Source of the DNA: a plasmid | Reading direction: 5' to 3' (one strand) | DNA: 64,000 bases | Sequence record: NZ_CP128206.1 | Shown here: positions 1 to 64,000 of the stretch, piece by piece | Layout: each line of letters begins with the position of its first letter | How positions within the stretch are numbered: position 1 is the first letter of the stretch | Position numbers and translations under genes: made by a program | The notes under the pieces: generated by a model | Database searches by the model: none | Seen by the model: the letters and a program-made list of their open reading frames with translations, nothing else | What the model was told of the DNA's origin: nothing

Positions 1-2
1 TC

Positions 3-347
3 CACGCGGCGATTATAGCCGATCAAATGATGAGCAATGCCTCGGAACTGCGTGGGCTACATGGCGATCTGCATCATGAAAACATCATGTTCTCCAGTCG
101 CGGCTGGCTGGTGATAGATCCCGTCGGTCTGGTCGGTGAAGTGGGCTTTGGCGCCGCCAATATGTTCTACGATCCGGCTGACAGAGACGACCTTTGTCTC
201 GATCCTAGACGCATTGCACAGATGGCGGACGCATTCTCTCGTGCGCTGGACGTCGATCCGCGTCGCCTGCTCGACCAGGCGTACGCTTATATGGGTGCCT
301 TTCCGCAGCTTGGAACGCGGATGGAGAAGAGGAGCAACGCGATCTAG
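3..347 (+). CDS. strB: aminoglycoside 6-phosphotransferase APH(6)-Id, 3' portion entering from the left window edge. The last ~35 codons are read in a shifted frame; the canonical frame would end at ~390.
   Basis: Translation ...HAAIIADQMMSNASELRGLHGDLHHENIMFSSRGWLVIDPVGLVGEVGFGAANMFYDPADRDDLCLDPRRIAQMADAFSRALDVDPRRLLDQAYAY matches the StrB C-terminal half. After 'AYAY' the canonical ...GCLSAAWNADGEEEQRDLAIAAAIKQVRQTSY is only recovered in the +1 frame. Confidence 0.85.
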   Translation, partial: HAAIIADQMMSNASELRGLHGDLHHENIMFSSRGWLVIDPVGLVGEVGFGAANMFYDPADRDDLCLDPRRIAQMADAFSRALDVDPRRLLDQAYAYMGAFPQLGTRMEKRSNAI

Positions 348-449
348 CTATCGCGGCCGCGATCAAGCAGGTGCGACAGACGTCATACTAGATATCAAGC
401 GACTTCTCCTATCCCCTGGGAACACATCAATCTCACCGGAGAATATCGC

Positions 450-1030
450 TGGCAATGACGCGGTAAACGATGCCCAGCACCCACCCCATGATCTCGGGCC
501 GGCTGGCAAACAGGAAACGCAGCTGAAACGGGAAGCTCAACACCCACTGACGCATGGGTTGTTCAGGCAGTACTTCATCAACCAGCAAGGCGGCACTTTC
601 GGCCATCCGCCGCGCCCCACAGCTCGGGCAGAAACCGCGACGCTTACAGCTGAAAGCGACCAGGTGCTCGGCGTGGCAAGACTCGCAGCGAACCCGTAGA
701 AAGCCATGCTCCAGCCGCCCGCATTGGAGAAATTCTTCAAATTCCCGTTGCACATAGCCCGGCAATTCCTTTCCCTGCTCTGCCATAAGCGCAGCGAATG
801 CCGGGTAATACTCGTCAACGATCTGATAGAGAAGGGTTTGCTCGGGTCGGTGGCTCTGGTAACGACCAGTATCCCGATCCCGGCTGGCCGTCCTGGCCGC
901 CACATGAGGCATGTTCCGCGTCCTTGCAATACTGTGTTTACATACAGTCTATCGCTTAGCGGAAAGTTCTTTTACCCTCAGCCGAAATGCCTGCCGTTGC
1001 TAGACATTGCCAGCCAGTGCCCGTCACTCC
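450..1030 (-). mobile_element. ISCR2 (IS91-family) 5' portion with terIS-proximal end; carries the transposase N-terminal ~150 codons (433..912 ORF)
   Basis: Near-identical to 7052..7632 of the complete ISCR2 copy. The ORF 433..912 shares its first ~150 aa with the 497-aa transposase at 6021..7514. Confidence 0.9.
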
Positions 1031-1329
1031 GCGGTCTTCACTGCGTGATCGAGTTGATCGACACCCGCCGTGACACGCTCCATGAAGTGCCTGCCTGCGT
1101 CTGTTAGCCGAACGCCCCGCGCATGGCGCTCAAATAGCAGGACACCAAGGTTATCCTCCAGCGCTTTCACACGCGCGCTGACGCTCGACTGGCTGATACC
1201 AAGTGCCTTGGCCGCATGCCGAAAATTCAGATGCTCGGCGACGGCGATGAACTGAACAAGGGAAATGAGCGGTATCCTGCCAGACAGGATACCGACATTC
1301 ACGAGGTTTCGATGGTTAGTGCGCCGCAT
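1024..1329 (-). pseudogene. LysR-family regulator, N-terminal HTH fragment (101 aa) truncated by the ISCR2 end
   Basis: HTH motif ...LVQFIAVAEHLNFRHAAKALGISQSSVSARVKALE... The stop codon lies inside the ISCR2 terminus. This is the usual partner of floR. Confidence 0.75.
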
Positions 1330-1356
1330 CGGAGCGGGCCTGCTACCAGTCGTCGG

Positions 1357-2571
1357 TTAGACGACTGGCGACTTCTCGGTGGCAGCCCCACGGAGCCGAA
1401 GGAGCACCAGCCCCAACGAAACCAGTACCGCCATCGCCGTGGCGTAACAGATCACGGGCCACGCTGTGTCACCGTTTAAAAGTGCCACCGCCAATGTCCC
1501 GACAATGCTGACTATCAGGCTTTGAACGCAGAAGTAGAACGCGACCGCTGATCCCGCGATGTCGTCGAACTCTGCCAAAGCGCCGTTCGCGGTAACGGAC
1601 ACCGTGAAGACAATACCGACCGCGACAACCCACATCGGTAGGATGAAGGTGAGGAATGACGGCGAGCCGTAAAGTTCGCCGATCCCCAACAGGACCGCTC
1701 CGCAAACAAGCAACGCCATCCCACGCGCCACGCATCCTGCGATGCCCCATCTGGCGACAAAGGACTTCGCGAAACGGGTTGTCACGATCATTACAAGCGC
1801 GACAGTGGCGAAGGCAAAGCTGAATCCGATCTCGGAATATTCCGCTTGGCCTATGAGCACACGGGGAGCCGTCGAGAAGAAGACGAAGTAGGTGCCCATA
1901 CCGGCGCTAAAGCCGACAGTGTAAACCCAAAAAGCCGGACTCGCGAAGATCGGCAAGACAGATCGGCGCGTCTTGACTTGATCCAGAGGGCGGGTTTCGT
2001 GCCACCTGAAACCCGCATTTAGGAGTGCGAGCATCGCCAGTATAGCCAAAGTAATGAATATCGCCTGCCATCCCAAGAACTCGCCGATCAATGTTCCGGC
2101 GATAGGGCCGAGCGCAGGCACGAACGCCAGCATCGAACTGAAAAGGCCGTAGATGACGACACCCTCAGGACGGTTGGCATAAACGTCGCGAACCGTCGCG
2201 AACGTCGCCACCAGCATGGCCGACGCGCCCACTGCTTGAAGTAGACGGAAAGCGACAAAGGCCGGTGCAGTTGAAGACCAAGCTGCTCCCAGAGACGCAA
2301 TGACGAAAGCCGTTGCGCCCGCAAGTAGAATTGGCCGTCGCCCGATTCTGTCTGAGAGCGGACCAAAAATCACCTGGCCCACGCCGAGCATCACCATATA
2401 GAGGCTCAACGTGAGTTGGATCATAGCGGGCGTCGTGTTCAGGATGCCGGGCATCGCTGGAACGACAGGGAGATAAATATCCATCGCCAGTGAAGCGAGG
2501 ATGTCGAAAGGAGCCATCAGCAGCAGTGCTGCCGGCAGCGTATAGGCCCACGCGGGGCGTGTGGTGGTCAT
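1357..2571 (-). CDS. floR: florfenicol/chloramphenicol MFS efflux pump FloR (404 aa)
   Basis: Full-length 12-TM MFS protein of 404 aa; sequence recognised as FloR. Confidence 0.93.
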   Translation of the reverse strand: MTTTRPAWAYTLPAALLLMAPFDILASLAMDIYLPVVPAMPGILNTTPAMIQLTLSLYMVMLGVGQVIFGPLSDRIGRRPILLAGATAFVIASLGAAWSSTAPAFVAFRLLQAVGASAMLVATFATVRDVYANRPEGVVIYGLFSSMLAFVPALGPIAGTLIGEFLGWQAIFITLAILAMLALLNAGFRWHETRPLDQVKTRRSVLPIFASPAFWVYTVGFSAGMGTYFVFFSTAPRVLIGQAEYSEIGFSFAFATVALVMIVTTRFAKSFVARWGIAGCVARGMALLVCGAVLLGIGELYGSPSFLTFILPMWVVAVGIVFTVSVTANGALAEFDDIAGSAVAFYFCVQSLIVSIVGTLAVALLNGDTAWPVICYATAMAVLVSLGLVLLRLRGAATEKSPVV

Positions 2572-2787
2572 GACGAATCAACCCTCGATTAAGGAATACC
2601 GGGCGACGTCTGCTCGTCAGCAATCAGATGAGACTAGCCTTACAGAGCGCCGCAACAACAATACTGGTTGTTGCGGCTTACTTGTCTGCTGACTTGGAAT
2701 TTCCCATCTGATTACTCCACGCTTACGAATATGAATTGCTACATTTTATCCGATTATCTTTTGCTTCGCAATGCGGCATGGGCGCAC

Positions 2788-3470
2788 TCAGCGTTCCAGC
2801 CCCCTCTGCCGCCCTAACTGCCACGACACCGACCCGCCCTGCACGATGCCCATAACCTCGCGGCCGAGTTGGCGGTCGATGATCGGCCGCCACGGGACAA
2901 GGGTGAACTCATGGGATTTCTCGACCACGGCGAACTTGCCGCTCGATAGATGCACGGTTCCGGTAAACTTGCCGCTGACGCTCTCGCCGTCCGTGGCGGC
3001 GCGGAACGGCAGGCCCTTACTCAAAGCCATATCCGATCCGACGCCGGCTACCTCGCGCTCCCGCAGGATGGCGAGAAGGTTGCGCCGGTAGAAGACGCGG
3101 CTGTCCCGGCTGCGGGTGGCGTCGCCCTGTTCGATATGGTGCTCGCGGCGCTGGTCCATGGCTTCGCGGACTTGTTGCCCGAAGCCGGTTGGCGCAAGGT
3201 CGGCCGTCTCGCCGTGGATCAGCCGCCGGTCCAGCCAGGTCGCGCCGTCCGATCCGATCTGTTTGTTCAGATCGACCGGGGAAAGGACGCGAACGCTGGC
3301 CTGACTGTCTCGGCCGGCGTCATGGGCGGCGGCACGGCTGACCAGATCATCGGGGATGCGCCATTGGTCGGCGTCGATCCGCTCGACGATACCGGCCCGG
3401 CGTAGCGCCTCCAGCCGGCGCACATGGGCATCGACATAGCCCTCATAGTCGCCGCCTGGAACGCGGCACG
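2788..3470 (-). pseudogene. relaxase-like (virD2-like) fragment typical of the ISCR2-floR module. The N-terminus of the tracked ORF is actually encoded by the ISCR2 end.
   Basis: The first ~68 aa of ORF 2788..3672 are identical to ORF 5766..5990, which lies in the ISCR2 oriIS-side end. The remainder is a gene fragment without its own start. Confidence 0.45.
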
Positions 3471-3473
3471 TAT

Positions 3474-4732
3474 AGGAAGAATAAACGCCCTTTTCACCCA
3501 AGTCCAACAGCTTTGGACCGCAGTTGACTCTTTCGACACCCCTGCGATGCAACCCAATCCGGCTGACGGGGAGCCAGCAACGCTGAAAATTTACCCTCCT
3601 CTTTCCCACTAGCGGCTCCTTTTCCGACAACCAGCACGGCGGATCCCTGCCGCGGCGCTGTGAACGCAGCATTTTGATTGGTATCGTTGGCCTTCAGGCT
3701 CGTCAGTCAAACAGACCCAGGAGCAGCTCAGCCGGTGGCGCCCGGCTTTCGGGTAACGCCCTGGTCCCGCTGGTTTCGGCTTTGTGCTTCAGGTGATCAA
3801 GGATCTGCTTGATCACTATAGGGTCTTCAATGCAGGCGATGACTTTCATGGCGCCGCCGCAGCCGCTGCAGGTCTCGATGTCGATATTGAAAACACGCTT
3901 GAGCCGTTGCGCCCATGTCATCGACGCTCGCCGTTGTGCTGGTGTTGCCGGTTCATCAGCCACCCTGACCTTGTTGCCCCTGCCCCGTTTTGCCGGCGTG
4001 ACCAACGCCCGGTGCCGACTGTTGGGTGCGAACACCCCGTGGAAGCGGGTTAGGTTGACTCTGGGCTTCGGTACCAGGGCGGCCAGCCTTGCAATGAAAT
4101 CCAATGGTTCGAAAATGACGTGCGTGGTGCCGTCCCGGTACGGCGTCTTGAGCTGGTAGCGCACGTTGCCGCCTCGTGTTAACGACAGCCGCTTCTCGGA
4201 TACCGCCGGGCGGCTGATGTACCGGCACAGCCGTTCGAGCTTCTTGCGTTCATCGGCCCTGGCCGCCACGCCGGCGTGCAGGCTGGACCCGGCTACCTTG
4301 CCAATCCCGTCACCGAACGGATCACCACTGGTCGGCAGAGTTTGCAAAGTGAACACCTTTCGCCCCGCCTGTGAACCGACAGCGATACGGTAAGTGATCG
4401 AGTGCCCCAGCAGGGGTGTCATCGGGTCGTCATCCACCGCATCCGAGGCCAGATAGCTGTTTTCGACATCCCGTTCCAGCAGGCCTTGCCGTTCCAGATA
4501 GCGACCCACCCGGTGGGCGATGGTGTGCGTCAGCTGGGTGAGCTCTGGGCTGGTCGGCGCCTTGACCCAGCGGAAACGCGCTGAGCCGTGGGATTGCTCG
4601 ACATACACACCGTCGAGAAACAGCATGTGGAAGTGAACATTCAGATTGAGCGCCGATCCAAAACGCTGGATCAGGGTGACCGCGCCCGTCTTGGCCACTT
4701 GGTGGGTATGGCCCGCTTTCTTGACCAGGTGC
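3474..4732 (-). mobile_element. ISCR2 3' portion (oriIS-side end plus the C-terminal 331 codons of the transposase, 3703..4698)
   Basis: Identical to 5788..7050 of the complete copy. It breaks at the same internal position where fragment 450..1030 begins. Confidence 0.9.
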
Positions 4733-5080
4733 CAATACCCATCTTTGTATCAACTCCCCTTCCTGCCCGGCATCCCCGCAATTGATGACTTCAGAACAAG
4801 ATGCTACCAATTTTTCAATAACAGCAAATTGCCTTTTTACTCCATCGTTATCAATTAGTTTAATGCCAAATTTTTTAGGTACAATTGGCAGATCTTCCAA
4901 TTTCCAGTATTTCCAATTTTCTTTGTAATCATGGGGTTCATTCAATGTACACAGATGGCCAAAAGTCCAGGTTACCCAATAGCCATTTCCTTCATAAAAG
5001 CCGTTGTTGCGTTGTTTTGCACCAATTACTTCGGCAATATCTTTTGCCACAGAAGGTTTTTCAGCTATACATAAAATCAT
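4733..5080 (-). pseudogene. DNA topoisomerase III N-terminal (Toprim) fragment, ~115 codons, truncated by ISCR2
   Basis: MILCIAEKPSVAKDIAEVIG...NGYWVTWTFGHL...DAGQEGELI matches the TopB Toprim N-terminus. AT-rich, unlike its flanks. Confidence 0.7.
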
Positions 5081-5162
5081 AAGGAGGCAAAGTTAGTAAG
5101 GTCGTTGAAGTTTTGAAACCGTTACATACAAAACATTTCAACAAAAACAGTAAGTTTTAGAG

Positions 5163-5669
5163 TTATTTACGTGTATATTTTTTTATTTCAAAAGCAAAAG
5201 CGTGTTTTTCATCAATACCCTGTTTCAGTACAGTTTCACTATTCCACTCAGATTCAGAAAATTTAGGAAAAAAAGTATCTGCGTCAAACACTCCATCTAC
5301 TTGTGTGATATACATTTCTTGAAGGATGTTTCGCTGCATAACTTCTGCATAAATTTGTCCCCCACCAATGATGAAAACAGTTCTTTCGGTTTCATTTTTA
5401 TAGAACTCTAAACATTCAGTAAGTGAAAAAAAGACATGAGCTCCTGGTGCTTGATAGCCGATTTGGTGAGTTAAAACGGCATTTTCACGATTTGGCAAGG
5501 GTCTAAATTTCTCAGGAATAGATTCATAATTTTTACGTCCGGTTATTACTACATGACCTGTTGAAGTTTCTTTAAAGAATTTCATATCAGCCGGCAATTT
5601 CCATAACAAATCGTTGTCTTTACCAATGCCAAAATTTTTATCCATGGCAACAATTAATGATAGTTTCAT
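5163..5669 (-). CDS. dfrA: trimethoprim-resistant dihydrofolate reductase, DfrA type (168 aa); possibly dfrA18/dfrA31-like
   Basis: DHFR fold motifs (LIVAMDKNFGIGKDNDLLWKLPADMKFFKETSTGHVVITGRKNYESIP). AT-rich gene embedded between ISCR2 copies. Confidence 0.8.
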   Translation of the reverse strand: MKLSLIVAMDKNFGIGKDNDLLWKLPADMKFFKETSTGHVVITGRKNYESIPEKFRPLPNRENAVLTHQIGYQAPGAHVFFSLTECLEFYKNETERTVFIIGGGQIYAEVMQRNILQEMYITQVDGVFDADTFFPKFSESEWNSETVLKQGIDEKHAFAFEIKKYTRK

Positions 5670-5787
5670 AATGATCGGTATTGAATAATTAATTTTTTAT
5701 TTGAGGCATTAAGCACATGCAATAATTTCTCAATTGGTTTTTTCACCTTTTCTTTCAAATGTAACTCATCTGCAGTTTGAATCATAC

Positions 5788-7632
5788 GTATAGGAAGAAT
5801 AAACGCCCTTTTCACCCAAGTCCAACAGCTTTGGACCGCAGTTGACTCTTTCGACACCCCTGCGATGCAACCCAATCCGGCTGACGGGGAGCCAGCAACG
5901 CTGAAAATTTACCCTCCTCTTTCCCACTAGCGGCTCCTTTTCCGACAACCAGCACGGCGGATCCCTGCCGCGGCGCTGTGAACGCAGCATTTTGATTGGT
6001 ATCGTTGGCCTTCAGGCTCGTCAGTCAAACAGACCCAGGAGCAGCTCAGCCGGTGGCGCCCGGCTTTCGGGTAACGCCCTGGTCCCGCTGGTTTCGGCTT
6101 TGTGCTTCAGGTGATCAAGGATCTGCTTGATCACTATAGGGTCTTCAATGCAGGCGATGACTTTCATGGCGCCGCCGCAGCCGCTGCAGGTCTCGATGTC
6201 GATATTGAAAACACGCTTGAGCCGTTGCGCCCATGTCATCGACGCTCGCCGTTGTGCTGGTGTTGCCGGTTCATCAGCCACCCTGACCTTGTTGCCCCTG
6301 CCCCGTTTTGCCGGCGTGACCAACGCCCGGTGCCGACTGTTGGGTGCGAACACCCCGTGGAAGCGGGTTAGGTTGACTCTGGGCTTCGGTACCAGGGCGG
6401 CCAGCCTTGCAATGAAATCCAATGGTTCGAAAATGACGTGCGTGGTGCCGTCCCGGTACGGCGTCTTGAGCTGGTAGCGCACGTTGCCGCCTCGTGTTAA
6501 CGACAGCCGCTTCTCGGATACCGCCGGGCGGCTGATGTACCGGCACAGCCGTTCGAGCTTCTTGCGTTCATCGGCCCTGGCCGCCACGCCGGCGTGCAGG
6601 CTGGACCCGGCTACCTTGCCAATCCCGTCACCGAACGGATCACCACTGGTCGGCAGAGTTTGCAAAGTGAACACCTTTCGCCCCGCCTGTGAACCGACAG
6701 CGATACGGTAAGTGATCGAGTGCCCCAGCAGGGGTGTCATCGGGTCGTCATCCACCGCATCCGAGGCCAGATAGCTGTTTTCGACATCCCGTTCCAGCAG
6801 GCCTTGCCGTTCCAGATAGCGACCCACCCGGTGGGCGATGGTGTGCGTCAGCTGGGTGAGCTCTGGGCTGGTCGGCGCCTTGACCCAGCGGAAACGCGCT
6901 GAGCCGTGGGATTGCTCGACATACACACCGTCGAGAAACAGCATGTGGAAGTGAACATTCAGATTGAGCGCCGATCCAAAACGCTGGATCAGGGTGACCG
7001 CGCCCGTCTTGGCCACTTGGTGGGTATGGCCCGCTTTCTTGACCAGGTGCGTGGCAATGACGCGGTAAACGATGCCCAGCACCCACCCCATGATCTCGGG
7101 CCGGCTGGCAAACAGGAAACGCAGCTGAAACGGGAAGCTCAACACCCACTGACGCATGGGTTGTTCAGGCAGTACTTCATCAACCAGCAAGGCGGCACTT
7201 TCGGCCATCCGCCGCGCCCCACAGCTCGGGCAGAAACCGCGACGCTTACAGCTGAAAGCGACCAGGTGCTCGGCGTGGCAAGACTCGCAGCGAACCCGTA
7301 GAAAGCCATGCTCCAGCCGCCCGCATTGGAGAAATTCTTCAAATTCCCGTTGCACATAGCCCGGCAATTCCTTTCCCTGCTCTGCCATAAGCGCAGCGAA
7401 TGCCGGGTAATACTCGTCAACGATCTGATAGAGAAGGGTTTGCTCGGGTCGGTGGCTCTGGTAACGACCAGTATCCCGATCCCGGCTGGCCGTCCTGGCC
7501 GCCACATGAGGCATGTTCCGCGTCCTTGCAATACTGTGTTTACATACAGTCTATCGCTTAGCGGAAAGTTCTTTTACCCTCAGCCGAAATGCCTGCCGTT
7601 GCTAGACATTGCCAGCCAGTGCCCGTCACTCC
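5788..7632 (-). mobile_element. complete ISCR2 (IS91-family rolling-circle element) with oriIS-side end at ~5788 and terIS-side end at ~7632
   Basis: Contains an intact 497-aa transposase. Both ends are repeated in the partial copies. Confidence 0.93.
6021..7514 (-). CDS. ISCR2 transposase (IS91 family, HUH), 497 aa
   Basis: Full-length ORF. The N- and C-terminal parts are duplicated in the two partial copies. Confidence 0.93.
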   Translation of the reverse strand: MPHVAARTASRDRDTGRYQSHRPEQTLLYQIVDEYYPAFAALMAEQGKELPGYVQREFEEFLQCGRLEHGFLRVRCESCHAEHLVAFSCKRRGFCPSCGARRMAESAALLVDEVLPEQPMRQWVLSFPFQLRFLFASRPEIMGWVLGIVYRVIATHLVKKAGHTHQVAKTGAVTLIQRFGSALNLNVHFHMLFLDGVYVEQSHGSARFRWVKAPTSPELTQLTHTIAHRVGRYLERQGLLERDVENSYLASDAVDDDPMTPLLGHSITYRIAVGSQAGRKVFTLQTLPTSGDPFGDGIGKVAGSSLHAGVAARADERKKLERLCRYISRPAVSEKRLSLTRGGNVRYQLKTPYRDGTTHVIFEPLDFIARLAALVPKPRVNLTRFHGVFAPNSRHRALVTPAKRGRGNKVRVADEPATPAQRRASMTWAQRLKRVFNIDIETCSGCGGAMKVIACIEDPIVIKQILDHLKHKAETSGTRALPESRAPPAELLLGLFD

Positions 7633-7817
7633 CTGTCGTCTGGGCGTTCCTCTGGGCTAAACATCGACATGATCCGGCGCTTAATATCGCCGTCCTTGTT
7701 GACCAGCGTCTTGGTCACGAAGGCCGCGTATTCTTTGGCGTTGTCGTACCCTTTCCAGACCTCGTGGGGGTCAAGAGCGTAGGCGCAAACCCGCCCAGCG
7801 ACTGGGATTCTGACCAA
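7626..7817 (-). pseudogene. orphan gene fragment (63 codons) between the ISCR2 terIS end and the Tn3-family IS; unidentified
   Basis: Short ORF truncated on both sides by mobile-element ends. Confidence 0.25.
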
Positions 7818-7837
7818 GGCGCGTTCTGTCTCAAGGT

Positions 7838-10800
7838 GGGGTTCTAGGGATTTTCCCCTCTAAAAAGACATAATCCTCTGTAGACCACACCAATAAATGG
7901 CTGCGGAGGTGGTTTACTTTCAGCTTGGAGCCTAATCATCCACTATCGGCCTTGTTATTTCGCCAATATTGGGCAATTTCCCAGTATTAGTGAAGTTATA
8001 CGTTCCGCTTAAGTTGATATTTTGCCACGCAACGGGCGAAACAGCACGAGTGATACCCGCTTTCTCTTCATCTCCTCTCGCTTCAAAGTGTCCCAGAAGA
8101 TGACTCAGTATCGCGGAGTTGAAGTAGATGATCGCGTTGGCAAGCAATCTTGCGCATTCATTCCAGATAGCGATTTCAGACTCGTTTTTGCCACGGAACT
8201 GATCACCATTCACCGACGCAATGGCTCGTCTAAGGAAGTGCCATGCTTCTCCCCGGTTCAGGGCACGTTGCACATACTGCCGCAAACTGGCATCGTCGAT
8301 GTAGTCAAGTAAATATTGCGCTTTAACCAGTCGATTATACTCCGTCAGAGCCTGTAATATTGGGTGTCCAGAAGGGTAACCAGACAACTTTCTTACCAGC
8401 ATTGCTTGTGTCGTCCGCTTTGTCTGAAGTGACAGAACAATACGCCTGATATCTTGCCATCCCGTTGTAATAACATTCGTTCTGATAGGCTTCTTTAGCG
8501 CCAGTATGGTGCTGCCTTGTTCACTTTCAGTCACATCAAACAGATCATTGATGACACTACTGAACTGCGCGTATCGCGGTGCAAAACTGTAACCGCATAG
8601 ATCCAGTAAGGCGAAGTTAACATGATTGACACCGTGTGTATCTGTCGAGAGTACGTCAGGTTTGATTTCACTGCTGTTGGATTGTAACAGGTCATAAATA
8701 TAGTGTGATTCGTGCTCGTTGGAACCGATGATCCGAGCATTGAGGGCGCTGTGGTTGGCCACCAGTGTCATGGCCGTGATCCCTTTGTTGGTGCCGAAAT
8801 ACTTAGAGGAGTACCGGGTTTTAAAGGTTTCCAGATGGGTTTCGAATTTCTGACCATCCGCACTGGCATGCAGCTGGTCCTCCTGAATATGGTAGTGGCG
8901 GAAGATGGGTAGCGCTGCAACCGCATTATTGATCACGTCGCTGGCGTCATGCAGCGTTTCAGGCCGGATATAGTTGGCCTGCACCGTACTCAGGTGTTCA
9001 TAGCTTCGATCGGAGATCTGCGCCATGCCATACACACCACGGTGAGTGGCGTTGGCAATCAGAATGGCCAGTAAATCATCCTGATGAGTGAACCCTTGTT
9101 TTTGTATCGGAAGTACATGAGTCAGACATTTCATGAACCCGGTTTCGCGCTCTACATACCGCAGTACATCCGCGATACCGACCGGTTGCATTCGCTTAAA
9201 AAAGGGATTGTTGACCAGAGATGTAGCGCTTTTGGTCGGCAGACGCCAGCGGGTACCGGTACGATTTTTCATGATCACATTTCGATTGTCTCCCTCATCA
9301 ATATGGAGAGCAACGTCTTTGAGTGCACTTTCCAGCCGGTGTTGTTTCTCCTGTAACAATAACTCTGCGGGCTGTTTTAGTCTGTCCAGTGTTGATGAGG
9401 CCAGCAAGGTATCCTGCGATGTCTGGGGATCAGGTCGTCTTCCAGTGCGCGGTATTTGGTAACATTTGGCAAATAAATGCGTCCATTCAGTCGTGAGGTT
9501 AACTGCCGGTAGAGCAGCCATTCGTAACGTTGCGGGTTAACGTTATCCTGTTTAACCAACCATGGGAGGTGCTTTTTCGGGATGAGCGACGTATCCATCG
9601 TCTTCAGTGGTCCACCGAATGCGATTTCCGTCTGCATCTGTTGAAGTTGGGCGACGACGGCTTCTGAGCCTTTACCGGCCTCACATTCAAGGCACAAGAA
9701 CACCTGCCTTAACAGTTGCTCCAGGAGATTGCATTGTTCATCGTAATGTTGCCACTGGTACTCTTCCACGGTCCGTTTCTGTTTTTTCAGGTAAAGGCAG
9801 AGGGTCTGGATATCCCTGTCATTCATGACCTTCAATGCCTGTTGTCTGACTACTGAGAAGGGCTGATTGTCATCAATATTCTCGTCAACAAACAGGTGAA
9901 GTAGCTCTGCCGCTTTCGTGACATTGTCCGCAGCTGACTGCCAGGACAGGAACACTGCTTGTTGTGCAAAGGCGTTGGCGGCTTCCTGTTGTTTTCGGAT
10001 ATGGTAAACAAACCCATCCGTCAGGCGCTCCAGTGCAAGTTGCATGCGCTCTGTCAGATGACACAGTAACCACAGGTGCTGCTGTGAGCGTTTGAAGCGC
10101 CGCACTTTACTGCCGTAGTAATCAATAAGGCCGCTGAAGTGTTGTCGATTTTTTAGCGACAGATTGAGCCTGTCCACAACGTCATTTATTTGCGTGTGCC
10201 ATGGTGCTAACCGGTGGTAAATGGCGAGCTCTTTTTTAAGCTCAGGCACGGTCAGACTTTTGGCACCACCCCTGAGATGGCTCAGACTCAGCCCGTCGTC
10301 TTTAGTAGTGATTATGTTGTCCAGAAAGACGTTAAGTTCATTACTGGTAAGTTGATTCAGTTGGAGCGTCAGGTCTTTTCTGACCTGTTGCATTGTGCGG
10401 CTTATCAGTCTTTGAAGCACGGAGTACTTAGGAATGGCAATGTTATGGCTGGCAAGGTATTCAATGGCCGCATCAAAGAGGTGTCGAGGCTCCAGCCAGG
10501 CATGACCAATGTAAACCAGGTGGTGGCACAGAGCATTGAGGTGCTGTTTTTCATTCCACTTATTGTAATTTAGTAGACGCAGTATCCTTGAGTAAATACG
10601 GTCACGCTGCATTTTACTGACACTGAAAGGCCTGATCCCTTTACCTCTTTGAATTTGGGAGGCAATAAACTGCATGTCGATACTGATATCACGGAAACTC
10701 GGAGCAATGATCACTGGCTTAGATTTAAAATAGCCCAGAAGCGCCACGAAATAACAACGATGTTTAGTAAGCCTGATAGTACGGCATTCGGCCTGTTCTA

Positions 10801-11050
10801 CATCGTTTAGCGAAAAATACAAACGTTGTTCCTCAATAGAAAACTGAGGTGCTGAATACAAGTCTCGTTGTTCTGCCTGAGTCAGAATCGAGAGTTCATT
10901 ACTAATTGCCATGATGAATAAACGCCAATATGATTGATGGTGTTTATATAAGATGGCAGAATATTGGAAGGTAACCCACCGCCACAGACCATATAATATA
11001 ATACCTGTAGCGTTCTATGTTACTTTAGAGGGGAAAATCCCTAGAACCCC
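7838..11050 (-). mobile_element. Tn3-family IS-like element (transposase only, ~3.2 kb) with 27-bp perfect terminal inverted repeats GGGGTTCTAGGGATTTTCCCCTCTAAA; no target-site duplication
   Basis: 7838..7864 is the exact reverse complement of 11024..11050. Flanking 5-mers differ (AAGGT vs TATTT). Confidence 0.8.
7932..10912 (-). pseudogene. tnpA: Tn3-family transposase split into two overlapping ORFs: 9377..10912 holds the N-terminal DUF4158-like part, 7932..9521 the C-terminal DDE part. Apparent frameshift near 9377-9521.
   Basis: A 511-aa ORF plus a 529-aa ORF overlapping by 145 nt; together about 990 aa, typical of Tn3 TnpA. Confidence 0.75.
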
Positions 11051-11510
11051 TATTTGGCTGTGATCATTGACCTTTACTCACGACAAGTAATAGGCTGGTC
11101 GATGGATACGAGGATGACGGCAACACTGGTCTGCGATGCATTATCAATGGCTCGTTCCGTCGAGGCTTCCCAGAGGAAGTTATTGTTCATAGTGATCGGG
11201 GTAGCCAGTATTGCTCAAAAGATTATCGAGACCTCATAACTGCTTATAATCTAAAACAAAGTATGAGTAGGAAAGGAAACTGCTGGGACAATGCTTGTGT
11301 TGAGAGCTTCTTTCATTCGATGAAAGTAGAAGCGATTCAATACGAACCGATAATGACGAGAGATGAGATGCGCCAAACGGTCTTCGAGTACATAGAGGTT
11401 GATTATAATCGGACGAGAAGGCACAGTGCTCTTGGATATCTAAGCCCAGTTAACTTTGAACAGCAAAATGTCGCTTAATGAAGTGTCCAGTCTGGCTGGA
11501 GCAGATCATC
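11051..11510 (+). mobile_element. IS3-family element, 3' end only (orfB C-terminal fragments 11054..11239 and 11263..11478, right inverted repeat 11482..11510); truncated by the Tn3-family IS
   Basis: Integrase-core motifs ([17 protein letters not shown]...[15 protein letters not shown]). The terminal sequence TGAAGTGTCCAGTCTGGCTGGAGCAGAT recurs inverted at 17915..17942. Confidence 0.8.
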
Positions 11511-12077
11511 ATTGGTGTTACCACTCAGTGCTTGCATGTAAACAGGAATACCTGCTTGGTTTTCACAGATGAGTTCAAGCACGACTTGGTTAAGCTCTGG
11601 CCTATGATCCCGACTATAACCTCTTACAAGCTTAATCACGTTGGTGTTTTCATCTTGTGCATACTCACCATCAACGTGGAAGCTAGTGATATCAAGATGA
11701 ACAGAATCGGTCGTCAAGCCCAGTTTATCAACAACACGCTCAGCAATAACCTGATAGAGCGCTGAGACATCGGCTTCGTATAGAGCATCTAATGTGCGGC
11801 CTAGTACATCATCAGTCAGGTGGTGTGCTTCAATGTCTTTGGCGAGTAGCTTAGATACAGGCTTGGTCTTAAAAAAGTCCGAGAACATGTGCAGTGTTCT
11901 GCTATGAAAGCCAAGTCCATTTAGGAGCATGGCCAATACCGCGTCACCATGAGAAACATTGTGGTCAGAATATTTTGGGATAACGGCATCTATCATCCGT
12001 GGCAGGCCAATTTCGTGACAAAAGGCGGCAATGAGACCAAGGTGATCTAAGCGTTTAATAACAGGATGGGTAGACAT
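11475..12077 (-). pseudogene. IS1634-family (DUF4277-type) transposase N-terminal fragment, ~195 codons, truncated by the IS3 end
   Basis: N-terminus MSTHPVIKRLDHLGLIAAFCHEIGLP... The last codons and the stop are supplied by the IS3 inverted repeat. Confidence 0.55.
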
Positions 12078-12615
12078 ATTTTGAGACCGTCAAATAGCAG
12101 TAATAGATCAAAACTGTCGATCGCGGTCAAGATGGTGTCGTAGTTTTTATGAAAAGCTGATCGCCAGATCACACTATTTAAATTCTGGAATTAGCTGCGG
12201 AATAACGGATAGAATGGTCCATCACTGGCATGGGCGGGCAAGATGAATAGCAAGAAAATAATGATTGGGATGGTCACCCATGGGATGAACCAAGGGAACA
12301 AGGGGGTTCTCATTGTCAGCTCCAGAAAATTTCATAGAGCTAACATGCTAATGATCCCGGTAAGAGCGATTGGCCAGATAGATGAATGAATCGTGTGTTT
12401 TTCTGACTAGCTGTTGTGACCAGTAACAACAGCTAATTTTAACGAGCCAAATTTATGATTGGACCGCTTTGAGCGAATTGCGGAAATTTCTCTTCGTATC
12501 ATAGTGCTCATTCAAAAGTATGCTTTGTTTGATATAGCGGGCATTACCTTTTCGGATTTTATTGCCCATAAACTACTAAATTAAAACCCGCTTAATGTAC
12601 CTTACTAATTATCTT

Positions 12616-15600
12616 TTAAAAATGCAGCTCTTCTATCCGACACGGTTTTCCGTATAAATAGCCTTGATAGGTGTGACACCCCATACTCTGCAATAACGCG
12701 CGCTGAGCTTCTGTTTCAACACCCTCAGCTATGACTTGCAGTTCAATTGAGTCGGCTAATGTTATAACTGCCTGAGCGATGGCCCTATCATTACTGCTAT
12801 TGATAATATCTCGAACAAACCCTTGGTCAATTTTCAACTGATTTATAGGCAATTGTTTTAAGTAGGATAAGGATGAATAGCCTGTACCAAAATCATCGAT
12901 TGAAAAAGTCACGCCGTGCTGCTGCAACTCTTTCATCTTAGCTTTAACATCAGGAATGTTATTTGCGAGCAACGTTTCCGTAATTTCCAGCTTTAGCAAC
13001 TGTGGATTTGCACCTGAGGTTTTCAATGCATTTAAAACAGTCTGAACAAAATTATCTTTGCTAAATTGAACTACGCTTATGTTAACCGCAATGCTTAGGT
13101 GTTGTTTTTCGGATTCTAAAGACCATTTTGCCAGAGTGGCGCAAGCTTCCTCTAGCACCCACTCGCCAATGGGCACAATAAGACCTGTTTCCTCCGCTAA
13201 TGGGATAAATTGCAGTGGCGACACCATGCCTTTTTCTGGGTGTATCCAGCGTAACAATACCTCAACACCAATACACTGCTTCAGGTGATTGACCTGTTTT
13301 TGATAGAAAAGTACAAATTGTTGGCTTTGTATTGCGGAGTATAAATCACTCACAATTGACGCTCTTGAGCTTACTGAGACTTGCATTTGCGGGTCAAAAA
13401 ACTGCACACCATTTCGGCCAGCATATTTAGCCTTGTACATAGCCATATCAGCTTGCTTTAACAAATCTTCTTTGGGTAGATTTTCACTGTTAAAAAGTGT
13501 TACACCAATGCTTGCCGAACTATTGTAAGTTAGACCGTCAAGATTATATTCCCTTGTTAAATTACTCACGATTTTTTGTGCAAGCCTCTCAGCCTGGTTC
13601 GCTGCTAATGTTGGTTCATGACTTAAATCTGATGCAATAATAACAAACTCATCGCCGCCTAAACGCGCTACGGTATCACCTTGTCTCACTGAGTTAACAA
13701 GACGCTCAGCGACCTGACCCAACAGCAAATCACCTTTATTATGACCAGCACTATCATTAAGGTTTTTAAAGTTATCTAAATCAAGAAAAAATAATGCTGA
13801 GAAGTTCCTTGTACGAACGCTATGATTTATAGCTTCCGTCAATCTGTCCAACAACAGACGTCGATTAGGTAGCAATGTTAATGGGTCATAAAATGCTAAC
13901 TGGTGAATTTCATTTTCACGTTGTTTACGCTCAGTGATATCCCTGACAACACCGATAAAGTTAACTTCACCAGCCATTTGAACTTCAACTATACTAAGCT
14001 CGATTGGAAACATAGAACCATCTTTGCGCAAGGCCTCAAGCTCACGAATACGCCCAGTAATCTCACTGACACCACGTTCTATATAATTTGATAAGTAGCT
14101 ATCGTGATGCTCTCGATGAGGTGACCCCATCAACATGCTAATATTTTTGCCAAGCGTTTCATCTTCCGTATAGCCGAAGATTTCCTGTGCGGCTTGGTTA
14201 AATGTCAGAATTTTACCACGACCATCAATAGTAATAATGCCATCAAGCAACCCTTCAACAACAGCTTCCATCTGCCTTGACTTATCACTAAGCGCTTTTT
14301 CTGCAATTATTTGGTCATTGATATCAAAGTGTGTACCCAATAACCATAGAGCTTTGCCATCATATATCCTTGAAGAAATACGCCCTCTGGTGTTTATCCA
14401 TATCCATTCACCATTTTTGTGTTTCATACGAAGATTGGCTTCATATATGGGTATTAGGCCTGACACGTGCTTTTCAAGAATAGTTGTACAATAAGCCAGG
14501 TCATCAGGATGCGTTAGCCTTTCCCACGTGTATCTGTTTGCAGGTAATAGCTCAGAAAGTGTGTAACCCAGTAATGCGGCCCATTTATCATTGATAATCA
14601 ACTCGCCTGTTTGAATATTAAAATGCCATGTGCCTATATTGTTAGCGTCTATTACGGCCTTAAGTAAATTCTGACTGTTCCTTATGAGCTCTTCATCCTG
14701 TTTCTCTTTTGTAATATCTGTTTCAATTGCAATATAGCCGCTCAAACTACCACTTTCACTAAACAGCGGGTTACAAGCTATTCTCACCCAGTAGGAATTT
14801 TGCGCTTTTGAATAATTTACAACATCAACATTAAAGCCGTTCTGTTGAGCAAGCGCATCTCTCATTATTGCAACAGTTGCCGGATCAGTGTCTTCCCCTT
14901 GTAATAACTCCCCAGGCTTTTTACCCTGCATTTCTTCAATGCTATATCCTGTAAGAAAGGAGAAGGCTTCATTAATCCATATAACTCGACCTTTGACATC
15001 AGTTATTACCACACCATTGGTTGTCTGCCTTGCAACTTCAGAAAGGCGTCTTATTTCTGACTGCGCTTCAACTTGTGCAGAGGTATTACGAATGACCACT
15101 AATACTTCATTATCATCAATCTTTTTGTATCGGGCTTCGAACGATTGATTTGACTTTTCAAACGTGTAGTTATGATGAATCACATCGTTGTTACAAAAGG
15201 CTTGCTTGAGGCACTCTACGAGTTGATGACCTAGCTCATTGGGTAGTATCTCATGAACGGTACGCCCCAAAATCGCTTGTTGAGGTTTAAGTAAGTCAGG
15301 ATGCTCTTTGCAAACCAAAAAACGAAAGTTTCGGTCAATAACAAATACCATATCAGGCAGTGTTGCCAGTATTGAGGTTGTTCTTGCCATGCCTTTTAAA
15401 AACTGCTCTTGAAGTCGAGCTTGATCTTCTTTGGCAATTTCATACTCAACCATGTCTGCAAATTCGCGCAGTTCTTGCTGCTCTTTTGCTGAAAAGTCTC
15501 TGGCCACGGAGTCAATTAGACATAGAGTGCCGATGGGTTGCCCACTTGTCTCTCGCAGCGGTGCACCCGCATAAAAACGAATATGCGGCGCGTGGGTTAC

Positions 15601-15909
15601 TAAAGGATTTGACGAAAAGCGCTCATCTTTTGTTGCATCTGAAACAATTAAAATATCCTCATGCAATATCGCATGGCCACAAAATGAGATATCACGGCCT
15701 GTTTCACAAGCGTCAAGACCCACTTTAGATTTAAACCATTGCCGGTCACTATCCACCAAAGAGATAAGGCATATTGGCACTTTAAATACAGACGCGGCTA
15801 ATCTTGTAATGCGGTCAAAGCGCTTCTCTGCTGGCGTATCCAGCAAATTACTTCGCTGTAATGCAAGTAAACGAGCAGCTTCATCAACAGGGAATTCAGG
15901 TGCGTTCAA
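12616..15909 (-). CDS. GAF-PAS/PAC(x3-4)-GGDEF-EAL c-di-GMP turnover protein (1097 aa)
   Basis: Intact GGDEF (RLGGDEFVII) with an RxxD I-site (RQGD) 5 residues upstream. EAL-domain motifs EVLLRW, AEETGLI, DDFGTGYSSLSYL and IAEGVETE are all present. Confidence 0.9.
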   Translation of the reverse strand: MNAPEFPVDEAARLLALQRSNLLDTPAEKRFDRITRLAASVFKVPICLISLVDSDRQWFKSKVGLDACETGRDISFCGHAILHEDILIVSDATKDERFSSNPLVTHAPHIRFYAGAPLRETSGQPIGTLCLIDSVARDFSAKEQQELREFADMVEYEIAKEDQARLQEQFLKGMARTTSILATLPDMVFVIDRNFRFLVCKEHPDLLKPQQAILGRTVHEILPNELGHQLVECLKQAFCNNDVIHHNYTFEKSNQSFEARYKKIDDNEVLVVIRNTSAQVEAQSEIRRLSEVARQTTNGVVITDVKGRVIWINEAFSFLTGYSIEEMQGKKPGELLQGEDTDPATVAIMRDALAQQNGFNVDVVNYSKAQNSYWVRIACNPLFSESGSLSGYIAIETDITKEKQDEELIRNSQNLLKAVIDANNIGTWHFNIQTGELIINDKWAALLGYTLSELLPANRYTWERLTHPDDLAYCTTILEKHVSGLIPIYEANLRMKHKNGEWIWINTRGRISSRIYDGKALWLLGTHFDINDQIIAEKALSDKSRQMEAVVEGLLDGIITIDGRGKILTFNQAAQEIFGYTEDETLGKNISMLMGSPHREHHDSYLSNYIERGVSEITGRIRELEALRKDGSMFPIELSIVEVQMAGEVNFIGVVRDITERKQRENEIHQLAFYDPLTLLPNRRLLLDRLTEAINHSVRTRNFSALFFLDLDNFKNLNDSAGHNKGDLLLGQVAERLVNSVRQGDTVARLGGDEFVIIASDLSHEPTLAANQAERLAQKIVSNLTREYNLDGLTYNSSASIGVTLFNSENLPKEDLLKQADMAMYKAKYAGRNGVQFFDPQMQVSVSSRASIVSDLYSAIQSQQFVLFYQKQVNHLKQCIGVEVLLRWIHPEKGMVSPLQFIPLAEETGLIVPIGEWVLEEACATLAKWSLESEKQHLSIAVNISVVQFSKDNFVQTVLNALKTSGANPQLLKLEITETLLANNIPDVKAKMKELQQHGVTFSIDDFGTGYSSLSYLKQLPINQLKIDQGFVRDIINSSNDRAIAQAVITLADSIELQVIAEGVETEAQRALLQSMGCHTYQGYLYGKPCRIEELHF

Positions 15910-16001
15910 AACGTTACTCCAATAATTTGCTGCTTAATCGATTATTATCAATTGTACTGCAAGAATACACTGTTAAATGTTTTAGGCTTTCACTTGAAAG
16001 A

Positions 16002-17555
16002 TTACCGCTTAAACCGTACTACCAGTTCATGAAGCTCATCAGCAATCTTGTTCAAATAAATAATCGTCTCTGAAAGCTGCATCGAGCTGTCATTACTTAA
16101 ATCGGCAAGCGTTGAAATATTTACTATTTGCCGGTTAATGTCTTCAGCAACATGGGCTTGCTCTTCCACTGCTGCAGCCATTTGGGTCGACATAGAAGCG
16201 ATTTGACCTATGGATTCTGAAATACCGCTTAACATTTTGCCGCTTTCAATAACATTAGAGAGTCCCTCTTCGGCATCAATAGCGCCTGCATCAGCGATTT
16301 TTACGGCATCACCTGCTCGATGAGTTAACTCGGTGACGATACCGTAAATCTCTTTTGTCGACTCCTGAGTACGCCTTGCGAGATTTCTAACCTCATCTGC
16401 AACTACCGCAAAACCTCGCCCCTGCTCACCAGCACGAGCAGCTTCAATAGCGGCATTAAGCGCAAGAAGATTGGTTTGGTCGGCAATCTGCTCAATCATT
16501 TGTGCCGCATTGGCAATACGAGCGGTTTGTTCTGATACACCGCGAACAGAGCTACCAATTTGCTCTACCGTGAGTTTTAACTTTTGAATAGAGCCCCTGG
16601 TTACATTAGCCACCTCATTACCCTTCGAGGCAAGATGATTAGCGGTGTCAGCCTGTATTGCAGTATCACTGACATGCTTAGATACTTCAGCAATAGTCGT
16701 CGACATTTCGTTCATCGCGGTGGCGACTTGCATCGTTTCAGACTGCTGACTCTCTATATCTTTTCGCGTTTTTGCTGTGAGCTCCGCGCCTTTTTCAGAC
16801 TCTTTGGCAACGACAAGCGCTGCACTTTCTATGCGGGTAATCACCGTGCCTAAATGCGCTAACTGACTCAGAATAGCCACTTTTAGCTTACCTAAATCAC
16901 CTGTTTCATCAGTGTAACTTTGTACTGCAAGTTCATCTGAAAATGCAAGATTGAGCATCTCGTTTAATGCATTCAGGGTTTTCTTTCTATTTAATGAGAC
17001 CCAAAAGGCAAAGATGATGACAGAGACAAGCAAAGCTAACTCAGAAAGCTCTTTGAAACCGAAGCCAAATAAACCAGCACAAATGGCGATAGATAAGATT
17101 AAAAAAGCATTTTCAAGTGATATGGGTAAAGCGGCGCGTTTCGTTTTGCCGGCATTGATATCACGATACAGCTTAGCTGCTCGTTCAACGTCTTGTCTTG
17201 ATGGACAAGAGCGCACAGACTCATAACCGATCACCTTACCGTTCTGTGTTACTGGCGTAACATAAGCGTTTACCCAGTAAAAATCGCCATTTTTACAACG
17301 ATTTTTCACCAAGCCCATCCAAGGTTTTCCAGCTTTGAGGTAATGCCACATTTTTTCATATGCCTCTGAAGGCATATCAGGGTGCCTCACCACATTGTGA
17401 GGCTGCCCTATTAGCTCATGTTTTTCAAAACCACTGACTTCAACAAAGGCATCATTGCACTCAAGAATAGTCCCTTGAGTATCCGTGACTGAAATTAACT
17501 TAGTATTGCTTCCGAACGTTTTTTCTCTATCAGTAACAGGAAGGTTTTTACGCAT
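16002..17555 (-). CDS. methyl-accepting chemotaxis protein with N-terminal Aer-like PAS domain (517 aa)
   Basis: N-terminal PAS with NVVRHPDMP and [12 protein letters not shown] (Aer signature), then TM segments, HAMP and the MCP signalling domain. Confidence 0.9.
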
Positions 17556-17914
17556 GAATGTTCCTTATCGCAAAGTATTGAAAAACTAACCTAAATTGTA
17601 ATATGGCGAGTTACTTAAAAATAGATAGTTAAAGCTCAAGATTCTCTGCAGACGCCAACGCACCTTGCCCATCAATCCCCAAATAGCGCACCGTACTCTC
17701 AATTTTATGAAATAAATTTTTATAGTGGCTTCCCGACATTTTGAGAAACCATGACGTCTGGCCACTTGGTATTGATACAAAGCTCTCTAAAATAAAGTTC
17801 AAAAAAATACACGAATTGAGGAAGGCTTAATCAGTGAATTCCGCTCTGCAACCGAAAGCTGACGTTCGTTGTGAAAGACTGAAATGTCAGCAACTGGCAC
17901 ATAAGTAATATTGA

Positions 17915-18143
17915 TCTGCTCCAGCCAGACTGGACACTTCATTAAGCGACATTTTGCTGTTCAAAGTTAACTGGGCTTAGATACCCAAGAGCACTGTGCC
18001 TTCTCGTCCGATTATAATCAACCTCTATGTACTCGAAGACCGTTTGGCGCATCTCATCTCTCGTCATTATCGGTTCGTATTGAATCGCTTCTACTTTCAT
18101 CGAATGAAAGAAGCTCTCAACACAAGCATTGTCCCAGCAGTTT
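17915..18143 (-). mobile_element. second IS3-family 3' end fragment (right inverted repeat 17915..17942 plus the last ~65 codons of orfB), inverted relative to 11051..11510
   Basis: ORF 17942..18214 ends ...[67 protein letters not shown], identical to 11263..11478. Sequence upstream of ~18143 is unrelated. Confidence 0.8.
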
Positions 18144-18286
18144 CCTTTTCCCCGCTCCGGCATAAGCGAATCCCTTAACATTATCACCCGCCTGAACCGC
18201 ATCAATGATGTCATTCATTTCCGGCGTAAGGTTGTGTTCTCCAATTGTTCGTTCTGAACTTTTTATTTCCATATATCACCTGCCTT

Positions 18287-18847
18287 TTAACTTAGTTTTT
18301 CTTTATAGCCTTTTATCGATGCGGTTATTGGTATTACCCTCTCTTTGATTGGAATCGATTTTAATGGCTCATGAGAATGTTTTGAAGCAGCAAGCAGATG
18401 AAAGTGTGATTTCATCAAATTCTTAACCACGCTTCGATGAGAATAAAGAACATCTTCCATCTCTTCTATCATCTCCAATTCCCATTCACGAGCATGTTTG
18501 AACTGTGCGCGTTTGTATTTACCCTCCCTCGGTGTTGCAATGGCTTTGACTACGCGAATTGTTTTACTCCCACGCTTAACAAATTGAACCCTAATCCATC
18601 GGCATGTGAATGCAATGCCAGTAAATTCCAAACGAAACTCGTAATTCGTTGATTCAGTCCGTCTGCTGGCATCACCTCGACGGCTAAGCTCTCGCTCCGC
18701 CACCTTGCGCATCCAGATTGAATGCACAATCTTAGCTCCCTCGTATTCTCTGTCTATCTGTGCGTATATTGCCGCTTGTATTGCTGCAAATGACATCTTT
18801 AAACGATCTCCATTATGCTTAAAGTTGTTTTCAACAAATTTTACCAT
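18287..18847 (-). CDS. hypothetical basic protein (186 aa; possibly starts at the internal Met giving ~170 aa)
   Basis: Long ORF. An imperfect palindrome TGTAGTAACAAAATGT/ACATTTTGTACTAACA lies immediately upstream at ~18851-18890. Confidence 0.45.
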   Translation of the reverse strand: MVKFVENNFKHNGDRLKMSFAAIQAAIYAQIDREYEGAKIVHSIWMRKVAERELSRRGDASRRTESTNYEFRLEFTGIAFTCRWIRVQFVKRGSKTIRVVKAIATPREGKYKRAQFKHAREWELEMIEEMEDVLYSHRSVVKNLMKSHFHLLAASKHSHEPLKSIPIKERVIPITASIKGYKEKLS

Positions 18848-19298
18848 AACAAATGTAGTAACAAAATGTAGTTACATTTTGTACTAACAAGTTAAGGACA
18901 AAATAGCATGATTTTTTGTACTATAAGTCATAGGCGACCTTCGACTCGCTTGGTCGGATCGCCAGATGGGATGAAATGATCGCCAAATCTGGCTTGGTGC
19001 TGGTAGTGATAGCTGTCCAAGATGAGGCGTTTTTCTGGTTGGCTACAGAGGTGATGTGTACTGGCAATTTAACATAATTACTTATATCTTTGCGATTTTG
19101 GAATTATTTTTGATGTGGTAGGATTAATTTAATTCTAATTTATTAATGGATGGATATGTTTATGGAAGGTATAGTTGTGTTGGTTATTATGTATTTTTGG
19201 ATGCGATTTGTTTTTAAACTTATCATTCCTCGCTGTAATTCTTTTAGGAAGTTTATTTGGTATTGTATGCTAGGGATTTTTTAAAATTGAGGTGGAAC

Positions 19299-19547
19299 AT
19301 GAGTAAAATAATTCATATTTTTATTTGTATTTTTGCAGTGGTTGTGAATTTTACAACGGCTTTTGCAAGCACAAATCTTTTGAGTGATGATGGTGATAAG
19401 TTGTTGGTCGAATCAATTGTGTCATCAACTTTTGGTAACTCGGATAACCTATCATCTATCAGTGACTACAATATTCATAACGCAAAAATAAAAGCGGCAG
19501 AATTTACAGGTGAAGTGAATATGTCGACTCCCGCACTAAGGTTGTGA
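19299..19547 (+). pseudogene. small secreted protein, likely frameshifted (the signal-peptide ORF continues in another frame to ~19707)
   Basis: MSKIIHIFICIFAVVVNFTTAFAS signal peptide. The ORF stops at 19547 but an open frame continues 19530..19707 without a start. Confidence 0.3.
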
Positions 19548-19870
19548 ACGGACGTATTTCTAAGCAACAGGTTAGAGTCATTTCTTCCAGTTATGTGCGA
19601 CTCGTCTCATTGGATGAACGCAAAGCGGTAGATGATTTGGGTAATTTTACTCTGACCTCAATTGCTACGTTTGAGTTAAGAAAATCTGATGTCATGAATC
19701 ATGATTAAAAGACTTAAAAATGAGGAAGATTTACTTGATAGAATTCAAAGTTTACAATCAAAAAATGATGAACTTATGTTGATTATTGAACGTCTATCGT
19801 CTGGTGTTAATTTTGCTTTTCTAGCACTACCGGTTCGTACACTGCTTCTTCTACCGCTTGGTTTTCTGTT

Positions 19871-20989
19871 TCACCAAGCTTGGTTTTCTGTTTCACCAAG
19901 ATCGAAGCTGAAATCGTCATCGCTGAACGCGAAGTCTGATTCTGGCTCTTCACTGGTTTCAATCGCCGTCTGTTCAGCCGAGAGAACCGCATCACTGGTC
20001 ACAGTGGTTTGGTCATCAATGGTTGAATCCCCAAGATCGAAGCTGAAATCATCATCGTTGAACGCGAAGTCTGATTCTGGCTCTTTCATTGGTTCCAACG
20101 GTCCCGCATTCTGAGGTTCGGATTGAACGCTCGCCATTGCAGGTTGATTGGTTGATGCTTCTTGCAGACTCTTCATGAGAGTGAGCAATTTTTCCTTATT
20201 TGCCATACGAAACAGTAATCCAGACAGGATGTTGGTTTCGTCAGTGGACAGCTTACCCGCAATCGGCATTTGCTCTTCGACCTTTTTGATTTCCTGAACA
20301 AGTCGAGAAAATCGGCCATTGAGAAACGCTAACCCTTCCACCTTTTCTCGCAATCCGACTAGGCCGTTTACGTTGGTGCGGTTGGGTGCAATCGCGTCTG
20401 TTAAGCTGGATAAAAGCTTATTCGCAGTTTTCAAAATGTCGTCATCAAGAGAATTGCTTAAACCATCGATCTCTTTGCCCATGCTGATGTCCACAGACTG
20501 AACCGCAGCTTGAGCCGATTGCACTTTGAACATTGAGTAGCTTGCTGAGATTTTGCTTTTGACTTCTTGTGCCGGTGTTAATGCGGCGCGAAGTTTTTGC
20601 TCATACTCAGGATACTTTTTAACCCATTCATCTTGGATTAAATCGTGTCGAGAACAATACGCGTCAGCTTCTTTTTCGTAGTCATGAACAATTTTGCTCA
20701 ATCCTAACGCCAAAGCATCGGCCTTGGAGGACGGTATCGCATAGCCACCCATAAATCGGATGCCTACACTCAGACACAAACGCTCCGCTTGACGTTTCAG
20801 GGTATTAAATACCTTGAGGTCTTTGGGGTCAGTTGTGTATTTCGAACCTAAAGAGATGATCTCTTTCGGCGGGGTTTCCCCACGAAGAGATAAGTCGCTT
20901 TCTGCCAACTTTTTCCGACCTGTCCAGGTTGAAAAACGTAAGTGAACGGCGACGACATCGTTTAGAACGTTGATGTTTGAATTGCTCAT
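19871..20989 (-). CDS. DUF3150-like conserved ICE/plasmid protein with an acidic repeat C-terminus; C-terminus truncated by a 22-bp tandem duplication
   Basis: N-terminus MSNSNINVLNDVVAVHLRFSTWTGRKKL... Two copies of EPESDFAF(N/S)DDDFSFDLG. The stop codon lies in the second copy of CTTGGTGAAACAGAAAACCAAG. Confidence 0.55.
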   Translation of the reverse strand: MSNSNINVLNDVVAVHLRFSTWTGRKKLAESDLSLRGETPPKEIISLGSKYTTDPKDLKVFNTLKRQAERLCLSVGIRFMGGYAIPSSKADALALGLSKIVHDYEKEADAYCSRHDLIQDEWVKKYPEYEQKLRAALTPAQEVKSKISASYSMFKVQSAQAAVQSVDISMGKEIDGLSNSLDDDILKTANKLLSSLTDAIAPNRTNVNGLVGLREKVEGLAFLNGRFSRLVQEIKKVEEQMPIAGKLSTDETNILSGLLFRMANKEKLLTLMKSLQEASTNQPAMASVQSEPQNAGPLEPMKEPESDFAFNDDDFSFDLGDSTIDDQTTVTSDAVLSAEQTAIETSEEPESDFAFSDDDFSFDLGETENQAW

Positions 20990-21010
20990 AATGGTATCTC
21001 CAATTTTTGA

Positions 21011-21058
21011 TATAAAAAAAAGGACATACCATTACCCGCTAGGGCAAATGATATGCCC
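21011..21058 (-). terminator. rho-independent terminator (hairpin GGACATACC...GCCCTAGCGGG...TATGCCC plus T-run) between the small membrane ORFs and the DUF3150-like gene
   Basis: GC stem-loop followed by a T8 run in the direction of transcription. Confidence 0.6.
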
Positions 21059-21116
21059 TATGGCGGTGTAGAAATGTAGATAAGTCGCGCTAAACGCTAG
21101 GACTTATCTTTCTTTT

Positions 21117-21227
21117 TCAGTGCTTTTTTGCGAGTTGTCTGTCGCACCAAGCGTTGATTTGAGGGGAATAAAGAGCCACTAAACTGACTATTAATCCACC
21201 AGCGATAATCACAAATAAACCATTCAT
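21117..21227 (-). CDS. small hydrophobic peptide (36 aa) with a strong RBS
   Basis: AAGGAGAT-N5-ATG; MNGLFVIIAGGLIVSLVALYSPQINAWCDRQLAKKH. Confidence 0.3.
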   Translation of the reverse strand: MNGLFVIIAGGLIVSLVALYSPQINAWCDRQLAKKH

Positions 21228-21260
21228 GATGATCTCCTTGTTTATGTTCTATGCCAAATA

Positions 21261-21506
21261 TTACTCTTGTTTTAACTTTTTCGCAAAAACAGTGAATACA
21301 ATACCTGACACGATTAGAGCGGCCATCTTCACATCGATACCCGTTTGGATCGCATAGACGTAGGAGCCAGTGTAACCAGCTATGCCTAAATTCCCCACAT
21401 GAGTACCAATTTCCTTCCGATGGCAAATTATCCAACCTGAACATTTCTTGATTTGTGCAACAAACCAAAGATAGGCAATCACATAATCGAACATGTATAA
21501 CTCCAT
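21261..21506 (-). CDS. small membrane protein (81 aa)
   Basis: Two predicted TM segments. It overlaps, in another frame, a Cys/Trp-rich 144-aa ORF judged spurious. Confidence 0.4.
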   Translation of the reverse strand: MELYMFDYVIAYLWFVAQIKKCSGWIICHRKEIGTHVGNLGIAGYTGSYVYAIQTGIDVKMAALIVSGIVFTVFAKKLKQE

Positions 21507-21564
21507 AAATTATTATGGAGTACCTACCCACACGGGATAGATACCCCGCGTGGGTTAAAGCTGC

Positions 21565-22518
21565 TTAGTTGTTGTTAAAATCAGCACCAAACAACGCTAC
21601 AGCTAATGTTTGAATAGTTTCACGTTCTTCTTCTTCCGAGCAGCGGTTTAACAATGCACGATCAAGCGCGTAGCTTAATGCATTGTTTGCTCCTTGGAAT
21701 CGTTGAGTGAGTATCGCCCAACGAATTAACGTGCGAGTTGAAAAGGTGATCGATAATTCTGAGTCACCTTGCTCCCCTTTGAAGATAGCGCGAACCTTAT
21801 TAGCCAGCTCAATCATCTTCTTACGCAGCACTTTAGGAATGTTCGGTGCCAGTTTTTCCAGTACCGCCATTTCCGTATCTTCGCTGGCGTAATCTTCTTT
21901 GATCACCACAAAGCGGTCCATGAACGCCATGTTTAGGCGGTTCACTCCCATGTAGTTGCCGTCACCACCAGATCCGTTTGAGTTCGATGTTGCAATCAAA
22001 CGAAATGCGGGGTGAGGTCGTACAATTTCGCCGTTAAGCTGAGTGATCACGAGTGGCGCACCTTCCAAAATGGCATTCAGGTTTGCCAATTCCGCCGGAT
22101 CAACCAAGTCGATCTCGTTCAGAATCAGTACATGCCCTCCGCGCATCGCAGTCGTCAGTACGCCATCCATCCAGACAGTATTGCCGTTCACTAATGTGTA
22201 TTGGCCCACTAAGTCCATGTACTCAGTCGAACCGCCACATGTATAGCTTTGGGCTGGATAATTTAATCTGGCTAGTACCTGCTCAACCGCTGACGTTTTA
22301 CCGCAGCCGGTTGGACCGGTGATCATCAAGCCATCGCCAAATGAGCAATCCAAAAACGCCACGATGTCGCGTAACGTTTCCCGACGAAAGATGTAGTCTT
22401 TCTTGGCCGGAATATTTGGATGTCCACTTGGTGCAAAACCTTCAACCGTAACGTTTGTGCCAGGAAAACCGAACACATCCATTGGGTAGCTTTGCGGAGT
22501 TAGAGTTAGAGTAGTCAT
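21565..22518 (-). CDS. CobS-like AAA_5 ATPase (MoxR/CobS family), 317 aa; conserved in the MOBH ICE/IncA-C backbone
   Basis: Walker A GPTGCGKTS, Walker B VLILNEIDL, sensor motifs. Confidence 0.85.
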   Translation of the reverse strand: MTTLTLTPQSYPMDVFGFPGTNVTVEGFAPSGHPNIPAKKDYIFRRETLRDIVAFLDCSFGDGLMITGPTGCGKTSAVEQVLARLNYPAQSYTCGGSTEYMDLVGQYTLVNGNTVWMDGVLTTAMRGGHVLILNEIDLVDPAELANLNAILEGAPLVITQLNGEIVRPHPAFRLIATSNSNGSGGDGNYMGVNRLNMAFMDRFVVIKEDYASEDTEMAVLEKLAPNIPKVLRKKMIELANKVRAIFKGEQGDSELSITFSTRTLIRWAILTQRFQGANNALSYALDRALLNRCSEEEERETIQTLAVALFGADFNNN

Positions 22519-22574
22519 AATGTTGTCCTTAATTAATCAATAAAAAAGGCAACTTACGACTCCCCTAGTGGGCA

Positions 22575-23808
22575 AGGGCGGGATCGAACTTTAACCACTG
22601 AAAATAAAAGACTTTATTTTATTGGGAACTTTTCAAGGTAATCACGATCTGATCATGAAGTTAAAAATATGAGAAACTCGTGCATGATTATCATTGAGCA
22701 GCTAAAAAAAGTGAAAGATACCCGTTCGCATATCAACCAAGTGTATCCTGTTATGGAAGTGGCTTTCTTGGTCATAACCGCCATGATTTGTGGTCAAAAT
22801 AAGTGGACTGATATTAAGGATTTCGGCGAAGGAAATATCGAGTGGTTGCGTGAGTATCTCCCCTACGACAATGGTCTCCCCACTCGGCATAATATTGCCG
22901 CGATAATGAGAACTGTTGTACCAGAGACGCTCTTGGAAGCGATGGTAGGCTGGGTCAATTTGCACAGAGAAAAGCATGCTCAGCCCATAATCAGCGTTGA
23001 TGGGAAGGTTCTAAAAGGAGCGAAAGCAAGCAAACAAGAACACCCTCTCTATATGGTTTCGGCATTTGACGTAGATGAAGGTTTGACTCTCACACATCAA
23101 CCTTGTGACGGTAAAGGTATGGAGCTAATAGCGATAAAAAACATGCTCGACGCTTTGGATGTCAGAGGGTGCTTATTAACTGCTGATGCGCTTCATTGTC
23201 AGGTTGAAACACTGAATAAAGTGGTTGATAAAGGTGGTGATTTCTTAGTGCAAGTCAAACTGAATCAGCCAAGTTTGTTAGCAGAGATTGATGCGCAGTT
23301 CCAAGACTATTGGGCTTTGCCAGAAGAACAACAGGAATCGTATATCACTGAAGATAAAGGGCATGGAAGAGAAGAGATTCGTGAGGTTTACGTGCTTCCT
23401 GCCTCCTTCAGCGAAGAACTCAAAGATAAGTGGAGTGTTGTAAAAAGCATTGTTGCGGTGGTAAGAGATAGAAGCGTCAAAGGGAAAGGAAGCTATGAAA
23501 CATCGTACTACATTTGCACAGACCATTTGTCTTTAGAGTTAGCCTCAAACGCAACAAGGAAACACTGGAACATCGAGAACCAGCAGCACTGGGCTTTGGA
23601 CGTTATTTTCAAAGAAGACGAGCAGCGAATTTACGCTGGGGACTCAGCATTGAATATGGCTTGTTGTCACCGATTTGTGCAGAACCTCTTCAGGAAGTCA
23701 GAAGGGAGCGTGTCTGTACCAAGGAAGATGAATAAGGCTACGTGGGACAAAGATTATAGAGCAAAAGTTCTCTTTACATCAGCTTAACAAAGTACGTTCG
23801 CGCCCTTC
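22575..23808 (+). mobile_element. ISAs1-family insertion sequence flanked by a 10-11 bp target duplication CTAGTGGGCA (22565..22574 and 23809..23818)
   Basis: Imperfect terminal repeats AGGGCGGGATCGAAC / GAAGGGCGCGAACG and a direct repeat of the flanking target sequence. Confidence 0.8.
22669..23787 (+). CDS. ISAs1-family transposase (H-repeat-associated-type), 372 aa
   Basis: Typical ISAs1-family length and motifs (DGKVLKG...LTADALHCQ...NIENQQHWALDVIFKEDE). Confidence 0.9.
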   Translation: MRNSCMIIIEQLKKVKDTRSHINQVYPVMEVAFLVITAMICGQNKWTDIKDFGEGNIEWLREYLPYDNGLPTRHNIAAIMRTVVPETLLEAMVGWVNLHREKHAQPIISVDGKVLKGAKASKQEHPLYMVSAFDVDEGLTLTHQPCDGKGMELIAIKNMLDALDVRGCLLTADALHCQVETLNKVVDKGGDFLVQVKLNQPSLLAEIDAQFQDYWALPEEQQESYITEDKGHGREEIREVYVLPASFSEELKDKWSVVKSIVAVVRDRSVKGKGSYETSYYICTDHLSLELASNATRKHWNIENQQHWALDVIFKEDEQRIYAGDSALNMACCHRFVQNLFRKSEGSVSVPRKMNKATWDKDYRAKVLFTSA

Positions 23809-23884
23809 CTAGTGGGCAGCTTTCAGTTGCCCGATAGGGTTGATATTCATTGAATTAGTCAATCGCTCGACTAATTCCCTCTTC

Positions 23885-25117
23885 TTAAAAATGCATGTTT
23901 CGTACAGATTTTTCGAAGAAATTACTTGGTGACGTTGGGGTAGCGATCATTGGAATGACCTTGGCGGTTTCTGTCGGCTCAGGCTCAGTTTTCGGTTGAG
24001 TCTCTTCCGGCATTAACGCGCTTGGCGATTTCACCGTCATCACGTTTAACGATTCGGCTTGCACCGGTTCCGTTGAGTGTTCAGGTTGAACGTTCGCATT
24101 GTCGCTGGTTTGAACAGTCGGTGTGATGGTTTCTGGCTCATCAGTTACATTGACTAAGTAGTAAGACGACCCTTTCTTCGTGTGCTTAGCTAGTAACTCT
24201 GGTGGTATCGCCACATTGAGATCCTTCGCCAGCTCATTAAGAACCGCTTGGTAGTCCACACTGCCATTTCGTTCCACTCGCGTAGCCCGAATACCACCTT
24301 TATCGAATGTTTTGACATCACTAGGGATTTGCTCAGTGAAGTAACTTTCAAGCTGATTCACATCGGCCTTGACCGCATTCATTTTGCGTTCAATCTCACC
24401 TAGATACGCTTTTTTCTCTTTCAGTTGCTCCACTCGGCTTAGCCAGGTTGGATCAACTTGAGAAAGTGGCGTGTCGTACACAACGGTATCGCGGCCTTCC
24501 ATCATTGGCGGTGGCGTCTTAGTTTGCACCAAGTTCCAGAACCACAATGCTTTTTGTTCCGCTTTTTGGATAAACGCATCGTCACGTTTAATGTTTACCG
24601 CAATTGAACGTTTACCGCGCAAGTAAAAAAACAAACGACCTTGAGGGCTTCCGGCGCAGTTAAGTTGCCACTGCACTTGGGCAGCGTACATCTTGAACGT
24701 TGGCGCTTTGGATTGAAGTTCAACAAGTTCGTTGTAGATCTTTTCACAAGGACATTTGATTTCGAGCACTTCCCGAATGCCTTTAGAGATGGCTTGTAGG
24801 CCATCCAAAGACGCTTTGAACAGTGGATTATGGTCTGCTTCTACGCACACTGGCATATACACAATGCCGTATTGATCTTCCACGGCGCTTCGCGCTTCCG
24901 GCTCTTGCTCGACACCACGTTGAACGTGAAAGTTTTTAGACAGGTCATCTGGTTGTTTATAACCGACTAACTCTGCCCACAGTCCGTATGGGGTTTGATA
25001 AGGTGACAGGCCCATAATCACAGGGATCATGGAGGCTGTAATGCCCGTTTTCCGCCACGCAAACCATTTTTCACTACGTTGTACTAAGTCAACAATAGGC
25101 ATAAGTGCCTCCTTCAT
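23885..25117 (-). CDS. exo: YqaJ/lambda-Exo-family recombination exonuclease with an extended low-complexity C-terminus (410 aa)
   Basis: N-terminal YqaJ-type nuclease motifs (QRSEKWFAWRKTGITASMIPVIMGLSPYQTPYGLWAEL...EIKCP). RBS AAGGAGG. Confidence 0.75.
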   Translation of the reverse strand: MKEALMPIVDLVQRSEKWFAWRKTGITASMIPVIMGLSPYQTPYGLWAELVGYKQPDDLSKNFHVQRGVEQEPEARSAVEDQYGIVYMPVCVEADHNPLFKASLDGLQAISKGIREVLEIKCPCEKIYNELVELQSKAPTFKMYAAQVQWQLNCAGSPQGRLFFYLRGKRSIAVNIKRDDAFIQKAEQKALWFWNLVQTKTPPPMMEGRDTVVYDTPLSQVDPTWLSRVEQLKEKKAYLGEIERKMNAVKADVNQLESYFTEQIPSDVKTFDKGGIRATRVERNGSVDYQAVLNELAKDLNVAIPPELLAKHTKKGSSYYLVNVTDEPETITPTVQTSDNANVQPEHSTEPVQAESLNVMTVKSPSALMPEETQPKTEPEPTETAKVIPMIATPTSPSNFFEKSVRNMHF

Positions 25118-25127
25118 ATTGTGTTCA

Positions 25128-25166
25128 ATAAAAAGGGCGCACTATCCCCTACGGGCAGTGTCGCCC
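25128..25166 (-). terminator. rho-independent terminator (stem GGGCGACACT / AGTGCGCCC, loop GCCCGTAGGGGAT, T5) upstream of the exo RBS
   Basis: GC stem-loop plus TTTTTATT, then AAGGAGG and the exo start. Confidence 0.65.
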
Positions 25167-25199
25167 GTTAGGGTAGATGGATAATTAGGGTACTTTCCT

Positions 25200-25553
25200 T
25201 TATAGAGAAACGGTCACGCAGTATTCACGCGAGCCATTGTGGTTCTGGTAATCCGAGCTCACCGTTTTTAATTGCGCCACTGTGTGCTGACTGCTCAACG
25301 TCACCTGTTCGGTGAGAACATCTTGGGTTTGGGCTTGGCCCTTGCCTTCGGTTGTGATGCTTTTCAGTTCCGTTCTGGCATTCACGGTGGCCCCAAGCTC
25401 ATGAGAGAGTTGCCCCTTTGCCAATGCCTTTGCGGTGATTTCATCAACCACCGGATTGCCAGTGTCCGGCACACAGGCTGAGCCGGTGATCGTCTTTGAG
25501 GCCGCGAACTCACTCACCACCAGTAAGCTGACCAACAACAGATATTTATTCAT
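25200..25553 (-). CDS. small secreted protein (~117 aa, signal peptide MNKYLLLVSLLVVSEFAAS)
   Basis: Signal peptide; in an operon with the downstream genes. Confidence 0.5.
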   Translation of the reverse strand: MNKYLLLVSLLVVSEFAASKTITGSACVPDTGNPVVDEITAKALAKGQLSHELGATVNARTELKSITTEGKGQAQTQDVLTEQVTLSSQHTVAQLKTVSSDYQNHNGSREYCVTVSL

Positions 25554-26745
25554 ATTTCCACTCGCTCGATTCTTTTTCCGGCACCACCACCACACGCGCA
25601 TCCAGTGAACTGATGCCCTGCAGTTCCGCTTGAGTCACGTTCTTGATGATGACCGGATTGCGATAACGGGAACGATGGTCAGCATCTAACATGCGGTTAT
25701 CTTTGGAGTCATTGGAGAATTGAAGCGCGAAGTTGCTCCCTGCGAAGAAATCGCTTCGGCCACTGATTGGCAAATACCCCACTTTGTTCGCCGCTTTAAT
25801 CTCAATAGCGACTGTATGACCGGACAGGTAATCCAGCAATTCGCCGCTGTAGGGCTTTAATTGTTTATTGCCACGGTTATTGTACGAAGGGAACTCAATG
25901 GTGTAGGGCGGTGCATGTCGGTCTTTCTCTTTCAGTACCAGATAATTCGACATGACGCTGCGCACCGGTTTCATCGGGACATTCCAACGCACCGGAACGT
26001 GAATGTTGTACGTTCCGTCAGTGTTCTTTTTGAACTCTGGATTGCCAAGCGAAATCTTTGTTTGGGTTTTTAAGTAGCCAAATACATCTCGGTTCACGGC
26101 CTCTTTCGCCAGGTCGTAGTCTTGTCCATCCAGCATCGCCAGTTGGAAAAGAGTACCCTGCTCGAACACTTTCTTTGTGGCCGCACGATTGCTATCGAGC
26201 TTTGCCAACACCGCGTCACGCTCAGCCAGCAAATCCGTTCGTGCGCCCTCGTTAATCTTGCGGGTTAACTCAAGCACTTCGCCGCGCAGACGTTGATTGT
26301 CTTTCTCAAGTGCGTCCATCTTGGCCTTGCGTTCTGGATCGCTTTTCAGCTTTGCCAACCCATCACGAATGGACGCTTTGGACAGCTTTATTTTGGCGTA
26401 GGTATCGAGCACGAGACTGCCATTGGCTCCTACTGAACGCTTATCTTCACGGCTTAACACCTCAAGAAACCCTGCCGTTAACACGCGCACTTGTTGTTTG
26501 GTGATGGTTTGGTTTGACACCTGCAGCACCGATTCAATGTAGGTTCCGGCGTAGTCGGAAGCCGATTTCTTGGCTTGCTCTAGCGTGATTTCTCTGGCAC
26601 TGGTTAATGTGTCGTTATCACCAAGCACATAACGTTCCGTCACGTTCAGCGTGATGTGGTCCTGATTCTCGGAATCCAGCGATACGGCGGCATGAGTAGA
26701 GAAAGACAGCCCAACCAGTAGGGCCAGTAATGTTCGATTCATCAT
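25546..26745 (-). CDS. secreted coiled-coil protein (399 aa), unknown function
   Basis: Signal peptide MMNRTLLALLVGLSFSTHAAVS and a long heptad-rich central region. Confidence 0.6.
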   Translation of the reverse strand: MMNRTLLALLVGLSFSTHAAVSLDSENQDHITLNVTERYVLGDNDTLTSAREITLEQAKKSASDYAGTYIESVLQVSNQTITKQQVRVLTAGFLEVLSREDKRSVGANGSLVLDTYAKIKLSKASIRDGLAKLKSDPERKAKMDALEKDNQRLRGEVLELTRKINEGARTDLLAERDAVLAKLDSNRAATKKVFEQGTLFQLAMLDGQDYDLAKEAVNRDVFGYLKTQTKISLGNPEFKKNTDGTYNIHVPVRWNVPMKPVRSVMSNYLVLKEKDRHAPPYTIEFPSYNNRGNKQLKPYSGELLDYLSGHTVAIEIKAANKVGYLPISGRSDFFAGSNFALQFSNDSKDNRMLDADHRSRYRNPVIIKNVTQAELQGISSLDARVVVVPEKESSEWKYE

Positions 26746-26756
26746 TTCGTCCTTTG

Positions 26757-27140
26757 TTAGTCAACCCGAAACCAGTGAGAATCCAACCCCATGCTGGCGC
26801 ACGCGGTACAAATCAACTCGTTCCCGTTGTTCGTGATGATTATCTCCAAATCTGGCCTGACAACGCCGACGACATCTCGGTTATGCATCGTGACCACGAT
26901 TTTGTTTCCCCTGACCAGAAACGGCTTATCCATGCTGCCAAATTTGCTTGAGAGTGTTGCGGTATCGTGAGTGAATTGAAGCGTAGCGTTTTGTTTCGAC
27001 TCAGAGTATTTGCCCTTGATAAACGCTTTATTGAAGATGTCTGACACATCAGCAGGAGGATAATGAGCGGTATCAGAATCACACCCTGATACCGCCAATG
27101 CGCTCACCAAACACCATTTACTCAGGCTTGATGAACTCAT
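26757..27140 (-). CDS. lipoprotein (127 aa), unknown function
   Basis: Lipobox LAVSGC. Confidence 0.55.
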   Translation of the reverse strand: MSSSSLSKWCLVSALAVSGCDSDTAHYPPADVSDIFNKAFIKGKYSESKQNATLQFTHDTATLSSKFGSMDKPFLVRGNKIVVTMHNRDVVGVVRPDLEIIITNNGNELICTACASMGLDSHWFRVD

Positions 27141-28008
27141 ATTTTTTGCCTTGCGTGTAAATGGCGGGTAGCACTAAAGCGTAATCTGTGTATGTAGTAC
27201 CCCCGAATTTAGCTTTTGGTAATGACGGAAGATACAAATAGAAACCTTCCGGTAGGTAGCTAGTCAAACTTTTATAGTATTCGCGGAGATCGATATCTCT
27301 TTTCATTTCCACACTATACATGAGTGGTGTAGTTGTTTTTGCGAGCATGTTTTTAAGATAATAGTCATTCTGGCTTACTCCATATGTGTAATACTGACCT
27401 TCTCTTTGTTGATCAATAGATCCATTACGTAGCGTCAATAAACCTGACTTTGGTTTATCAAGGTGGAAACCTCCCATATTGTATTCTTCACCATTGGTAT
27501 TAACGAAGTAAACTGAGTAACCATCCCTCACATTTTTTTTCTTAGTTTCACCATACTGGCTAAGGGCTTTCTTGCTGGCGAAATCAATGCGTTCTAGGAT
27601 ATATGATTGTGCTTCAAGTTCATTTGCGAACAAAGAAGAATCAACTTCAATTATCCAATGCGCAGACCCTGCCGCATGATCTGTATCAGCAAGGTTTGAC
27701 ACGGCTCCACCAGCAACATCAATCAAACCAGTAAGGTCTAATGTGAGCAATTTCAAGCCGCCAAACAGTAGCGAGGTATCGCCACCATTTCGACTTCGAC
27801 CAATTGCGTATTTAATTTCGCTTTCTTCCTCTTTTGAGAAATCTCGTAGAGGGCTCTTGTCTCTGGTAAGAATTGTTTGATTAGCAATGTTCAGTGCATA
27901 ACTGTTTTTATCTGAGAACGGGACTGGATTTACCGGCTCAGGCTTCGCAACACACCCACTGAGAGCAGTCATCATTCCAATCATTGCCGAAATTGTTTTC
28001 ATGTTCAT
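27118..28008 (-). CDS. lipoprotein (296 aa), unknown function
   Basis: Lipobox ALSGCVA; Tyr-rich C-terminal half. Confidence 0.6.
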   Translation of the reverse strand: MNMKTISAMIGMMTALSGCVAKPEPVNPVPFSDKNSYALNIANQTILTRDKSPLRDFSKEEESEIKYAIGRSRNGGDTSLLFGGLKLLTLDLTGLIDVAGGAVSNLADTDHAAGSAHWIIEVDSSLFANELEAQSYILERIDFASKKALSQYGETKKKNVRDGYSVYFVNTNGEEYNMGGFHLDKPKSGLLTLRNGSIDQQREGQYYTYGVSQNDYYLKNMLAKTTTPLMYSVEMKRDIDLREYYKSLTSYLPEGFYLYLPSLPKAKFGGTTYTDYALVLPAIYTQGKKYEFIKPE

Positions 28009-28077
28009 AGCTTCTAAATTCCATGTTTTTTAACTAATACTCGAATGTTATCAGTCGTTATTTTTTTCCAAAATGCA

Positions 28078-31000
28078 TTATTGGCTGCGACTCCACGCAT
28101 CCTCATACGCATCGCGGCGAACTTCGTCAGCATCGATATTTTCCATACGCTCTCGATTGGCCTCTAGGACATTATTTCTGTCTGTTCCGCCTTGCTGAGT
28201 GTTCAAATTGGACCCTTTGCCCGTGAGGGAATCAATATTCACATTCACCATGTCGGTGTAATTCCCCGTACTGATGAGTATGCCAATCCATTCATCCAGA
28301 TTCACTTTATCCCAATCGACTTTATCCAAATCTTGAATGCCGACACCTGTGCAGTTCGGTTTTTTCGCGGTTCCCCAATTTAAATTCATCTGTGACTGAG
28401 CATAAATTTGCTCCATCATGATACGAGATAATGGAGAATCAAATACGCAGTAAGACTGGCGTTTTTCAATACAGGCACCAAGCACCTCTGTCTTACAATA
28501 GGAGCCAATTTTATGCGTTGATAACAGCTCTCGTTTCATCGCTAAATCCAGCTCTTCCTCTTCGCATTCGTAGATAACATTGACCAGCAAATTAAACACG
28601 ACATACGCCAGATATGCGTAATACACATACATCAGGGCTTGTCCGGCTGCGGCCATTTCTGCAGAAGCAGCGAGCGCAGTTCCTCCACTTTCAATAGCAA
28701 CTTCTTGGAAAAACATCTGTGCCACCTCTGGACCAAAGGTGTCTATCAAAAACTGGTTGGTGTATTGCATCATTTGTTGTGCCACTGCGCTCATGAGGCC
28801 GTCTTTAGCACCGTTTTTCCCCATTTGCGCCACAATATCCGCCGGTGATATAAATTCACCTTGTACCGCCGACCAAGCAGATTGAGCCGTGGCACTTCCC
28901 CACGTTGATGCGGTTTCCCACACACCAGGATAGTTTTCCAACCCCATGACCTGCCCCGTTAGCGCATCCATCTGAATCATTTTGGTCGTGAGCGAAATGT
29001 AATCAGCAAGCGTGACCGCTACAGGGGATTTACAGCAATTCTGCATCCCCCCCACCGCAATTTTGCATTCGGACGCAGTACCTTTGAAGAGTTCGCACGT
29101 AACGTTGGTATCTCCCCCGCTACTGGTTGTGACCGACGAGGTGGACATGGTACTCATTGACATCGGCTGAGCAGTAGAACTTGCTGACGCAAGGCCCATG
29201 AGCTGCTGTCTGCCCACTGTCGTCAACGCAATGTTCTTCTGTTGTTCTTCAGCCATAGAAAGGAATTGCTCGGCTACGTACTGTTGCATCGTTTCTTGCG
29301 TCAGTTTGGCTTCCTCTGACCCCTGCAACTCGCTGCTTGCGTTCGCTTTGGGAATTAACGTATCCAGCATGTGCTCGAACGGCGAAAGAGCCATTGCGAC
29401 GATTTGTTGGGTTTGAGTCTGAGTCAATTCTACTTCGACACTGTTCAACTCGAACTGTGCGCGAGCATCGGCCAGCGGCGATGGACCTTTTGACGTACAA
29501 CGGCCTTCGGCTTCGTTCCAGATAGGATATTGGCTAGGGCATCCGATTTGTGCCGGTTCTTCTCTGCGACATGAATCTGTTTTCGGGTCATAAAATGTCC
29601 CTTCTGCAGAACATGTCCAGACAGGTGCAGATGACGAGGAACTGACGCATTTATTATTAGCTTTGTCTAAAGTGTATCCAGCTCCGCAAGATGCTTGTTG
29701 GTTGACGCTTATATTTGTACATATCTCATAACTGTATAGAGGTGACTCATGATCTTGAAAACAATAACCATTAACTTTTTTACCACTATTTTCAAATCTA
29801 GGAGTCGCACCAGTATTGATATATTCATTACTGGCAGAATAATAAGAAACGTTGGTTGTACCACCGCAGTTATTACCGTTATATCTAGCTAAATACCACT
29901 TGGCTCTGAGTTTTCCTCTCCAGTAATTTCCTTTTAAATGTCGAGCATCAGTTTTCTCGTAGCAAACGTTAAGAATGGTATCATACAAACAGAGTCCATT
30001 ATGATCCCAACTTTCACCACCCAGAAAATTCGATGTATTGTGATATGCAGACGAGTCATTATCCCAAAAACAACCAGCTTGCTGCCCTTGACACATGCCA
30101 TTGATCGGTTGAATGCCATTTGGACACGAGGGAACATTAAATACAATTGCCTCACACATACCAGTGTTCGAATTGTATGTTTCATTACTACCATTACATT
30201 CCGGCGTAGCAGGTACTTCTAACAAGCAGACATCATCATCCACACTCCACGGATCGTTGCCTTCTACCAAGGGAACACCATCAGGACACGTTGGTGTCGG
30301 CGGTATTTCACAATACCCCGTCTTGGGATTGAGCGTGTGATCAGGACTTGGGCAACCACTCGGTATGACTGGTGATTCTGCATTGGTACAGACCTCATAA
30401 AAGGTATCAGTCGCCAGTTTTTTCTTTGCCTCACCACATGTATAAGTCACCCCATTTTTCTTCACGGGTATGCAGGTAGGAACGCTGGCATCATCCACCA
30501 CCACTTGATTTCCCACCAGCACTTGAATGCCATTGCGCGAGCTCGCGGCATAAAAATCGTTGTCAGAATAGGTACAGCCTGTTGGTTTCAAACATTGGTT
30601 AGTTTGTTTGTTGTAAACGAACCCGTCAGCACAACTTGGAACGGGAATGTATTGGTCCGGCGGCGCATCTGCATCGTATGGGGATTCGGGAATGCCTTGG
30701 CAGGTCATGTCAGCTTTTGCGTATTTCAGCATTTCCAGATAGGCATTCACTTTGCCAAAATCTTCATTCGCGCCATCACGCGCAGGGCTGTAACAATTCT
30801 CGCCAACACACTGAAGTTTGCCGTCACAGCGCAATACCTGCTCTTCTTTCGGCTGTCCCGTTGAAGCCGTGAAGCCACAATCGTAGGTGTCCTCTTGGAC
30901 ATAACAGTGGCCGGAGCTGCCTTCGGCCCCTTCCACACACTCACTCTTGATATAAGAACACGTAGGGTTCTCTTCGTATTTTTTACACTGATTGCGATCT

Positions 31001-32478
31001 ACTGTGTCATTATCAAAACAGCGCTCTACCCCATTGAGATCCTTTGAGCAAAATTGGCCTTCGTTAAACCCACAGTTGGAAGTCACTTCCACTTTTCGAC
31101 AAAACGGACTGATGCCTAAACTAGCAAATGGGTTCGATTTGAAATTAGACTCACAGACTTTCACCCCGTTCATCACCGTACAACCGGCTGCATCAAGGCT
31201 TGGCATGTCGGTACACTGAAACGAGCCGGTACAGTAACCGTCATCGATCTGTTTTTTTACTTGGAAAGCTTTGTCGATGTTTTCTTGCGTTGTCCAATTG
31301 TCACCGTACACGAGATCGTTCATGTTGTAGTACACCAACAAAGAGGAATAGCCTTCCCCTTCCCCCGCTACAGAGGTGCGAGTTTTAAACGTTATCTCAC
31401 CATATTCAGGCACACTGGTGAATGAACTGGTGACGTTAATGTTAGGTCGGGTGTCCCAGGAAGTGCTTAACTCACATTTCGTCCCGACTTCGGGCGGAAA
31501 TTCACCGTTCGGGCCGTTGTAGATTTTCACCCCGTTCAAATACACTTGGTGATAATCATCGAACTTCGAGCGATCCAGAACGGCATAAGTAATTTTATCC
31601 GGCTTCAACACTTCAACGGACATGCTCTCTTCATAAATCGTACACCAGCCTGGCCAGTAATTGTTGCCTACTGTGCCGATCCAAACCTGTGTGCAGCCAT
31701 TTCCGCAAGAAACAAGGTTCACCGGACCGCTTTTATGTCTCAAAATGCCGACTTTGTATTCGTGGCTGATGGTAAATGTCTCTTCGACAACCGGTAGTTT
31801 TTCGCACGTTTCGTATTTCGGCACATGGTAATCCTTGCCTGACGAAATGAGCTCAGTCGTGAGTGTGCAGTTGGCAAAGTCTTTGGTAATGTCGGTGAGG
31901 TTGTCGAGTACCTGATCGGTGTTCTTCCACATCGGATCGTTGCTTAAATCCGGCTTTTGAGTAGCAAAAGACCTCTTCAGTAGATGATAAGCTCGTTCAC
32001 CGCTTGAATCGGCGGTTTCGAGTGTCTTTTGTTCGTATTTATCTTTCGCTAACTGGCCTTGGATAAGGGTTTTGGAATCACTGCCATAGGTGTCGGTATC
32101 AGCGGGGATGTAATCATTGTCGCGCTGACCCGTGAGCTCCTGTTTCGTCATAATGGCTTTGCCATTGACCATCAGCGAACCATCTGACGAAAAGGTTGGA
32201 TTAGAGTGTGCGTTTTTGACAGGTTGTTTAACCTGTGTTTTTTGCACGTTTGCATTGGGTTGTTTCGCCAAAACCTTAAAGGTGAAGCGAATCAAGCAGA
32301 ACGCAAGATAGGCAACCAACGAAACCGTTGCCAGTAGGATAAATGCTGCCACCATCCGAGCTGGATTCTCTGCTTGGTAAGCAACAAAGGCACCAATAAA
32401 ACACAAAGCAAAAACCGTGAAGTTTTTGAATGATGTTTTTGGTAGAAGTGTTGATAGGGTTTGAGTTGAAGTGTTCAT
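28078..32478 (-). CDS. traN: TraN-like mating-pair stabilisation protein of an F-type T4SS, unusually large (1466 aa) and cysteine-rich
   Basis: C-terminal region ...GSYCKTEVLGACIEKRQSYCVFDSPLSRIMMEQIYAQSQ...NWGTAKKPNCTGVGIQDLDKVDWDKV matches the conserved TraN C-terminal cysteine motifs. About 100 Cys residues overall. Confidence 0.8.
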   Translation of the reverse strand: MNTSTQTLSTLLPKTSFKNFTVFALCFIGAFVAYQAENPARMVAAFILLATVSLVAYLAFCLIRFTFKVLAKQPNANVQKTQVKQPVKNAHSNPTFSSDGSLMVNGKAIMTKQELTGQRDNDYIPADTDTYGSDSKTLIQGQLAKDKYEQKTLETADSSGERAYHLLKRSFATQKPDLSNDPMWKNTDQVLDNLTDITKDFANCTLTTELISSGKDYHVPKYETCEKLPVVEETFTISHEYKVGILRHKSGPVNLVSCGNGCTQVWIGTVGNNYWPGWCTIYEESMSVEVLKPDKITYAVLDRSKFDDYHQVYLNGVKIYNGPNGEFPPEVGTKCELSTSWDTRPNINVTSSFTSVPEYGEITFKTRTSVAGEGEGYSSLLVYYNMNDLVYGDNWTTQENIDKAFQVKKQIDDGYCTGSFQCTDMPSLDAAGCTVMNGVKVCESNFKSNPFASLGISPFCRKVEVTSNCGFNEGQFCSKDLNGVERCFDNDTVDRNQCKKYEENPTCSYIKSECVEGAEGSSGHCYVQEDTYDCGFTASTGQPKEEQVLRCDGKLQCVGENCYSPARDGANEDFGKVNAYLEMLKYAKADMTCQGIPESPYDADAPPDQYIPVPSCADGFVYNKQTNQCLKPTGCTYSDNDFYAASSRNGIQVLVGNQVVVDDASVPTCIPVKKNGVTYTCGEAKKKLATDTFYEVCTNAESPVIPSGCPSPDHTLNPKTGYCEIPPTPTCPDGVPLVEGNDPWSVDDDVCLLEVPATPECNGSNETYNSNTGMCEAIVFNVPSCPNGIQPINGMCQGQQAGCFWDNDSSAYHNTSNFLGGESWDHNGLCLYDTILNVCYEKTDARHLKGNYWRGKLRAKWYLARYNGNNCGGTTNVSYYSASNEYINTGATPRFENSGKKVNGYCFQDHESPLYSYEICTNISVNQQASCGAGYTLDKANNKCVSSSSSAPVWTCSAEGTFYDPKTDSCRREEPAQIGCPSQYPIWNEAEGRCTSKGPSPLADARAQFELNSVEVELTQTQTQQIVAMALSPFEHMLDTLIPKANASSELQGSEEAKLTQETMQQYVAEQFLSMAEEQQKNIALTTVGRQQLMGLASASSTAQPMSMSTMSTSSVTTSSGGDTNVTCELFKGTASECKIAVGGMQNCCKSPVAVTLADYISLTTKMIQMDALTGQVMGLENYPGVWETASTWGSATAQSAWSAVQGEFISPADIVAQMGKNGAKDGLMSAVAQQMMQYTNQFLIDTFGPEVAQMFFQEVAIESGGTALAASAEMAAAGQALMYVYYAYLAYVVFNLLVNVIYECEEEELDLAMKRELLSTHKIGSYCKTEVLGACIEKRQSYCVFDSPLSRIMMEQIYAQSQMNLNWGTAKKPNCTGVGIQDLDKVDWDKVNLDEWIGILISTGNYTDMVNVNIDSLTGKGSNLNTQQGGTDRNNVLEANRERMENIDADEVRRDAYEDAWSRSQ

Positions 32479-32495
32479 AATGTGTCTCCATTAGA

Positions 32496-32536
32496 CAAAA
32501 AAATGGGACACATTACCCCTACGGGCTTTGTGTCCC
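32496..32536 (-). terminator. rho-independent terminator (stem GGGACACA / TGTGTCCC, loop AAGCCCGTAGGGGTAA, T7) just upstream of traN
   Basis: Perfect 8-bp stem plus ATTTTTTT. Confidence 0.65.
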
Positions 32537-32561
32537 GTTTGGGGTTTGAATTAATATCGAC

Positions 32562-32678
32562 CTATTTATCTAGATGATACTTTTTGCTGTAGTGCTTGAC
32601 GACTTGCCATCCGACAATACCAAGTATTGTCACAAAGCCAATACACATACCAAGATAGATTAGTGCGCCAGTAGTCAT
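32562..32678 (-). CDS. small membrane peptide (38 aa) with a strong RBS
   Basis: AAGGAGAATCAT-ATG; MTTGALIYLGMCIGFVTILGIVGWQVVKHYSKKYHLDK. Confidence 0.35.
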   Translation of the reverse strand: MTTGALIYLGMCIGFVTILGIVGWQVVKHYSKKYHLDK

Positions 32679-32728
32679 ATGATTCTCCTTTTCGATAAGT
32701 ATAACAAAGTGGCGTTTTTTAAACCAAA

Positions 32729-32962
32729 TTATTCCTCTCCATCGCTGTTTTGAACCATATCACCTATCACCAAGCCCACATCAATAATCACATAGGCGAG
32801 CATAAATGCTATACCGACTGCAATTGTGATGACGTTCATTGGGATATTGTCTGCTGTGCTAACTAAGTTGATTCCTCCTGTGACCATTATACCTGCGCCT
32901 ATTGCTAGGAACACATTGGCAAACGCTCGAAGAAATGCTTTTTTTATAATATTCATACGCAT
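32729..32962 (-). CDS. small membrane protein (77 aa, 2 TM)
   Basis: Hydrophobic ORF upstream of traN. Confidence 0.4.
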   Translation of the reverse strand: MRMNIIKKAFLRAFANVFLAIGAGIMVTGGINLVSTADNIPMNVITIAVGIAFMLAYVIIDVGLVIGDMVQNSDGEE

Positions 32963-33104
32963 TACCTCATTTGTTATTTTGAATATTTAATAACAGAGAT
33001 AAACGTATGGCCCGTAAGGGATAGTTTATCCCCGTTGGGCTGAACACATCGTCAAAGTAAAAACTTATCGGATGGTAAAGAGTGACCGTTATTGGTCAAT
33101 TGAA

Positions 33105-34160
33105 AAGGCCTTGTTGCTTAAATCAATGGAACTAAATCAGGAAGCTACGATCTGATCGGCTACACCCATCAATCGTCGTAGCCTCATGCCTAAACCTCGT
33201 TACAAAACAACTAACTGGAAGCAGTACAATAAATCCTTAATCAACCGTGGTTCTCTGGCCTTTTGGATTGATGAGGAAGCGATAGCTGAGTGGAAGCAAA
33301 ACAAACAAGGCAAGCGTGGTAGACCTCGCCGATTCAGCGACTTAGCCATTACTACCGCACTGATGGTGAAACGCGTTTTCTCTATGCCCTTGAGAGCGCT
33401 GCAAGGTTTTCTAGACTCCGTATTTAAGCTGGCTAACATCCCGCTTGTTTGCCCGCACTACACCTGTATAAGCCGCCGAGCTAAGGAAGTTGAAGTTTCA
33501 TTTAAAACCAAAACCAGAGGAGCAATACAACATCTGGCCATTGATGCCACTGGCCTCAAGGTTTATGGCGAAGGTGAATGGAAGGTCAAGAAGCATGGAA
33601 CTGATGGGAAGCGAAGAGTCTGGCGTAAGCTGCATATCGCGGTAGATACAAGCACCCACGAAATAGTCGCAGCAGAGCTGAGCTTATCTAACGTAACTGA
33701 TGCCGAAGTGCTCCCCAACTTACTCAAGCAAACACGTCGTAAAATCATTGAGATATCAGGCGATGGGGCTTATGACACAAGGAATTGCCATGATGCCATA
33801 CGGATCAAGCGAGCTGTTCCGCTCATCCCGCCAAGAGAAGGAGCAGCCTTCTGGGAACAAGGGCATCCTCGTAACTTAGCGGTAGGTTGCCAGAAGCTCT
33901 ACGGCTCCAACAAGAAGTGGAAAAAGCGGTATGGCTATCATAAGCGCTCTCTATCAGAGACCGCAATGTACCGAGTAAAACAGCTGCTAGGTGGGAAATT
34001 AAGCCTGAGGAACTACAACGCTCAAGTTGGCGAGACTTACGCTATGATTAAAGCCCTGAATAAGCTTACAGGGCTTGGCATGCCTGAAACACAGTATATC
34101 GGTTAAGAATTAAGCACAATGGGGCAGGCATGGCTTATCTATGAATTAAGCAACAAAGCC
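33105..34160 (+). mobile_element. IS5-family (IS903-group) insertion sequence, copy 1; left IR GGCCTTGTTGCTTAAATCAATGGAAC, right IR ...GAATTAAGCAACAAAGCC
   Basis: Terminal IRs typical of the IS903 group; 306-aa transposase. No 9-bp target duplication (AATTGAAAA vs TTTAATAAT). Confidence 0.9.
33186..34106 (+). CDS. IS903-group transposase (306 aa)
   Basis: MPKPRYKTTNWKQYNKSLINRGSLAFWIDEEA... is IS903-like. Confidence 0.92.
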   Translation: MPKPRYKTTNWKQYNKSLINRGSLAFWIDEEAIAEWKQNKQGKRGRPRRFSDLAITTALMVKRVFSMPLRALQGFLDSVFKLANIPLVCPHYTCISRRAKEVEVSFKTKTRGAIQHLAIDATGLKVYGEGEWKVKKHGTDGKRRVWRKLHIAVDTSTHEIVAAELSLSNVTDAEVLPNLLKQTRRKIIEISGDGAYDTRNCHDAIRIKRAVPLIPPREGAAFWEQGHPRNLAVGCQKLYGSNKKWKKRYGYHKRSLSETAMYRVKQLLGGKLSLRNYNAQVGETYAMIKALNKLTGLGMPETQYIG

Positions 34161-34943
34161 TTTAATAATATCAATTTCGCTGAACCATTCCTGTGTGCTC
34201 CAATCGCTCGTATTTTGACTAGTTCGAATCATCACCGTTTGACCAATCATCGTTTGAGCTTTGTTCAAAACTTCTAATGCAGACTCTTTGTATTTAGTAA
34301 TACTCATTTTTCTGGTATCGCCTGTACTATTTTTGATGATAATAATTGAACCTACTTTCGATGCTGATACCAGTGTTCCAAAGTCATTCCACACAAAATT
34401 GTTCATTTCTAAAACCTTATAAACGGTTGTACGACTGCATCCTAACTCTTTACTAATAGCATGCTTGTTCATTCCCTGCTCAGCAAACGCTTCTATGCGT
34501 TCATGTAGTTGCTTATCAGGAAATCGTCCGATGTGCCTGCCTTCAGCTTTAGCTCTCTCCCTGCCCTCGTTACAGCGCTGTAAGATACGTTTTCTTTCCA
34601 TTTCTGCGAAAGCGGAAATCGTTGTGTAAATGACCCGTCCCACATCACTATTGATGTCTAAATCCCCGAGGTCATGAAACACCAGTCCAGCCCCCTTATC
34701 TGAAAGCTCATCGGCAATCTTAAGAGCATCTATCGTATTACGTGCAATGCGGTCCACTTTAGTTACATGGATAACATCACCTTCACGGGCAAACTCGATC
34801 AAGCGAGAAAGCTCTTCACGATCAGCCGACTTTCCGCTGGCTTTTTCCTGGAATACTTTCTCACATCCTATCGATTGAAGTTGCTCAAGCTGAACATTCA
34901 GAGTTTGGTCGTCAGAACTAACACGGGCATAGCCGATTTTCAT
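34146..34943 (-). CDS. serine recombinase (resolvase-like) with a C-terminal extension. The 3' end was replaced by the IS903-group IR; the last 4 codons and stop come from the IR.
   Basis: Catalytic-Ser N-terminus MKIGYARVSSDDQTLNVQ... The ORF ends ...GFVA* within GGCTTTGTTGCTTAA of the IS terminal repeat. Confidence 0.8.
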   Translation of the reverse strand: MKIGYARVSSDDQTLNVQLEQLQSIGCEKVFQEKASGKSADREELSRLIEFAREGDVIHVTKVDRIARNTIDALKIADELSDKGAGLVFHDLGDLDINSDVGRVIYTTISAFAEMERKRILQRCNEGRERAKAEGRHIGRFPDKQLHERIEAFAEQGMNKHAISKELGCSRTTVYKVLEMNNFVWNDFGTLVSASKVGSIIIIKNSTGDTRKMSITKYKESALEVLNKAQTMIGQTVMIRTSQNTSDWSTQEWFSEIDIIKGFVA

Positions 34944-35143
34944 GATAGAGGCCTTAAAGTGAACAATAAGATAAGCAGTAATTAGTGTACATGTTCACTA
35001 ATAATAATTAAGACTAACTGAACAGTTTTGTGATGGGTGCTTCATTATGTCCATAAAGGTACACCTTTATGGACATTTAGTCATAACATTCGAATAGTTT
35101 AAATCGTTCGATTCGTTTATAATTAACCCAAAGGAGAGTAACT

Positions 35144-35389
35144 ATGCAATCATTAACAGCAAATACAGCAAAAACCAAATTTGGCGATTTACTGATGAAG
35201 GTTCAGCGTGAACCCGTGCAAATCAGTAAAAATGGCTCACCGGTTGCGGTGATGATGTCCTGTGAAGAATATGAGCAATTAGAAGCACTCAAGATGATGC
35301 TGGTTAAATCTCGTTTTGAACAGGCAGAAATTGATATCAGGAATGGCGATCTGGTCGATGGTGATGAATTTATGAAATCTCTGGCTTAA
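35144..35389 (+). CDS. Phd/YefM-family antitoxin (81 aa)
   Basis: Family signature; immediately upstream of a ParE/RelE-type toxin gene. Confidence 0.8.
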   Translation: MQSLTANTAKTKFGDLLMKVQREPVQISKNGSPVAVMMSCEEYEQLEALKMMLVKSRFEQAEIDIRNGDLVDGDEFMKSLA

Positions 35390-35403
35390 GGGTTAATGTT
35401 TTC

Positions 35404-35706
35404 ATGAGCAGTTATAAGCTTTCACCTTTAGCCCAGTCTGATCTCACTGATATTCGTCGTTACACCATAGAACATTGGGGCAGTACTCAATGGTCCGTCT
35501 ATTTTAATGAATTACAGGAATCGATGTCATTGCTGGCAAGTAACGAACTGATCGGAATTCAGATCCCGGAAATGGGAGAGCGATACTACCGTTTTCCTCT
35601 GAAGCACCATGTGATTTATTACATCACTCAGGAAGACCATATCGTTATCGTCGCTGTGCTGGGTAAGCATATGTCTCCTGCAAAACATTTTGCGTCTATT
35701 TCTTAA
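35404..35706 (+). CDS. ParE/RelE-superfamily toxin (100 aa)
   Basis: Pairs with the upstream antitoxin; ParE-like N-terminus. Confidence 0.75.
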   Translation: MSSYKLSPLAQSDLTDIRRYTIEHWGSTQWSVYFNELQESMSLLASNELIGIQIPEMGERYYRFPLKHHVIYYITQEDHIVIVAVLGKHMSPAKHFASIS

Positions 35707-36305
35707 TTTTTTAATTTCCGGCGAATAATATAATCACGCAATGTGCTCGGTGCTTCATCTATCAACTTTGCCGTAGGCCGGATACCTAGCCCCATTTTGA
35801 GGTATTTTTCGATTTGATCACGTTTAGCGTCCAGCTTTAATTTATTTGCCGGCCCTTTAGGTCTGCCAAGAATTACCCCATCCTTTTTGCGTGCCGCCAG
35901 TGCTTCTTTGGTCCGCATCGAGATAAACTCGCGTTCAATCTCAGCGGCGAGCCCAAGCACTGTTGCGGTAATTCTGGCCTGCATAGAGCCGTCCAGCTGC
36001 ATGTTCTGTTTGGCTATGTACACATCGATTTTTTTCTCCATGCATACTTCCAACACTTCAAGTACCTGTAAGGTAGAACGGGCGATACGGCTCACTTCGG
36101 CAAAAATGAGTTTATCTCCGGATGTCATGCCCTCTATCAGAGCTCCGAGTTTGCGCTCGTGCCATTTTTTCTTGCCTGTGACGATGTCTTCAACAAAGCA
36201 AAGACCGGATAAACCAACTTTGTTGGCGTATTCATAGATACCGTGCTTTTGGTTAGCAACATCCTGGCTGTCGGAAGATACTCTAAGGTAGGCGTAGTGG
36301 GTCAT
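35703..36305 (-). CDS. serine recombinase (resolvase/invertase family, 200 aa)
   Basis: MTHYAYLRVSSDSQDVANQ... catalytic N-terminal domain plus a C-terminal HTH. Confidence 0.85.
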   Translation of the reverse strand: MTHYAYLRVSSDSQDVANQKHGIYEYANKVGLSGLCFVEDIVTGKKKWHERKLGALIEGMTSGDKLIFAEVSRIARSTLQVLEVLEVCMEKKIDVYIAKQNMQLDGSMQARITATVLGLAAEIEREFISMRTKEALAARKKDGVILGRPKGPANKLKLDAKRDQIEKYLKMGLGIRPTAKLIDEAPSTLRDYIIRRKLKN

Positions 36306-36465
36306 GGCAATCTCCTTTTGTTCAGGAGTGTTATAACAATCCCAGACATAAAAAAGGTGTGCGATTACCTGGATTGTGACCTTTAAAAAATAAAAAGAAG
36401 AAAGAAATGTAATTGTTATTGTTGTGGTTAACTGTGTAAATCTTTGATTTTCCAGTTATCCACAT

Positions 36466-36474
36466 CAGCTATAA
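36466..36474. promoter_or_regulatory. consensus DnaA box TTATCCACA at the edge of an AT-rich, GATC-containing stretch of the origin
   Basis: Exact match to TTATCCACA, followed by ~100 bp of >75% AT with repeated AGATCTATAG. Confidence 0.6.
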
Positions 36475-36572
36475 AGATCTATAGATAACTATTAAAACTA
36501 TACAGACTATAAATCTATAAGATCTATAGTTTATGTAACGTACTGATTATTAATAATAAAAATAGCATTTAT

Positions 36573-36740
36573 GATCCTATTTTAGGTATTTAGATAACAC
36601 TATTCAGGTTGAAATGATCTTATTTCAGGTGTGGTTGATCACTTATCAGGTGAATAGATGACACATTTCAGGTGTTAATGATCGTATGTCAGGTGTTTAG
36701 ATGACAGTTTTTAGGTGTCCGGAAGTCAGATCAGGCACTT
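36573..36740. repeat. array of ~7 direct iterons (21-22 bp spacing, core TnTCAGGTG), with inverted partial copies at 36775-36920
   Basis: gatcttatttcaggtgtggtt / gatcacttatcaggtgaatag / atgacacatttcaggtgttaat / gatcgtatgtcaggtgtttag / atgacagtttttaggtgtcc ... Positioned downstream of the repA 3' end. Confidence 0.8.
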
Positions 36741-36914
36741 ACTGAGCATGGCGGATGTATTACAGCGATTACTACACCTGATTTCTGTCTTTGATACCGC
36801 TTAAGTATCACATTTTAGGTGGATCTCGTTCTTTACACCTAAAATGTGTCATACATCACGTGGATATACCTTATTTATGTCCGTTGTGGGAGATAAGCAC
36901 CTAAATTATGTCTG

Positions 36915-38009
36915 CTAGTACTCTGGGTTGTTACTGATTTCTGACAGGGTTTCTATCTTATCCAGCAGCGAATCAACTTCATTCTGAGTGTTTTCTTCTT
37001 GTTCTGCTTGTTGCTTAAGGTGACGTTTCGATAAGCTCTCTTCCACTTTGATGGCGTGTTCTTCTTTCCCTATGTAACGATAAGCAATCGCCAGGGACTC
37101 GAGCTCTGCTTTAGAAAGGCGAATGTTGTTTTGCAGCCTTTTAAGCTCAAGTTCCCGAATTGTTTTCAGTGCGTCATGCTGATTGAGTTCGTCTACAGTG
37201 CCGAGCTTTATCCAGCGGAACAGGAACTTGATCCCAGTGATGGTCCGGCCTTTCTTGATCACTTCAAATCCTTTTTCTCCGCTATCGCTTTCGAGAAATA
37301 GAAGTTCTTTTCGGATCTGTGGATGCTCAGAGAGTTCCTTAATGCTTTCACGAATACAGCGCTTCATGAATACGCTGTTGTTCTTAAAAGAAGTCTTATC
37401 CTTTTTAAGCTTCCCTGCTTCATTAAGGAGGCCAAAGACGCCTTTCAGCTCGTCGAGCTTTTGCTGGTGCATTTCAAAGCCTTTGTCTTTGAAGCGGCTC
37501 AGCAGCTCATAAAGGCGCTTGGAGTATTCTTTTTTTACATCAAAGAAATTACGGGTGTTGATCAAGGCAAATCCCTGATTGTACTCGATGTATTCAGATT
37601 TAAGCATGTCGTTAGGAACCATGGTTAATACACCATTTTTATAGGCAATATGCTTAAACAGAGGACGATAGTCGAACTCTGTATCTCCTTTTCTGGATTC
37701 GATTTTGATACCGATTTTACGGCTGGCCAGACGATTAGCTACCGGGCTTAAGTTACTGCCAATGTGTTTGGATTCAACGCCTAACCATTCTGATAACTGG
37801 TGTGAAGTGAATTCGTAATGTGGAGTGTTGGTATCCCAGTCAGCCGCTTTCATATGAGCCACCATCAGCGCAAACATATCCGCTTCCCTGGCTGAAAGAT
37901 CCTGACGGCTGAATACCAGCTGATGACCTTTCTTGATGTGCTTTGGCAGGTTGTCACTGACGACAGGATAGTAATATTGTTCTTCGCTCATGGTTTCCAT
38001 CCAAGACAT
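36915..38009 (-). CDS. repA: iteron-type plasmid replication initiator RepA (364 aa); resembles IncA/C-family RepA in size and organisation, assignment tentative
   Basis: Adjacent iteron array plus a DnaA box. Long 5' leader with a GATC cluster. Confidence 0.75.
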   Translation of the reverse strand: MSWMETMSEEQYYYPVVSDNLPKHIKKGHQLVFSRQDLSAREADMFALMVAHMKAADWDTNTPHYEFTSHQLSEWLGVESKHIGSNLSPVANRLASRKIGIKIESRKGDTEFDYRPLFKHIAYKNGVLTMVPNDMLKSEYIEYNQGFALINTRNFFDVKKEYSKRLYELLSRFKDKGFEMHQQKLDELKGVFGLLNEAGKLKKDKTSFKNNSVFMKRCIRESIKELSEHPQIRKELLFLESDSGEKGFEVIKKGRTITGIKFLFRWIKLGTVDELNQHDALKTIRELELKRLQNNIRLSKAELESLAIAYRYIGKEEHAIKVEESLSKRHLKQQAEQEENTQNEVDSLLDKIETLSEISNNPEY

Positions 38010-38934
38010 AACTTAGGTTAATTATTACATAATATAGGTGAGCTGAACAAATTAATACCTGGATTGTGTCACATAAAATTTGACAGATATATTTCTCTTT
38101 TGAGGCGGCGCAAAAACAGGCGTGTAATTGTTTTGATCCTCGCTGTTTAAAGATCAGATCTTCGATCTCAGCATGGATCTAAAAGAGATGCATAAATGAA
38201 AGTTTTTCCCCCTCAATTATGTCCGGTTCTTACATGCCGGTCGTTACGGGAAAAGACGCCAGCGACAGTAAATAAATGGGCGGCCATTGTGCTTGTACAA
38301 TCAAAGAAAATGTAAGTGACAACGTGATGTCGTCTTGACGGGTGACGCCTGAGTTTTGGTTTTAACTTACTCAGGATAAACAGGTTCTACGGGTGATGAT
38401 GACCCTGCCTTGCTGTTAGGTTGATTAATTTTTAACACAAACCAGTAAAGGAAACGGAAGAGAGTAACGCCTCGACCTGCGATGGAGTGGCGAACCATGT
38501 GACTAAGCCCAGCCCTAACTAATCTGTCACAAATTTACGCACCTGATAAAACATCACGAAGAAAAACCAACATCTTAAATATTCCTGGATGGGAGAAGAC
38601 AGGGTTGATGCTAACGCTTTTATGTGGCATCACCCAGCCCCGTCATAGACTTCCTATGTGCGAAAAATACGGTCGTTAATTTTAATCATCTACCCTAATC
38701 ATCATCACTGTCACTTATCATCCTATTGTTTACCCCTTTCTTTCGATTAAAAACCCGCGACGCTGTGCGAGATTAACCTGTGTCCCCTGCCCTCCCGGAT
38801 TGAGACGAGAGCTGGCTCCACTTTGTTCAATATACAACACCATTACATTTTTATTTCGGGTGAGTCGCAGGGAATTTGCTCACGCTTTTTTTATTTCTCT
38901 TACCTTGTATGTTGTAGCGGTCAGGAAGAAGAGT

Positions 38935-39657
38935 ATGCGATTTTTAAAACTTAGAACCGATCATAAACGCCAGCGAAAAGACGGGTCTCGTTATGTGACA
39001 CCTTTAATCGTAGATACCCCTCGTCGCTTTGCGCCAAGCCGGGATCGAAAAGAAACCAGCTTACGCCGAACCCAGTGTCAGCTGATAACCGGTGCGCATG
39101 ATTCGGGTAAAAGCCGGTGGCTCACCCGCCTGCGTGACAGCCGGCACGAGATCTGGGGCAGTAAACCACAACCGGTTTTGCTGGAAGGCCTGATGCCGCT
39201 TTCCAGCTGGGTGGAAGTGAAAGGGATTGAACAATGGTACGAAAATTGTCACGAAGAAGACGCCTGTTTTACTCCCTGGAGCAAGCTCAACCTGCAACTC
39301 AAAGCGGATTTACTGGCTGATTACCTGGTTGAGACTCAATCGCTGCTGTTCATCGACGATGCTCACAAGCTGACAGGACGTAAAGCACAGATAGCGCGTA
39401 AATGTCTGCTGTCAGCAAAAACCTGGCTGATGGCCTGCAGTGAAGAAGGACGCTTGCCTCCTTCTATTCGCCCTATTGTTGAAAGGCGTGAGCCTCAACG
39501 TATCAATCTGGAAAGTGACGTGAGTTACGACACAACGAAAGCCCTGATCTGGTTCATGGTTGCCTTATGTGTCGTTGCCGGCGCCTGGGAAGCGGGGGCT
39601 GTGATTGGGGGGCTTCAGATGTTGGGCAATGGACGGAGGTCTACCCGTGCAGATTAG
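38935..39657 (+). CDS. hypothetical protein (start taken at MRFLKL..., ~240 aa)
   Basis: ORF 38800..39657; the internal Met is preceded by AGGAAGAAGAG. Confidence 0.4.
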   Translation: MRFLKLRTDHKRQRKDGSRYVTPLIVDTPRRFAPSRDRKETSLRRTQCQLITGAHDSGKSRWLTRLRDSRHEIWGSKPQPVLLEGLMPLSSWVEVKGIEQWYENCHEEDACFTPWSKLNLQLKADLLADYLVETQSLLFIDDAHKLTGRKAQIARKCLLSAKTWLMACSEEGRLPPSIRPIVERREPQRINLESDVSYDTTKALIWFMVALCVVAGAWEAGAVIGGLQMLGNGRRSTRAD

Positions 39658-39667
39658 AGCACCCTGG

Positions 39668-40396
39668 ATGTTACTTGGGATACTGGCTGTTAGCCAAAGC
39701 TATGCGAATGACTGGGGGATCGATTCTCCCTGGAAGGAACCTGTCGCACCTCCTCCGGAAATAAAACCATTCGTGTTACCTACTCTCACAGGAGAAGCCC
39801 CACATTACAACACCCCTGCTCCGGCTTTAAAACCTGCCCCTAAAATCGACCCTGATGTTATTTTTCAAACCGTTCTGAATTGCTACCCGGAGAAGAGTAA
39901 ATTTAAGCTGGACTTAAGTCTGGTCGCGGGAATGAAAACCAATCTTGACGAGTACAACAGTGATGACTGGCCGGAAATCTCCGAGCACTATGTTGGGATT
40001 GTCGGCAAGATGCCGCTCTATTCCACGACAGAACAGTCACGGGAACGCCAGTGGGAGTATCAGCGTCGTACCTCAACCGCAACTTCGGTGGCGGCGTTTG
40101 CTCAGGCCCTTGCTGACCGTAATTATGCGTATCGTCTGATGGGACTGTATTTATCTCTCGAGGCTCGCTCACAGCAGCGTGTGGCTCAGGGGGTGGCAAG
40201 CGTTAATGAGCAAGTCGCATTACTTGAAAAGGTCGCGGGCTCTCATCGCAATGTTCTGGCGCATGAAGCCAAAATAGTAGAGCACCGGTTAGCACTGGTT
40301 GCACTCTGTGAAGACAGCTACAGTAAGAGGGTTAATCAGTACTTGCTGGACTTAGCGTTTCTTCCTCCTCATCAGGCGGAACATCAAAGCAAATGA
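39668..40396 (+). CDS. secreted hypothetical protein (signal peptide MLLGILAVSQSYA)
   Basis: Signal peptide; Pro-rich N-terminal segment. Confidence 0.5.
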   Translation: MLLGILAVSQSYANDWGIDSPWKEPVAPPPEIKPFVLPTLTGEAPHYNTPAPALKPAPKIDPDVIFQTVLNCYPEKSKFKLDLSLVAGMKTNLDEYNSDDWPEISEHYVGIVGKMPLYSTTEQSRERQWEYQRRTSTATSVAAFAQALADRNYAYRLMGLYLSLEARSQQRVAQGVASVNEQVALLEKVAGSHRNVLAHEAKIVEHRLALVALCEDSYSKRVNQYLLDLAFLPPHQAEHQSK

Positions 40397-40866
40397 AGTG
40401 GCTCAATCATGGTCTCATCGCTGGCGCTGTTTGTGCCGTTGTCTCGCCACCTCATGTACCCATATGCATTGCAGGAGCCACCGCTCCAGACTGGATTGAA
40501 TACGTTGTTAAAGTGTTTGGTCACAATATCAAGCATCGTGGCACTACCCATATTTTTACCCACTGGCTTATCGTTGCCCTCGTCTTCACATTTGTCTGGG
40601 ACTATCAGGGGGTAGGAATGGCGTTCGCATGGGGTGGTGTCAGCCATATCCTGACCGATGCCATGACCGTTTCCGGTGTTCCTTTTTCTCCCTACAGTGA
40701 CAGACGTTTCCATCTGTTTGGTGGACGGTTCCGGACCGGTGACCCGGTGGAATATGCCATCTCTGCTGGCGTTGTGATTGTCTGTATCGCTTTGTCTCAT
40801 ATCTCCGGAGGGCAAGGTTTGCTCCATTTTTTTATGACTGGGCCGGTATGTATGAGCGCGGATTAA
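40393..40866 (+). CDS. DUF457/YdjM-family membrane-bound metal-dependent hydrolase (157 aa)
   Basis: His-rich TM protein with the family pattern (HRGTTH, HILTD). Confidence 0.55.
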   Translation: MKWLNHGLIAGAVCAVVSPPHVPICIAGATAPDWIEYVVKVFGHNIKHRGTTHIFTHWLIVALVFTFVWDYQGVGMAFAWGGVSHILTDAMTVSGVPFSPYSDRRFHLFGGRFRTGDPVEYAISAGVVIVCIALSHISGGQGLLHFFMTGPVCMSAD

Positions 40867-41018
40867 TTGATGCTCTGGAGTGGAAAACAAACCGGTTCAG
40901 GCTGATTTAAATGGGCTGAAAGTTGTCAATATTCAGGCTGAATATCTTTTGGTTTTCGCTCCCGGTTCCATTATCCTAACCCCTTGGTTGATAAGTTGTT
41001 TGCAGTTAGAAGAGTGAG

Positions 41019-41720
41019 ATGGGCATTAATGTTTCCAAATCAAAACTGGTGTCACTGACCGATGCCCATGAGCGACTGGTTGTCACCCACCCGGATAAAA
41101 ATCCGGTGGAGTATAACCTCGGCTTAGAGAAATACCTGACGGCGGTTTTTCAGCGTAAGAAAGCCCGGAACAGGACCGGAGACGGTAATCCGCTCATTTA
41201 CGCACTGAAGAACATGCACAGGTTCCGTATTTCGGATGAAGACAGAGCGTCTCTGTTTGGATTGATGAAGTCCATTATTGCACGCCATTATCAGGGGGAA
41301 GTATTTGATCGTATTCTGCCTTTGCCCTCTTCAAAACCGGTGGTGTTCTGGGTGGCTCAGGCTTGTCAGGAAGCCCAGGGCGTGCCGGTTGAGCGTAATG
41401 CGTTTGTCAAAGCGACCAATGCCAATGTGCTGGCCCAGCTGCAGCAGGTGGAGAGCCACAAAGAAATTATTGAACTGAGGAAGTTACTGGAAGCGCGCAA
41501 ACCGAATGCGGTTTTTAGTATGAAAGACTTGTCGCAGTTTCAGCGTCAGTTTGTTGAGCCTGTCCGTCTGAACCCGTTTTTTACGCCCGAAGGCAGAGTG
41601 CTTTTGGTGGATGATTTGGTTTCCTCAGGTGCAACGTTTAAATCCGGCTATCGGTCGGTGAAAAACAAACATCCGGAAGTGGATATAGAATGCTTGTCGT
41701 TGCTTGGTCCGGTGACTTGA
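41019..41720 (+). CDS. phosphoribosyltransferase-domain protein (ComF/PRTase-like, 233 aa)
   Basis: PRPP-binding motif VLLVDDLVSSGATF near the C-terminus. Confidence 0.55.
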   Translation: MGINVSKSKLVSLTDAHERLVVTHPDKNPVEYNLGLEKYLTAVFQRKKARNRTGDGNPLIYALKNMHRFRISDEDRASLFGLMKSIIARHYQGEVFDRILPLPSSKPVVFWVAQACQEAQGVPVERNAFVKATNANVLAQLQQVESHKEIIELRKLLEARKPNAVFSMKDLSQFQRQFVEPVRLNPFFTPEGRVLLVDDLVSSGATFKSGYRSVKNKHPEVDIECLSLLGPVT

Positions 41721-41899
41721 CTCGGTAACGCAGGGACGTATAATTGAACATACAGACCGTACATGTGCTCTATGGTCTTTAAAGAAGATATGAGCGAAAG
41801 CTTATGAGCCCGAGCTGCACCCTGAAACGAGGTCAGACCATAAGGGTTGAGTATCGTTTAGTTAGGCATCGGCTAACACCATTAATTTATTAATGACAA

Positions 41900-41935
41900 C
41901 AGCGCCCGGTTTATCCGGGCGCTGTTGTATCTGCA
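41900..41935 (+). terminator. GC hairpin ACAGCGCCCGG-TTTAT-CCGGGCGCTGT downstream of the PRTase-like gene
   Basis: Perfect 11-bp stem. Confidence 0.5.
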
Positions 41936-42008
41936 GTTTACCACTCGTTTTATTCTCCGGAATTTTGTCAATATTCAGCCTGAATATTGACAAACTCCGC
42001 TCTGATAT

Positions 42009-42905
42009 TCATTCATATTTCAAGGTCTTAACCGTTTCTTTTGAGCAGGCGGAGAAGTGACGGGAAAGATCACTGCGGATACGGTCTGAGGCGTAATACA
42101 TAGTGTATCGATACTCCAGCCCCGGGCTGAAAGGACGGGTCACTACGTTATCTTTTGGCCACAGATGGGCGTTGAAAGGATCCAGCAAAGCAAGACAAAG
42201 CCCGTTGGCAACCAGACCGTATCCGGACAGCGATCGCTGAGTCGCGAACTGGAAGCGGACATCGATGTTGTGTTCCTCGAGCATGGCTTTATGCCGGTTC
42301 CATTCTATGCCGTCTTCATCGACCAGTTTTAGCAGGTTTTCTCCGTTCAGATCCTGAGGGTTAATCACCTCTTTCTCCGCAAGCCGATGGCCTGCCGGCA
42401 TCACACATACCCAGTTCACAGTGATCAGCGGCTCATCAATAAAGCCAAAATCGTAGCTGACATGGTTGGTAATAATCAGATCGTATTTGGCGTGACGCAA
42501 TCCCTGCATTAGCTGGTTGACGCTGTCAGAGAGCAGGCTTACCTGAACATCCGGATACGAAGTTACAAAGTCTTTGATGATGCGCGGTACCACCCAGGTA
42601 GCCAGAGCGGGCGTAGCCCCGATCGATAAACGGCCGCGTGAGGAATGACGAAGATTTTCCGCCACACTTTCCAGGTGCTTAATGCCGTGAAAGATGTTTT
42701 TCACCTCATCGTAAAACGCCATCGCTTCCGCAGTCGGGTGCATCCGGCCCTTTTCCTTACGGAATAATTCAAACTCGACGCCTTCCTGCAAATCCTTGAT
42801 GAGCCGGCTGACAGAAGGCTGGGAAATACGCAGCTCTTCGGCTGCCCGGGAAAATGACCCGGTCTGAATGACCGAGAGAAAAGCCTGAAGCTGTTTATAT
42901 TGCAT
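42009..42905 (-). CDS. LysR-family transcriptional regulator (298 aa)
   Basis: HTH N-terminus plus substrate-binding domain. Divergent from the transporter gene. Confidence 0.9.
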   Translation of the reverse strand: MQYKQLQAFLSVIQTGSFSRAAEELRISQPSVSRLIKDLQEGVEFELFRKEKGRMHPTAEAMAFYDEVKNIFHGIKHLESVAENLRHSSRGRLSIGATPALATWVVPRIIKDFVTSYPDVQVSLLSDSVNQLMQGLRHAKYDLIITNHVSYDFGFIDEPLITVNWVCVMPAGHRLAEKEVINPQDLNGENLLKLVDEDGIEWNRHKAMLEEHNIDVRFQFATQRSLSGYGLVANGLCLALLDPFNAHLWPKDNVVTRPFSPGLEYRYTMYYASDRIRSDLSRHFSACSKETVKTLKYE

Positions 42906-43055
42906 GAGTAATACCTATAGCATTTTCAAATAATACTATACAAAAATGGCCATTGAATAAATAAGGTATGTGTGGAACATTGCCCGTACACCGGATGAAT
43001 TATTTCCCGGAAAGCAAAACGGATTTACTTGGACATACAGAAACGGAGAACTGTC

Positions 43056-44510
43056 ATGAGTACGATGAGCCAGGAGCAGAGCCGCTCCCGGGAAACTGAG
43101 ATGCCGAGCCGTTGGTATCAGCGCTTCCCTGATCCTATGGTACTGATTTTTTATATTCTGCTGGTTGCCAGTGCGCTGACCTGGCTGGTACCTAAAGGTG
43201 CCTACGATACCGAAAGCGTCGACGGACGCCAGCGGGTTATCGCCGGTTCCTTTCATTACTTAACTGAGAGTGACGCACCGGCCGGTGTGTTTAGCGTCAT
43301 CAATAAGCTGTTCGATATTTTTGTCGCCATCCCGCAGGGGCTGGTTCAGTCGGCGCAATACCTGTTTATTGTGTTCATTGCCGGAGGACTGTTTAACATT
43401 CTTTACCGCACCCACGCACTGGAAAACTTCGTCGGTTCTTCTGTTAAGCGTATCGGTCTGGAACGCGGTAATCTGCTGATCTGGTTATCCACTTACCTTT
43501 ATGGTGTATTCGGGATTGCAGTGGGTTTTGAAAACAACATTGCGCTGGTACCGGTCGCGCTGCTGGTTTCGAGTGCCTTGGGTTATAAGAACCTGGTTGG
43601 GGCCTGCATTGCGATCGGGGGGATTGGAATTGGTTTCGCTCTGTCACCGATTAACCCTTACACCGTCGGTGTGGCGCAGAATATTGCCGGGCTGCCGATT
43701 TTCTCAGGCGCTCTGGTCCGTTGTATTTTAACCTTTGTCTGTCTGTCGATGCTTGCCTGGTACATCACTGCGGTTGTCGCTCCCAAAGCGCGCAGCGAAG
43801 ATACCGGACAGGACGGGTTATCTTCTGAACTCAGCAGCTACAGCATGAGCATGCAGGACAAAGCCGTCATTCTGATTTTTCTGGCCGGTATTGTGGTTAT
43901 TGCCGGATGTTCCTATCTGGCGGGTACTGGCGCGCTGGGCCGCAGCTGGTACATTAAAGAAATCACGGCGGTATTCCTGCTGATCTCTATTGCGATTGCC
44001 GCTACCTGCCGTATCGGTGCCAATCAATACGTGAAATACATGATTGAAGGGGCATCCGGCGTGACTGGAGGAGCTCTGGTTATCGGTCTGGCAGCTTCGA
44101 TTAAAGTGGTGCTGGAAGACGGCCAAATCATTTATACCATAGTGCACACCTTTAACCTGCTGATTGGCTACGTACCGGACGCGCTGACAGCGGTCACTAT
44201 TAGTGTGATTCAGGGGTTCATTAACCTGTTTATTCCGAGTGGTTCAGGACAGGCTCTGGTGACCATGCCTATTCTGATCCCGCTGGCAGACCTGATTGGT
44301 ATCAGCCATCAGGTGATGATTTTGGCGTTTCAGGTCGGTGACGGCATCACTAACCTGATCATCCCGACCTCAGGCGGTACGCTGGCCATGCTGGCTCTGG
44401 CCAAGGTGAGTTTTTCCAATTGGGTGAAAACCATCTTCCCGGTCATTGTCATGGCATATGTCTTAAGCTGGGTATGTCTGGTAATAGCCCAGTACACCAA
44501 CTGGTCATAA
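43056..44510 (+). CDS. YfcC-family (C4-dicarboxylate anaerobic carrier superfamily) membrane transporter, ~484 aa
   Basis: Polytopic membrane protein with YfcC-family motifs. Start chosen at the ATG after GGAGAA. Confidence 0.75.
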   Translation: MSTMSQEQSRSRETEMPSRWYQRFPDPMVLIFYILLVASALTWLVPKGAYDTESVDGRQRVIAGSFHYLTESDAPAGVFSVINKLFDIFVAIPQGLVQSAQYLFIVFIAGGLFNILYRTHALENFVGSSVKRIGLERGNLLIWLSTYLYGVFGIAVGFENNIALVPVALLVSSALGYKNLVGACIAIGGIGIGFALSPINPYTVGVAQNIAGLPIFSGALVRCILTFVCLSMLAWYITAVVAPKARSEDTGQDGLSSELSSYSMSMQDKAVILIFLAGIVVIAGCSYLAGTGALGRSWYIKEITAVFLLISIAIAATCRIGANQYVKYMIEGASGVTGGALVIGLAASIKVVLEDGQIIYTIVHTFNLLIGYVPDALTAVTISVIQGFINLFIPSGSGQALVTMPILIPLADLIGISHQVMILAFQVGDGITNLIIPTSGGTLAMLALAKVSFSNWVKTIFPVIVMAYVLSWVCLVIAQYTNWS

Positions 44511-44559
44511 ACAAGAGACCGCAGCGTGGCTGGCACCGCGCTGCTGTATGGAGATGTAA

Positions 44560-45465
44560 GTGAATACAGTGAAAAATATCGCGTTGATCGGCGGCACCCA
44601 CGGTAATGAGTTATCCGGGATTTATCTGGTGAAAAAGTGGCAGCAGAACCGGACACTGACGCAGTGGCCTGAGCTCAGCATCACTACCAAAATTTCAAAT
44701 CCGAGAGCCTGTGAGAACAGTGTGCGTTATATGGAATCGGATCTGAACCGGGAATTCTGTCAGGCTGATCTGGACGATAACAGTAAGGTCGGTTACGAGC
44801 AGTTGCTGGCAAAAAAGCTTAACGCTGAACTGGGGCCAAAAGGTGCGTCACCGTTTGATTTCATTATCGATCTGCACAACACCACCTCTAACATGGGAGC
44901 GTGTCTGATGCTGTTGAAAAAAGATGATTTCAACTTAAAGCTGGGCGCGTATGTTAAAAGCCGCATGCCGGAATCGAACATCTACTTCCAGGACAATATC
45001 CCGGAGAACAAACGCAGCTTTCTGATCACCATCGCAGAGCAGGGGGTGACGGTCGAAGTCGGCGCACAGCCAAATTCAGTGTTGCAGCATAAAACGCTGG
45101 AGCTGATGGAAACCATGACCGCGCACATCCTGAACTTTTGTGAGCAGTATAATCAGGGCTCTGAACTGGACCTGCCGGACGGTTATGAGGCCTTCCAGTA
45201 CTGCGGAGACCTGAAGCTGCCGATGACCGAAAACGGTGAACGAAACGGAATGGTGCTGAAATCGATTGATCAGCGTGACTTCTCTCCGGTTGAACCGGGG
45301 CAGGCGATCATGGAGACCTTCGATGGCCAACTAATTTACTGGGAAGGCGATTATACTGCTTATCCGTTGTTCATCAATGAAGCGGCATATCGAAAAAGCA
45401 GCAACGCGATGAGCCTGTCAAAGAAAATCACGATAAGCGGGTATCAGGCCTGTCTTACTGAGTAA
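44560..45465 (+). CDS. aspartoacylase / succinylglutamate-desuccinylase family Zn hydrolase (301 aa)
   Basis: GGTHGNE motif and family length. Confidence 0.75.
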   Translation: MNTVKNIALIGGTHGNELSGIYLVKKWQQNRTLTQWPELSITTKISNPRACENSVRYMESDLNREFCQADLDDNSKVGYEQLLAKKLNAELGPKGASPFDFIIDLHNTTSNMGACLMLLKKDDFNLKLGAYVKSRMPESNIYFQDNIPENKRSFLITIAEQGVTVEVGAQPNSVLQHKTLELMETMTAHILNFCEQYNQGSELDLPDGYEAFQYCGDLKLPMTENGERNGMVLKSIDQRDFSPVEPGQAIMETFDGQLIYWEGDYTAYPLFINEAAYRKSSNAMSLSKKITISGYQACLTE

Positions 45466-45557
45466 AATTTTCACGAATGAAAAACGTCTGAAGCCGTGTT
45501 ATTACTTGGTTCTTCAGGCTTTTTTTGTTTGTGGTTGCGCTGATGTTTAGGAACAAT

Positions 45558-46622
45558 AAAGTTTGTACGGCTTTGTTGCGTAATTCGATGGAACTAAATC
45601 AAGAAACTACGATCTGAGCGGCTACGCCCATCAATCGTCGTAGCCTCATGCCTAAACCTCGTTACAAAACAACTAACTGGAAGCAGTACAATAAATCCTT
45701 AATCAACCGTGGTTCTCTGGCCTTTTGGATTGATGAGGAAGCGATAGCTGAGTGGAAGCAAAACAAACAAGGCAAGCGTGGTAGACCTCGCCGATTCAGC
45801 GACTTAGCCATTACTACCGCACTGATGGTGAAACGCGTTTTCTCTATGCCCTTGAGAGCGCTGCAAGGTTTTCTAGACTCCGTATTTAAGCTGGCTAACA
45901 TCCCGCTTGTTTGCCCGCACTACACCTGTATAAGCCGCCGAGCTAAGGAAGTTGAAGTTTCATTTAAAACCAAAACCAGAGGAGCAATACAACATCTGGC
46001 CATTGATGCCACTGGCCTCAAGGTTTATGGCGAAGGTGAATGGAAGGTCAAGAAGCATGGAACTGATGGGAAGCGAAGAGTCTGGCGTAAGCTGCATATC
46101 GCGGTAGATACAAGCACCCACGAAATAGTCGCAGCAGAGCTGAGCTTATCTAACGTAACTGATGCCGAAGTGCTCCCCAACTTACTCAAGCAAACACGTC
46201 GTAAAATCATTGAGATATCAGGCGATGGGGCTTATGACACAAGGAATTGCCATGATGCCATACGGATCAAGCGAGCTGTTCCGCTCATCCCGCCAAGAGA
46301 AGGAGCAGCCTTCTGGGAACAAGGGCATCCTCGTAACTTAGCGGTAGGTTGCCAGAAGCTCTACGGCTCCAACAAGAAGTGGAAAAAGCGGTATGGCTAT
46401 CATAAGCGCTCTCTGTCAGAGACCGCAATGTACCGAGTAAAACAGTTGCTAGGTGGGAAATTAAGTCTAAGAAATTACAACGCTCAGGTTGGCGAGACTT
46501 ACGCCATGATCAAAGCACTGAACAAACTTACAGGGCTTGGTATGCCTGAAACTCAGTATATTGTATAAAAGTCGCTCAACTTTAGGAGGTTTGGTTTCTC
46601 GTCTGAATTACGCAACAAAGCC
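45558..46622 (+). mobile_element. IS5-family (IS903-group) insertion sequence, copy 2; direct repeat of copy 1; transposase 45648..46568 identical to copy 1
   Basis: Left IR GGCTTTGTTGCGTAATTCGATGGAAC, right IR ...GAATTACGCAACAAAGCC. No target duplication (AGTTTGTAC vs GATTATTGA). Confidence 0.9.
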
Positions 46623-46912
46623 GATTATTGATGCTAATGGCCCTAAGGGCATGGATAAATTCAAAGGACAGCTGGCTCATAATATGTTGTCTATTCAGAA
46701 ATATTTACCTGAATCGTCACGGTTTGAAGTTGTCGATAAAGGATTGTTTCTGACATTGCCATTAACTTGGGCCGAGGAAAACCATGACTTGAAAGATAAC
46801 TTGGAAAATTTACTTTCCGTGTTAACGCCTCTTAAATTAGCTCAGAAATCAAGCTCCATTGATGCTGGTTAAATTTTGTGAATAAGCCGGGAACTCCGGC
46901 TTAACTTCTGCT

Positions 46913-46947
46913 GCTTATTGCTTATTGCTTATTGCTTATTGCTTATT
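46913..46947. repeat. (GCTTATT)x5 heptanucleotide tandem repeat overlapping the parB stop codon
   Basis: Five perfect tandem copies. Confidence 0.9.
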
Positions 46948-48006
46948 CAGTACCGAATGAATAGCTTTATCCAACTCATCCTGAACCTCTTTCGACAATC
47001 GTCCGAACTCGTAAGAAAAGTTACGGCCTTTTACCCGCTTACGGGCAAACATACCTTTGCTGTCGAAATGGGCCAGGGGAGTCACTTCGGCTTTGTCCTT
47101 ATCTTGCTTTTCTTCTTCTATCTTGAGCTCAGCTTTGATGGCAGAAACAATAGCGTCTTTCTGATCCTGAAGGTCGTATTCAGCCTGAATATTGACAATA
47201 TGCTTTTCGATTTTATTTACGAAGCCTGAAAGCTGCCTGTTGTCCTGGCAAACCTTCATCACCTTATCAAGTAAGGTATAGTCAGGATGGGAAAGGGCGT
47301 TTGCAACCGGGAATAACTGGACGAGCTTTTCATCAACGCTGGCCGCCTTGATTGCTTTACTTACACCGGCCTGGCTAAGACCAACTTGTTTTGCAATTTC
47401 AGCCTGAGTGAGTTCTTCATTCGAAGCTTTGATTGCTAAACATTGTTTGCCTATTTCCCGAAGGTTGTGCTCTTTGGCTGTCTGCAATTGTTTGGCTAAT
47501 GCTTTTGCATCGGCAACCGAAATATCATCCTGAGTAACCAGAATACGGAACGACTCTACGCGACCTTCCTGCAGCAGGAACCAGGCGCGACGACGAGAGC
47601 CATCCAGCACATCAATTTTACCATCGACTTCGCGGCCAACTGCCGGGTAGAACTGTTGAAACTCGAGTGAATTTAAATCTGAAAGTGACTCTGGCGTCAA
47701 TAATGACTGGTCCCGGCCGTTTACATCAAAAGTAACGACGGTTTCATCACGAACCTGTTCATGTGACAATGTCACTTCATTAAAGGTTGCCGTATTGCCA
47801 GATGAAAGCTGCCAGACCATGCTCTGGCCAACTGAATCGATACCAAATTGCTCTTTAAGGAATGCCGCCGCGTTTTCACCGGCTTTCTCTATTTCAGTAG
47901 TCAGTTGCTGAGTTAAATTAGTCAGGTTTGCTTTTGCTGCCGATTGTTGTGCTTCTGCAGATCCAGGAGCATTACCCAAAGGGCTGCCACCACGTTTTTT
48001 GGCCAT
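46936..48006 (-). CDS. parB: ParB partition protein (356 aa)
   Basis: ParB/Spo0J-type domain. Its start overlaps the parA stop (TAATG). Confidence 0.85.
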   Translation of the reverse strand: MAKKRGGSPLGNAPGSAEAQQSAAKANLTNLTQQLTTEIEKAGENAAAFLKEQFGIDSVGQSMVWQLSSGNTATFNEVTLSHEQVRDETVVTFDVNGRDQSLLTPESLSDLNSLEFQQFYPAVGREVDGKIDVLDGSRRRAWFLLQEGRVESFRILVTQDDISVADAKALAKQLQTAKEHNLREIGKQCLAIKASNEELTQAEIAKQVGLSQAGVSKAIKAASVDEKLVQLFPVANALSHPDYTLLDKVMKVCQDNRQLSGFVNKIEKHIVNIQAEYDLQDQKDAIVSAIKAELKIEEEKQDKDKAEVTPLAHFDSKGMFARKRVKGRNFSYEFGRLSKEVQDELDKAIHSVLNKQ

Positions 48007-49205
48007 TATGCTTGCTCCTGTTCACGCCAGATATTAAGGATGTCACGCTGAATTTGGCTTATGACTTCATAACCATTTTGCTGCGCGGTCTGGAAAGTTG
48101 ATTTGCTCTTAGGGTATTCACTCTTTGACATATCGAAAACGGTCGAGAGCAGGGAGGAGGCTTGTCTAATCGCTTCGCTGTGTTTGAATTCTTTCGAATA
48201 CAGATACGGACCAAAGTGATCATAAAGGCTGTTCATCAGCTCGGTAGTTGTTGAGCTATCACGATGGTTAGTCAGCAATATTTTCATGAAGTCATAACCT
48301 TCGTGATTCGCATTGGCCAGCAACGCCCAGACCTGAGGAATGTAACTAAAATATGAGCATGTTGCATCGATATCGTTTTCAGTAATTGATAACGGGAACA
48401 CCACACTGGTTGCTGCAAAGTACGCGTTGTACGTTGCGTAACCTAAAGAAGGTGGCGTATCGATGATGATGATGTCGAACTCCTCTTTCACGGCATCAAT
48501 GATATCGTCCAGAATAGAGTAAGGGGAGGGCAGTTTGTGGCTGAACACTTGTTCATGAAACCACCCTTCGATCGCCCGGTCACTCTGTGCCGCAGGCAGG
48601 ATACGCAAATTTGGAATAGTGGTTTCAAGGAATGCCTCGGATACCGCCTGTTCAAATGTCTCGCCTTCATCCAAATCAAAATTACGCATAATAAGGTCAC
48701 CAACAGAAAGGCTTCCTTCCTGATCGGCTTCTGGTGCGTAGTACATGGATAATGTTGCCTGACCATCCATATCAATTAAACCAACACGATATTCCTGATG
48801 GAACTCGGTTGCCAAACCTGATGCAACAGTTGCGGCAGATACGGTCTTACCAACACCACCTTTCTGGTTCTGGATCACTATGACTTGAGCTGACTGCTTT
48901 TCACTACGACTGAATTTTGGCTCTTTACGTAAAGTCTCGGGTAATAAATCACGTACGCGATACATTTCTTCGATATCAATAGACCATTGCGAGTCTTCAT
49001 GACGACGAGGGTCAATCTCTGCAGCTGTTACGTACTTATCTAAGGTTTTGGCATCAATGCCCAGATAGGCTGAAGCCTCTGCGCGAGTGAAATTACGCAG
49101 TTCTTTACGGTGATTAGCAAGCAAACGTAAGTTACGTCGTTTGATGTAGGCATCTGCACCTTGCTTAAGTGACTGAAATATTGTGGTGGTCTGCTGGGAA
49201 TCCAT
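48006..49205 (-). CDS. parA: type Ia ParA partition ATPase with N-terminal HTH extension (~399 aa from the ATG at 49205; the tracked ORF extends to a TTG at 49265)
   Basis: Deviant Walker A KGGVGKT. The long N-terminal extension is typical of SopA/P1-ParA/chrII-ParA2 proteins. AAGGAGG-N5-ATG at 49205. Confidence 0.88.
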   Translation of the reverse strand: MDSQQTTTIFQSLKQGADAYIKRRNLRLLANHRKELRNFTRAEASAYLGIDAKTLDKYVTAAEIDPRRHEDSQWSIDIEEMYRVRDLLPETLRKEPKFSRSEKQSAQVIVIQNQKGGVGKTVSAATVASGLATEFHQEYRVGLIDMDGQATLSMYYAPEADQEGSLSVGDLIMRNFDLDEGETFEQAVSEAFLETTIPNLRILPAAQSDRAIEGWFHEQVFSHKLPSPYSILDDIIDAVKEEFDIIIIDTPPSLGYATYNAYFAATSVVFPLSITENDIDATCSYFSYIPQVWALLANANHEGYDFMKILLTNHRDSSTTTELMNSLYDHFGPYLYSKEFKHSEAIRQASSLLSTVFDMSKSEYPKSKSTFQTAQQNGYEVISQIQRDILNIWREQEQA

Positions 49206-49239
49206 TTCTGCCTCCTTATAGGAATTAGAAACAGTATAT

Positions 49240-49275
49240 CCCTTATTTTTTGATGTGTGTATCAAAAAATAAGGG
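49240..49275. promoter_or_regulatory. perfect 15-bp-arm inverted repeat CCCTTATTTTTTGAT-GTGTGT-ATCAAAAAATAAGGG overlapping the par promoter (candidate -10 TATACT just downstream); likely ParA autoregulatory operator
   Basis: Perfect palindrome 35-70 bp upstream of the parA ATG. Confidence 0.6.
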
Positions 49276-49517
49276 AGTGGTGTGAACTGCTATTAGTTTT
49301 TGCACAAATTTAATACTAATTAATGTAAGTCGCACCGGGGATGTATGCGCTATTTCTTGCGAGCCTCGATTTTAGGGGGGCGTCCAAGTTCCTCATTGGG
49401 CTCAATACACTCATCTTCGAGCCAATCCAAGCAAATATGGGGGTAATGACCAACCCCCCGATTTGTTCTCTTGAAATCATTTATGGGGTCTGAAGCCCAA
49501 TGGAACGAAAACGTACG

Positions 49518-52448
49518 CTAAGCAAAATCTTCCTGTTCTGACGGCTGTTTAAGCGGTCTTAACTCACCATTTAAAACCTGTTCGGTCAATGTAAATGAGT
49601 AATGCCCCAACATATTCACATGTTTATGGCTGAGTGGTGATAGTCTTGCAATGTCTTCATCTTTTAGTGTTTCACCTTGTCGTTCTACGTGCTCTAATGC
49701 AGCTTGCATATAGATGGTATTCCACAGCACAACGGCATTAGTGACTAAGCCAAGCGAACCCAATTGATCTTCTTGCCCTTCTCGGTAACGTTTGCGGATT
49801 TCACCGCGTTGACCGTGACAAATGGCTCTGGCAACGGCATGACGACTTTCGCCTCGGTTTAATTGGGTTAGTATTCTGCGTCGATAGTCTTCATCATCGA
49901 TGTAATTCAGTAAATATAATGTCTTATTGATACGACCAGCTTCGATAATGGCCTGAGCAAGACTCGATGGTCGGTCACTTTTGAGCAACGACCGAATCAG
50001 TTCTGATGCCTGCACTTTTCCCAGTTTAAGAGAGCCTGCTATACGCATCATGTCATCCCAGTGAAGCTCTATTTTTTGTGGATTTACGCAGTTTCGTGCT
50101 AGCTCATCGAGTACACCGTAATCCGCTTCTTTATCTACGCGCCAAAATACCGATTCGCCTGCATCGGCTAACCTTGGCGAGAACTGATATCCCAATAACC
50201 AGAATAAGCCGAAGACCATGTCACTGGCTCCTGCTGTATCTGTCATGATTTCAGTAGGGTTTAATCCGGTTTGCTGTTCCAATAACCCTTCGAGTACGAA
50301 TATGGAATCTCGTAGTGTTCCTGGTATAACGATTCCGTGAAATCCAGAAAACTGATCGGAGACGAAGTTATACCATGTGATACCACGGCTGGAGCCAAAG
50401 TATTTTCGGTTCGCACCTGAATTGACGGTTCTTATTGGTGTGATAAATCGCATCCCATCAGCAGAGGCAACTTCACCTCCGCCCCAATGCTTAGATAGTG
50501 CAAGAGTAGACTGAAAATCGACCAGTTTCGCGTTGGCTTTTACTAACGTTTCAGCACGTAAATAATTTTGTTTAACCCAACTGAGTCGGTGTCTGGTTAA
50601 AGCAGGGATATGAGACTTTATCAGTGGCTCAAGGCCGATATTGCAAGCTTCGGACAGTAACACGGCGCAGATACTTACCGTTAAATCATTGGCACGTGCG
50701 TTAGATTCGCTAATATGAGTGAATTCATCGGCAAAACCAGTATGAGCATTGACTTCAAGTAGTAGTTCTGTGAGGTCTACGGCAGGAAGTAACGCCTCAA
50801 CTTGTTTGGATAATCCCTGTAAGCTCGGAGGGTTATCTAGTCTATCAATATTTGTGATGGTCAGAGCTGGTCGTTTCCCCGAGATATCAATATCCACCGA
50901 ACCATTATCGTCAAAATTTGCGGCAACCTGATGATAGGTTGTATCCAGTTGCCTGACTAACGCATCGATGGCTTCTTTTGCGTTTAGCGGATGTCCCAGT
51001 GATCGACAGACCTGAATTCGGTTGGACTGCCACTCTTGCCCCTGCAAAAGTTTGGCTCTCGGATCGCCCCAGCGATCGCTGTTTTCGACATAGATATCTC
51101 GTCGGCGCAAGCTATCCTGTAATTTATCCAAAAAACACAGTGTGTAGCCTCGTTTAGTCACCCGACCACCTTTATCTAATACCAATCGCTTCCATGGATT
51201 AGATACGATATCCACTGGCGCATCATCAAGAATTTGTTTTTTTGAGTCGAGTAGTTGCGCTAAGTACTGGTGAACTTCAAGCGTTTTGTCTCCCGCAGGA
51301 GCGGCGGAAAATTCGATATCACGGAGCAGTTTTGGTAGAAAACGCCGAACTCGCTCGTACTGTTCAACCATCTCTTCATGAAAATTGTCATCATAAGGTC
51401 GGGCTAACTCGTGTACGGTAGAAATAGATTGCGCTAGCTTTTCCCGTGAAAATTTAGCAAAGATTGACGGACGTAGCGACTCATCATCTAAGTTGTCGTC
51501 TAGCAGCAGAGCACAAACTTTAGCTAAAGCCAGTGCAGATTTATCCAAATCTTTTAGAGTACGAAGACGCTTTTTCTGTCCTAATTTCTTCGCTTCGCCA
51601 GCGATATTTGTAATCAAAAGATCCAGTACATCCAACGCTTCATCTAATGCAATAATTTCATAGGCTTTCACAAAAGCCACGAGTATCGCAGTACGCTTAG
51701 TCTCCGGCATACGGCCTATTTTGTATGCCGAGATCATTCCAGCATGACGGGCAATATGTTTAAACCGGACGGGAGGAATACCAGTAAAATCCAGTTCAGT
51801 TATTCCATAGGTTTGAAGTGCTTTGTAACGTTCAATAGCCTCATTAAATGCAGGGCCACTGATATTGACCGGCCCCTTACGAAAACGGTCGAAGTGTGTT
51901 GTTCTGGCTGCTTCAGGAATTTGTAGTAAGGAATCCAACCTAGCTTGCTGATCCGAATTTGGGAGACTGGATAGTTGCTGCCACAATCGGTTTTCTGCTC
52001 GGTCTCTGATTTGTGAAATTAAACGGGTTAAAGTTGATGCGCCTGGTAAAAGGATTTTATGTTGGATCAGCCATCCGGTCGCTAAATCAAACAGTAAACT
52101 CGGGCGTTCATTACTGATCCAACTCCGGCTATAGAGAAGGCGGGATAACAGGAATGACCACGGCCAAACAAACTCACGATAACCATACTGATTGCGGATC
52201 AGAGCGGTATGCTCGCGGCGTGTGGTTTCGCGCTGAGAATAGTCAGACAAAATACCAATATTGGTTATATTCAGTTGCCTTGCGACAAACCATTGGGTAT
52301 TCGTTGGGATTTGATTTAAATCGATCAAGAAAGTACCAAGAAAGCGAACACAACCTAATTGCAGCGCAACTCCAAATCGATTGTGTTCACCACGTCTTTG
52401 TGTAATAAAAGCTAAGTCAGCCTCGTCCAAATGGAAGTACCGCGCCAA
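49518..52448 (-). CDS. tnpA: Tn3-family transposase TnpA (976 aa)
   Basis: N-terminal MARYFHLDEADLAFITQRRGEHNRFGVALQLGCVRFLG (DUF4158) and C-terminal DDE_Tnp_Tn3 region. The stop lies inside the left IR. Confidence 0.93.
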   Translation of the reverse strand: MARYFHLDEADLAFITQRRGEHNRFGVALQLGCVRFLGTFLIDLNQIPTNTQWFVARQLNITNIGILSDYSQRETTRREHTALIRNQYGYREFVWPWSFLLSRLLYSRSWISNERPSLLFDLATGWLIQHKILLPGASTLTRLISQIRDRAENRLWQQLSSLPNSDQQARLDSLLQIPEAARTTHFDRFRKGPVNISGPAFNEAIERYKALQTYGITELDFTGIPPVRFKHIARHAGMISAYKIGRMPETKRTAILVAFVKAYEIIALDEALDVLDLLITNIAGEAKKLGQKKRLRTLKDLDKSALALAKVCALLLDDNLDDESLRPSIFAKFSREKLAQSISTVHELARPYDDNFHEEMVEQYERVRRFLPKLLRDIEFSAAPAGDKTLEVHQYLAQLLDSKKQILDDAPVDIVSNPWKRLVLDKGGRVTKRGYTLCFLDKLQDSLRRRDIYVENSDRWGDPRAKLLQGQEWQSNRIQVCRSLGHPLNAKEAIDALVRQLDTTYHQVAANFDDNGSVDIDISGKRPALTITNIDRLDNPPSLQGLSKQVEALLPAVDLTELLLEVNAHTGFADEFTHISESNARANDLTVSICAVLLSEACNIGLEPLIKSHIPALTRHRLSWVKQNYLRAETLVKANAKLVDFQSTLALSKHWGGGEVASADGMRFITPIRTVNSGANRKYFGSSRGITWYNFVSDQFSGFHGIVIPGTLRDSIFVLEGLLEQQTGLNPTEIMTDTAGASDMVFGLFWLLGYQFSPRLADAGESVFWRVDKEADYGVLDELARNCVNPQKIELHWDDMMRIAGSLKLGKVQASELIRSLLKSDRPSSLAQAIIEAGRINKTLYLLNYIDDEDYRRRILTQLNRGESRHAVARAICHGQRGEIRKRYREGQEDQLGSLGLVTNAVVLWNTIYMQAALEHVERQGETLKDEDIARLSPLSHKHVNMLGHYSFTLTEQVLNGELRPLKQPSEQEDFA

Positions 52449-52607
52449 TTGAACATCATTCGGCTCCCCATTAAATTGCCCGTAACTATTTTTTTGTTCA
52501 GTGGTTAAAAAAATCTACGGGCATAGCCAAAACCTCTTATTGGTTACACAAACTCAAATCAGTGACGTATTGTTTTCCCATTTCCGGCATGTAAGCCATG
52601 AGGAATT

Positions 52608-52907
52608 TTAATAAATATCTGGATGGAAATGCCGCAATGGTTCCATTTGCTGATGAAGAATACGGATTATGTAAATACTATGAGGTTGTGGGCGATAAAA
52701 AATAGCATGTTTATGGTGATCGTGGCGGCGAAGCCCTTCGGCAATTTCGGGGCACTCGTAACCCATCAAAGGTTGTTCTGCAAGCGTTAGCAAAACGTCA
52801 TGCATACTGTCTGTATAAGCATCCGCTTGCTCTATGCCAAAGTTCAATAGGGTGTATTCAAAGATATGCTCAAAGTCTTCTGCGGCGAGGTTGGAAAGTT
52901 TATACAT
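52608..52907 (-). CDS. parE: ParE-family toxin (99 aa)
   Basis: ParE-like sequence overlapping the upstream antitoxin gene by 8 nt. Confidence 0.75.
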   Translation of the reverse strand: MYKLSNLAAEDFEHIFEYTLLNFGIEQADAYTDSMHDVLLTLAEQPLMGYECPEIAEGLRRHDHHKHAIFYRPQPHSIYIIRILHQQMEPLRHFHPDIY

Positions 52908-53142
52908 TGTGTCTCTGCTTTACTTTAGTCGCAATGTCATGAAGTGATAATGAGCATTGACCACTCTGCTCTCCGGCTTCAATCGCCATTTTTAGAGCCG
53001 TGGTTTGTTTCTCTTGCCTTTCGAGTAGCCGCAATGCAGAACGAACTACTTCGCTTGTTGAGCCATAGCGACCAGTCGCTATGAGTTGGCCGACAAACTC
53101 ATCTAGCTGAGACCCAATCGTAACACTAGTTGTGCGTGACAT
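52900..53142 (-). CDS. parD: ParD/CopG-type antitoxin (80 aa)
   Basis: Ribbon-helix-helix-like N-terminus; partner of parE. Confidence 0.7.
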   Translation of the reverse strand: MSRTTSVTIGSQLDEFVGQLIATGRYGSTSEVVRSALRLLERQEKQTTALKMAIEAGEQSGQCSLSLHDIATKVKQRHNV

Positions 53143-53337
53143 ATTTCCACCTACATGTGTGAATAATTAACACACCAATAATAGGTCAACTAAAATTCAA
53201 AATCAAATCACGATCTTCGTATGACAGTGAAGTATACTTATAAGTCACACGTAAAAATTGACACGAAAAGTAGATTTGTCATAACCTATTTGTCACACTT
53301 GTTTAGATCATAATCTAAATGTCACTTTGAGGGGCTT

Positions 53338-53973
53338 ATGTACATCTTTGGATACTTAAGAGCATCAACCTCTGATCAGAATGCAAAACGTGCTCAAGGT
53401 GCTTTACAGGAGTTTGCACAGCAAAAGGGCTTTCGAATAGCAGGTTGGTATATTGAGAATGAATCGGGAGCCTCATTACAAAGACCTGAATTACTCCGAT
53501 TACTTGATGATGCTGCAATTGGTGATGCGATCATAATAGAGCAAATTGATCGTCTTTCTCGACTTGATGAAGAAAGTTGGTTCAAATTAAAAGAAATGCT
53601 GAACCAAAAGGAACTTAAGGTAATCAGTATCGATTTACCAACTAGCCATATCGCTTTTGCGCCACACATTCCCGACGAGTTCACTCGTTCGATGATCAGG
53701 GCTATTAATGGGATGATGATGGATATGCTCGCTGCAATTGCACGAAAAGATTACCAAGATCGACGGCGGCGGCAAGCTGAAGGGATCATGAAGGCTCGAG
53801 AAGAGGGAAAATATCGAGGAAGACAAGCAGATCTCCAGCTTCATGAAAAAATCTATCAGTTAAGAGTTATCAATGGGTTAAGTATCAGTGATACCGCTAA
53901 ATTGACGAATGTGTCCACTAGAACGGTAATCCGGGTGGCTAAGAAGTTAGCAAGTGAGCGTTCATTGGGATAA
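53338..53973 (+). CDS. tnpR: Tn3-family resolvase TnpR (serine recombinase, 211 aa)
   Basis: MYIFGYLRASTSDQN... catalytic domain and a C-terminal HTH. Divergent from tnpA, with a ~190-bp putative res region between them. Confidence 0.9.
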   Translation: MYIFGYLRASTSDQNAKRAQGALQEFAQQKGFRIAGWYIENESGASLQRPELLRLLDDAAIGDAIIIEQIDRLSRLDEESWFKLKEMLNQKELKVISIDLPTSHIAFAPHIPDEFTRSMIRAINGMMMDMLAAIARKDYQDRRRRQAEGIMKAREEGKYRGRQADLQLHEKIYQLRVINGLSISDTAKLTNVSTRTVIRVAKKLASERSLG

Positions 53974-54469
53974 GAAGCTTAACGTTTCTGTTCCTTATGG
54001 GCTTTAGTCCCCTAAACAAGAAATGCCCCAAAACGAGTTAACTCGTTGTCTGTGACGCAGTCAAACGCAGACTTTTTCGCCTACAAATTTTCATCCATTT
54101 CACTCAAATGTTGTCCTTCTTTGAAATACCTAAAAGCTGGACGGGCATACAGTCATATTGAAATCATGGCGATTTTTATCTCAACTTCGTGCGCGTCTTT
54201 ACATTCCAATACAAATAAATATGATTAAAATCATGTGATTATAAAGCCTATGGGTTAGATAATAGGTTTGGGAAACGCGCATGCGAACTATAAAATGTTA
54301 TAAGCACAATGGTTTGGAGTAAAATGGATAAAATTTCTCTCGCGATTTCTAGCGCCTTTATTGGTGTTATTGCAACGCATGTTTACACGATCATGAAAGA
54401 GTGGCGGCGCAAGGTTAAAATTAAGCAGCAATTAAAATTGGAACTATCCGCTATTCAACTCCAACTTCA

Positions 54470-55018
54470 ACAGGGCTTTGTTGCGTAATTCGAGGGAACT
54501 AAATCAGAAGGTTGCGATCTGATCGGCTAAGTAAGTTAATTATCCTAGTCTCATGCCGAAACCTCGCTACAAAACAACGAACTGGAAACAGTACAACAAA
54601 GCCTTAATCAACCGTGGTTCACTCACTTTCTGGATTGATGAAGAAGCCATTCGCCAGTGGAAGCAGAGCAAACAAGATAAACGAGGTAGGCCTCGCCAGT
54701 TCAGCGACTTAGCCATTACTACTGCGCTTATGGTGAAACGAGTTTTCTCAATGCCGTTGAGAGCATTGCAAGGGTTTATCGATTCTGTTTTTTCATTGGC
54801 TAACGTCCCTATAGTCTGCCCACATTACAGTTGTATCAGTCGAAGAGCTAAGCAAGTCGAGGTTTCATTTAAACCAAAGACTGGAGGTGCAATACAGCAT
54901 CTAGCCATTGATGCAACAGGTCTCAAGGTTTATGGCGAAGGTGAATGGAAGGTCAAGAAGCATGGTACTGACGGGAAGCGTAGAGTCTGGAGAAAGTTGC
55001 ATTTTGTAGTGGTACGGT
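54470..55018 (+). mobile_element. IS903-group IS, copy 3: left IR plus first 155 codons of a more divergent transposase (54553..55020), truncated by an IS3-family insertion
   Basis: IR GGCTTTGTTGCGTAATTCGAGGGAAC. The transposase is ~85% identical to copies 1 and 2 and ends abruptly at the IS3 terminus. Confidence 0.8.
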
Positions 55019-56290
<1,272 letters not shown>

Positions 56291-56554
56291 TTGTAGCATA
56301 GTGAACATGCTCACTAGGTTAGAGCTATTTTCAATACGCCCTGTAATCCATTAAATACTAAATTTGATATGCATGTAATTCAGAGATCTCCAAAAGCAAC
56401 CTGCTCGATACGTGGCAGCTTGCGTGCCTCCGGGTTAACTTCACTTCTATTTACACATCTCATAGAATGCCCAACTTATTGCTCAACAAATCTGTAAACT
56501 TTCTTAAATCACAATTATATGATGCGCTAAGTTTACTAAGATAATCAGTATTTT

Positions 56555-57628
56555 ATGATCATAAAAAACGAAATCAGACAAGTTCTATCATTGATTCTGC
56601 CAGTTTTATTAACGGCATCTATCGTTTCATACCTTGCGACCCTAATGCACCACCTGCCCACAACGCCATTGATGATCGCTTCGATAGGCGCTTCCATTAC
56701 AATTGTATTCGTTGTGCCAAGTAGTCCTATGGGGAGAACTTGGCCTGTTTTGGCAGGCCATCTGCTGCCGGCATTAGTTGGTGTATGTCTTACATCTTTG
56801 ATAGACGATGCGACAATACTTTGCTTAACGACGATAACGCTGAGCATTATTACGATGGTTATTTTTAAGTGCGTTCATCCGCCTGGTGTGGCCACAGCAC
56901 TGGTGCCAGCAATAAGCCAAAGTACGCAGCCAGCAATGGGACTCTCATTTCTTCTAGATCCGGTATTATTCAATATTATCCCGCTTATCATTTGTGGCTA
57001 TTTTTACCGTTGGTACCTCAACCACAGGGCATCTAAAAAAGAGTCATCAGGCTCAACATCAACACTCGCTCACAATAAAAGCTCTATCTTTTTTAGTGAG
57101 TTACATGAAACCATTGCAGCGAGAAATGAGTGGCTCGATATCGATGAGAGAACGCTAGACGATATTTTCAAACAGACTCATTTACTTGCGCTGGAACATC
57201 GGCATCAAAAATTGACTTGTGAGCATGTAATGACGAGCCGGTTGATAACATTGAAGCCGAATGACACTATCCATAAAGCATTGGAACTACTTCAGCAGAA
57301 TCAATTTACGGCTTTACCTGTGGTTGATGATGAGCATGAGCTTGTGGGGATATTTTCCTTGGTTGACTTTCTAAGAAGTGTTGAGAATAGAAAGTTTGAC
57401 TCATTTATCGCGCTTTACCTGCACGCAAAGAAAAAAGCCAAGAAAGAGGTAAGCCAATTTATGAATGCAGCGCCAGTGTTTATGCGCACGGATACCCATA
57501 TCGCGCGAATGATTCCTCTTCTAACATCAGGGTATCACCATATACCTATTGTCGATAATAGAAACCGACTTAAAGGCATGGTGACTCAATCAGACCTCAT
57601 TGAATTCCTTTACAATATCAAGGCCTAA
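56555..57628 (+). CDS. HPP-family membrane protein fused to a CBS-domain pair (357 aa)
   Basis: N-terminal multi-TM HPP region with HPP motif (VHPPG) and two C-terminal CBS domains. Confidence 0.75.
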   Translation: MIIKNEIRQVLSLILPVLLTASIVSYLATLMHHLPTTPLMIASIGASITIVFVVPSSPMGRTWPVLAGHLLPALVGVCLTSLIDDATILCLTTITLSIITMVIFKCVHPPGVATALVPAISQSTQPAMGLSFLLDPVLFNIIPLIICGYFYRWYLNHRASKKESSGSTSTLAHNKSSIFFSELHETIAARNEWLDIDERTLDDIFKQTHLLALEHRHQKLTCEHVMTSRLITLKPNDTIHKALELLQQNQFTALPVVDDEHELVGIFSLVDFLRSVENRKFDSFIALYLHAKKKAKKEVSQFMNAAPVFMRTDTHIARMIPLLTSGYHHIPIVDNRNRLKGMVTQSDLIEFLYNIKA

Positions 57629-57697
57629 CGATGCGTTTTTATAGTGTACAAGCCACTTAAAACCTATTCTTGACGCTGTGAAAGGGCGTTCGATGTT

Positions 57698-58375
57698 TCA
57701 AGTTATCCTGTCATCGAAGGGGACATCCAGCCCTAAACTCTCTTTTGCCCAAATGACGGCCTGAACCCTATTCTTTGCGTTGATTTTTTTGAATAGATTA
57801 TGCAGATGGGATTTTACGGTATTCAGACTTACGCCAAAATGCTCAGCGATTTCAGGGTTCGTTTGTCCTTTCACTAATAATTTAACGACCTCATGCTCAC
57901 GTTTGGTCAGCACGGCGCCTAGCATTCGGCTGGAGAGCACAGGGATATTGCTGCGAAAATGTAGGATATAGTCCTGAGAGAGTTGCCTGGACAGCCACAT
58001 TTCACCTTGCATGATTTTATGGGTGCCTTGCAAAATCTTGTCAATATAGTCATCTGCATAAAACACCCCATACAAATTGGGCCACTTGAATAAGTACGCC
58101 ACGCTGATGTCTCTCGGGCAGTTAATCAGTATTTCTTTGGCGTGTAAGCCTATCTGATATTTGATGTTGTAGTAGTTGTTCTCGAACTCATCCGTAATGT
58201 GGGCAAAATCAATAAAAATGTATTTTGCGCAGGTACTTTTCTCGATGCTCAACTGGCTGAAACGTTGTAATTCAACCGACAGAGGAAGGCTTCGCCCCAG
58301 AGTTTCTTTGAGCATGGTCGACGTAAGGCTTTCTTCTGAAAAAAGCAGGGCGTTCTGGATGCCTGGATAGTTCAT
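57698..58375 (-). CDS. VpsT/CsgD-family LuxR-type regulator (225 aa) with a W-L-S-R motif at the position of the VpsT c-di-GMP-binding W[F/L/M][T/S]R
   Basis: C-terminal LuxR HTH (EHEVVKLLVKGQTNPEIAEHFGVSLNTVKSHLHNLFKKI). N-terminal receiver-like domain with ...KIMQGEMWLSRQL. Confidence 0.8.
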   Translation of the reverse strand: MNYPGIQNALLFSEESLTSTMLKETLGRSLPLSVELQRFSQLSIEKSTCAKYIFIDFAHITDEFENNYYNIKYQIGLHAKEILINCPRDISVAYLFKWPNLYGVFYADDYIDKILQGTHKIMQGEMWLSRQLSQDYILHFRSNIPVLSSRMLGAVLTKREHEVVKLLVKGQTNPEIAEHFGVSLNTVKSHLHNLFKKINAKNRVQAVIWAKESLGLDVPFDDRIT

Positions 58376-58536
58376 GGGTACCTTTCGATATAGGCAATAA
58401 GTTGTCTATTACTCTACCGCGATGATTTTGTGTCTCAAGAGGGATGTGGCGAATTGTGATAACCGTCAACGTAGCAATAAAACACTCACCCATGGAAAGA
58501 GGGGGCGTCCGTGTTGTCATCGCCTGGTTATGGCAT

Positions 58537-58764
58537 TCACAGCTTTAATCGCACGTTAAGCTCTCCTGACACTCCCTTTGAATTAGGACAGTACTGCGTT
58601 AACGATATCTCCATGGCTTTAAGAAGAGCAATGTAGATGTCTTCCGGTTGCTCGTAACTGATAGCGTTGCTGTCGATGGAGAGTATGGTTTCACCCCTCA
58701 GAGAGAAATGGTACTGAAGACCATCGAGGCTGAAGGTCGGGGCCAACTGATTATTTGTTTTCAT
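58537..58764 (-). CDS. hypothetical protein (75 aa)
   Basis: ORF only. Confidence 0.3.
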   Translation of the reverse strand: MKTNNQLAPTFSLDGLQYHFSLRGETILSIDSNAISYEQPEDIYIALLKAMEISLTQYCPNSKGVSGELNVRLKL

Positions 58765-58962
58765 CGCGAATCTTCACATAGTTGCTGTATACCTTAACTT
58801 TAGTATTAGAAATGACAATACGCCACATTATGCTTATCAGCTTCAGACCAAAGAGTGAGAGCAGCCGTCACGTCACGCGGTCTGAAAGCCAGCGGCATGG
58901 TGCATTGTTATTGCGAGTAAAAGGGGGTTAAATGAGGGCTTCTTTGGCTCTTACGAACACGT

Positions 58963-59544
58963 ATGAAACACGATAGCGATTACTACTCACAACTGGCAGC
59001 GTTAGTGTGCCATGCATTGCTTCATCTTTTTATGGAAGTCTCCGCGACACCTCGGTTTGTGCCTGTCTCAAAGCGAAACGACATATTGGTTCGCTATCTC
59101 AAGCACAAGTTGAACGCGCGCCACGGTCATCAGTTCAAAAAGGACATCAAAGCCATGATTCAGTTAGGGCGCAGCCTTAACGGCAATTTAGAAGCCAAGC
59201 TTTTAAGCCTACATGACAGCATGACCATGGCGAATACGACCGATATGGCTAAGTTGCATGCTTTATTGCTGTATCTGAATGAGAGGCTGGGAGTAGAGTC
59301 CGAAGTCTTTCTTGAAGGACAAGAACCGAGTCCGGACATCCTCTATATGCTGGAAGAGCAAATCCAACACGGCTTCAACGACCACAAGCAGCAAGTGGCA
59401 CCGCTGTCGATGTTGCTTCAATCGGACCAAGCGCACCGACTTGAGTCTGTGGTGAATGAGCATGGTGGCTTTATTGCAGAAACCAAGGAATGGAACGCGG
59501 ACACTCAGCAGCTCCACCTGCTGCTGCATCCTTTGAGAGGTTGA
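58963..59544 (+). CDS. hypothetical protein (193 aa)
   Basis: ORF only. Confidence 0.4.
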   Translation: MKHDSDYYSQLAALVCHALLHLFMEVSATPRFVPVSKRNDILVRYLKHKLNARHGHQFKKDIKAMIQLGRSLNGNLEAKLLSLHDSMTMANTTDMAKLHALLLYLNERLGVESEVFLEGQEPSPDILYMLEEQIQHGFNDHKQQVAPLSMLLQSDQAHRLESVVNEHGGFIAETKEWNADTQQLHLLLHPLRG

Positions 59545-59571
59545 TGCTAAAGGCGCAAAAACGTATTCAGG

Positions 59572-59835
59572 CTAAATCGCATAGTCTGGTGAGATGTCTT
59601 CAATTTTCACCAAATGAACATCGACTTCGGAGAGCCGAGCAAAGGTGGGCTCATCTGAGGGTTGTTCGACAATATGGACGATATTGGCCACCCGATAACA
59701 CCCAGCGCTGGGTGCCTTGAAGAACACCGTTTCATCCAGTTTCGGCAATAGCGGAGTGGTATTGTCGACAGACGTAATTCGATTTCGGATAGATAGCGTG
59801 CCATCGGGCGCGACTTCATAAAAGTTAACAATCAT
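59572..59835 (-). CDS. hypothetical protein (87 aa)
   Basis: ORF only. Confidence 0.35.
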   Translation of the reverse strand: MIVNFYEVAPDGTLSIRNRITSVDNTTPLLPKLDETVFFKAPSAGCYRVANIVHIVEQPSDEPTFARLSEVDVHLVKIEDISPDYAI

Positions 59836-60601
59836 GCGCTTCTCTGGGGTTGTTCAGTGAATGTCCTGTACTAAAACAACGTGGCAGAATAATCAATGCC
59901 ATGATTGCAAAACTGACAAGTAGGACCTCTCGAACTACCCTTAAGTGGGTATCCTGCCTCTATTGCCCACCTCAGTATTACGGCCAACGTTGCGGCGGAT
60001 TTTTAAAAAGTGCTCATGCAATGTGAGAGATTTGAGATGAAAGAAAGAGTCTACCATGAGGCGCTGCTGGTTATTCAGGCACTGGTTGTGCCTGACACTC
60101 GGTATCCCGCGGCTTTTTGCACGAGAGACTTTATCCAGCAATGCCAGCTTTGTGGGATGTCTGGGAGCGTTAGCCTGTCCGACGCGAATCGGTTGTTGCG
60201 CGAACTGGCTCAAAGGAACGATGCGGTGTGGCAAGGCTGCCAATTTGACCCTGACTGCAACTTAAGTTGGAACTATCGCCGCTGAACTAATTGACGAATC
60301 CATGTTCCGCGCGGTTTGTTTCACCAGAGTCATTAGGACATGGGTCACATTTCTGCATCTCCGTTCATCGTGTCATGCACGTTTGCCTATACTGAGTGAA
60401 TAGAGGCCCTACCCAACCTCTATAATGTAAGTATCACGATTGATAAACCCTCAAAGCAGCCGCCGTTTGGCGGCTCTTTTTTTCAATGACTAAGCGCACA
60501 GTTCTCTCGCCATTCTTCCAAAATTGATTTACGAACAGAACGTCGTTCGTTTACAGTCAAGCATAACCACTCACGACCGACATGGATGTAAGAGGTGAAC
60601 C

Positions 60602-60814
60602 ATGATGCACAGCCATGCTGACAGTTGGGACCGATACCATGCTGCCTGCGAACGCCTGGCACTGCTCGAAGCCAGCTATACCCATACGCAGCACCGTTAT
60701 CTTCAAGGTCAGGTTTCTCAGGAAGTGTACGAACTGGCGTGGAGTCTGAAACTCTCGGCAGAGCGACAAGTCCGAATTTTACGTCACCAGCTCGCGATGG
60801 AAGTTTGCGGCTGA
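60602..60814 (+). CDS. hypothetical small protein (70 aa), immediately upstream of the EAL gene
   Basis: ORF ends 22 nt before the EAL gene start. Confidence 0.3.
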   Translation: MMHSHADSWDRYHAACERLALLEASYTHTQHRYLQGQVSQEVYELAWSLKLSAERQVRILRHQLAMEVCG

Positions 60815-60836
60815 GAGCAGAACGAAGGAGTCACTG

Positions 60837-62582
60837 ATGGCCCCCGTATCAACGTCAACTCAATCCGAATCGTCACGCACCATGGACCAGGCTGCTTTTA
60901 TCTCGGCGGCGGAGTCCAAAATGCACACCGCACGGTATCAGAACATCTCGCTGGTGCTTGCCATTAAGCCCGCCAGTCTGGATCCCAGAGCGTTTGACGT
61001 TTTCCACAAAGTCATGCAAACCGTGAAAAGTGCTCAGGTGGTCGGGAATCTGAATCAGAATTTCCTGTTGGTCTACGTGTGCGAACCGATATGCATTAGC
61101 CAAAACCAGGCCCGCGCGATTCATTTCAGCATTCGTCATTTCTTTTCTGAAGTGAAGCAGGCCGATGAGCGCATGTATCGGTTTTTAATTTCCGGGAAAG
61201 TTGGTGTGTCGGTGTTGGGGAAGGACACCCATTCCATGAAGACGGCAGTCGTGCATGCTTCTCAGGCGACATTGGCTCAGCAAGCCGGACATAAAAGCCG
61301 TATACAGTTCTACGATACCGATTTGCAACTGACGATTAAGCGCTACGTGCTGTTAGAGGACCTTGTACGAGATGCCATCGAGAAAGGCGCGATAGGCGTT
61401 CAGTACCAACCTATTATACGGTGTCAGGACTGGGTGGTGGCTGGCTATGAGGCGCTGTGCCGTTTTAACCTGGACGCGGCGCTTAACGCGACAACCACGG
61501 AGTTGATTGGGCTCGCTGAAGATTTAAATCTCATCTCAGAGCTGGATTTACTGACTTACCAGAACGCGTTTTCCCAGTGTGCGCCGTGGCTGAAAAAGTC
61601 CGGTCGTTTCCTGAATCTCAACCTTTCGCCGAATACCCAACAGAGTTTGTCCGAAGTCCTGGAATGCATGGTGCTGCTTGCGAAGCAGGAGCAAGTCGAG
61701 CCACGGCACATTGTCATCGACATGAATGAAGTCAAAAGCCCAGCGGCAACGCTCGATGTCTCAACGTTACTCCCGGAGTTTCGTCAGCGGGGCGTACAGT
61801 TTGCGCTGGACGACTTGTCCGAGGGATTCCGACTGGCTGACCTACTGAGCCAAGGACAATTTCAGTACCTCAGAGTCAGCCGCGAGCTGATTGAACGCAG
61901 CCATGAGCGGGGGGAATACTACCAGGTCATTAAGCTGTTGGTCAGACTATGCCACCGCCTGGACGTTGAGGTGATTGCTGAAGGTATCGAAACGCCGGAC
62001 GAAGCCCGTTTGCTGTCTTACCTGGGGGTGGACTATATGCAAGGGTACCTGTTTGCTAAGCCGGTTGATTATGGCGACCTACAGGAGGCGGAGAAACAGC
62101 TCGAGACGATACTTCGACAGCTGCATGCCGATGGCCTGACGGATAGCTCGGATGCGGATGAAGAAGCCATCACCTTACTCAATATTGCCAGCAAAAGCCT
62201 GCCTCGTTTAGACCCCGGTGAGCCGCTCATCCTGGCTAACGAATACTTAAAACCCGACGCCATTAATGTGATCCCCGTTATCAACAAAGGGGAATGTGTC
62301 GGATTGGTGGACAAAGCTCAGCTCAATCTTCATCTGACTCCGGCCATGGGAACTGAACATAAAACCATGAAAGAAGCAGGCATCTGGAATAAGCCTGTTG
62401 CCAGTATGATGAATACGCAACTGACCATCATGGACGCACAGGCGCTGCTCACGGATGTGCTCCCGTTACTCAAAGAGAGCGCGCTTTCTCTGCCCATCGT
62501 TTTGGTCTCCGATAATCGCTATAAAGGCTTGGTGACGGAAACGGACATTACACACTATCTCTTAAAGCGGCTAAAATTGTAG
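60837..62582 (+). CDS. degenerate-GGDEF / EAL / tandem-CBS protein (581 aa); EAL signature motifs partly degenerate
   Basis: EAL-domain motifs QYQPII and GYEALCRF are present, but DDFGTGYSSL is replaced by LDDLSEGFRL. No GGDEF motif in the N-terminal domain. CBS pair at the C-terminus. Confidence 0.75.
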   Translation: MAPVSTSTQSESSRTMDQAAFISAAESKMHTARYQNISLVLAIKPASLDPRAFDVFHKVMQTVKSAQVVGNLNQNFLLVYVCEPICISQNQARAIHFSIRHFFSEVKQADERMYRFLISGKVGVSVLGKDTHSMKTAVVHASQATLAQQAGHKSRIQFYDTDLQLTIKRYVLLEDLVRDAIEKGAIGVQYQPIIRCQDWVVAGYEALCRFNLDAALNATTTELIGLAEDLNLISELDLLTYQNAFSQCAPWLKKSGRFLNLNLSPNTQQSLSEVLECMVLLAKQEQVEPRHIVIDMNEVKSPAATLDVSTLLPEFRQRGVQFALDDLSEGFRLADLLSQGQFQYLRVSRELIERSHERGEYYQVIKLLVRLCHRLDVEVIAEGIETPDEARLLSYLGVDYMQGYLFAKPVDYGDLQEAEKQLETILRQLHADGLTDSSDADEEAITLLNIASKSLPRLDPGEPLILANEYLKPDAINVIPVINKGECVGLVDKAQLNLHLTPAMGTEHKTMKEAGIWNKPVASMMNTQLTIMDAQALLTDVLPLLKESALSLPIVLVSDNRYKGLVTETDITHYLLKRLKL

Positions 62583-62972
62583 CGTTGTCTTTCGTTTGCG
62601 TTGGGCTGGAAGTCAGGGATGAATCGATATTACGTAAATAAATGTGTGAATTCGCAAGGGCACCATGAGGTTCACCGATTGGGCTGTGCTCTGCAGGCTG
62701 AAATAGAAAGCCGAATCTATTTGGGCGTATTCCCATCAGGGACGATGGCCTTGGTGTTTGCGCGTCGATTGTATGGTGATTCGCAGTACTGCGTGCTTTG
62801 CAGAAACACCGATAGCAGTGAACTCGTTACATAGCCGCTCTCCTAAATGAGAACTCCACCTGAGGAGTGTTGAAAATAACGTTGAGCAAATGACCCTGAC
62901 AGGTCATAGGCAAGTCTTCGGTTCGTTGACTACTCTTTTTCTACCACTCACTATTTAGAATGGAGAAAGAGT

Positions 62973-63263
62973 GTGATGCTCATTTGTGACGATACCAGAC
63001 AGTTCATCATCGCGACAATTGACGATATGCAGACTCGTCTCAGTGACGATAAGCCGGTCTGCGCTCGCTTACAGTTGACGAATGACTGGCTCAAGCTTTG
63101 GATTGACTATCAATACTGGAATATGGTTTTTCATCTCGAGCGACCGGTTGAAGGGATGCTGGCAACGTCAGAGCTGAATATCTTCGCGTTTACGGCTGAG
63201 CATATTGCTGATGCATTAATCAGAGACTTGGAAGAGAAAGTCGATGTGACTGAAGATGAATGA
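62973..63263 (+). CDS. hypothetical protein (96 aa)
   Basis: ORF only. Confidence 0.3.
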   Translation: MMLICDDTRQFIIATIDDMQTRLSDDKPVCARLQLTNDWLKLWIDYQYWNMVFHLERPVEGMLATSELNIFAFTAEHIADALIRDLEEKVDVTEDE

Positions 63264-63619
63264 TGTCACCATCACCGTGGTACTGCTATGGTTAGCGTGT
63301 TTCCGTTAACGTAATTCTCTGCGCCCGAGTTAACATAAATGCCGAGTGCTACAGAGGCCACATTGCTGGTCTCTAGGGGGCGTCGTTCGTAATGAGTCGT
63401 CCCCGTTACTGCGAACGCGTATCGTCAAACGGGAAAGCCCGTATTCTTTGCTATGTGCAACCAGCGCAGAAACTCAAATGGGTTTCAGTTCATGTAGCAC
63501 AGCACGTGAGTGCCATCATCTTGAACGCAGACTCTGGGCTTTACTGCGATGGACAATGACACTTATGCTGTTGTCATTGTAGCGCATCATTCTATGAAAT
63601 TTTCAGGGAGGAGTTAGGT

Positions 63620-63883
63620 ATGGACAGGAAACAGCGACAAGAGTGGTTGTTACAAAGACGCAACGGTTTTCTTCACTATGTATACACGAAAGGGCTGGCT
63701 TGCGCATTTGCATTCGTGTTTGGGTTGGAGTTTCTAAACAATGACTTTTATCTGGATATCATCTCACCAGGCTCAGTGCATTTATACATGACCACACTCT
63801 TGGTTGCCTTTATTTGCTCTGCGATAAATTGGACGTGCAATGAATGCAGTTTAAAGCGCTCAAAAGTAAATCCTCCAACCTAA
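63620..63883 (+). CDS. hypothetical membrane protein (87 aa)
   Basis: Two predicted hydrophobic segments. Confidence 0.3.
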   Translation: MDRKQRQEWLLQRRNGFLHYVYTKGLACAFAFVFGLEFLNNDFYLDIISPGSVHLYMTTLLVAFICSAINWTCNECSLKRSKVNPPT

Positions 63884-64000
63884 AATCGCTAAAATGGAGG
63901 ACAATGGATCTTCTCAACGATACACATGTCTAGATGCGTTCCCGGTCGCAACTCATGAAGCATTGTAACACTACCTCAGAAATCGAAATTAGTAACAAGG

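Follow-up and report, generated by a model that had tools for sequence, protein, structure and literature searches.

Two ISVa2-type elements around the replicon of a Vibrio furnissii plasmid probably arrived separately

Introduction

Plasmid cointegrates and multi-replicon plasmids formed through insertion sequences (IS) are exemplified by the fusions mediated by IS26 or IS257, iteron plasmids with Rep_3 initiators by pSC101, R6K (pi), F (RepE) and pPS10, and the parS site of P1 contains an inverted pair of A boxes. Closer to the locus studied here are ISVa2, or 'Vibrio IS903', and pirAB-Tn903 of the AHPND plasmids (pVA1/pVH family), where solitary copies of the element make 9-bp target duplications while a cargo-bracketing pair has none (PMC5294582).

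Here we analyse a 64-kb window from a circular plasmid of Vibrio furnissii (about 70-86 kb), of which the remaining ~10-20 kb lie outside; all coordinates are those of the window. Two IS903-group elements enclose a replicon. They resemble those of pirAB-Tn903 (PMC5294582) in length (1,054 bp), in their transposase of about 306 aa and in the 18-bp inverted repeat GAATTACGCAACAAAGCC, which is identical to the end of copy 2. In pirAB-Tn903, however, identical inverted copies enclose accessory toxin genes, whereas in the window different isoforms in direct orientation enclose the plasmid's own replicon, and in contrast to that comparison we found no evidence that the bracketed unit of the window was acquired as such.

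Results

Judged by its sequence, the window belongs to the V. furnissii plasmid family of pVFBJ07-1 and FDAARGOS_777. The two-IS arrangement is common to four public plasmid records at 99.8-100% identity: pVFBJ07-1 (CP128202), FDAARGOS_777 unnamed1 (CP040989), CP064380 and the pVFBJ05 plasmid of V. furnissii (PMC11027346) share the backbone, both IS sites and the cargo of the window. Whether the DNA was circular or chromosomal had been left to be determined in a preliminary description, and the closest records (CP040989, CP064380 and CP128202) are circular plasmids of 71-76 kb with this arrangement at the same identity. Two features set the window apart from these relatives, an extra floR/ISVsa3/dfr island at 1-11050 and the absence of 33 bp to the left of IS copy 2; its plasmid is probably the floR-bearing variant of about 86 kb. 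IS copy 1 varies at 4-13 positions from plasmid to plasmid.

As first proposed, two full-length IS903-group elements (IS5 family) lie in direct (+) orientation. Copy 1 (33107..34160, 1,054 bp) encodes an intact DDE transposase of 306 aa (33186-34106, + strand) and ends in GGCCTTGTTGCTTAAATCA on the left and, read as reverse complement, GGCTTTGTTGCTTAATTCA on the right. Copy 2 (45569..46622, 1,054 bp), likewise with an intact 306-aa DDE transposase (45648-46568, + strand), has perfect 18-bp inverted repeats (GGCTTTGTTGCGTAATTC), shared with pirAB-Tn903, and is five nucleotides away from a solitary element that is annotated as belonging to the ISVa2 family. The preliminary description had placed both right-hand ends correctly, but its left-hand ends (33105 for copy 1 and 45558 for copy 2, the latter 11 bp too early) had to be moved. 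It had also called the copies and their transposases identical, whereas 50 of 1,054 positions differ (95.3% identity ungapped, 95.9% by BLAST) and the transposases share 305 of their 306 residues, the exception being G306V. All differences fall in the outer 266 bp, with 8 of 58 positions in 33107-33164 and 42 of 208 in 33953-34160; the ends are thus 14-20% apart, while the central 788 bp contain no difference at all (P about 1e-30 for this clustering). We read the two elements as different ISVa2 isoforms, copy 2 being ISVa2 proper and copy 1 a distinct isoform, with a converted centre: they would have come in separately, the central 788 bp being exchanged later through gene conversion. A recombinant ancestor could instead have passed the identical centre to both copies, with no conversion in this plasmid.

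These differences bear on an unresolved cointegrate, in which replicative transposition of a single IS would have joined a small Rep_3 plasmid to a larger circle that was replicon-less or had a second replicon. The direct IS copies do divide the circle into two arcs, and one flank of copy 1 stems from a different plasmid lineage. The replicative route, however, yields two identical IS and leaves one arc with identical 9-mers at its two ends, whereas here the ends differ by 14-20%, which does not fit a cointegrate from a single IS, and the 9-mers are unmatched on either arc; moreover, the native parAB would fall on the wrong arc. Cointegrate formation, or the cointegrate resolution suggested initially, is largely refuted by the non-identical ends, and we consider it highly improbable.

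The absence of a 9-bp target duplication at either copy was borne out in every pairing. The 9-mer to the right of copy 1 (TTTAATAAT) does not match that to the left of copy 2 (AGTTTGTAC), nor does that to the right of copy 2 (GATTATTGA) match that to the left of copy 1 (AATTGAAAA); the ~10-20 kb outside the 64-kb window could hold a matching partner. A solitary ISVa2 in pIDH5335-1, whose ends are the same, served as a positive control: it shows the perfect duplication CTTCACTAA. Together with PMC5294582, this copy validated both the IS boundaries and the 9-bp rule.

The flanks of copy 1 come from different plasmid lineages. To its left, 28078..33106 (- strand) is a conjugative-plasmid remnant like pIDH5335-2, with a TraN-containing fusion ORF (28078-32478, - strand) and a 77-aa ORF (32729-32962, - strand); in pIDH5335-2 the counterpart of 32201-33108 runs on, free of IS, into 7 kb that are absent from the window plasmid. 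To its right lies a 265-aa fusion ORF (34146..34943, - strand), residues 1-179 of which (34407-34943) are the small serine resolvase of the backbone (Resolvase and HTH_7 domains). From a Met at 34406 the ORF runs on into an unrelated small gene, of which it retains the first 83 aa and which is homologous to a 104-aa Shewanella plasmid protein; the 3' end of this gene was lost at copy 1, and its stop codon is provided by the IS. We therefore regard copy 1 as the apparent point of fusion between a fragment from a conjugative plasmid on its left and the Rep_3 backbone on its right, joined through IS-IS recombination or an IS-adjacent deletion. Either event would account for the absent target duplication and for the gene truncations on both sides. 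The earlier attribution of the absent duplications to IS-mediated recombination thus holds at least for copy 1.

The opposing scenario named earlier was that of a plain plasmid whose backbone genes are native and which received two simple insertions independently, their 9-bp duplications having decayed by point mutation. The data largely agree with it as regards the plain plasmid and its native backbone. The copies are also different isoforms, both lie in variable, non-essential regions, and ISVa2 remnants are found downstream of parB in pFORC54 too, marking this slot as insertion-prone. The flanks, however, show 99.8-100% identity both among the relatives and to the empty site of pIDH5335-2, leaving no room for 9 of 9 positions to decay, and at copy 1 the right-hand DNA is unlike the continuation of the empty site, with a truncated gene at that point. 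Two simple insertions are hence unlikely, and copy 1 is better read as a recombination junction than as an insertion with a decayed duplication. For copy 2 alone, a simple insertion followed by an adjacent deletion is possible.

The 11.4-kb inner segment consists of a maintenance core and 4.6 kb of cargo in the variable slot of the family; its gene content, from the resolvase through the aspartoacylase, was confirmed with Pfam and NCBIfam. About 6.5 kb of it (resolvase, Phd/ParE, second recombinase, oriV, Rep_3 repA and three backbone genes) represents the native core of a widespread plasmid family of Vibrionaceae without these IS, which answers the call for a backbone match: the core is kept at 72-75% nucleotide identity, with gene order and orientation unchanged, in the IS-free plasmids compared (pVIBHAR, pFORC54, CP082312, pVDT1, pLMG23674 and pCECT7223). 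The backbone genes include a Phd/YefM antitoxin (35144-35389, + strand) and its partner, a ParE toxin (35404-35706, + strand), forming a type II toxin-antitoxin pair; a second serine recombinase of 200 aa (35703..36305, - strand), nearest to the NCBIfam model of Mpi-family invertases at a score under the cut-off; two hypothetical proteins of 240 aa (38935-39657, + strand) and 249 aa (39647-40396, + strand); and a YdjM-family metal-dependent hydrolase (40393-40866, + strand), whose C-terminus is unlike that of relatives beyond aa 147.

The predicted origin, oriV (36456..36904, + strand), lies 3' of repA. It comprises the DnaA box TTATCCACA at 36456-36464, the only perfect one in the 64 kb, an AT-rich tract at 36465-36600 (22% GC) and six direct iterons at about 36604-36717 with 21-22 bp spacing and the core TYAGGTG; four more copies of the iteron motif, in both orientations, reach 36904. 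Of the 25 TYAGGTG motifs in the window, where 13.6 are expected, nine fall in 36625-36904. The initiator gene repA (36915..37991, - strand; 358 aa as annotated in relatives, the ORF extending to 38009) encodes a Rep_3-family protein with Rep3_N and Rep3_C domains, whose best NCBIfam match is RepM at 37 bits, far under the cut-off. Upstream of repA, a single inverted iteron-like copy at 38533-38556 is a possible repA operator. As in pSC101, R6K, F and pPS10, a WH1+WH2 Rep_3 protein is combined with direct repeats of about 22 bp and with a DnaA box and AT-rich tract adjoining the rep gene; unlike in these plasmids the origin is 3' of repA, and RepA is only distantly related to the characterised members. 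The suggestion of a complete iteron replicon with stability functions thus appears sound, whereas that of a multi-replicon plasmid does not: the window contains one Rep and one DnaA box/iteron origin, with no second Rep domain among all large ORFs scanned in the 64 kb and no second replicon in the PLSDB annotation of the complete relatives, which is itself incomplete. A second replicon could sit in the ~10-20 kb outside the window. On this question, VBR1 was excluded, indirectly only.

The partition genes parB (46936-48006, - strand, 356 aa) and parA (48006-49205, - strand, 399 aa, the ORF extending to 49265) form a P1-type (type Ia) operon just outside copy 2, as had been noted, 313 bp past it. 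ParB has a PF08775 C-terminal domain and is 37-44% identical to enterobacterial P1-like ParB proteins. Since parAB co-varies with the core (ParA 84-93%, ParB 68-83% and RepA 88-89% amino-acid identity), it appears to be the native, co-inherited partner of the replicon. A 29-bp palindrome is a candidate for a dispersed parS. Site 1 (40923..40951, core ATATTCAGGCTGAATAT at 40929-40945) is where homology to the IS-free relatives stops exactly, at 40945; site 2 (41965..41993) is a perfect 29-bp palindrome, TTGTCAATATTCAG-C-CTGAATATTGACAA; site 3 (47170-47198) lies inside parB, at codons 272-277. The 399-aa ParA and the PF08775 domain of ParB recall P1/P7-type (type Ia) systems, and like the box-A pair of P1 parS the candidate consists of two inverted half-sites with a single central base between them. 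Unlike in P1/P7, the candidate sites are dispersed, two to three per plasmid and kilobases apart, one within the parB coding sequence, and neither an IHF site nor a box-B organisation could be made out at them. Further to the right (49518..55002) follow a Tn3-family tnpA (49518-52448, - strand), a ParE/ParD pair (52608-53142, - strand), a third serine recombinase (53338-53973, + strand) and a truncated third IS903-group copy (54474-55002, 81% identical).

Copy 2 lies in the variable slot that runs from ydjM to parB. A phosphoribosyltransferase-like gene (41019..41720, + strand; weak Pfam match only) forms a one-gene slot between palindrome sites 1 and 2, where relatives have pilin-like genes. 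The cargo operon (42009..45465) comprises lysR (42009-42905, - strand), a DcuC/YfcC-like transporter (43101-44510, + strand, ORF from 43029) and an aspartoacylase (44560-45465, + strand; NCBIfam equivalog, 338 bits against a cut-off of 180). The trio is also present on chromosome 2 of Vibrio sp. MA40-2 at 70% nucleotide identity, and on the MAG contig OZ223347 (L011) it is linked to the backbone with copy 2 absent. This contig parts from the window 25 bp ahead of copy 2; an exact empty site for copy 2 was not found.

Discussion

The preliminary description saw a potentially mobile replicon cassette, and possibly a plasmid/ICE hybrid. Of the conjugation genes only remnants are left, the TraN fusion and MobI; a relaxase, a coupling protein and a pilus operon were not found, and the closest complete relatives are typed as non-mobilizable; a hybrid is thus not what we see. 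A composite transposon or translocatable unit, in which the two IS903-group copies mobilise the 11.4-kb segment as a portable replicon cassette, has points in its favour: two intact transposase genes with complete terminal inverted repeats enclose the segment, the same type of IS makes pirAB-Tn903 in Vibrio plasmids, also without flanking duplications (PMC5294582), and the replicon did enter an IncC megaplasmid. This is pIDH5335-1 of V. fluvialis (370 kb), where the entire Rep_3/ParAB region is present and bounded by IS elements on either side. The shared block of 20.8 kb (33185 to 54034 of the window) begins, however, inside a truncated copy 1, runs across copy 2, parAB and more, and reaches 7.4 kb past copy 2. 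The bracketed unit has no flanking duplication, was never found in a second context and has no counterpart of about 12.5 kb in PLSDB; its content is the only replicon and the native core of its host, with the partition partner outside the bracket. Recombination between the directly repeated copies could loop out a 12,462-bp mini-replicon, and no sign of such an event, or of transposition of the bracketed unit, was detected. Mobilisation as a cassette is therefore quite improbable.

The presence of the Rep_3/ParAB region within IncC pIDH5335-1, with IS at the boundaries, and the inter-plasmid junction at copy 1 are both reminiscent of IS26- or IS257-mediated fusions. Unlike such multi-replicon plasmids, the window plasmid has a single replicon, and its partner gave only a replicon-less fragment of transfer genes.

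We consider it likely, at a probability of roughly 80%, that what the two IS enclose is cargo together with the sole basic replicon of the plasmid, native to it, with copy 1 at a junction and the two IS as separate arrivals. The phosphoribosyltransferase-like gene and the LysR/YfcC-like/aspartoacylase operon would have joined the backbone before copy 2 came. By its family membership, the Rep_3 RepA would bind the six 21-22-bp iterons by the AT-rich tract and the DnaA box. Stability would rest on four functions: post-segregational killing by Phd/ParE, multimer resolution by one or two serine recombinases, and partition by a P1-type ParAB that probably acts on the 29-bp palindromes either side of copy 2. 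The window thus comes from an ordinary mosaic plasmid of an already sequenced V. furnissii family.

The bracketed module belongs to a known plasmid family

The 11,408 bp enclosed by two IS903-group elements, copy 1 (33107-34160) and copy 2 (45569-46622), matched three complete circular V. furnissii plasmids of 71-76 kb (pVFBJ07-1, CP128202; FDAARGOS_777 unnamed1, CP040989; and CP064380) at 100%, and a 370-kb V. fluvialis plasmid (pIDH5335-1) at 99.9%. The BLAST check for a plasmid backbone that the preliminary description had proposed for 34161-45557 thus came out positive, and mapping of the whole window onto these plasmids placed both IS elements at identical sites. A clinical study has described this plasmid family together with an 85.6-kb member carrying a floR island (PMC11027346), and the left arm of the window fits that member. 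This arm (1-11050), a resistance island, includes a gene for a 404-aa MFS transporter (floR in the matching records), two ISVsa3/ISCR2-type Y2 transposase genes, one of them truncated, a split Tn3-family transposase, a dihydrofolate reductase and a DUF3363 fragment. It is 99.7% identical to islands of pAQU-type Vibrio megaplasmids, and no match to it was found in pVFBJ07-1 or in the examined part of FDAARGOS_777.

The proposal that the sequence might represent a multi-replicon plasmid or a plasmid/ICE hybrid was not upheld. Among all large ORFs scanned in the window only one carries a Rep domain, and the transfer genes are remnants, limited to a TraN fusion and MobI. A conjugative plasmid would be marked by a relaxase, a coupling protein and a complete mating-pair apparatus, and an ICE by an integrase as well; a relaxase, a coupling protein and a pilus operon were absent among the scanned ORFs, the complete relatives are typed as non-mobilizable, and the full tra operon that adjoins traN in V. 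fluvialis pIDH5335-2 is missing from the window. VBR1, a recently described replicon of pAQU-like plasmids, consists of vrp1A/vrp1B and a 570-bp oriV, with PF13481 present in Vrp1B (PMC12753305). The main text of that paper does not mention the plasmids considered here, the VBR1 plasmids being given in its tables, and no scanned ORF of the window matched PF13481; VBR1 as a hidden second replicon is thereby excluded only indirectly.

A MobI(A/C)-family gene is located at 18287-18847, and a relaxase and a T4SS are absent from the plasmid. An IncC/SXT-type oriT may lie beside this gene; if it does, IncC or SXT elements would be able to mobilise the plasmid in trans, which would fit the fusion with an IncC plasmid seen in V. 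fluvialis.

The flanking elements are two isoforms of ISVa2

A repeat search and base-by-base comparison showed that both elements are 1,054 bp long and in direct orientation, with a copy-to-copy offset of 12,462 bp. The pair reported in the preliminary description was recovered, its copy 2 having been started 11 bp too early; the reported identity of the copies was not. Of the 50 positions at which the copies differ, 8 lie within the first 58 bp and 42 within the last 208 bp, and the central 788 bp (33165-33952) is free of differences; under an even spread this clustering has P ~1e-30. The two 306-aa transposases differ only in the last residue (G306V), contain the Pfam domains DDE_Tnp_1_5 and DDE_Tnp_1, and score 386 bits against the NCBIfam IS5 equivalog (cut-off 140); in size and in the possession of a single DDE transposase of ~306 aa both copies conform to the IS903 group of the IS5 family.

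For assignment to ISVa2 we considered a length of ~1.05 kb, 18-bp inverted repeats of the GGCTTTGTTG type, a 9-bp target duplication and a nucleotide identity of at least ~95%. The inverted repeats of copy 2 are perfect (18/19 bp, GGCTTTGTTGCGTAATTC) and equal those published for the "Vibrio IS903" of AHPND plasmids (PMC5294582), and the copy shows 5 differences from a solitary element whose transposase is annotated as ISVa2 family. Copy 1 carries variant repeats with 2 mismatches between the arms and is 95.7-95.8% identical to the ISVa2 copies of pVA1-type plasmids; judged via annotated copies, identity to the named element is at least ~95%. In a multiple alignment of ten copies from four plasmids, copy 2 grouped as ISVa2 proper and copy 1 as a separate isoform with its own ends. 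Short patches of this alignment vary among plasmids that are otherwise 99.8% identical, a pattern such as would be expected of gene conversion between copies. Derivation of the divergent ends of copy 1 from a truncated third IS type (54474-55002) was ruled out by comparison. Between this truncated IS903-group copy and an IS3-family integrase-core ORF lies a borderline Rfam match to the Hfq-binding sRNA isrC (55074-55196; 39.4 bits, gathering score 39 bits), which may be IS-associated; Rfam gave no match within the IS-bracketed module.

Missing target duplications and the origin of the two copies

The 9-mers flanking copy 1 are AATTGAAAA and TTTAATAAT, those flanking copy 2 are AGTTTGTAC and GATTATTGA, and no pairing of the flanks of the two copies matches, in agreement with the earlier observation that neither has a 9-bp duplication. 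Shifted and cross-paired duplications were also considered for every full-length copy, the third one of pVFBJ07-1 among them, and apart from the control none reached 6/9 matching positions. In this control, a solitary ISVa2 of pIDH5335-1 that shares the same ends, the 9-bp duplication (CTTCACTAA) is perfect, and hence the inferred IS boundaries and the 9-bp rule are valid and the duplication is truly missing at the window copies. Since the solitary sibling has kept it, the absence reflects the history of copies 1 and 2 and not the type of element.

A search of PLSDB with artificial joints from which the IS had been removed found both flanks contiguous in no record for either copy, and turned up a one-sided empty site in pIDH5335-2. 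Here the left flank of copy 1 (32201-33108, 99.8% match) continues IS-free into 7 kb of DNA missing from the window and its relatives. In the right flank (34161-34406) lies the coding sequence for the N-terminal 83 residues of a small protein with a 104-aa homologue on a Shewanella plasmid; copy 1 truncates this small gene, and an in-frame fusion links it to the resolvase, which is homologous to its relatives only up to residue 179. On the evidence of both flanks, copy 1 is the junction of two plasmid lineages, each truncated at the IS, and it is not a simple insertion. IS-mediated recombination, one of two origins considered in the preliminary description, is accordingly supported for copy 1. 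No exact empty site was found for copy 2, which may have arisen either by insertion followed by an adjacent deletion or by recombination. The other, cointegrate resolution from one IS, would have left the products of a single replicative transposition. This model fails because the copies are distinct isoforms and neither arc of the circle is bordered by matching 9-mers.

Two peculiarities were noted near these junctions. In one alignment, homology to pIDH5335-2 ended within traN at ~32205-32254 and restarted elsewhere in that plasmid; the 1,466-aa "TraN" ORF (28078-32478) looks like a fusion, since its first ~90 codons (32201-32478) match the beginning of what is an independent 155-aa hypothetical gene in pIDH5335-2 and FDAARGOS_777. 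At 45568/45569, directly left of copy 2, all four relatives are 33 bp longer than the window, owing to an imperfect tandem duplication with AATAAAGTTTGTAC at its end.

Replication and partition functions

The gene list drawn up earlier for the interval between the IS copies was borne out by Pfam and NCBIfam. It comprises the resolvase ORF (34146-34943, minus strand), Phd/ParE (35144-35706), the second serine recombinase (35703-36305, minus strand) and a Rep_3 RepA (36915-37991, minus strand), followed by two hypotheticals, a YdjM hydrolase, a weakly PRT-like gene, and then LysR, a DcuC/YfcC-like transporter and an aspartoacylase (equivalog, 338 bits, cut-off 180). Defence-system models gave zero matches against the backbone hypotheticals and the PRT-like gene. 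A res site would most likely be situated between the small resolvase gene and phd (34974-35056), an intergenic region from which ~88 bp are deleted in pIDH5335-1.

RepA scored above cut-off with both PF01051 (82.9 bits) and PF21205 (28.8 bits), giving the WH1 plus WH2 arrangement. The origin sits 3' of repA and combines the DnaA box and iterons that had been described with an AT-rich tract, the set of elements expected of an iteron-type Rep_3 replicon. The box TTATCCACA (36456-36464) is the sole perfect DnaA box of the 64 kb, the tract has 22% GC, and six iterons with the core TYAGGTG are spaced at 21-22 bp; 9 of the 25 window copies of this core fall within 36625-36904, with 13.6 expected over the whole window. 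By domain content and origin anatomy this would be a typical Rep_3 iteron replicon. A composition profile had its GC minimum at oriV and revealed no sharp cargo boundaries. The origin segment 36393-36716 is also 79.5% identical to unannotated DNA of several V. parahaemolyticus, V. owensii and V. campbellii plasmids of 67-118 kb, mostly from shrimp, with no adjoining repA match at megablast sensitivity.

The partition operon was correctly placed immediately outside copy 2, with parB and then parA beginning 313 bp past it. ParA (399 aa, AAA_31/CbiA) and ParB (PF08775, 127 bits; TIGR00180) represent the long ParA and P1-type ParB in a single operon that characterize type Ia ParABS systems, and ParB is 37-44% identical to enterobacterial P1-like ParB; the pair is accordingly of P1 type. 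Five tandem TGCTTAT heptamers (46912-46946) overlap the 3' end of parB (stop codon 46936-46938), and the stretch differs by ~14 bp among relatives, which suggests a variable repeat number.

A native backbone with a variable cargo slot

Conservation of the region 34407-40945 (resolvase, TA pair, second recombinase, oriV, repA, two hypotheticals and ydjM) amounts to 72-75% at the nucleotide level, and its order and orientation are kept in plasmids that are IS-free at these sites (pVIBHAR, pFORC54, V. alginolyticus CP082312 and pVDT1). In CP082312 and pFORC54, read around the full circle, ydjM is followed by variable genes, parB and parA, as in the window, and the proteins diverge in step (ParA 84-93%, ParB 68-83% and RepA 88-89% amino acid identity). 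Because the circular order is kept and ParA and ParB diverge together with RepA, the bracketed replicon and the partition operon outside it constitute one inherited backbone.

Positions 40946-46981 correspond to the variable slot of the plasmid family. On chromosome 2 of Vibrio sp. MA40-2 the LysR/transporter/aspartoacylase operon stands by itself (70% nucleotide identity), and in a metagenome-assembled contig (OZ223347) it adjoins the same backbone (operon 95.7% nucleotide, RepA 97% amino acid identity) with no IS after the aspartoacylase gene. Since cargo and backbone are linked there without an IS, the cargo was not delivered by copy 2.

In V. rarus pLMG23674 and V. atlanticus pCECT7223 the Rep_3 RepA is missing from a backbone that still includes both recombinases, the two hypotheticals, YdjM and ParAB. 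Retention of the backbone in both without this protein argues that the replication module is exchangeable, independently of IS elements, in one maintenance backbone, within which it appears to have been swapped. pLMG23674 has a 'DNA mismatch repair protein' and a 'helicase RepA family protein' between the second recombinase and the hypotheticals (14153-16077), and in pCECT7223 an 'AAA family ATPase' (~31009-31923) adjoins the second recombinase. A connection with the AAA-type replication genes of VBR1 is conceivable.

Dispersed palindromes as candidate partition sites

A 29-bp palindrome, TTGTCA-ATATTCAG-S-CTGAATAT-TGACAA, was found three times in the window: at 40923-40951, the exact end of backbone homology to the relatives, at 41965-41993, and at 47170-47198 inside parB (codons ~272-277). 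For its core TTCAGNCTGAA the expectation is 0.06 occurrences per 64 kb, and ~115 kb of unrelated loci contained none; a relaxed palindrome scan of ~150 kb of unrelated DNA gave one chance match. All six full-plasmid family sequences scanned contain 2-3 palindromes each, one in parB at the same codons and one directly 3' of ydjM. The palindrome variant tracks ParB divergence, a symmetric form (ATGTTCAG-S-CTGAACAT) occupying every site in the two plasmids whose ParB has diverged most (68-71%). The palindromes also flank a variable one-gene slot, filled by the PRT-like gene in the window and by pilin-like genes elsewhere.

These sites are good candidates for dispersed P1-type parS, and their odd-centred inverted half-sites resemble the inverted box-A pair of P1 parS. 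Xer/dif-like sites, crossover sites of serine recombinases and terminators were rejected or down-weighted from the sequence: similarity to dif arms is lacking, the centre is a single odd base, the stem is AT-rich with a 1-nt loop, and one palindrome lies in a coding region. Taken jointly, the proposal that the palindromes are both dispersed P1-type ParAB centromeres, one always in parB, and boundaries for the exchange of single-gene or operon cargo cassettes, in a large Vibrionaceae family whose replication module is swapped IS-free within a constant maintenance backbone, is tentative, and we would give it about one chance in five.

Mobility and implications

The sole other context of the bracketed unit is pIDH5335-1, an IncC-typed plasmid of 370 kb, reported circular, which is a true multi-replicon fusion. 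The shared block corresponds to 33185-54034; it starts inside a copy 1 that lacks its left inverted repeat and spans copy 2, parAB, a Tn3-family transposase, ParDE and a third recombinase. It is the complete rep-par region, rather than the stretch bounded by the IS, that has moved, contrary to the idea of a mobilisable replicon cassette. A composite transposon of the Tn903 type was likewise rejected, as the unit has no flanking duplication and the only second context shares the larger block. Recombination between the direct repeats could structurally loop out a circle of 12,462 bp; no instance was observed, and PLSDB holds no record of ~12.5 kb with this content. Among described structures pirAB-Tn903 of AHPND plasmids comes closest; it also has no flanking duplications, and its identical inverted IS copies surround accessory genes (PMC5294582), whereas the copies described here are direct and non-identical. 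The IS bracket does not go beyond ordinary plasmid mosaicism and is present in four public records.

The result is thus mainly corrective: an IS-flanked replicon that looks portable is yet the native core of a known plasmid family, around which the IS pair consists of two separately acquired elements. Its practical weight is modest. Recombination between the direct repeats may leave the plasmid liable to collapse into a 12.5-kb mini-replicon, and the replicon, fused into an IncC resistance megaplasmid of V. fluvialis, contributes to the multi-replicon resistance plasmids of clinical vibrios. For classifying the many untyped Vibrionaceae plasmids with this backbone, the candidate parS sites and the swappable replication module could prove helpful.

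Follow-up and report, generated by a model that had tools for sequence, protein, structure and literature searches.

A mobile block of Vibrio furnissii and V. fluvialis carries a VpsT paralogue with the c-di-GMP-binding motif and a non-canonical EAL-CBS protein

The V. furnissii plasmid pVFBJ07-1, of which a stretch of 64,000 nucleotides (the window) was analysed, encodes a VpsT-like regulator and two CBS-domain proteins. This raises the question of whether these genes form a c-di-GMP signalling system or are unrelated cargo on the same DNA. A first-pass annotation had described them as a c-di-GMP regulatory neighbourhood; our analysis confirmed the observation itself and partly supported its interpretation. 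The explanation that we moderately favour is a mobile block with a VpsT paralogue that would read c-di-GMP, a 581-aa partner that would bind it, and a membrane protein that is most likely related to nitrite or NO. All three open reading frames were recovered, as follows.

56555..57628, + strand: HPP-CBS membrane protein, 357 aa; HPP transmembrane domain with the HPP motif, then a CBS pair (Pfam TM_HPP, 2e-28; two CBS stretches)
57698..58375, - strand: VpsT-family regulator, 225 aa; VpsT-like receiver at aa 11-130, LuxR/GerE HTH at aa 155-210 (Pfam, PDB match)
57986..57997, - strand: W-L-S-R motif, aa 127-130 of the regulator, at the VpsT W131-R134 position (alignment)
60837..62582, + strand: 581-aa EAL-CBS protein; degenerate GGDEF, non-canonical EAL, CBS pair (Pfam, profile comparison, structure model, residue table)

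The regulator matched the VpsT-like receiver profile over its whole length (PF21155 VpsT-like_REC, 2.7e-30) and the GerE profile (1e-19), and its nearest solved structure was that of V. cholerae VpsT (VCA0952; PDB 3KLN/3KLO), with an E value of 1e-60 to 3kln and 48% identity in a full-length alignment. WLSR coincided column for column with WLTR (W131-L-T-R134), the c-di-GMP motif of VpsT, and S129 falls inside the allowed W[F/L/M][T/S]R pattern. By this alignment, the motif is a homologous-position match and no chance occurrence. The equivalents of VpsT D60 and of the dimer residue I141 were kept, W127, R130 and I137 did not vary among the 14 aligned VpsT-family proteins, and the recognition helix was nearly identical to that of VpsT. 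The alignment bears out the intact motif reported in the first-pass annotation, and the regulator did not lack the conserved receiver residues of VpsT.

It is very unlikely that the regulator is independent of c-di-GMP, resembling CsgD, with WLSR simply inherited as family sequence. Such a role would fit the Gln at the position of K120, one of the c-di-GMP contact residues of VpsT (PMC7288161), at which the family is variable (K, R, Q, V, I), the receiver domain identity of just 38-44% to VpsT proteins, and a block that has no cyclase of its own in the window. However, the invariance of W127, R130 and I137 together with the allowed S129 argues against it, as does the much greater distance to CsgD (PDB 5xp0, E 5e-10; NCBIfam CsgD score of 135 bits where the cut-off is 250), and the V. 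fluvialis copies have a cyclase gene, its I-site intact, directly next to the regulator.

The regulator is not the VpsT orthologue of its species, since V. furnissii has its own VpsT (L038), 72% identical to that of V. cholerae. The plasmid protein is an extra, divergent paralogue of this resident VpsT, with 44% identity overall; the receiver domains share 38% and the HTH domains 63%, the HTH value being 63-66% across VpsT proteins. VpsT is encoded at a core chromosomal locus, whereas the regulator rides plasmids and integrative elements, with neither vps nor rbm genes close by. That one Vibrio genome can hold several VpsT-like readers has a precedent in the c-di-GMP-binding paralogues CpsQ, CpsS and ScrO of V. 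parahaemolyticus, and two V. harveyi-clade relatives (P0103, P0114), to both of which the regulator is 42% identical, also carry the motif. The V. parahaemolyticus paralogues lie on the chromosome in linkage with cps/mfp loci; in contrast, the plasmid regulator travels on mobile DNA, accompanied by an EAL-CBS partner.

This partner, the 581-aa protein, has the following domains.

60876..61331, + strand: degenerate GGDEF-like domain, aa 14-165 (hhalign, AF2 model, Foldseek)
61365..62063, + strand: EAL domain, aa 177-409 (Pfam, 4.8e-47; residue table, translations)
62154..62564, + strand: CBS pair, aa ~440-576 (Pfam CBS, two stretches within the last 160 aa)

The GGDEF-like domain went undetected by Pfam and was recognized by profile-profile comparison (hhalign probability 92%, E 6e-7) and from an AF2 model (pLDDT 87) whose top Foldseek matches were all GGDEF domains, with those of LapD and FimX among the matches. 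It is dead as a GGDEF domain: NQNFL (nt 61053-61067) stands in place of the GGDEF motif, and the metal- and substrate-binding segment falls into alignment gaps. The EAL domain retains Q191, E205, R209, N262, E298, D325, D326, E382 and Q402, and EAL and QYQP are present. One metal-binding Glu is replaced by Asp at 295 and the catalytic Lys by Arg at 346, and loop 6 is degenerate (LSEGFRL), with DDLSEGFRL standing where canonical enzymes have DDFGTGYSS. This non-canonical state was kept across 21 cluster representatives of its Vibrio family (38-99% identity): both replacements were fixed in 20-21 of the 21, every family member had DLSEGFRL in place of DFGTGYSS, and in the KxD element Ser usually took the place of Asp. 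The compared sets, ~820-aa paralogues and 41 GGDEF-EAL proteins, were canonical at the same site.

With loop 6 degenerate and Glu and Lys replaced, the 581-aa protein probably does not act as a standard phosphodiesterase, as the first-pass annotation had proposed on the loss of the DDFGTGYSS signature. Both replacements are conservative, and residual phosphodiesterase activity is possible. An active phosphodiesterase for c-di-GMP under CBS regulation, with Asp and Arg used for Glu and Lys, which would make the protein the eraser of the block and no receptor, is nevertheless doubtful. The metal and substrate ligands are all present, as is the general-base Glu of EGVE, both replacements keep charge, and the nearest longer paralogues are canonical enzymes; that the replacements are fixed speaks for functional residues over drift, and purifying selection on the gene is strong (dN/dS about 0.03; 54 synonymous versus 6 non-synonymous changes). 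Against such an enzyme stand the altered loop 6 in every family member and the usual loss of the KxD Asp, since loop 6 and the Lys are reportedly required for efficient catalysis in RocR-type EAL domains. EAL domains with altered signature residues have moreover been classed as of uncertain or absent activity (PMC12900916).

The ~820-aa proteins of V. cholerae, V. vulnificus and V. metschnikovii (P0150, P0155, P0146) share the order of degenerate GGDEF, EAL and CBS pair, with 29-36% identity over the whole 581 aa, but have an N-terminal PAS domain and a canonical EAL site (ELTE, DDFGTGY, KID, EGVE, QG). The 581-aa proteins form a truncated branch whose active site has diverged. The tandem of a degenerate GGDEF and a non-canonical EAL domain that keeps its ligand-binding residues also resembles LapD and FimX, receptors that retain fewer catalytic residues than the 581-aa protein. 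In contrast to LapD, with its HAMP and periplasmic module, and FimX, with its REC-PAS, the 581-aa protein ends in a CBS pair, and its NCBIfam LapD score of 58.8 bits fell below the cut-off of 1020. Its CBS pair is 24% identical to that of HPP-CBS.

The identification of the other CBS protein as an HPP-family membrane protein held up. Its orthologues (57% identity) adjoin norW-norV-norR in three species, which points to nitrite/NO biology and not to c-di-GMP, and nar genes lie in the neighbourhood in V. navarrensis. The HPP family is cited as having a nitrite transporter member (Maeda 2014, as cited in PMC7438415). HPP-CBS shares Pfam TM_HPP, the HPP motif and the nitrogen-oxide gene neighbourhood of its orthologues with the cyanobacterial and chloroplast HPP nitrite transporters; it differs in its C-terminal CBS pair and in the move of its gene from nor genes to mobile DNA. 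HPP-CBS is most likely a nitrite/NO-related membrane protein.

The arrangement of the genes also bears on whether they act together.

58376..58962, no strand: 587-bp intergenic region from which the regulator and DUF2913 genes diverge, with one weak sigma-70-like site at 58438-58411 (- strand)
58963..59544, + strand: DUF2913 protein, 193 aa (Pfam DUF2913, 5.8e-20)
59572..59835, - strand: conserved 87-aa ORF, called in all copies
60458..60475, + strand: terminator-like GC-rich hairpin (7 pairs, 6 of them G-C) with a T-run, 5' of the 70-aa ORF/EAL-CBS unit
60602..60814, + strand: conserved 70-aa ORF, 22 bp 5' of EAL-CBS
62973..63263, + strand: conserved 95/96-aa ORF 3' of EAL-CBS

Both CBS proteins are present, but "flanked" is a loose description of the regulator: 2.46 kb separate it from EAL-CBS, with the small annotated DUF2913, 87-aa and 70-aa genes and a strong terminator-like hairpin in between. 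The 70-aa ORF and EAL-CBS are probably co-transcribed, and EAL-CBS seems to form a transcription unit of its own, set off by this hairpin. Family searches with the 87-aa and 70-aa ORFs gave no match. The DUF2913 gene belongs to the invariant core found in all arrangements, shortened to 129 aa in four copies (L010, L015, L025, L027).

These genes are part of a 10.65-kb block common to the plasmid, to chromosomal mobile elements of V. furnissii and to V. fluvialis islands. By megablast, identity with the V. furnissii chromosome-1 elements (L021-L023) starts at 55005, the left boundary, and past the window end the block runs on into a 472-aa gene.

55005..56400, + strand: IS3-family insertion sequence at the left end of the block (rve and HTH_21 domains in ORF 55441-56280)

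The chromosomal copies have an intact 399-aa IS3 transposase at the same position. At least five different flanking contexts were found, which include integrases as well as a relaxase and an IS3 element, and three V. furnissii strains have both chromosomal and plasmid copies. The block thus travels between plasmids and integrase- and relaxase-bearing chromosomal elements in both species, and all of its genes are under purifying selection (dN/dS 0.14-0.17 for HPP-CBS).

The regulator block is thus not confined to the plasmid. The first-pass annotation had missed that HPP-CBS and the regulator are separated in V. fluvialis by a 1,290-bp segment with a dedicated 294-aa GGDEF gene, which is absent from the plasmid block.

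57660..57737, no strand: 78-bp junction replacing the 1,290-bp V. fluvialis GGDEF segment (blastn block boundaries, DNA alignments)
12616..15909, - strand: 1,097-aa protein with GAF, three PAS, GGDEF and EAL domains (signature residues of both catalytic domains intact)

From the 78-bp junction the regulator takes its plasmid-type C-terminal tail (VPFDDRIT versus AKPNDIKAE). The 1,097-aa enzyme, with which the window had been credited with a full writer, eraser and reader set, is real and the set is true as an inventory; however, this enzyme lies outside the block, about 41 kb off, and is absent beside every chromosomal copy.

Linkage of regulator, EAL-CBS and HPP-CBS was confined to copies at least 96% identical to one another, that is, to one recently spread block, so their co-occurrence is a single evolutionary observation and not independent evidence of coupling. 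EAL-CBS orthologues of V. diazotrophicus, V. cyclitrophicus, V. proteolyticus and one further assembly had no VpsT-like or HPP-CBS neighbour. Since the linkage is confined to near-identical copies and orthologues elsewhere are unlinked to VpsT, functional coupling of the three proteins is putative. The linkage may instead be purely physical, a mosaic of unrelated cargo assembled by IS- and recombination-driven accretion, with each protein acting alone in the host; we regard this as somewhat unlikely. The solitary EAL-CBS orthologues in unrelated contexts, the nor/nar neighbourhood of the HPP-CBS orthologues, the absence of HPP-CBS from one V. fluvialis arrangement, at least two rearrangements of the junction beside the regulator and the separate transcription units are all consistent with such a mosaic. 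In contrast, the core from regulator to EAL-CBS was kept whole in three arrangements and at least five insertion contexts, purifying selection acts on all genes, and a GGDEF gene placed beside a c-di-GMP reader in V. fluvialis is hard to dismiss as coincidence.

The sequence data establish what the genes are, which residues they keep, that the block is mobile, that the regulator is a paralogue and that selection is purifying; ligand binding, DNA targets and any coupling of the proteins are inferred. Under the favoured reading, that of a c-di-GMP-responsive mobile block, two c-di-GMP molecules would bind at the W-L-S-R motif and stabilize a receiver-domain dimer via the I137 interface, and the dimer would then bind T-box-like DNA through its HTH. 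T-box matches in the intergenic regions of the block were at chance level, a result that carries little weight with so weak a motif (10 bits). VpsT is known to act on genes of c-di-GMP enzymes (PMC8754643). As the dedicated cyclase of the V. fluvialis type is absent, c-di-GMP on this plasmid would have to come from host cyclases or the 1,097-aa protein. The 581-aa protein most likely binds c-di-GMP, whether its role is that of a sensor, of a trigger protein or of a phosphodiesterase with very slow turnover, and is probably gated by its CBS pair through an adenosine-type ligand, while HPP-CBS may be co-opted as an input or be linked cargo.

Genes for c-di-GMP enzymes are known as ICE and island cargo, also in V. 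fluvialis: DgcK and DgcL of SXT/R391 ICEs and Dgc137/139/140 of V. alginolyticus (PMC10672970). Those elements carry writers only, whereas this block carries a VpsT-paralogue reader and a probable sensor, with a writer only in the V. fluvialis copies. The block is a tidy yet unsurprising case of signalling genes travelling on mobile DNA, and the element that carries it may give its host a second c-di-GMP-responsive input to the VpsT-type regulon, or to genes of its own.

The four features considered here are as follows; the first-pass annotation had placed the last three exactly where these open reading frames lie.

12616-15909, minus strand, protein with GAF, three PAS, GGDEF and EAL domains (the 12.6-kb enzyme; domain and signature-residue comparison)
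56555-57628, plus strand, HPP-CBS, membrane protein with TM_HPP (2e-28) and two CBS stretches
57698-58375, minus strand, the regulator (Pfam VpsT-like_REC and GerE)
60837-62582, plus strand, EAL-CBS, 581-aa protein with an EAL domain (4.8e-47) and a CBS pair

The N-terminal half of the regulator is a VpsT-like receiver (Pfam PF21155, positions 1-124 of 124, E 2.7e-30), and the C-terminal LuxR/GerE helix-turn-helix (HTH) is present (GerE 1.1e-19, amino acids 155-210), with 63-66% identity to the VpsT HTH. The closest solved structure is V. cholerae VpsT (PDB 3kln, E 1e-60, 48% identity), whose residues 9-221 are covered in the alignment, nearly the whole protein. Residue I141 of VpsT reportedly has a role in the c-di-GMP-stabilised dimer interface; the equivalent I137 of the regulator keeps this hydrophobic residue, which is invariant in an alignment of 14 VpsT-family sequences. 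In the same alignment, the W and R of the W[F/L/M][T/S]R motif are invariant, as is D56 (VpsT D60), and VpsT M17 is conservatively changed to L17. The motif itself stands at the homologous position, W127-L128-S129-R130 aligning with VpsT W131-L132-T133-R134. The c-di-GMP contacts of VpsT are K120, W131, L132, T133, and R134 (review, PMC7288161); the lysine contact K120 is missing in the regulator, where Q116 occupies a position that is variable in the family (K, R, Q, V, I). CsgD identity was rejected, as the protein scored 135.5 bits against the equivalog cut-off of 250 for NCBIfam NF007505, and the CsgD N-terminal domain in PDB matched at E 5e-10, against 1e-60 for VpsT. The first-pass annotation had described a VpsT-like regulator with an intact WLSR at the motif position and had suggested alignment with VpsT and CsgD. 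Comparison with both showed a protein that is VpsT-like and far from CsgD. Thus, the description is correct, because of the domain and residue matches to VpsT and the distance from CsgD.

By sequence comparison, the regulator is an additional VpsT paralogue and not the VpsT orthologue of the species. A scan of representative genomes with VpsT as the query revealed a resident gene of V. furnissii CIP 102972 (L038), located on a 1.64-Mb contig and 72% identical to V. cholerae VpsT, in agreement with the reported location of vpsT on chromosome II (PMC4139957). Since the regulator is 48% identical to VpsT, against 72% for the resident gene, we rejected it as the orthologue. Overall, the regulator is 44% identical to the resident protein, with the HTH (63%) closer than the receiver domain (38%). 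In a large protein collection, close relatives of the regulator (~96%) were confined to V. fluvialis and V. furnissii, and the next were at most 48% identical. The label “Transcriptional regulator VpsT” on one member of this cluster is wrong by orthology.

The 581-aa EAL-CBS protein retains a GGDEF fold, as judged from profile comparison and structural modelling, and has lost the GG[D/E]EF active site. Over residues 1-175, Pfam gave no match of any kind, GGDEF included, with the E limit raised to 10; profile–profile alignment of this region with the GGDEF profile gave an hhalign probability of 92% (E 6e-7, 137 columns). At the motif position the sequence is N-Q-N-F-L, and the D-x-FK-x-ND metal- and substrate-binding segment falls in alignment gaps. 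An AlphaFold model of the N-terminal region (37 homologues) reached a pLDDT of 87 and a pTM of 0.83, and the top Foldseek matches to it were all GGDEF domains (including 5m3c, 4rnh, 7a7e, and 6eib), among them those of PA0575, MorA, YfiN, a V. cholerae GGEEF domain, DgcZ, LapD, and FimX. The hhalign, AlphaFold, and Foldseek results and the NQNFL motif bear out the earlier reading of a degenerate GGDEF.

The EAL domain was compared with three sets of proteins: the 581-aa family itself (21 cluster representatives, 38-99% identity), 14 longer paralogues, and 41 GGDEF-EAL proteins. Its metal and substrate ligands are kept (Q191, E205, R209, N262, D325, D326, E382, and Q402), and E298 and E385 are likewise retained. 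The first Glu of ExxE is replaced by Asp295, and this position is Asp in 21/21 family representatives and Glu in 41/41 canonical proteins. The catalytic Lys of KxD is replaced by Arg346, followed by Ser348; Arg is found in 20 of the 21 representatives, and Lys in all 41 canonical proteins. Loop 6, DFG(T/A)GYSS, reads DLSEGFRL. The EAL site is canonical in every one of the 41 GGDEF-EAL proteins; it is likewise canonical in most long paralogues, the V. cholerae, V. vulnificus, and V. metschnikovii ones among them. Between EAL-CBS and its V. fluvialis copy there are 54 synonymous and 6 non-synonymous differences (dN/dS ~0.03). These comparisons indicate an EAL domain that is non-canonical but maintained rather than decaying. 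The protein most likely serves as a receptor or trigger. A slow enzyme is possible, since both replacements, Asp and Arg, conserve charge. The first-pass annotation had favored a receptor or scaffold over an active phosphodiesterase; the altered loop 6, Lys, and ExxE agree with a receptor.

The 581-aa protein differs from LapD, as it scored 58.8 bits against the NCBIfam equivalog cut-off of 1020, and neither a HAMP domain nor a transmembrane region of the LapD HAMP/periplasmic architecture was detected in it. A second V. fluvialis paralogue of EAL-CBS, which is chromosomal (~810 aa; P0142 and P0143, from V. fluvialis and V. cincinnatiensis), shows a different partial degeneration, in which ExxE is DxxQ, loop 6 is DDMGTDYSL, and the Lys is kept. 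The 581-aa family is a clean natural case, with the ligand site under strong purifying selection and Asp and Arg fixed at two catalytic positions, and it offers a convenient test case for telling receptor, trigger, and slow-enzyme roles apart. The EAL-CBS gene lies 22 bp from a preceding 70-aa ORF. Both are downstream of a strong terminator-like hairpin (60458-60475), which suggests that they form their own transcription unit. A common origin of the CBS pairs of EAL-CBS and HPP-CBS was rejected, as they are 24% identical.

HPP-CBS matches TM_HPP at 99 bits against a cut-off of 27 (Pfam PF04982), with the HPP motif in ...KCVHPPGVA.... Its orthologues (57% identity) directly adjoin norW-norV-norR in V. 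navarrensis, V. natriegens, and V. japonicus (L018-L020, L056, and L057), and in V. navarrensis the gene lies between norW-norV-norR and narXL-hemerythrin. In cyanobacteria and chloroplasts, nitrite is transported by a member of the HPP family (Maeda 2014, as cited in PMC7438415). Because of these norVW-norR neighbors and the nitrite transporter of the family, a nitrite/NO-related role is more plausible for HPP-CBS than one in c-di-GMP signalling. We also observed gdhA directly upstream of the V. japonicus orthologue (L057:5514-6866), and on the plasmid a gdhA gene is present outside the window, ~4 kb past EAL-CBS (positions 11300-12652 of the plasmid record). The slot equivalent to that of HPP-CBS is taken in V. 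diazotrophicus (L003) by an EAL-CBS orthologue, next to the same methyl-accepting chemotaxis protein (MCP), TehB-like, and norVW-norR genes. A nitrate/NO link for EAL-CBS in general was rejected, as it was seen in V. diazotrophicus only and was absent at the orthologues P0133 and P0138; we retain it for HPP-CBS only.

These genes belong to a 10.65-kb block common to the plasmid and to V. furnissii chromosome-1 elements (98.7-99.5% identity), extending from window position 55005 to ~1.66 kb beyond the window end. The window is 100% identical to pVFBJ07-1 of V. furnissii VFBJ07 (NZ_CP128202.1, 71,247 bp), and two other 76-kb V. furnissii plasmids match it at 99.1%. The VFBJ07 strain paper describes the plasmid and leaves these genes unmentioned (PMC11027346), and their RefSeq names are generic only. 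The order in the block is IS3, HPP-CBS, regulator, DUF2913, 87-aa ORF, 70-aa ORF, EAL-CBS, 95-aa ORF, and a 472-aa gene. One side of the chromosomal elements carries an integrase, the other AlpA, RepA_C, NikA, and a relaxase, and at least three V. furnissii strains hold a chromosomal and a plasmid copy together. The V. fluvialis copies are ~97% identical and lie in islands whose flanks are of at least three kinds, an integrase often being adjacent; one variant, without HPP-CBS, abuts narIJHG-narK-narX. A truncated IS5-type transposase ORF (54553-55020) abuts the IS3 element (55005-56400), and position 55005 is the exact start of identity with the chromosomal copies. The DUF2913 gene (58963-59544) may be dispensable, since it is shortened in several block copies (to 129 aa in L010, L015, L025, and L027).

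In the V. fluvialis islands, a gene for a 294-aa GGDEF protein intervenes between HPP-CBS and the regulator (L012:11446-12330; Pfam GGDEF 2.4e-42, motif GGEEI, with an RxxD I-site). This gene is absent from all V. furnissii copies, both plasmid-borne and chromosomal. The window has 78 bp (57660-57737) at the position of this 1,290-bp segment of V. fluvialis, and the breakpoint falls in the last nine codons of the regulator, altering its tail. Right after HPP-CBS, the V. fluvialis islands hold a remnant of ~100 bp that is 72% identical to the HTH-coding 3′ end of the regulator (L012:11099-11200). It is what is left of another VpsT-like gene and marks a rearrangement that came earlier. Loss of the GGDEF gene by simple recombination between this remnant and the 3′ end of the regulator was rejected, as it predicts a deletion of 1,309 bp against the 1,212 bp observed, and the 78-bp junction of the plasmid is absent from the V. 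fluvialis islands.

Is the linkage functional? Identity among the linked copies never falls below 96%; therefore, the linkage is effectively one observation. No VpsT-like or HPP-CBS neighbor was found at EAL-CBS orthologues (38-82% identity) in four other genomes, V. diazotrophicus, V. cyclitrophicus, and V. proteolyticus being among the species sampled, and no EAL neighbor was found beside a 48%-identical relative of the regulator (one locus). Because the partner genes are absent at all sampled orthologues, we rejected the conserved neighborhood as proof of coupling. At canonical vpsT loci there were no homologues of the block genes, with only generic GGDEF-domain similarity a few kb off. Counts of the VpsT T-box (WRSYWWRSYW, consensus from PMC8754643), a motif so degenerate that it tells little, equalled the shuffled expectation in the intergenic regions of the block. 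Rfam searches for a c-di-GMP riboswitch or other RNA returned nothing but a match to isrC, an Hfq-binding sRNA, inside IS3 (55074-55196, plus strand; 39.4 bits against a gathering threshold of 39). A role in anti-phage defence was rejected, as PADLOC gave generic HTH matches only and the NCBIfam DS11 CBS match was far below threshold. Counting for coupling, the core from the regulator to EAL-CBS is intact through three rearrangements, and in V. fluvialis a cyclase gene abuts the regulator; VpsT is known to regulate an operon encoding a cyclase as part of a feedback loop (PMC8754643). The c-di-GMP neighborhood proposed in the first-pass annotation holds for the identities of the genes; as a coupled unit it is weakened by the partners missing beside orthologues and by a linkage that amounts to one event. 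Taken as a whole, what that annotation observed was confirmed, and its interpretation was supported in part, for residues and domains and not for coupling.

The 12.6-kb enzyme is canonical in its GGDEF motif, its RxxD I-site, and its EAL signature. The plasmid thus carries a writer/eraser candidate and a reader, as had been proposed; the enzyme gene, however, lies ~41 kb from the block genes and is absent from every chromosomal block copy. An MCP gene (16002-17555, minus strand) adjoins the enzyme gene, and MCP genes are also found beside EAL-CBS orthologues in two other species (L003:9733-10899 and L005:11069-12361). The G+C content is 0.58-0.60 at window positions 1-5000 and 6000-8000, whereas most of the window has 0.40-0.47; the former region, encoding a BCCT transporter and a mechanosensitive channel, is foreign-looking in composition.

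The block proteins are new members of known families, and every functional step for them is one that we infer. We think it unlikely, if worth stating, that the block is a self-contained, transferable c-di-GMP “reader cassette” of a VpsT paralogue, an EAL-CBS sensor, and an HPP-CBS input that switches biofilm growth in response to nitrogen oxides. In such a cassette, the mobile paralogue would plug into the host VpsT regulon, the non-catalytic EAL-CBS sensor would tune it locally, with a dedicated cyclase adding to the tuning in V. fluvialis, and the nitrite/NO-linked HPP-CBS membrane protein would provide the input. The proposed tuning resembles the local control of CsgD by the DgcM/PdeR/MlrA module of E. 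coli. If this is true, plasmids and integrative elements could switch their host to or from biofilm growth on nitrogen oxides, favoring their own retention or transfer.

None of these findings overturns current understanding. That mobile elements of Vibrio carry cyclases is well established (PMC10672970); the literature searched contained no account of a mobile VpsT-type reader. Known mobile diguanylate cyclases alter the c-di-GMP pool of the host, whereas a transferable VpsT-type reader would be a different cargo, whose effect could extend beyond signal level to the set of genes that respond. Such a reader could let plasmids and integrative elements alter the biofilm behavior of an emerging diarrhoeal pathogen.
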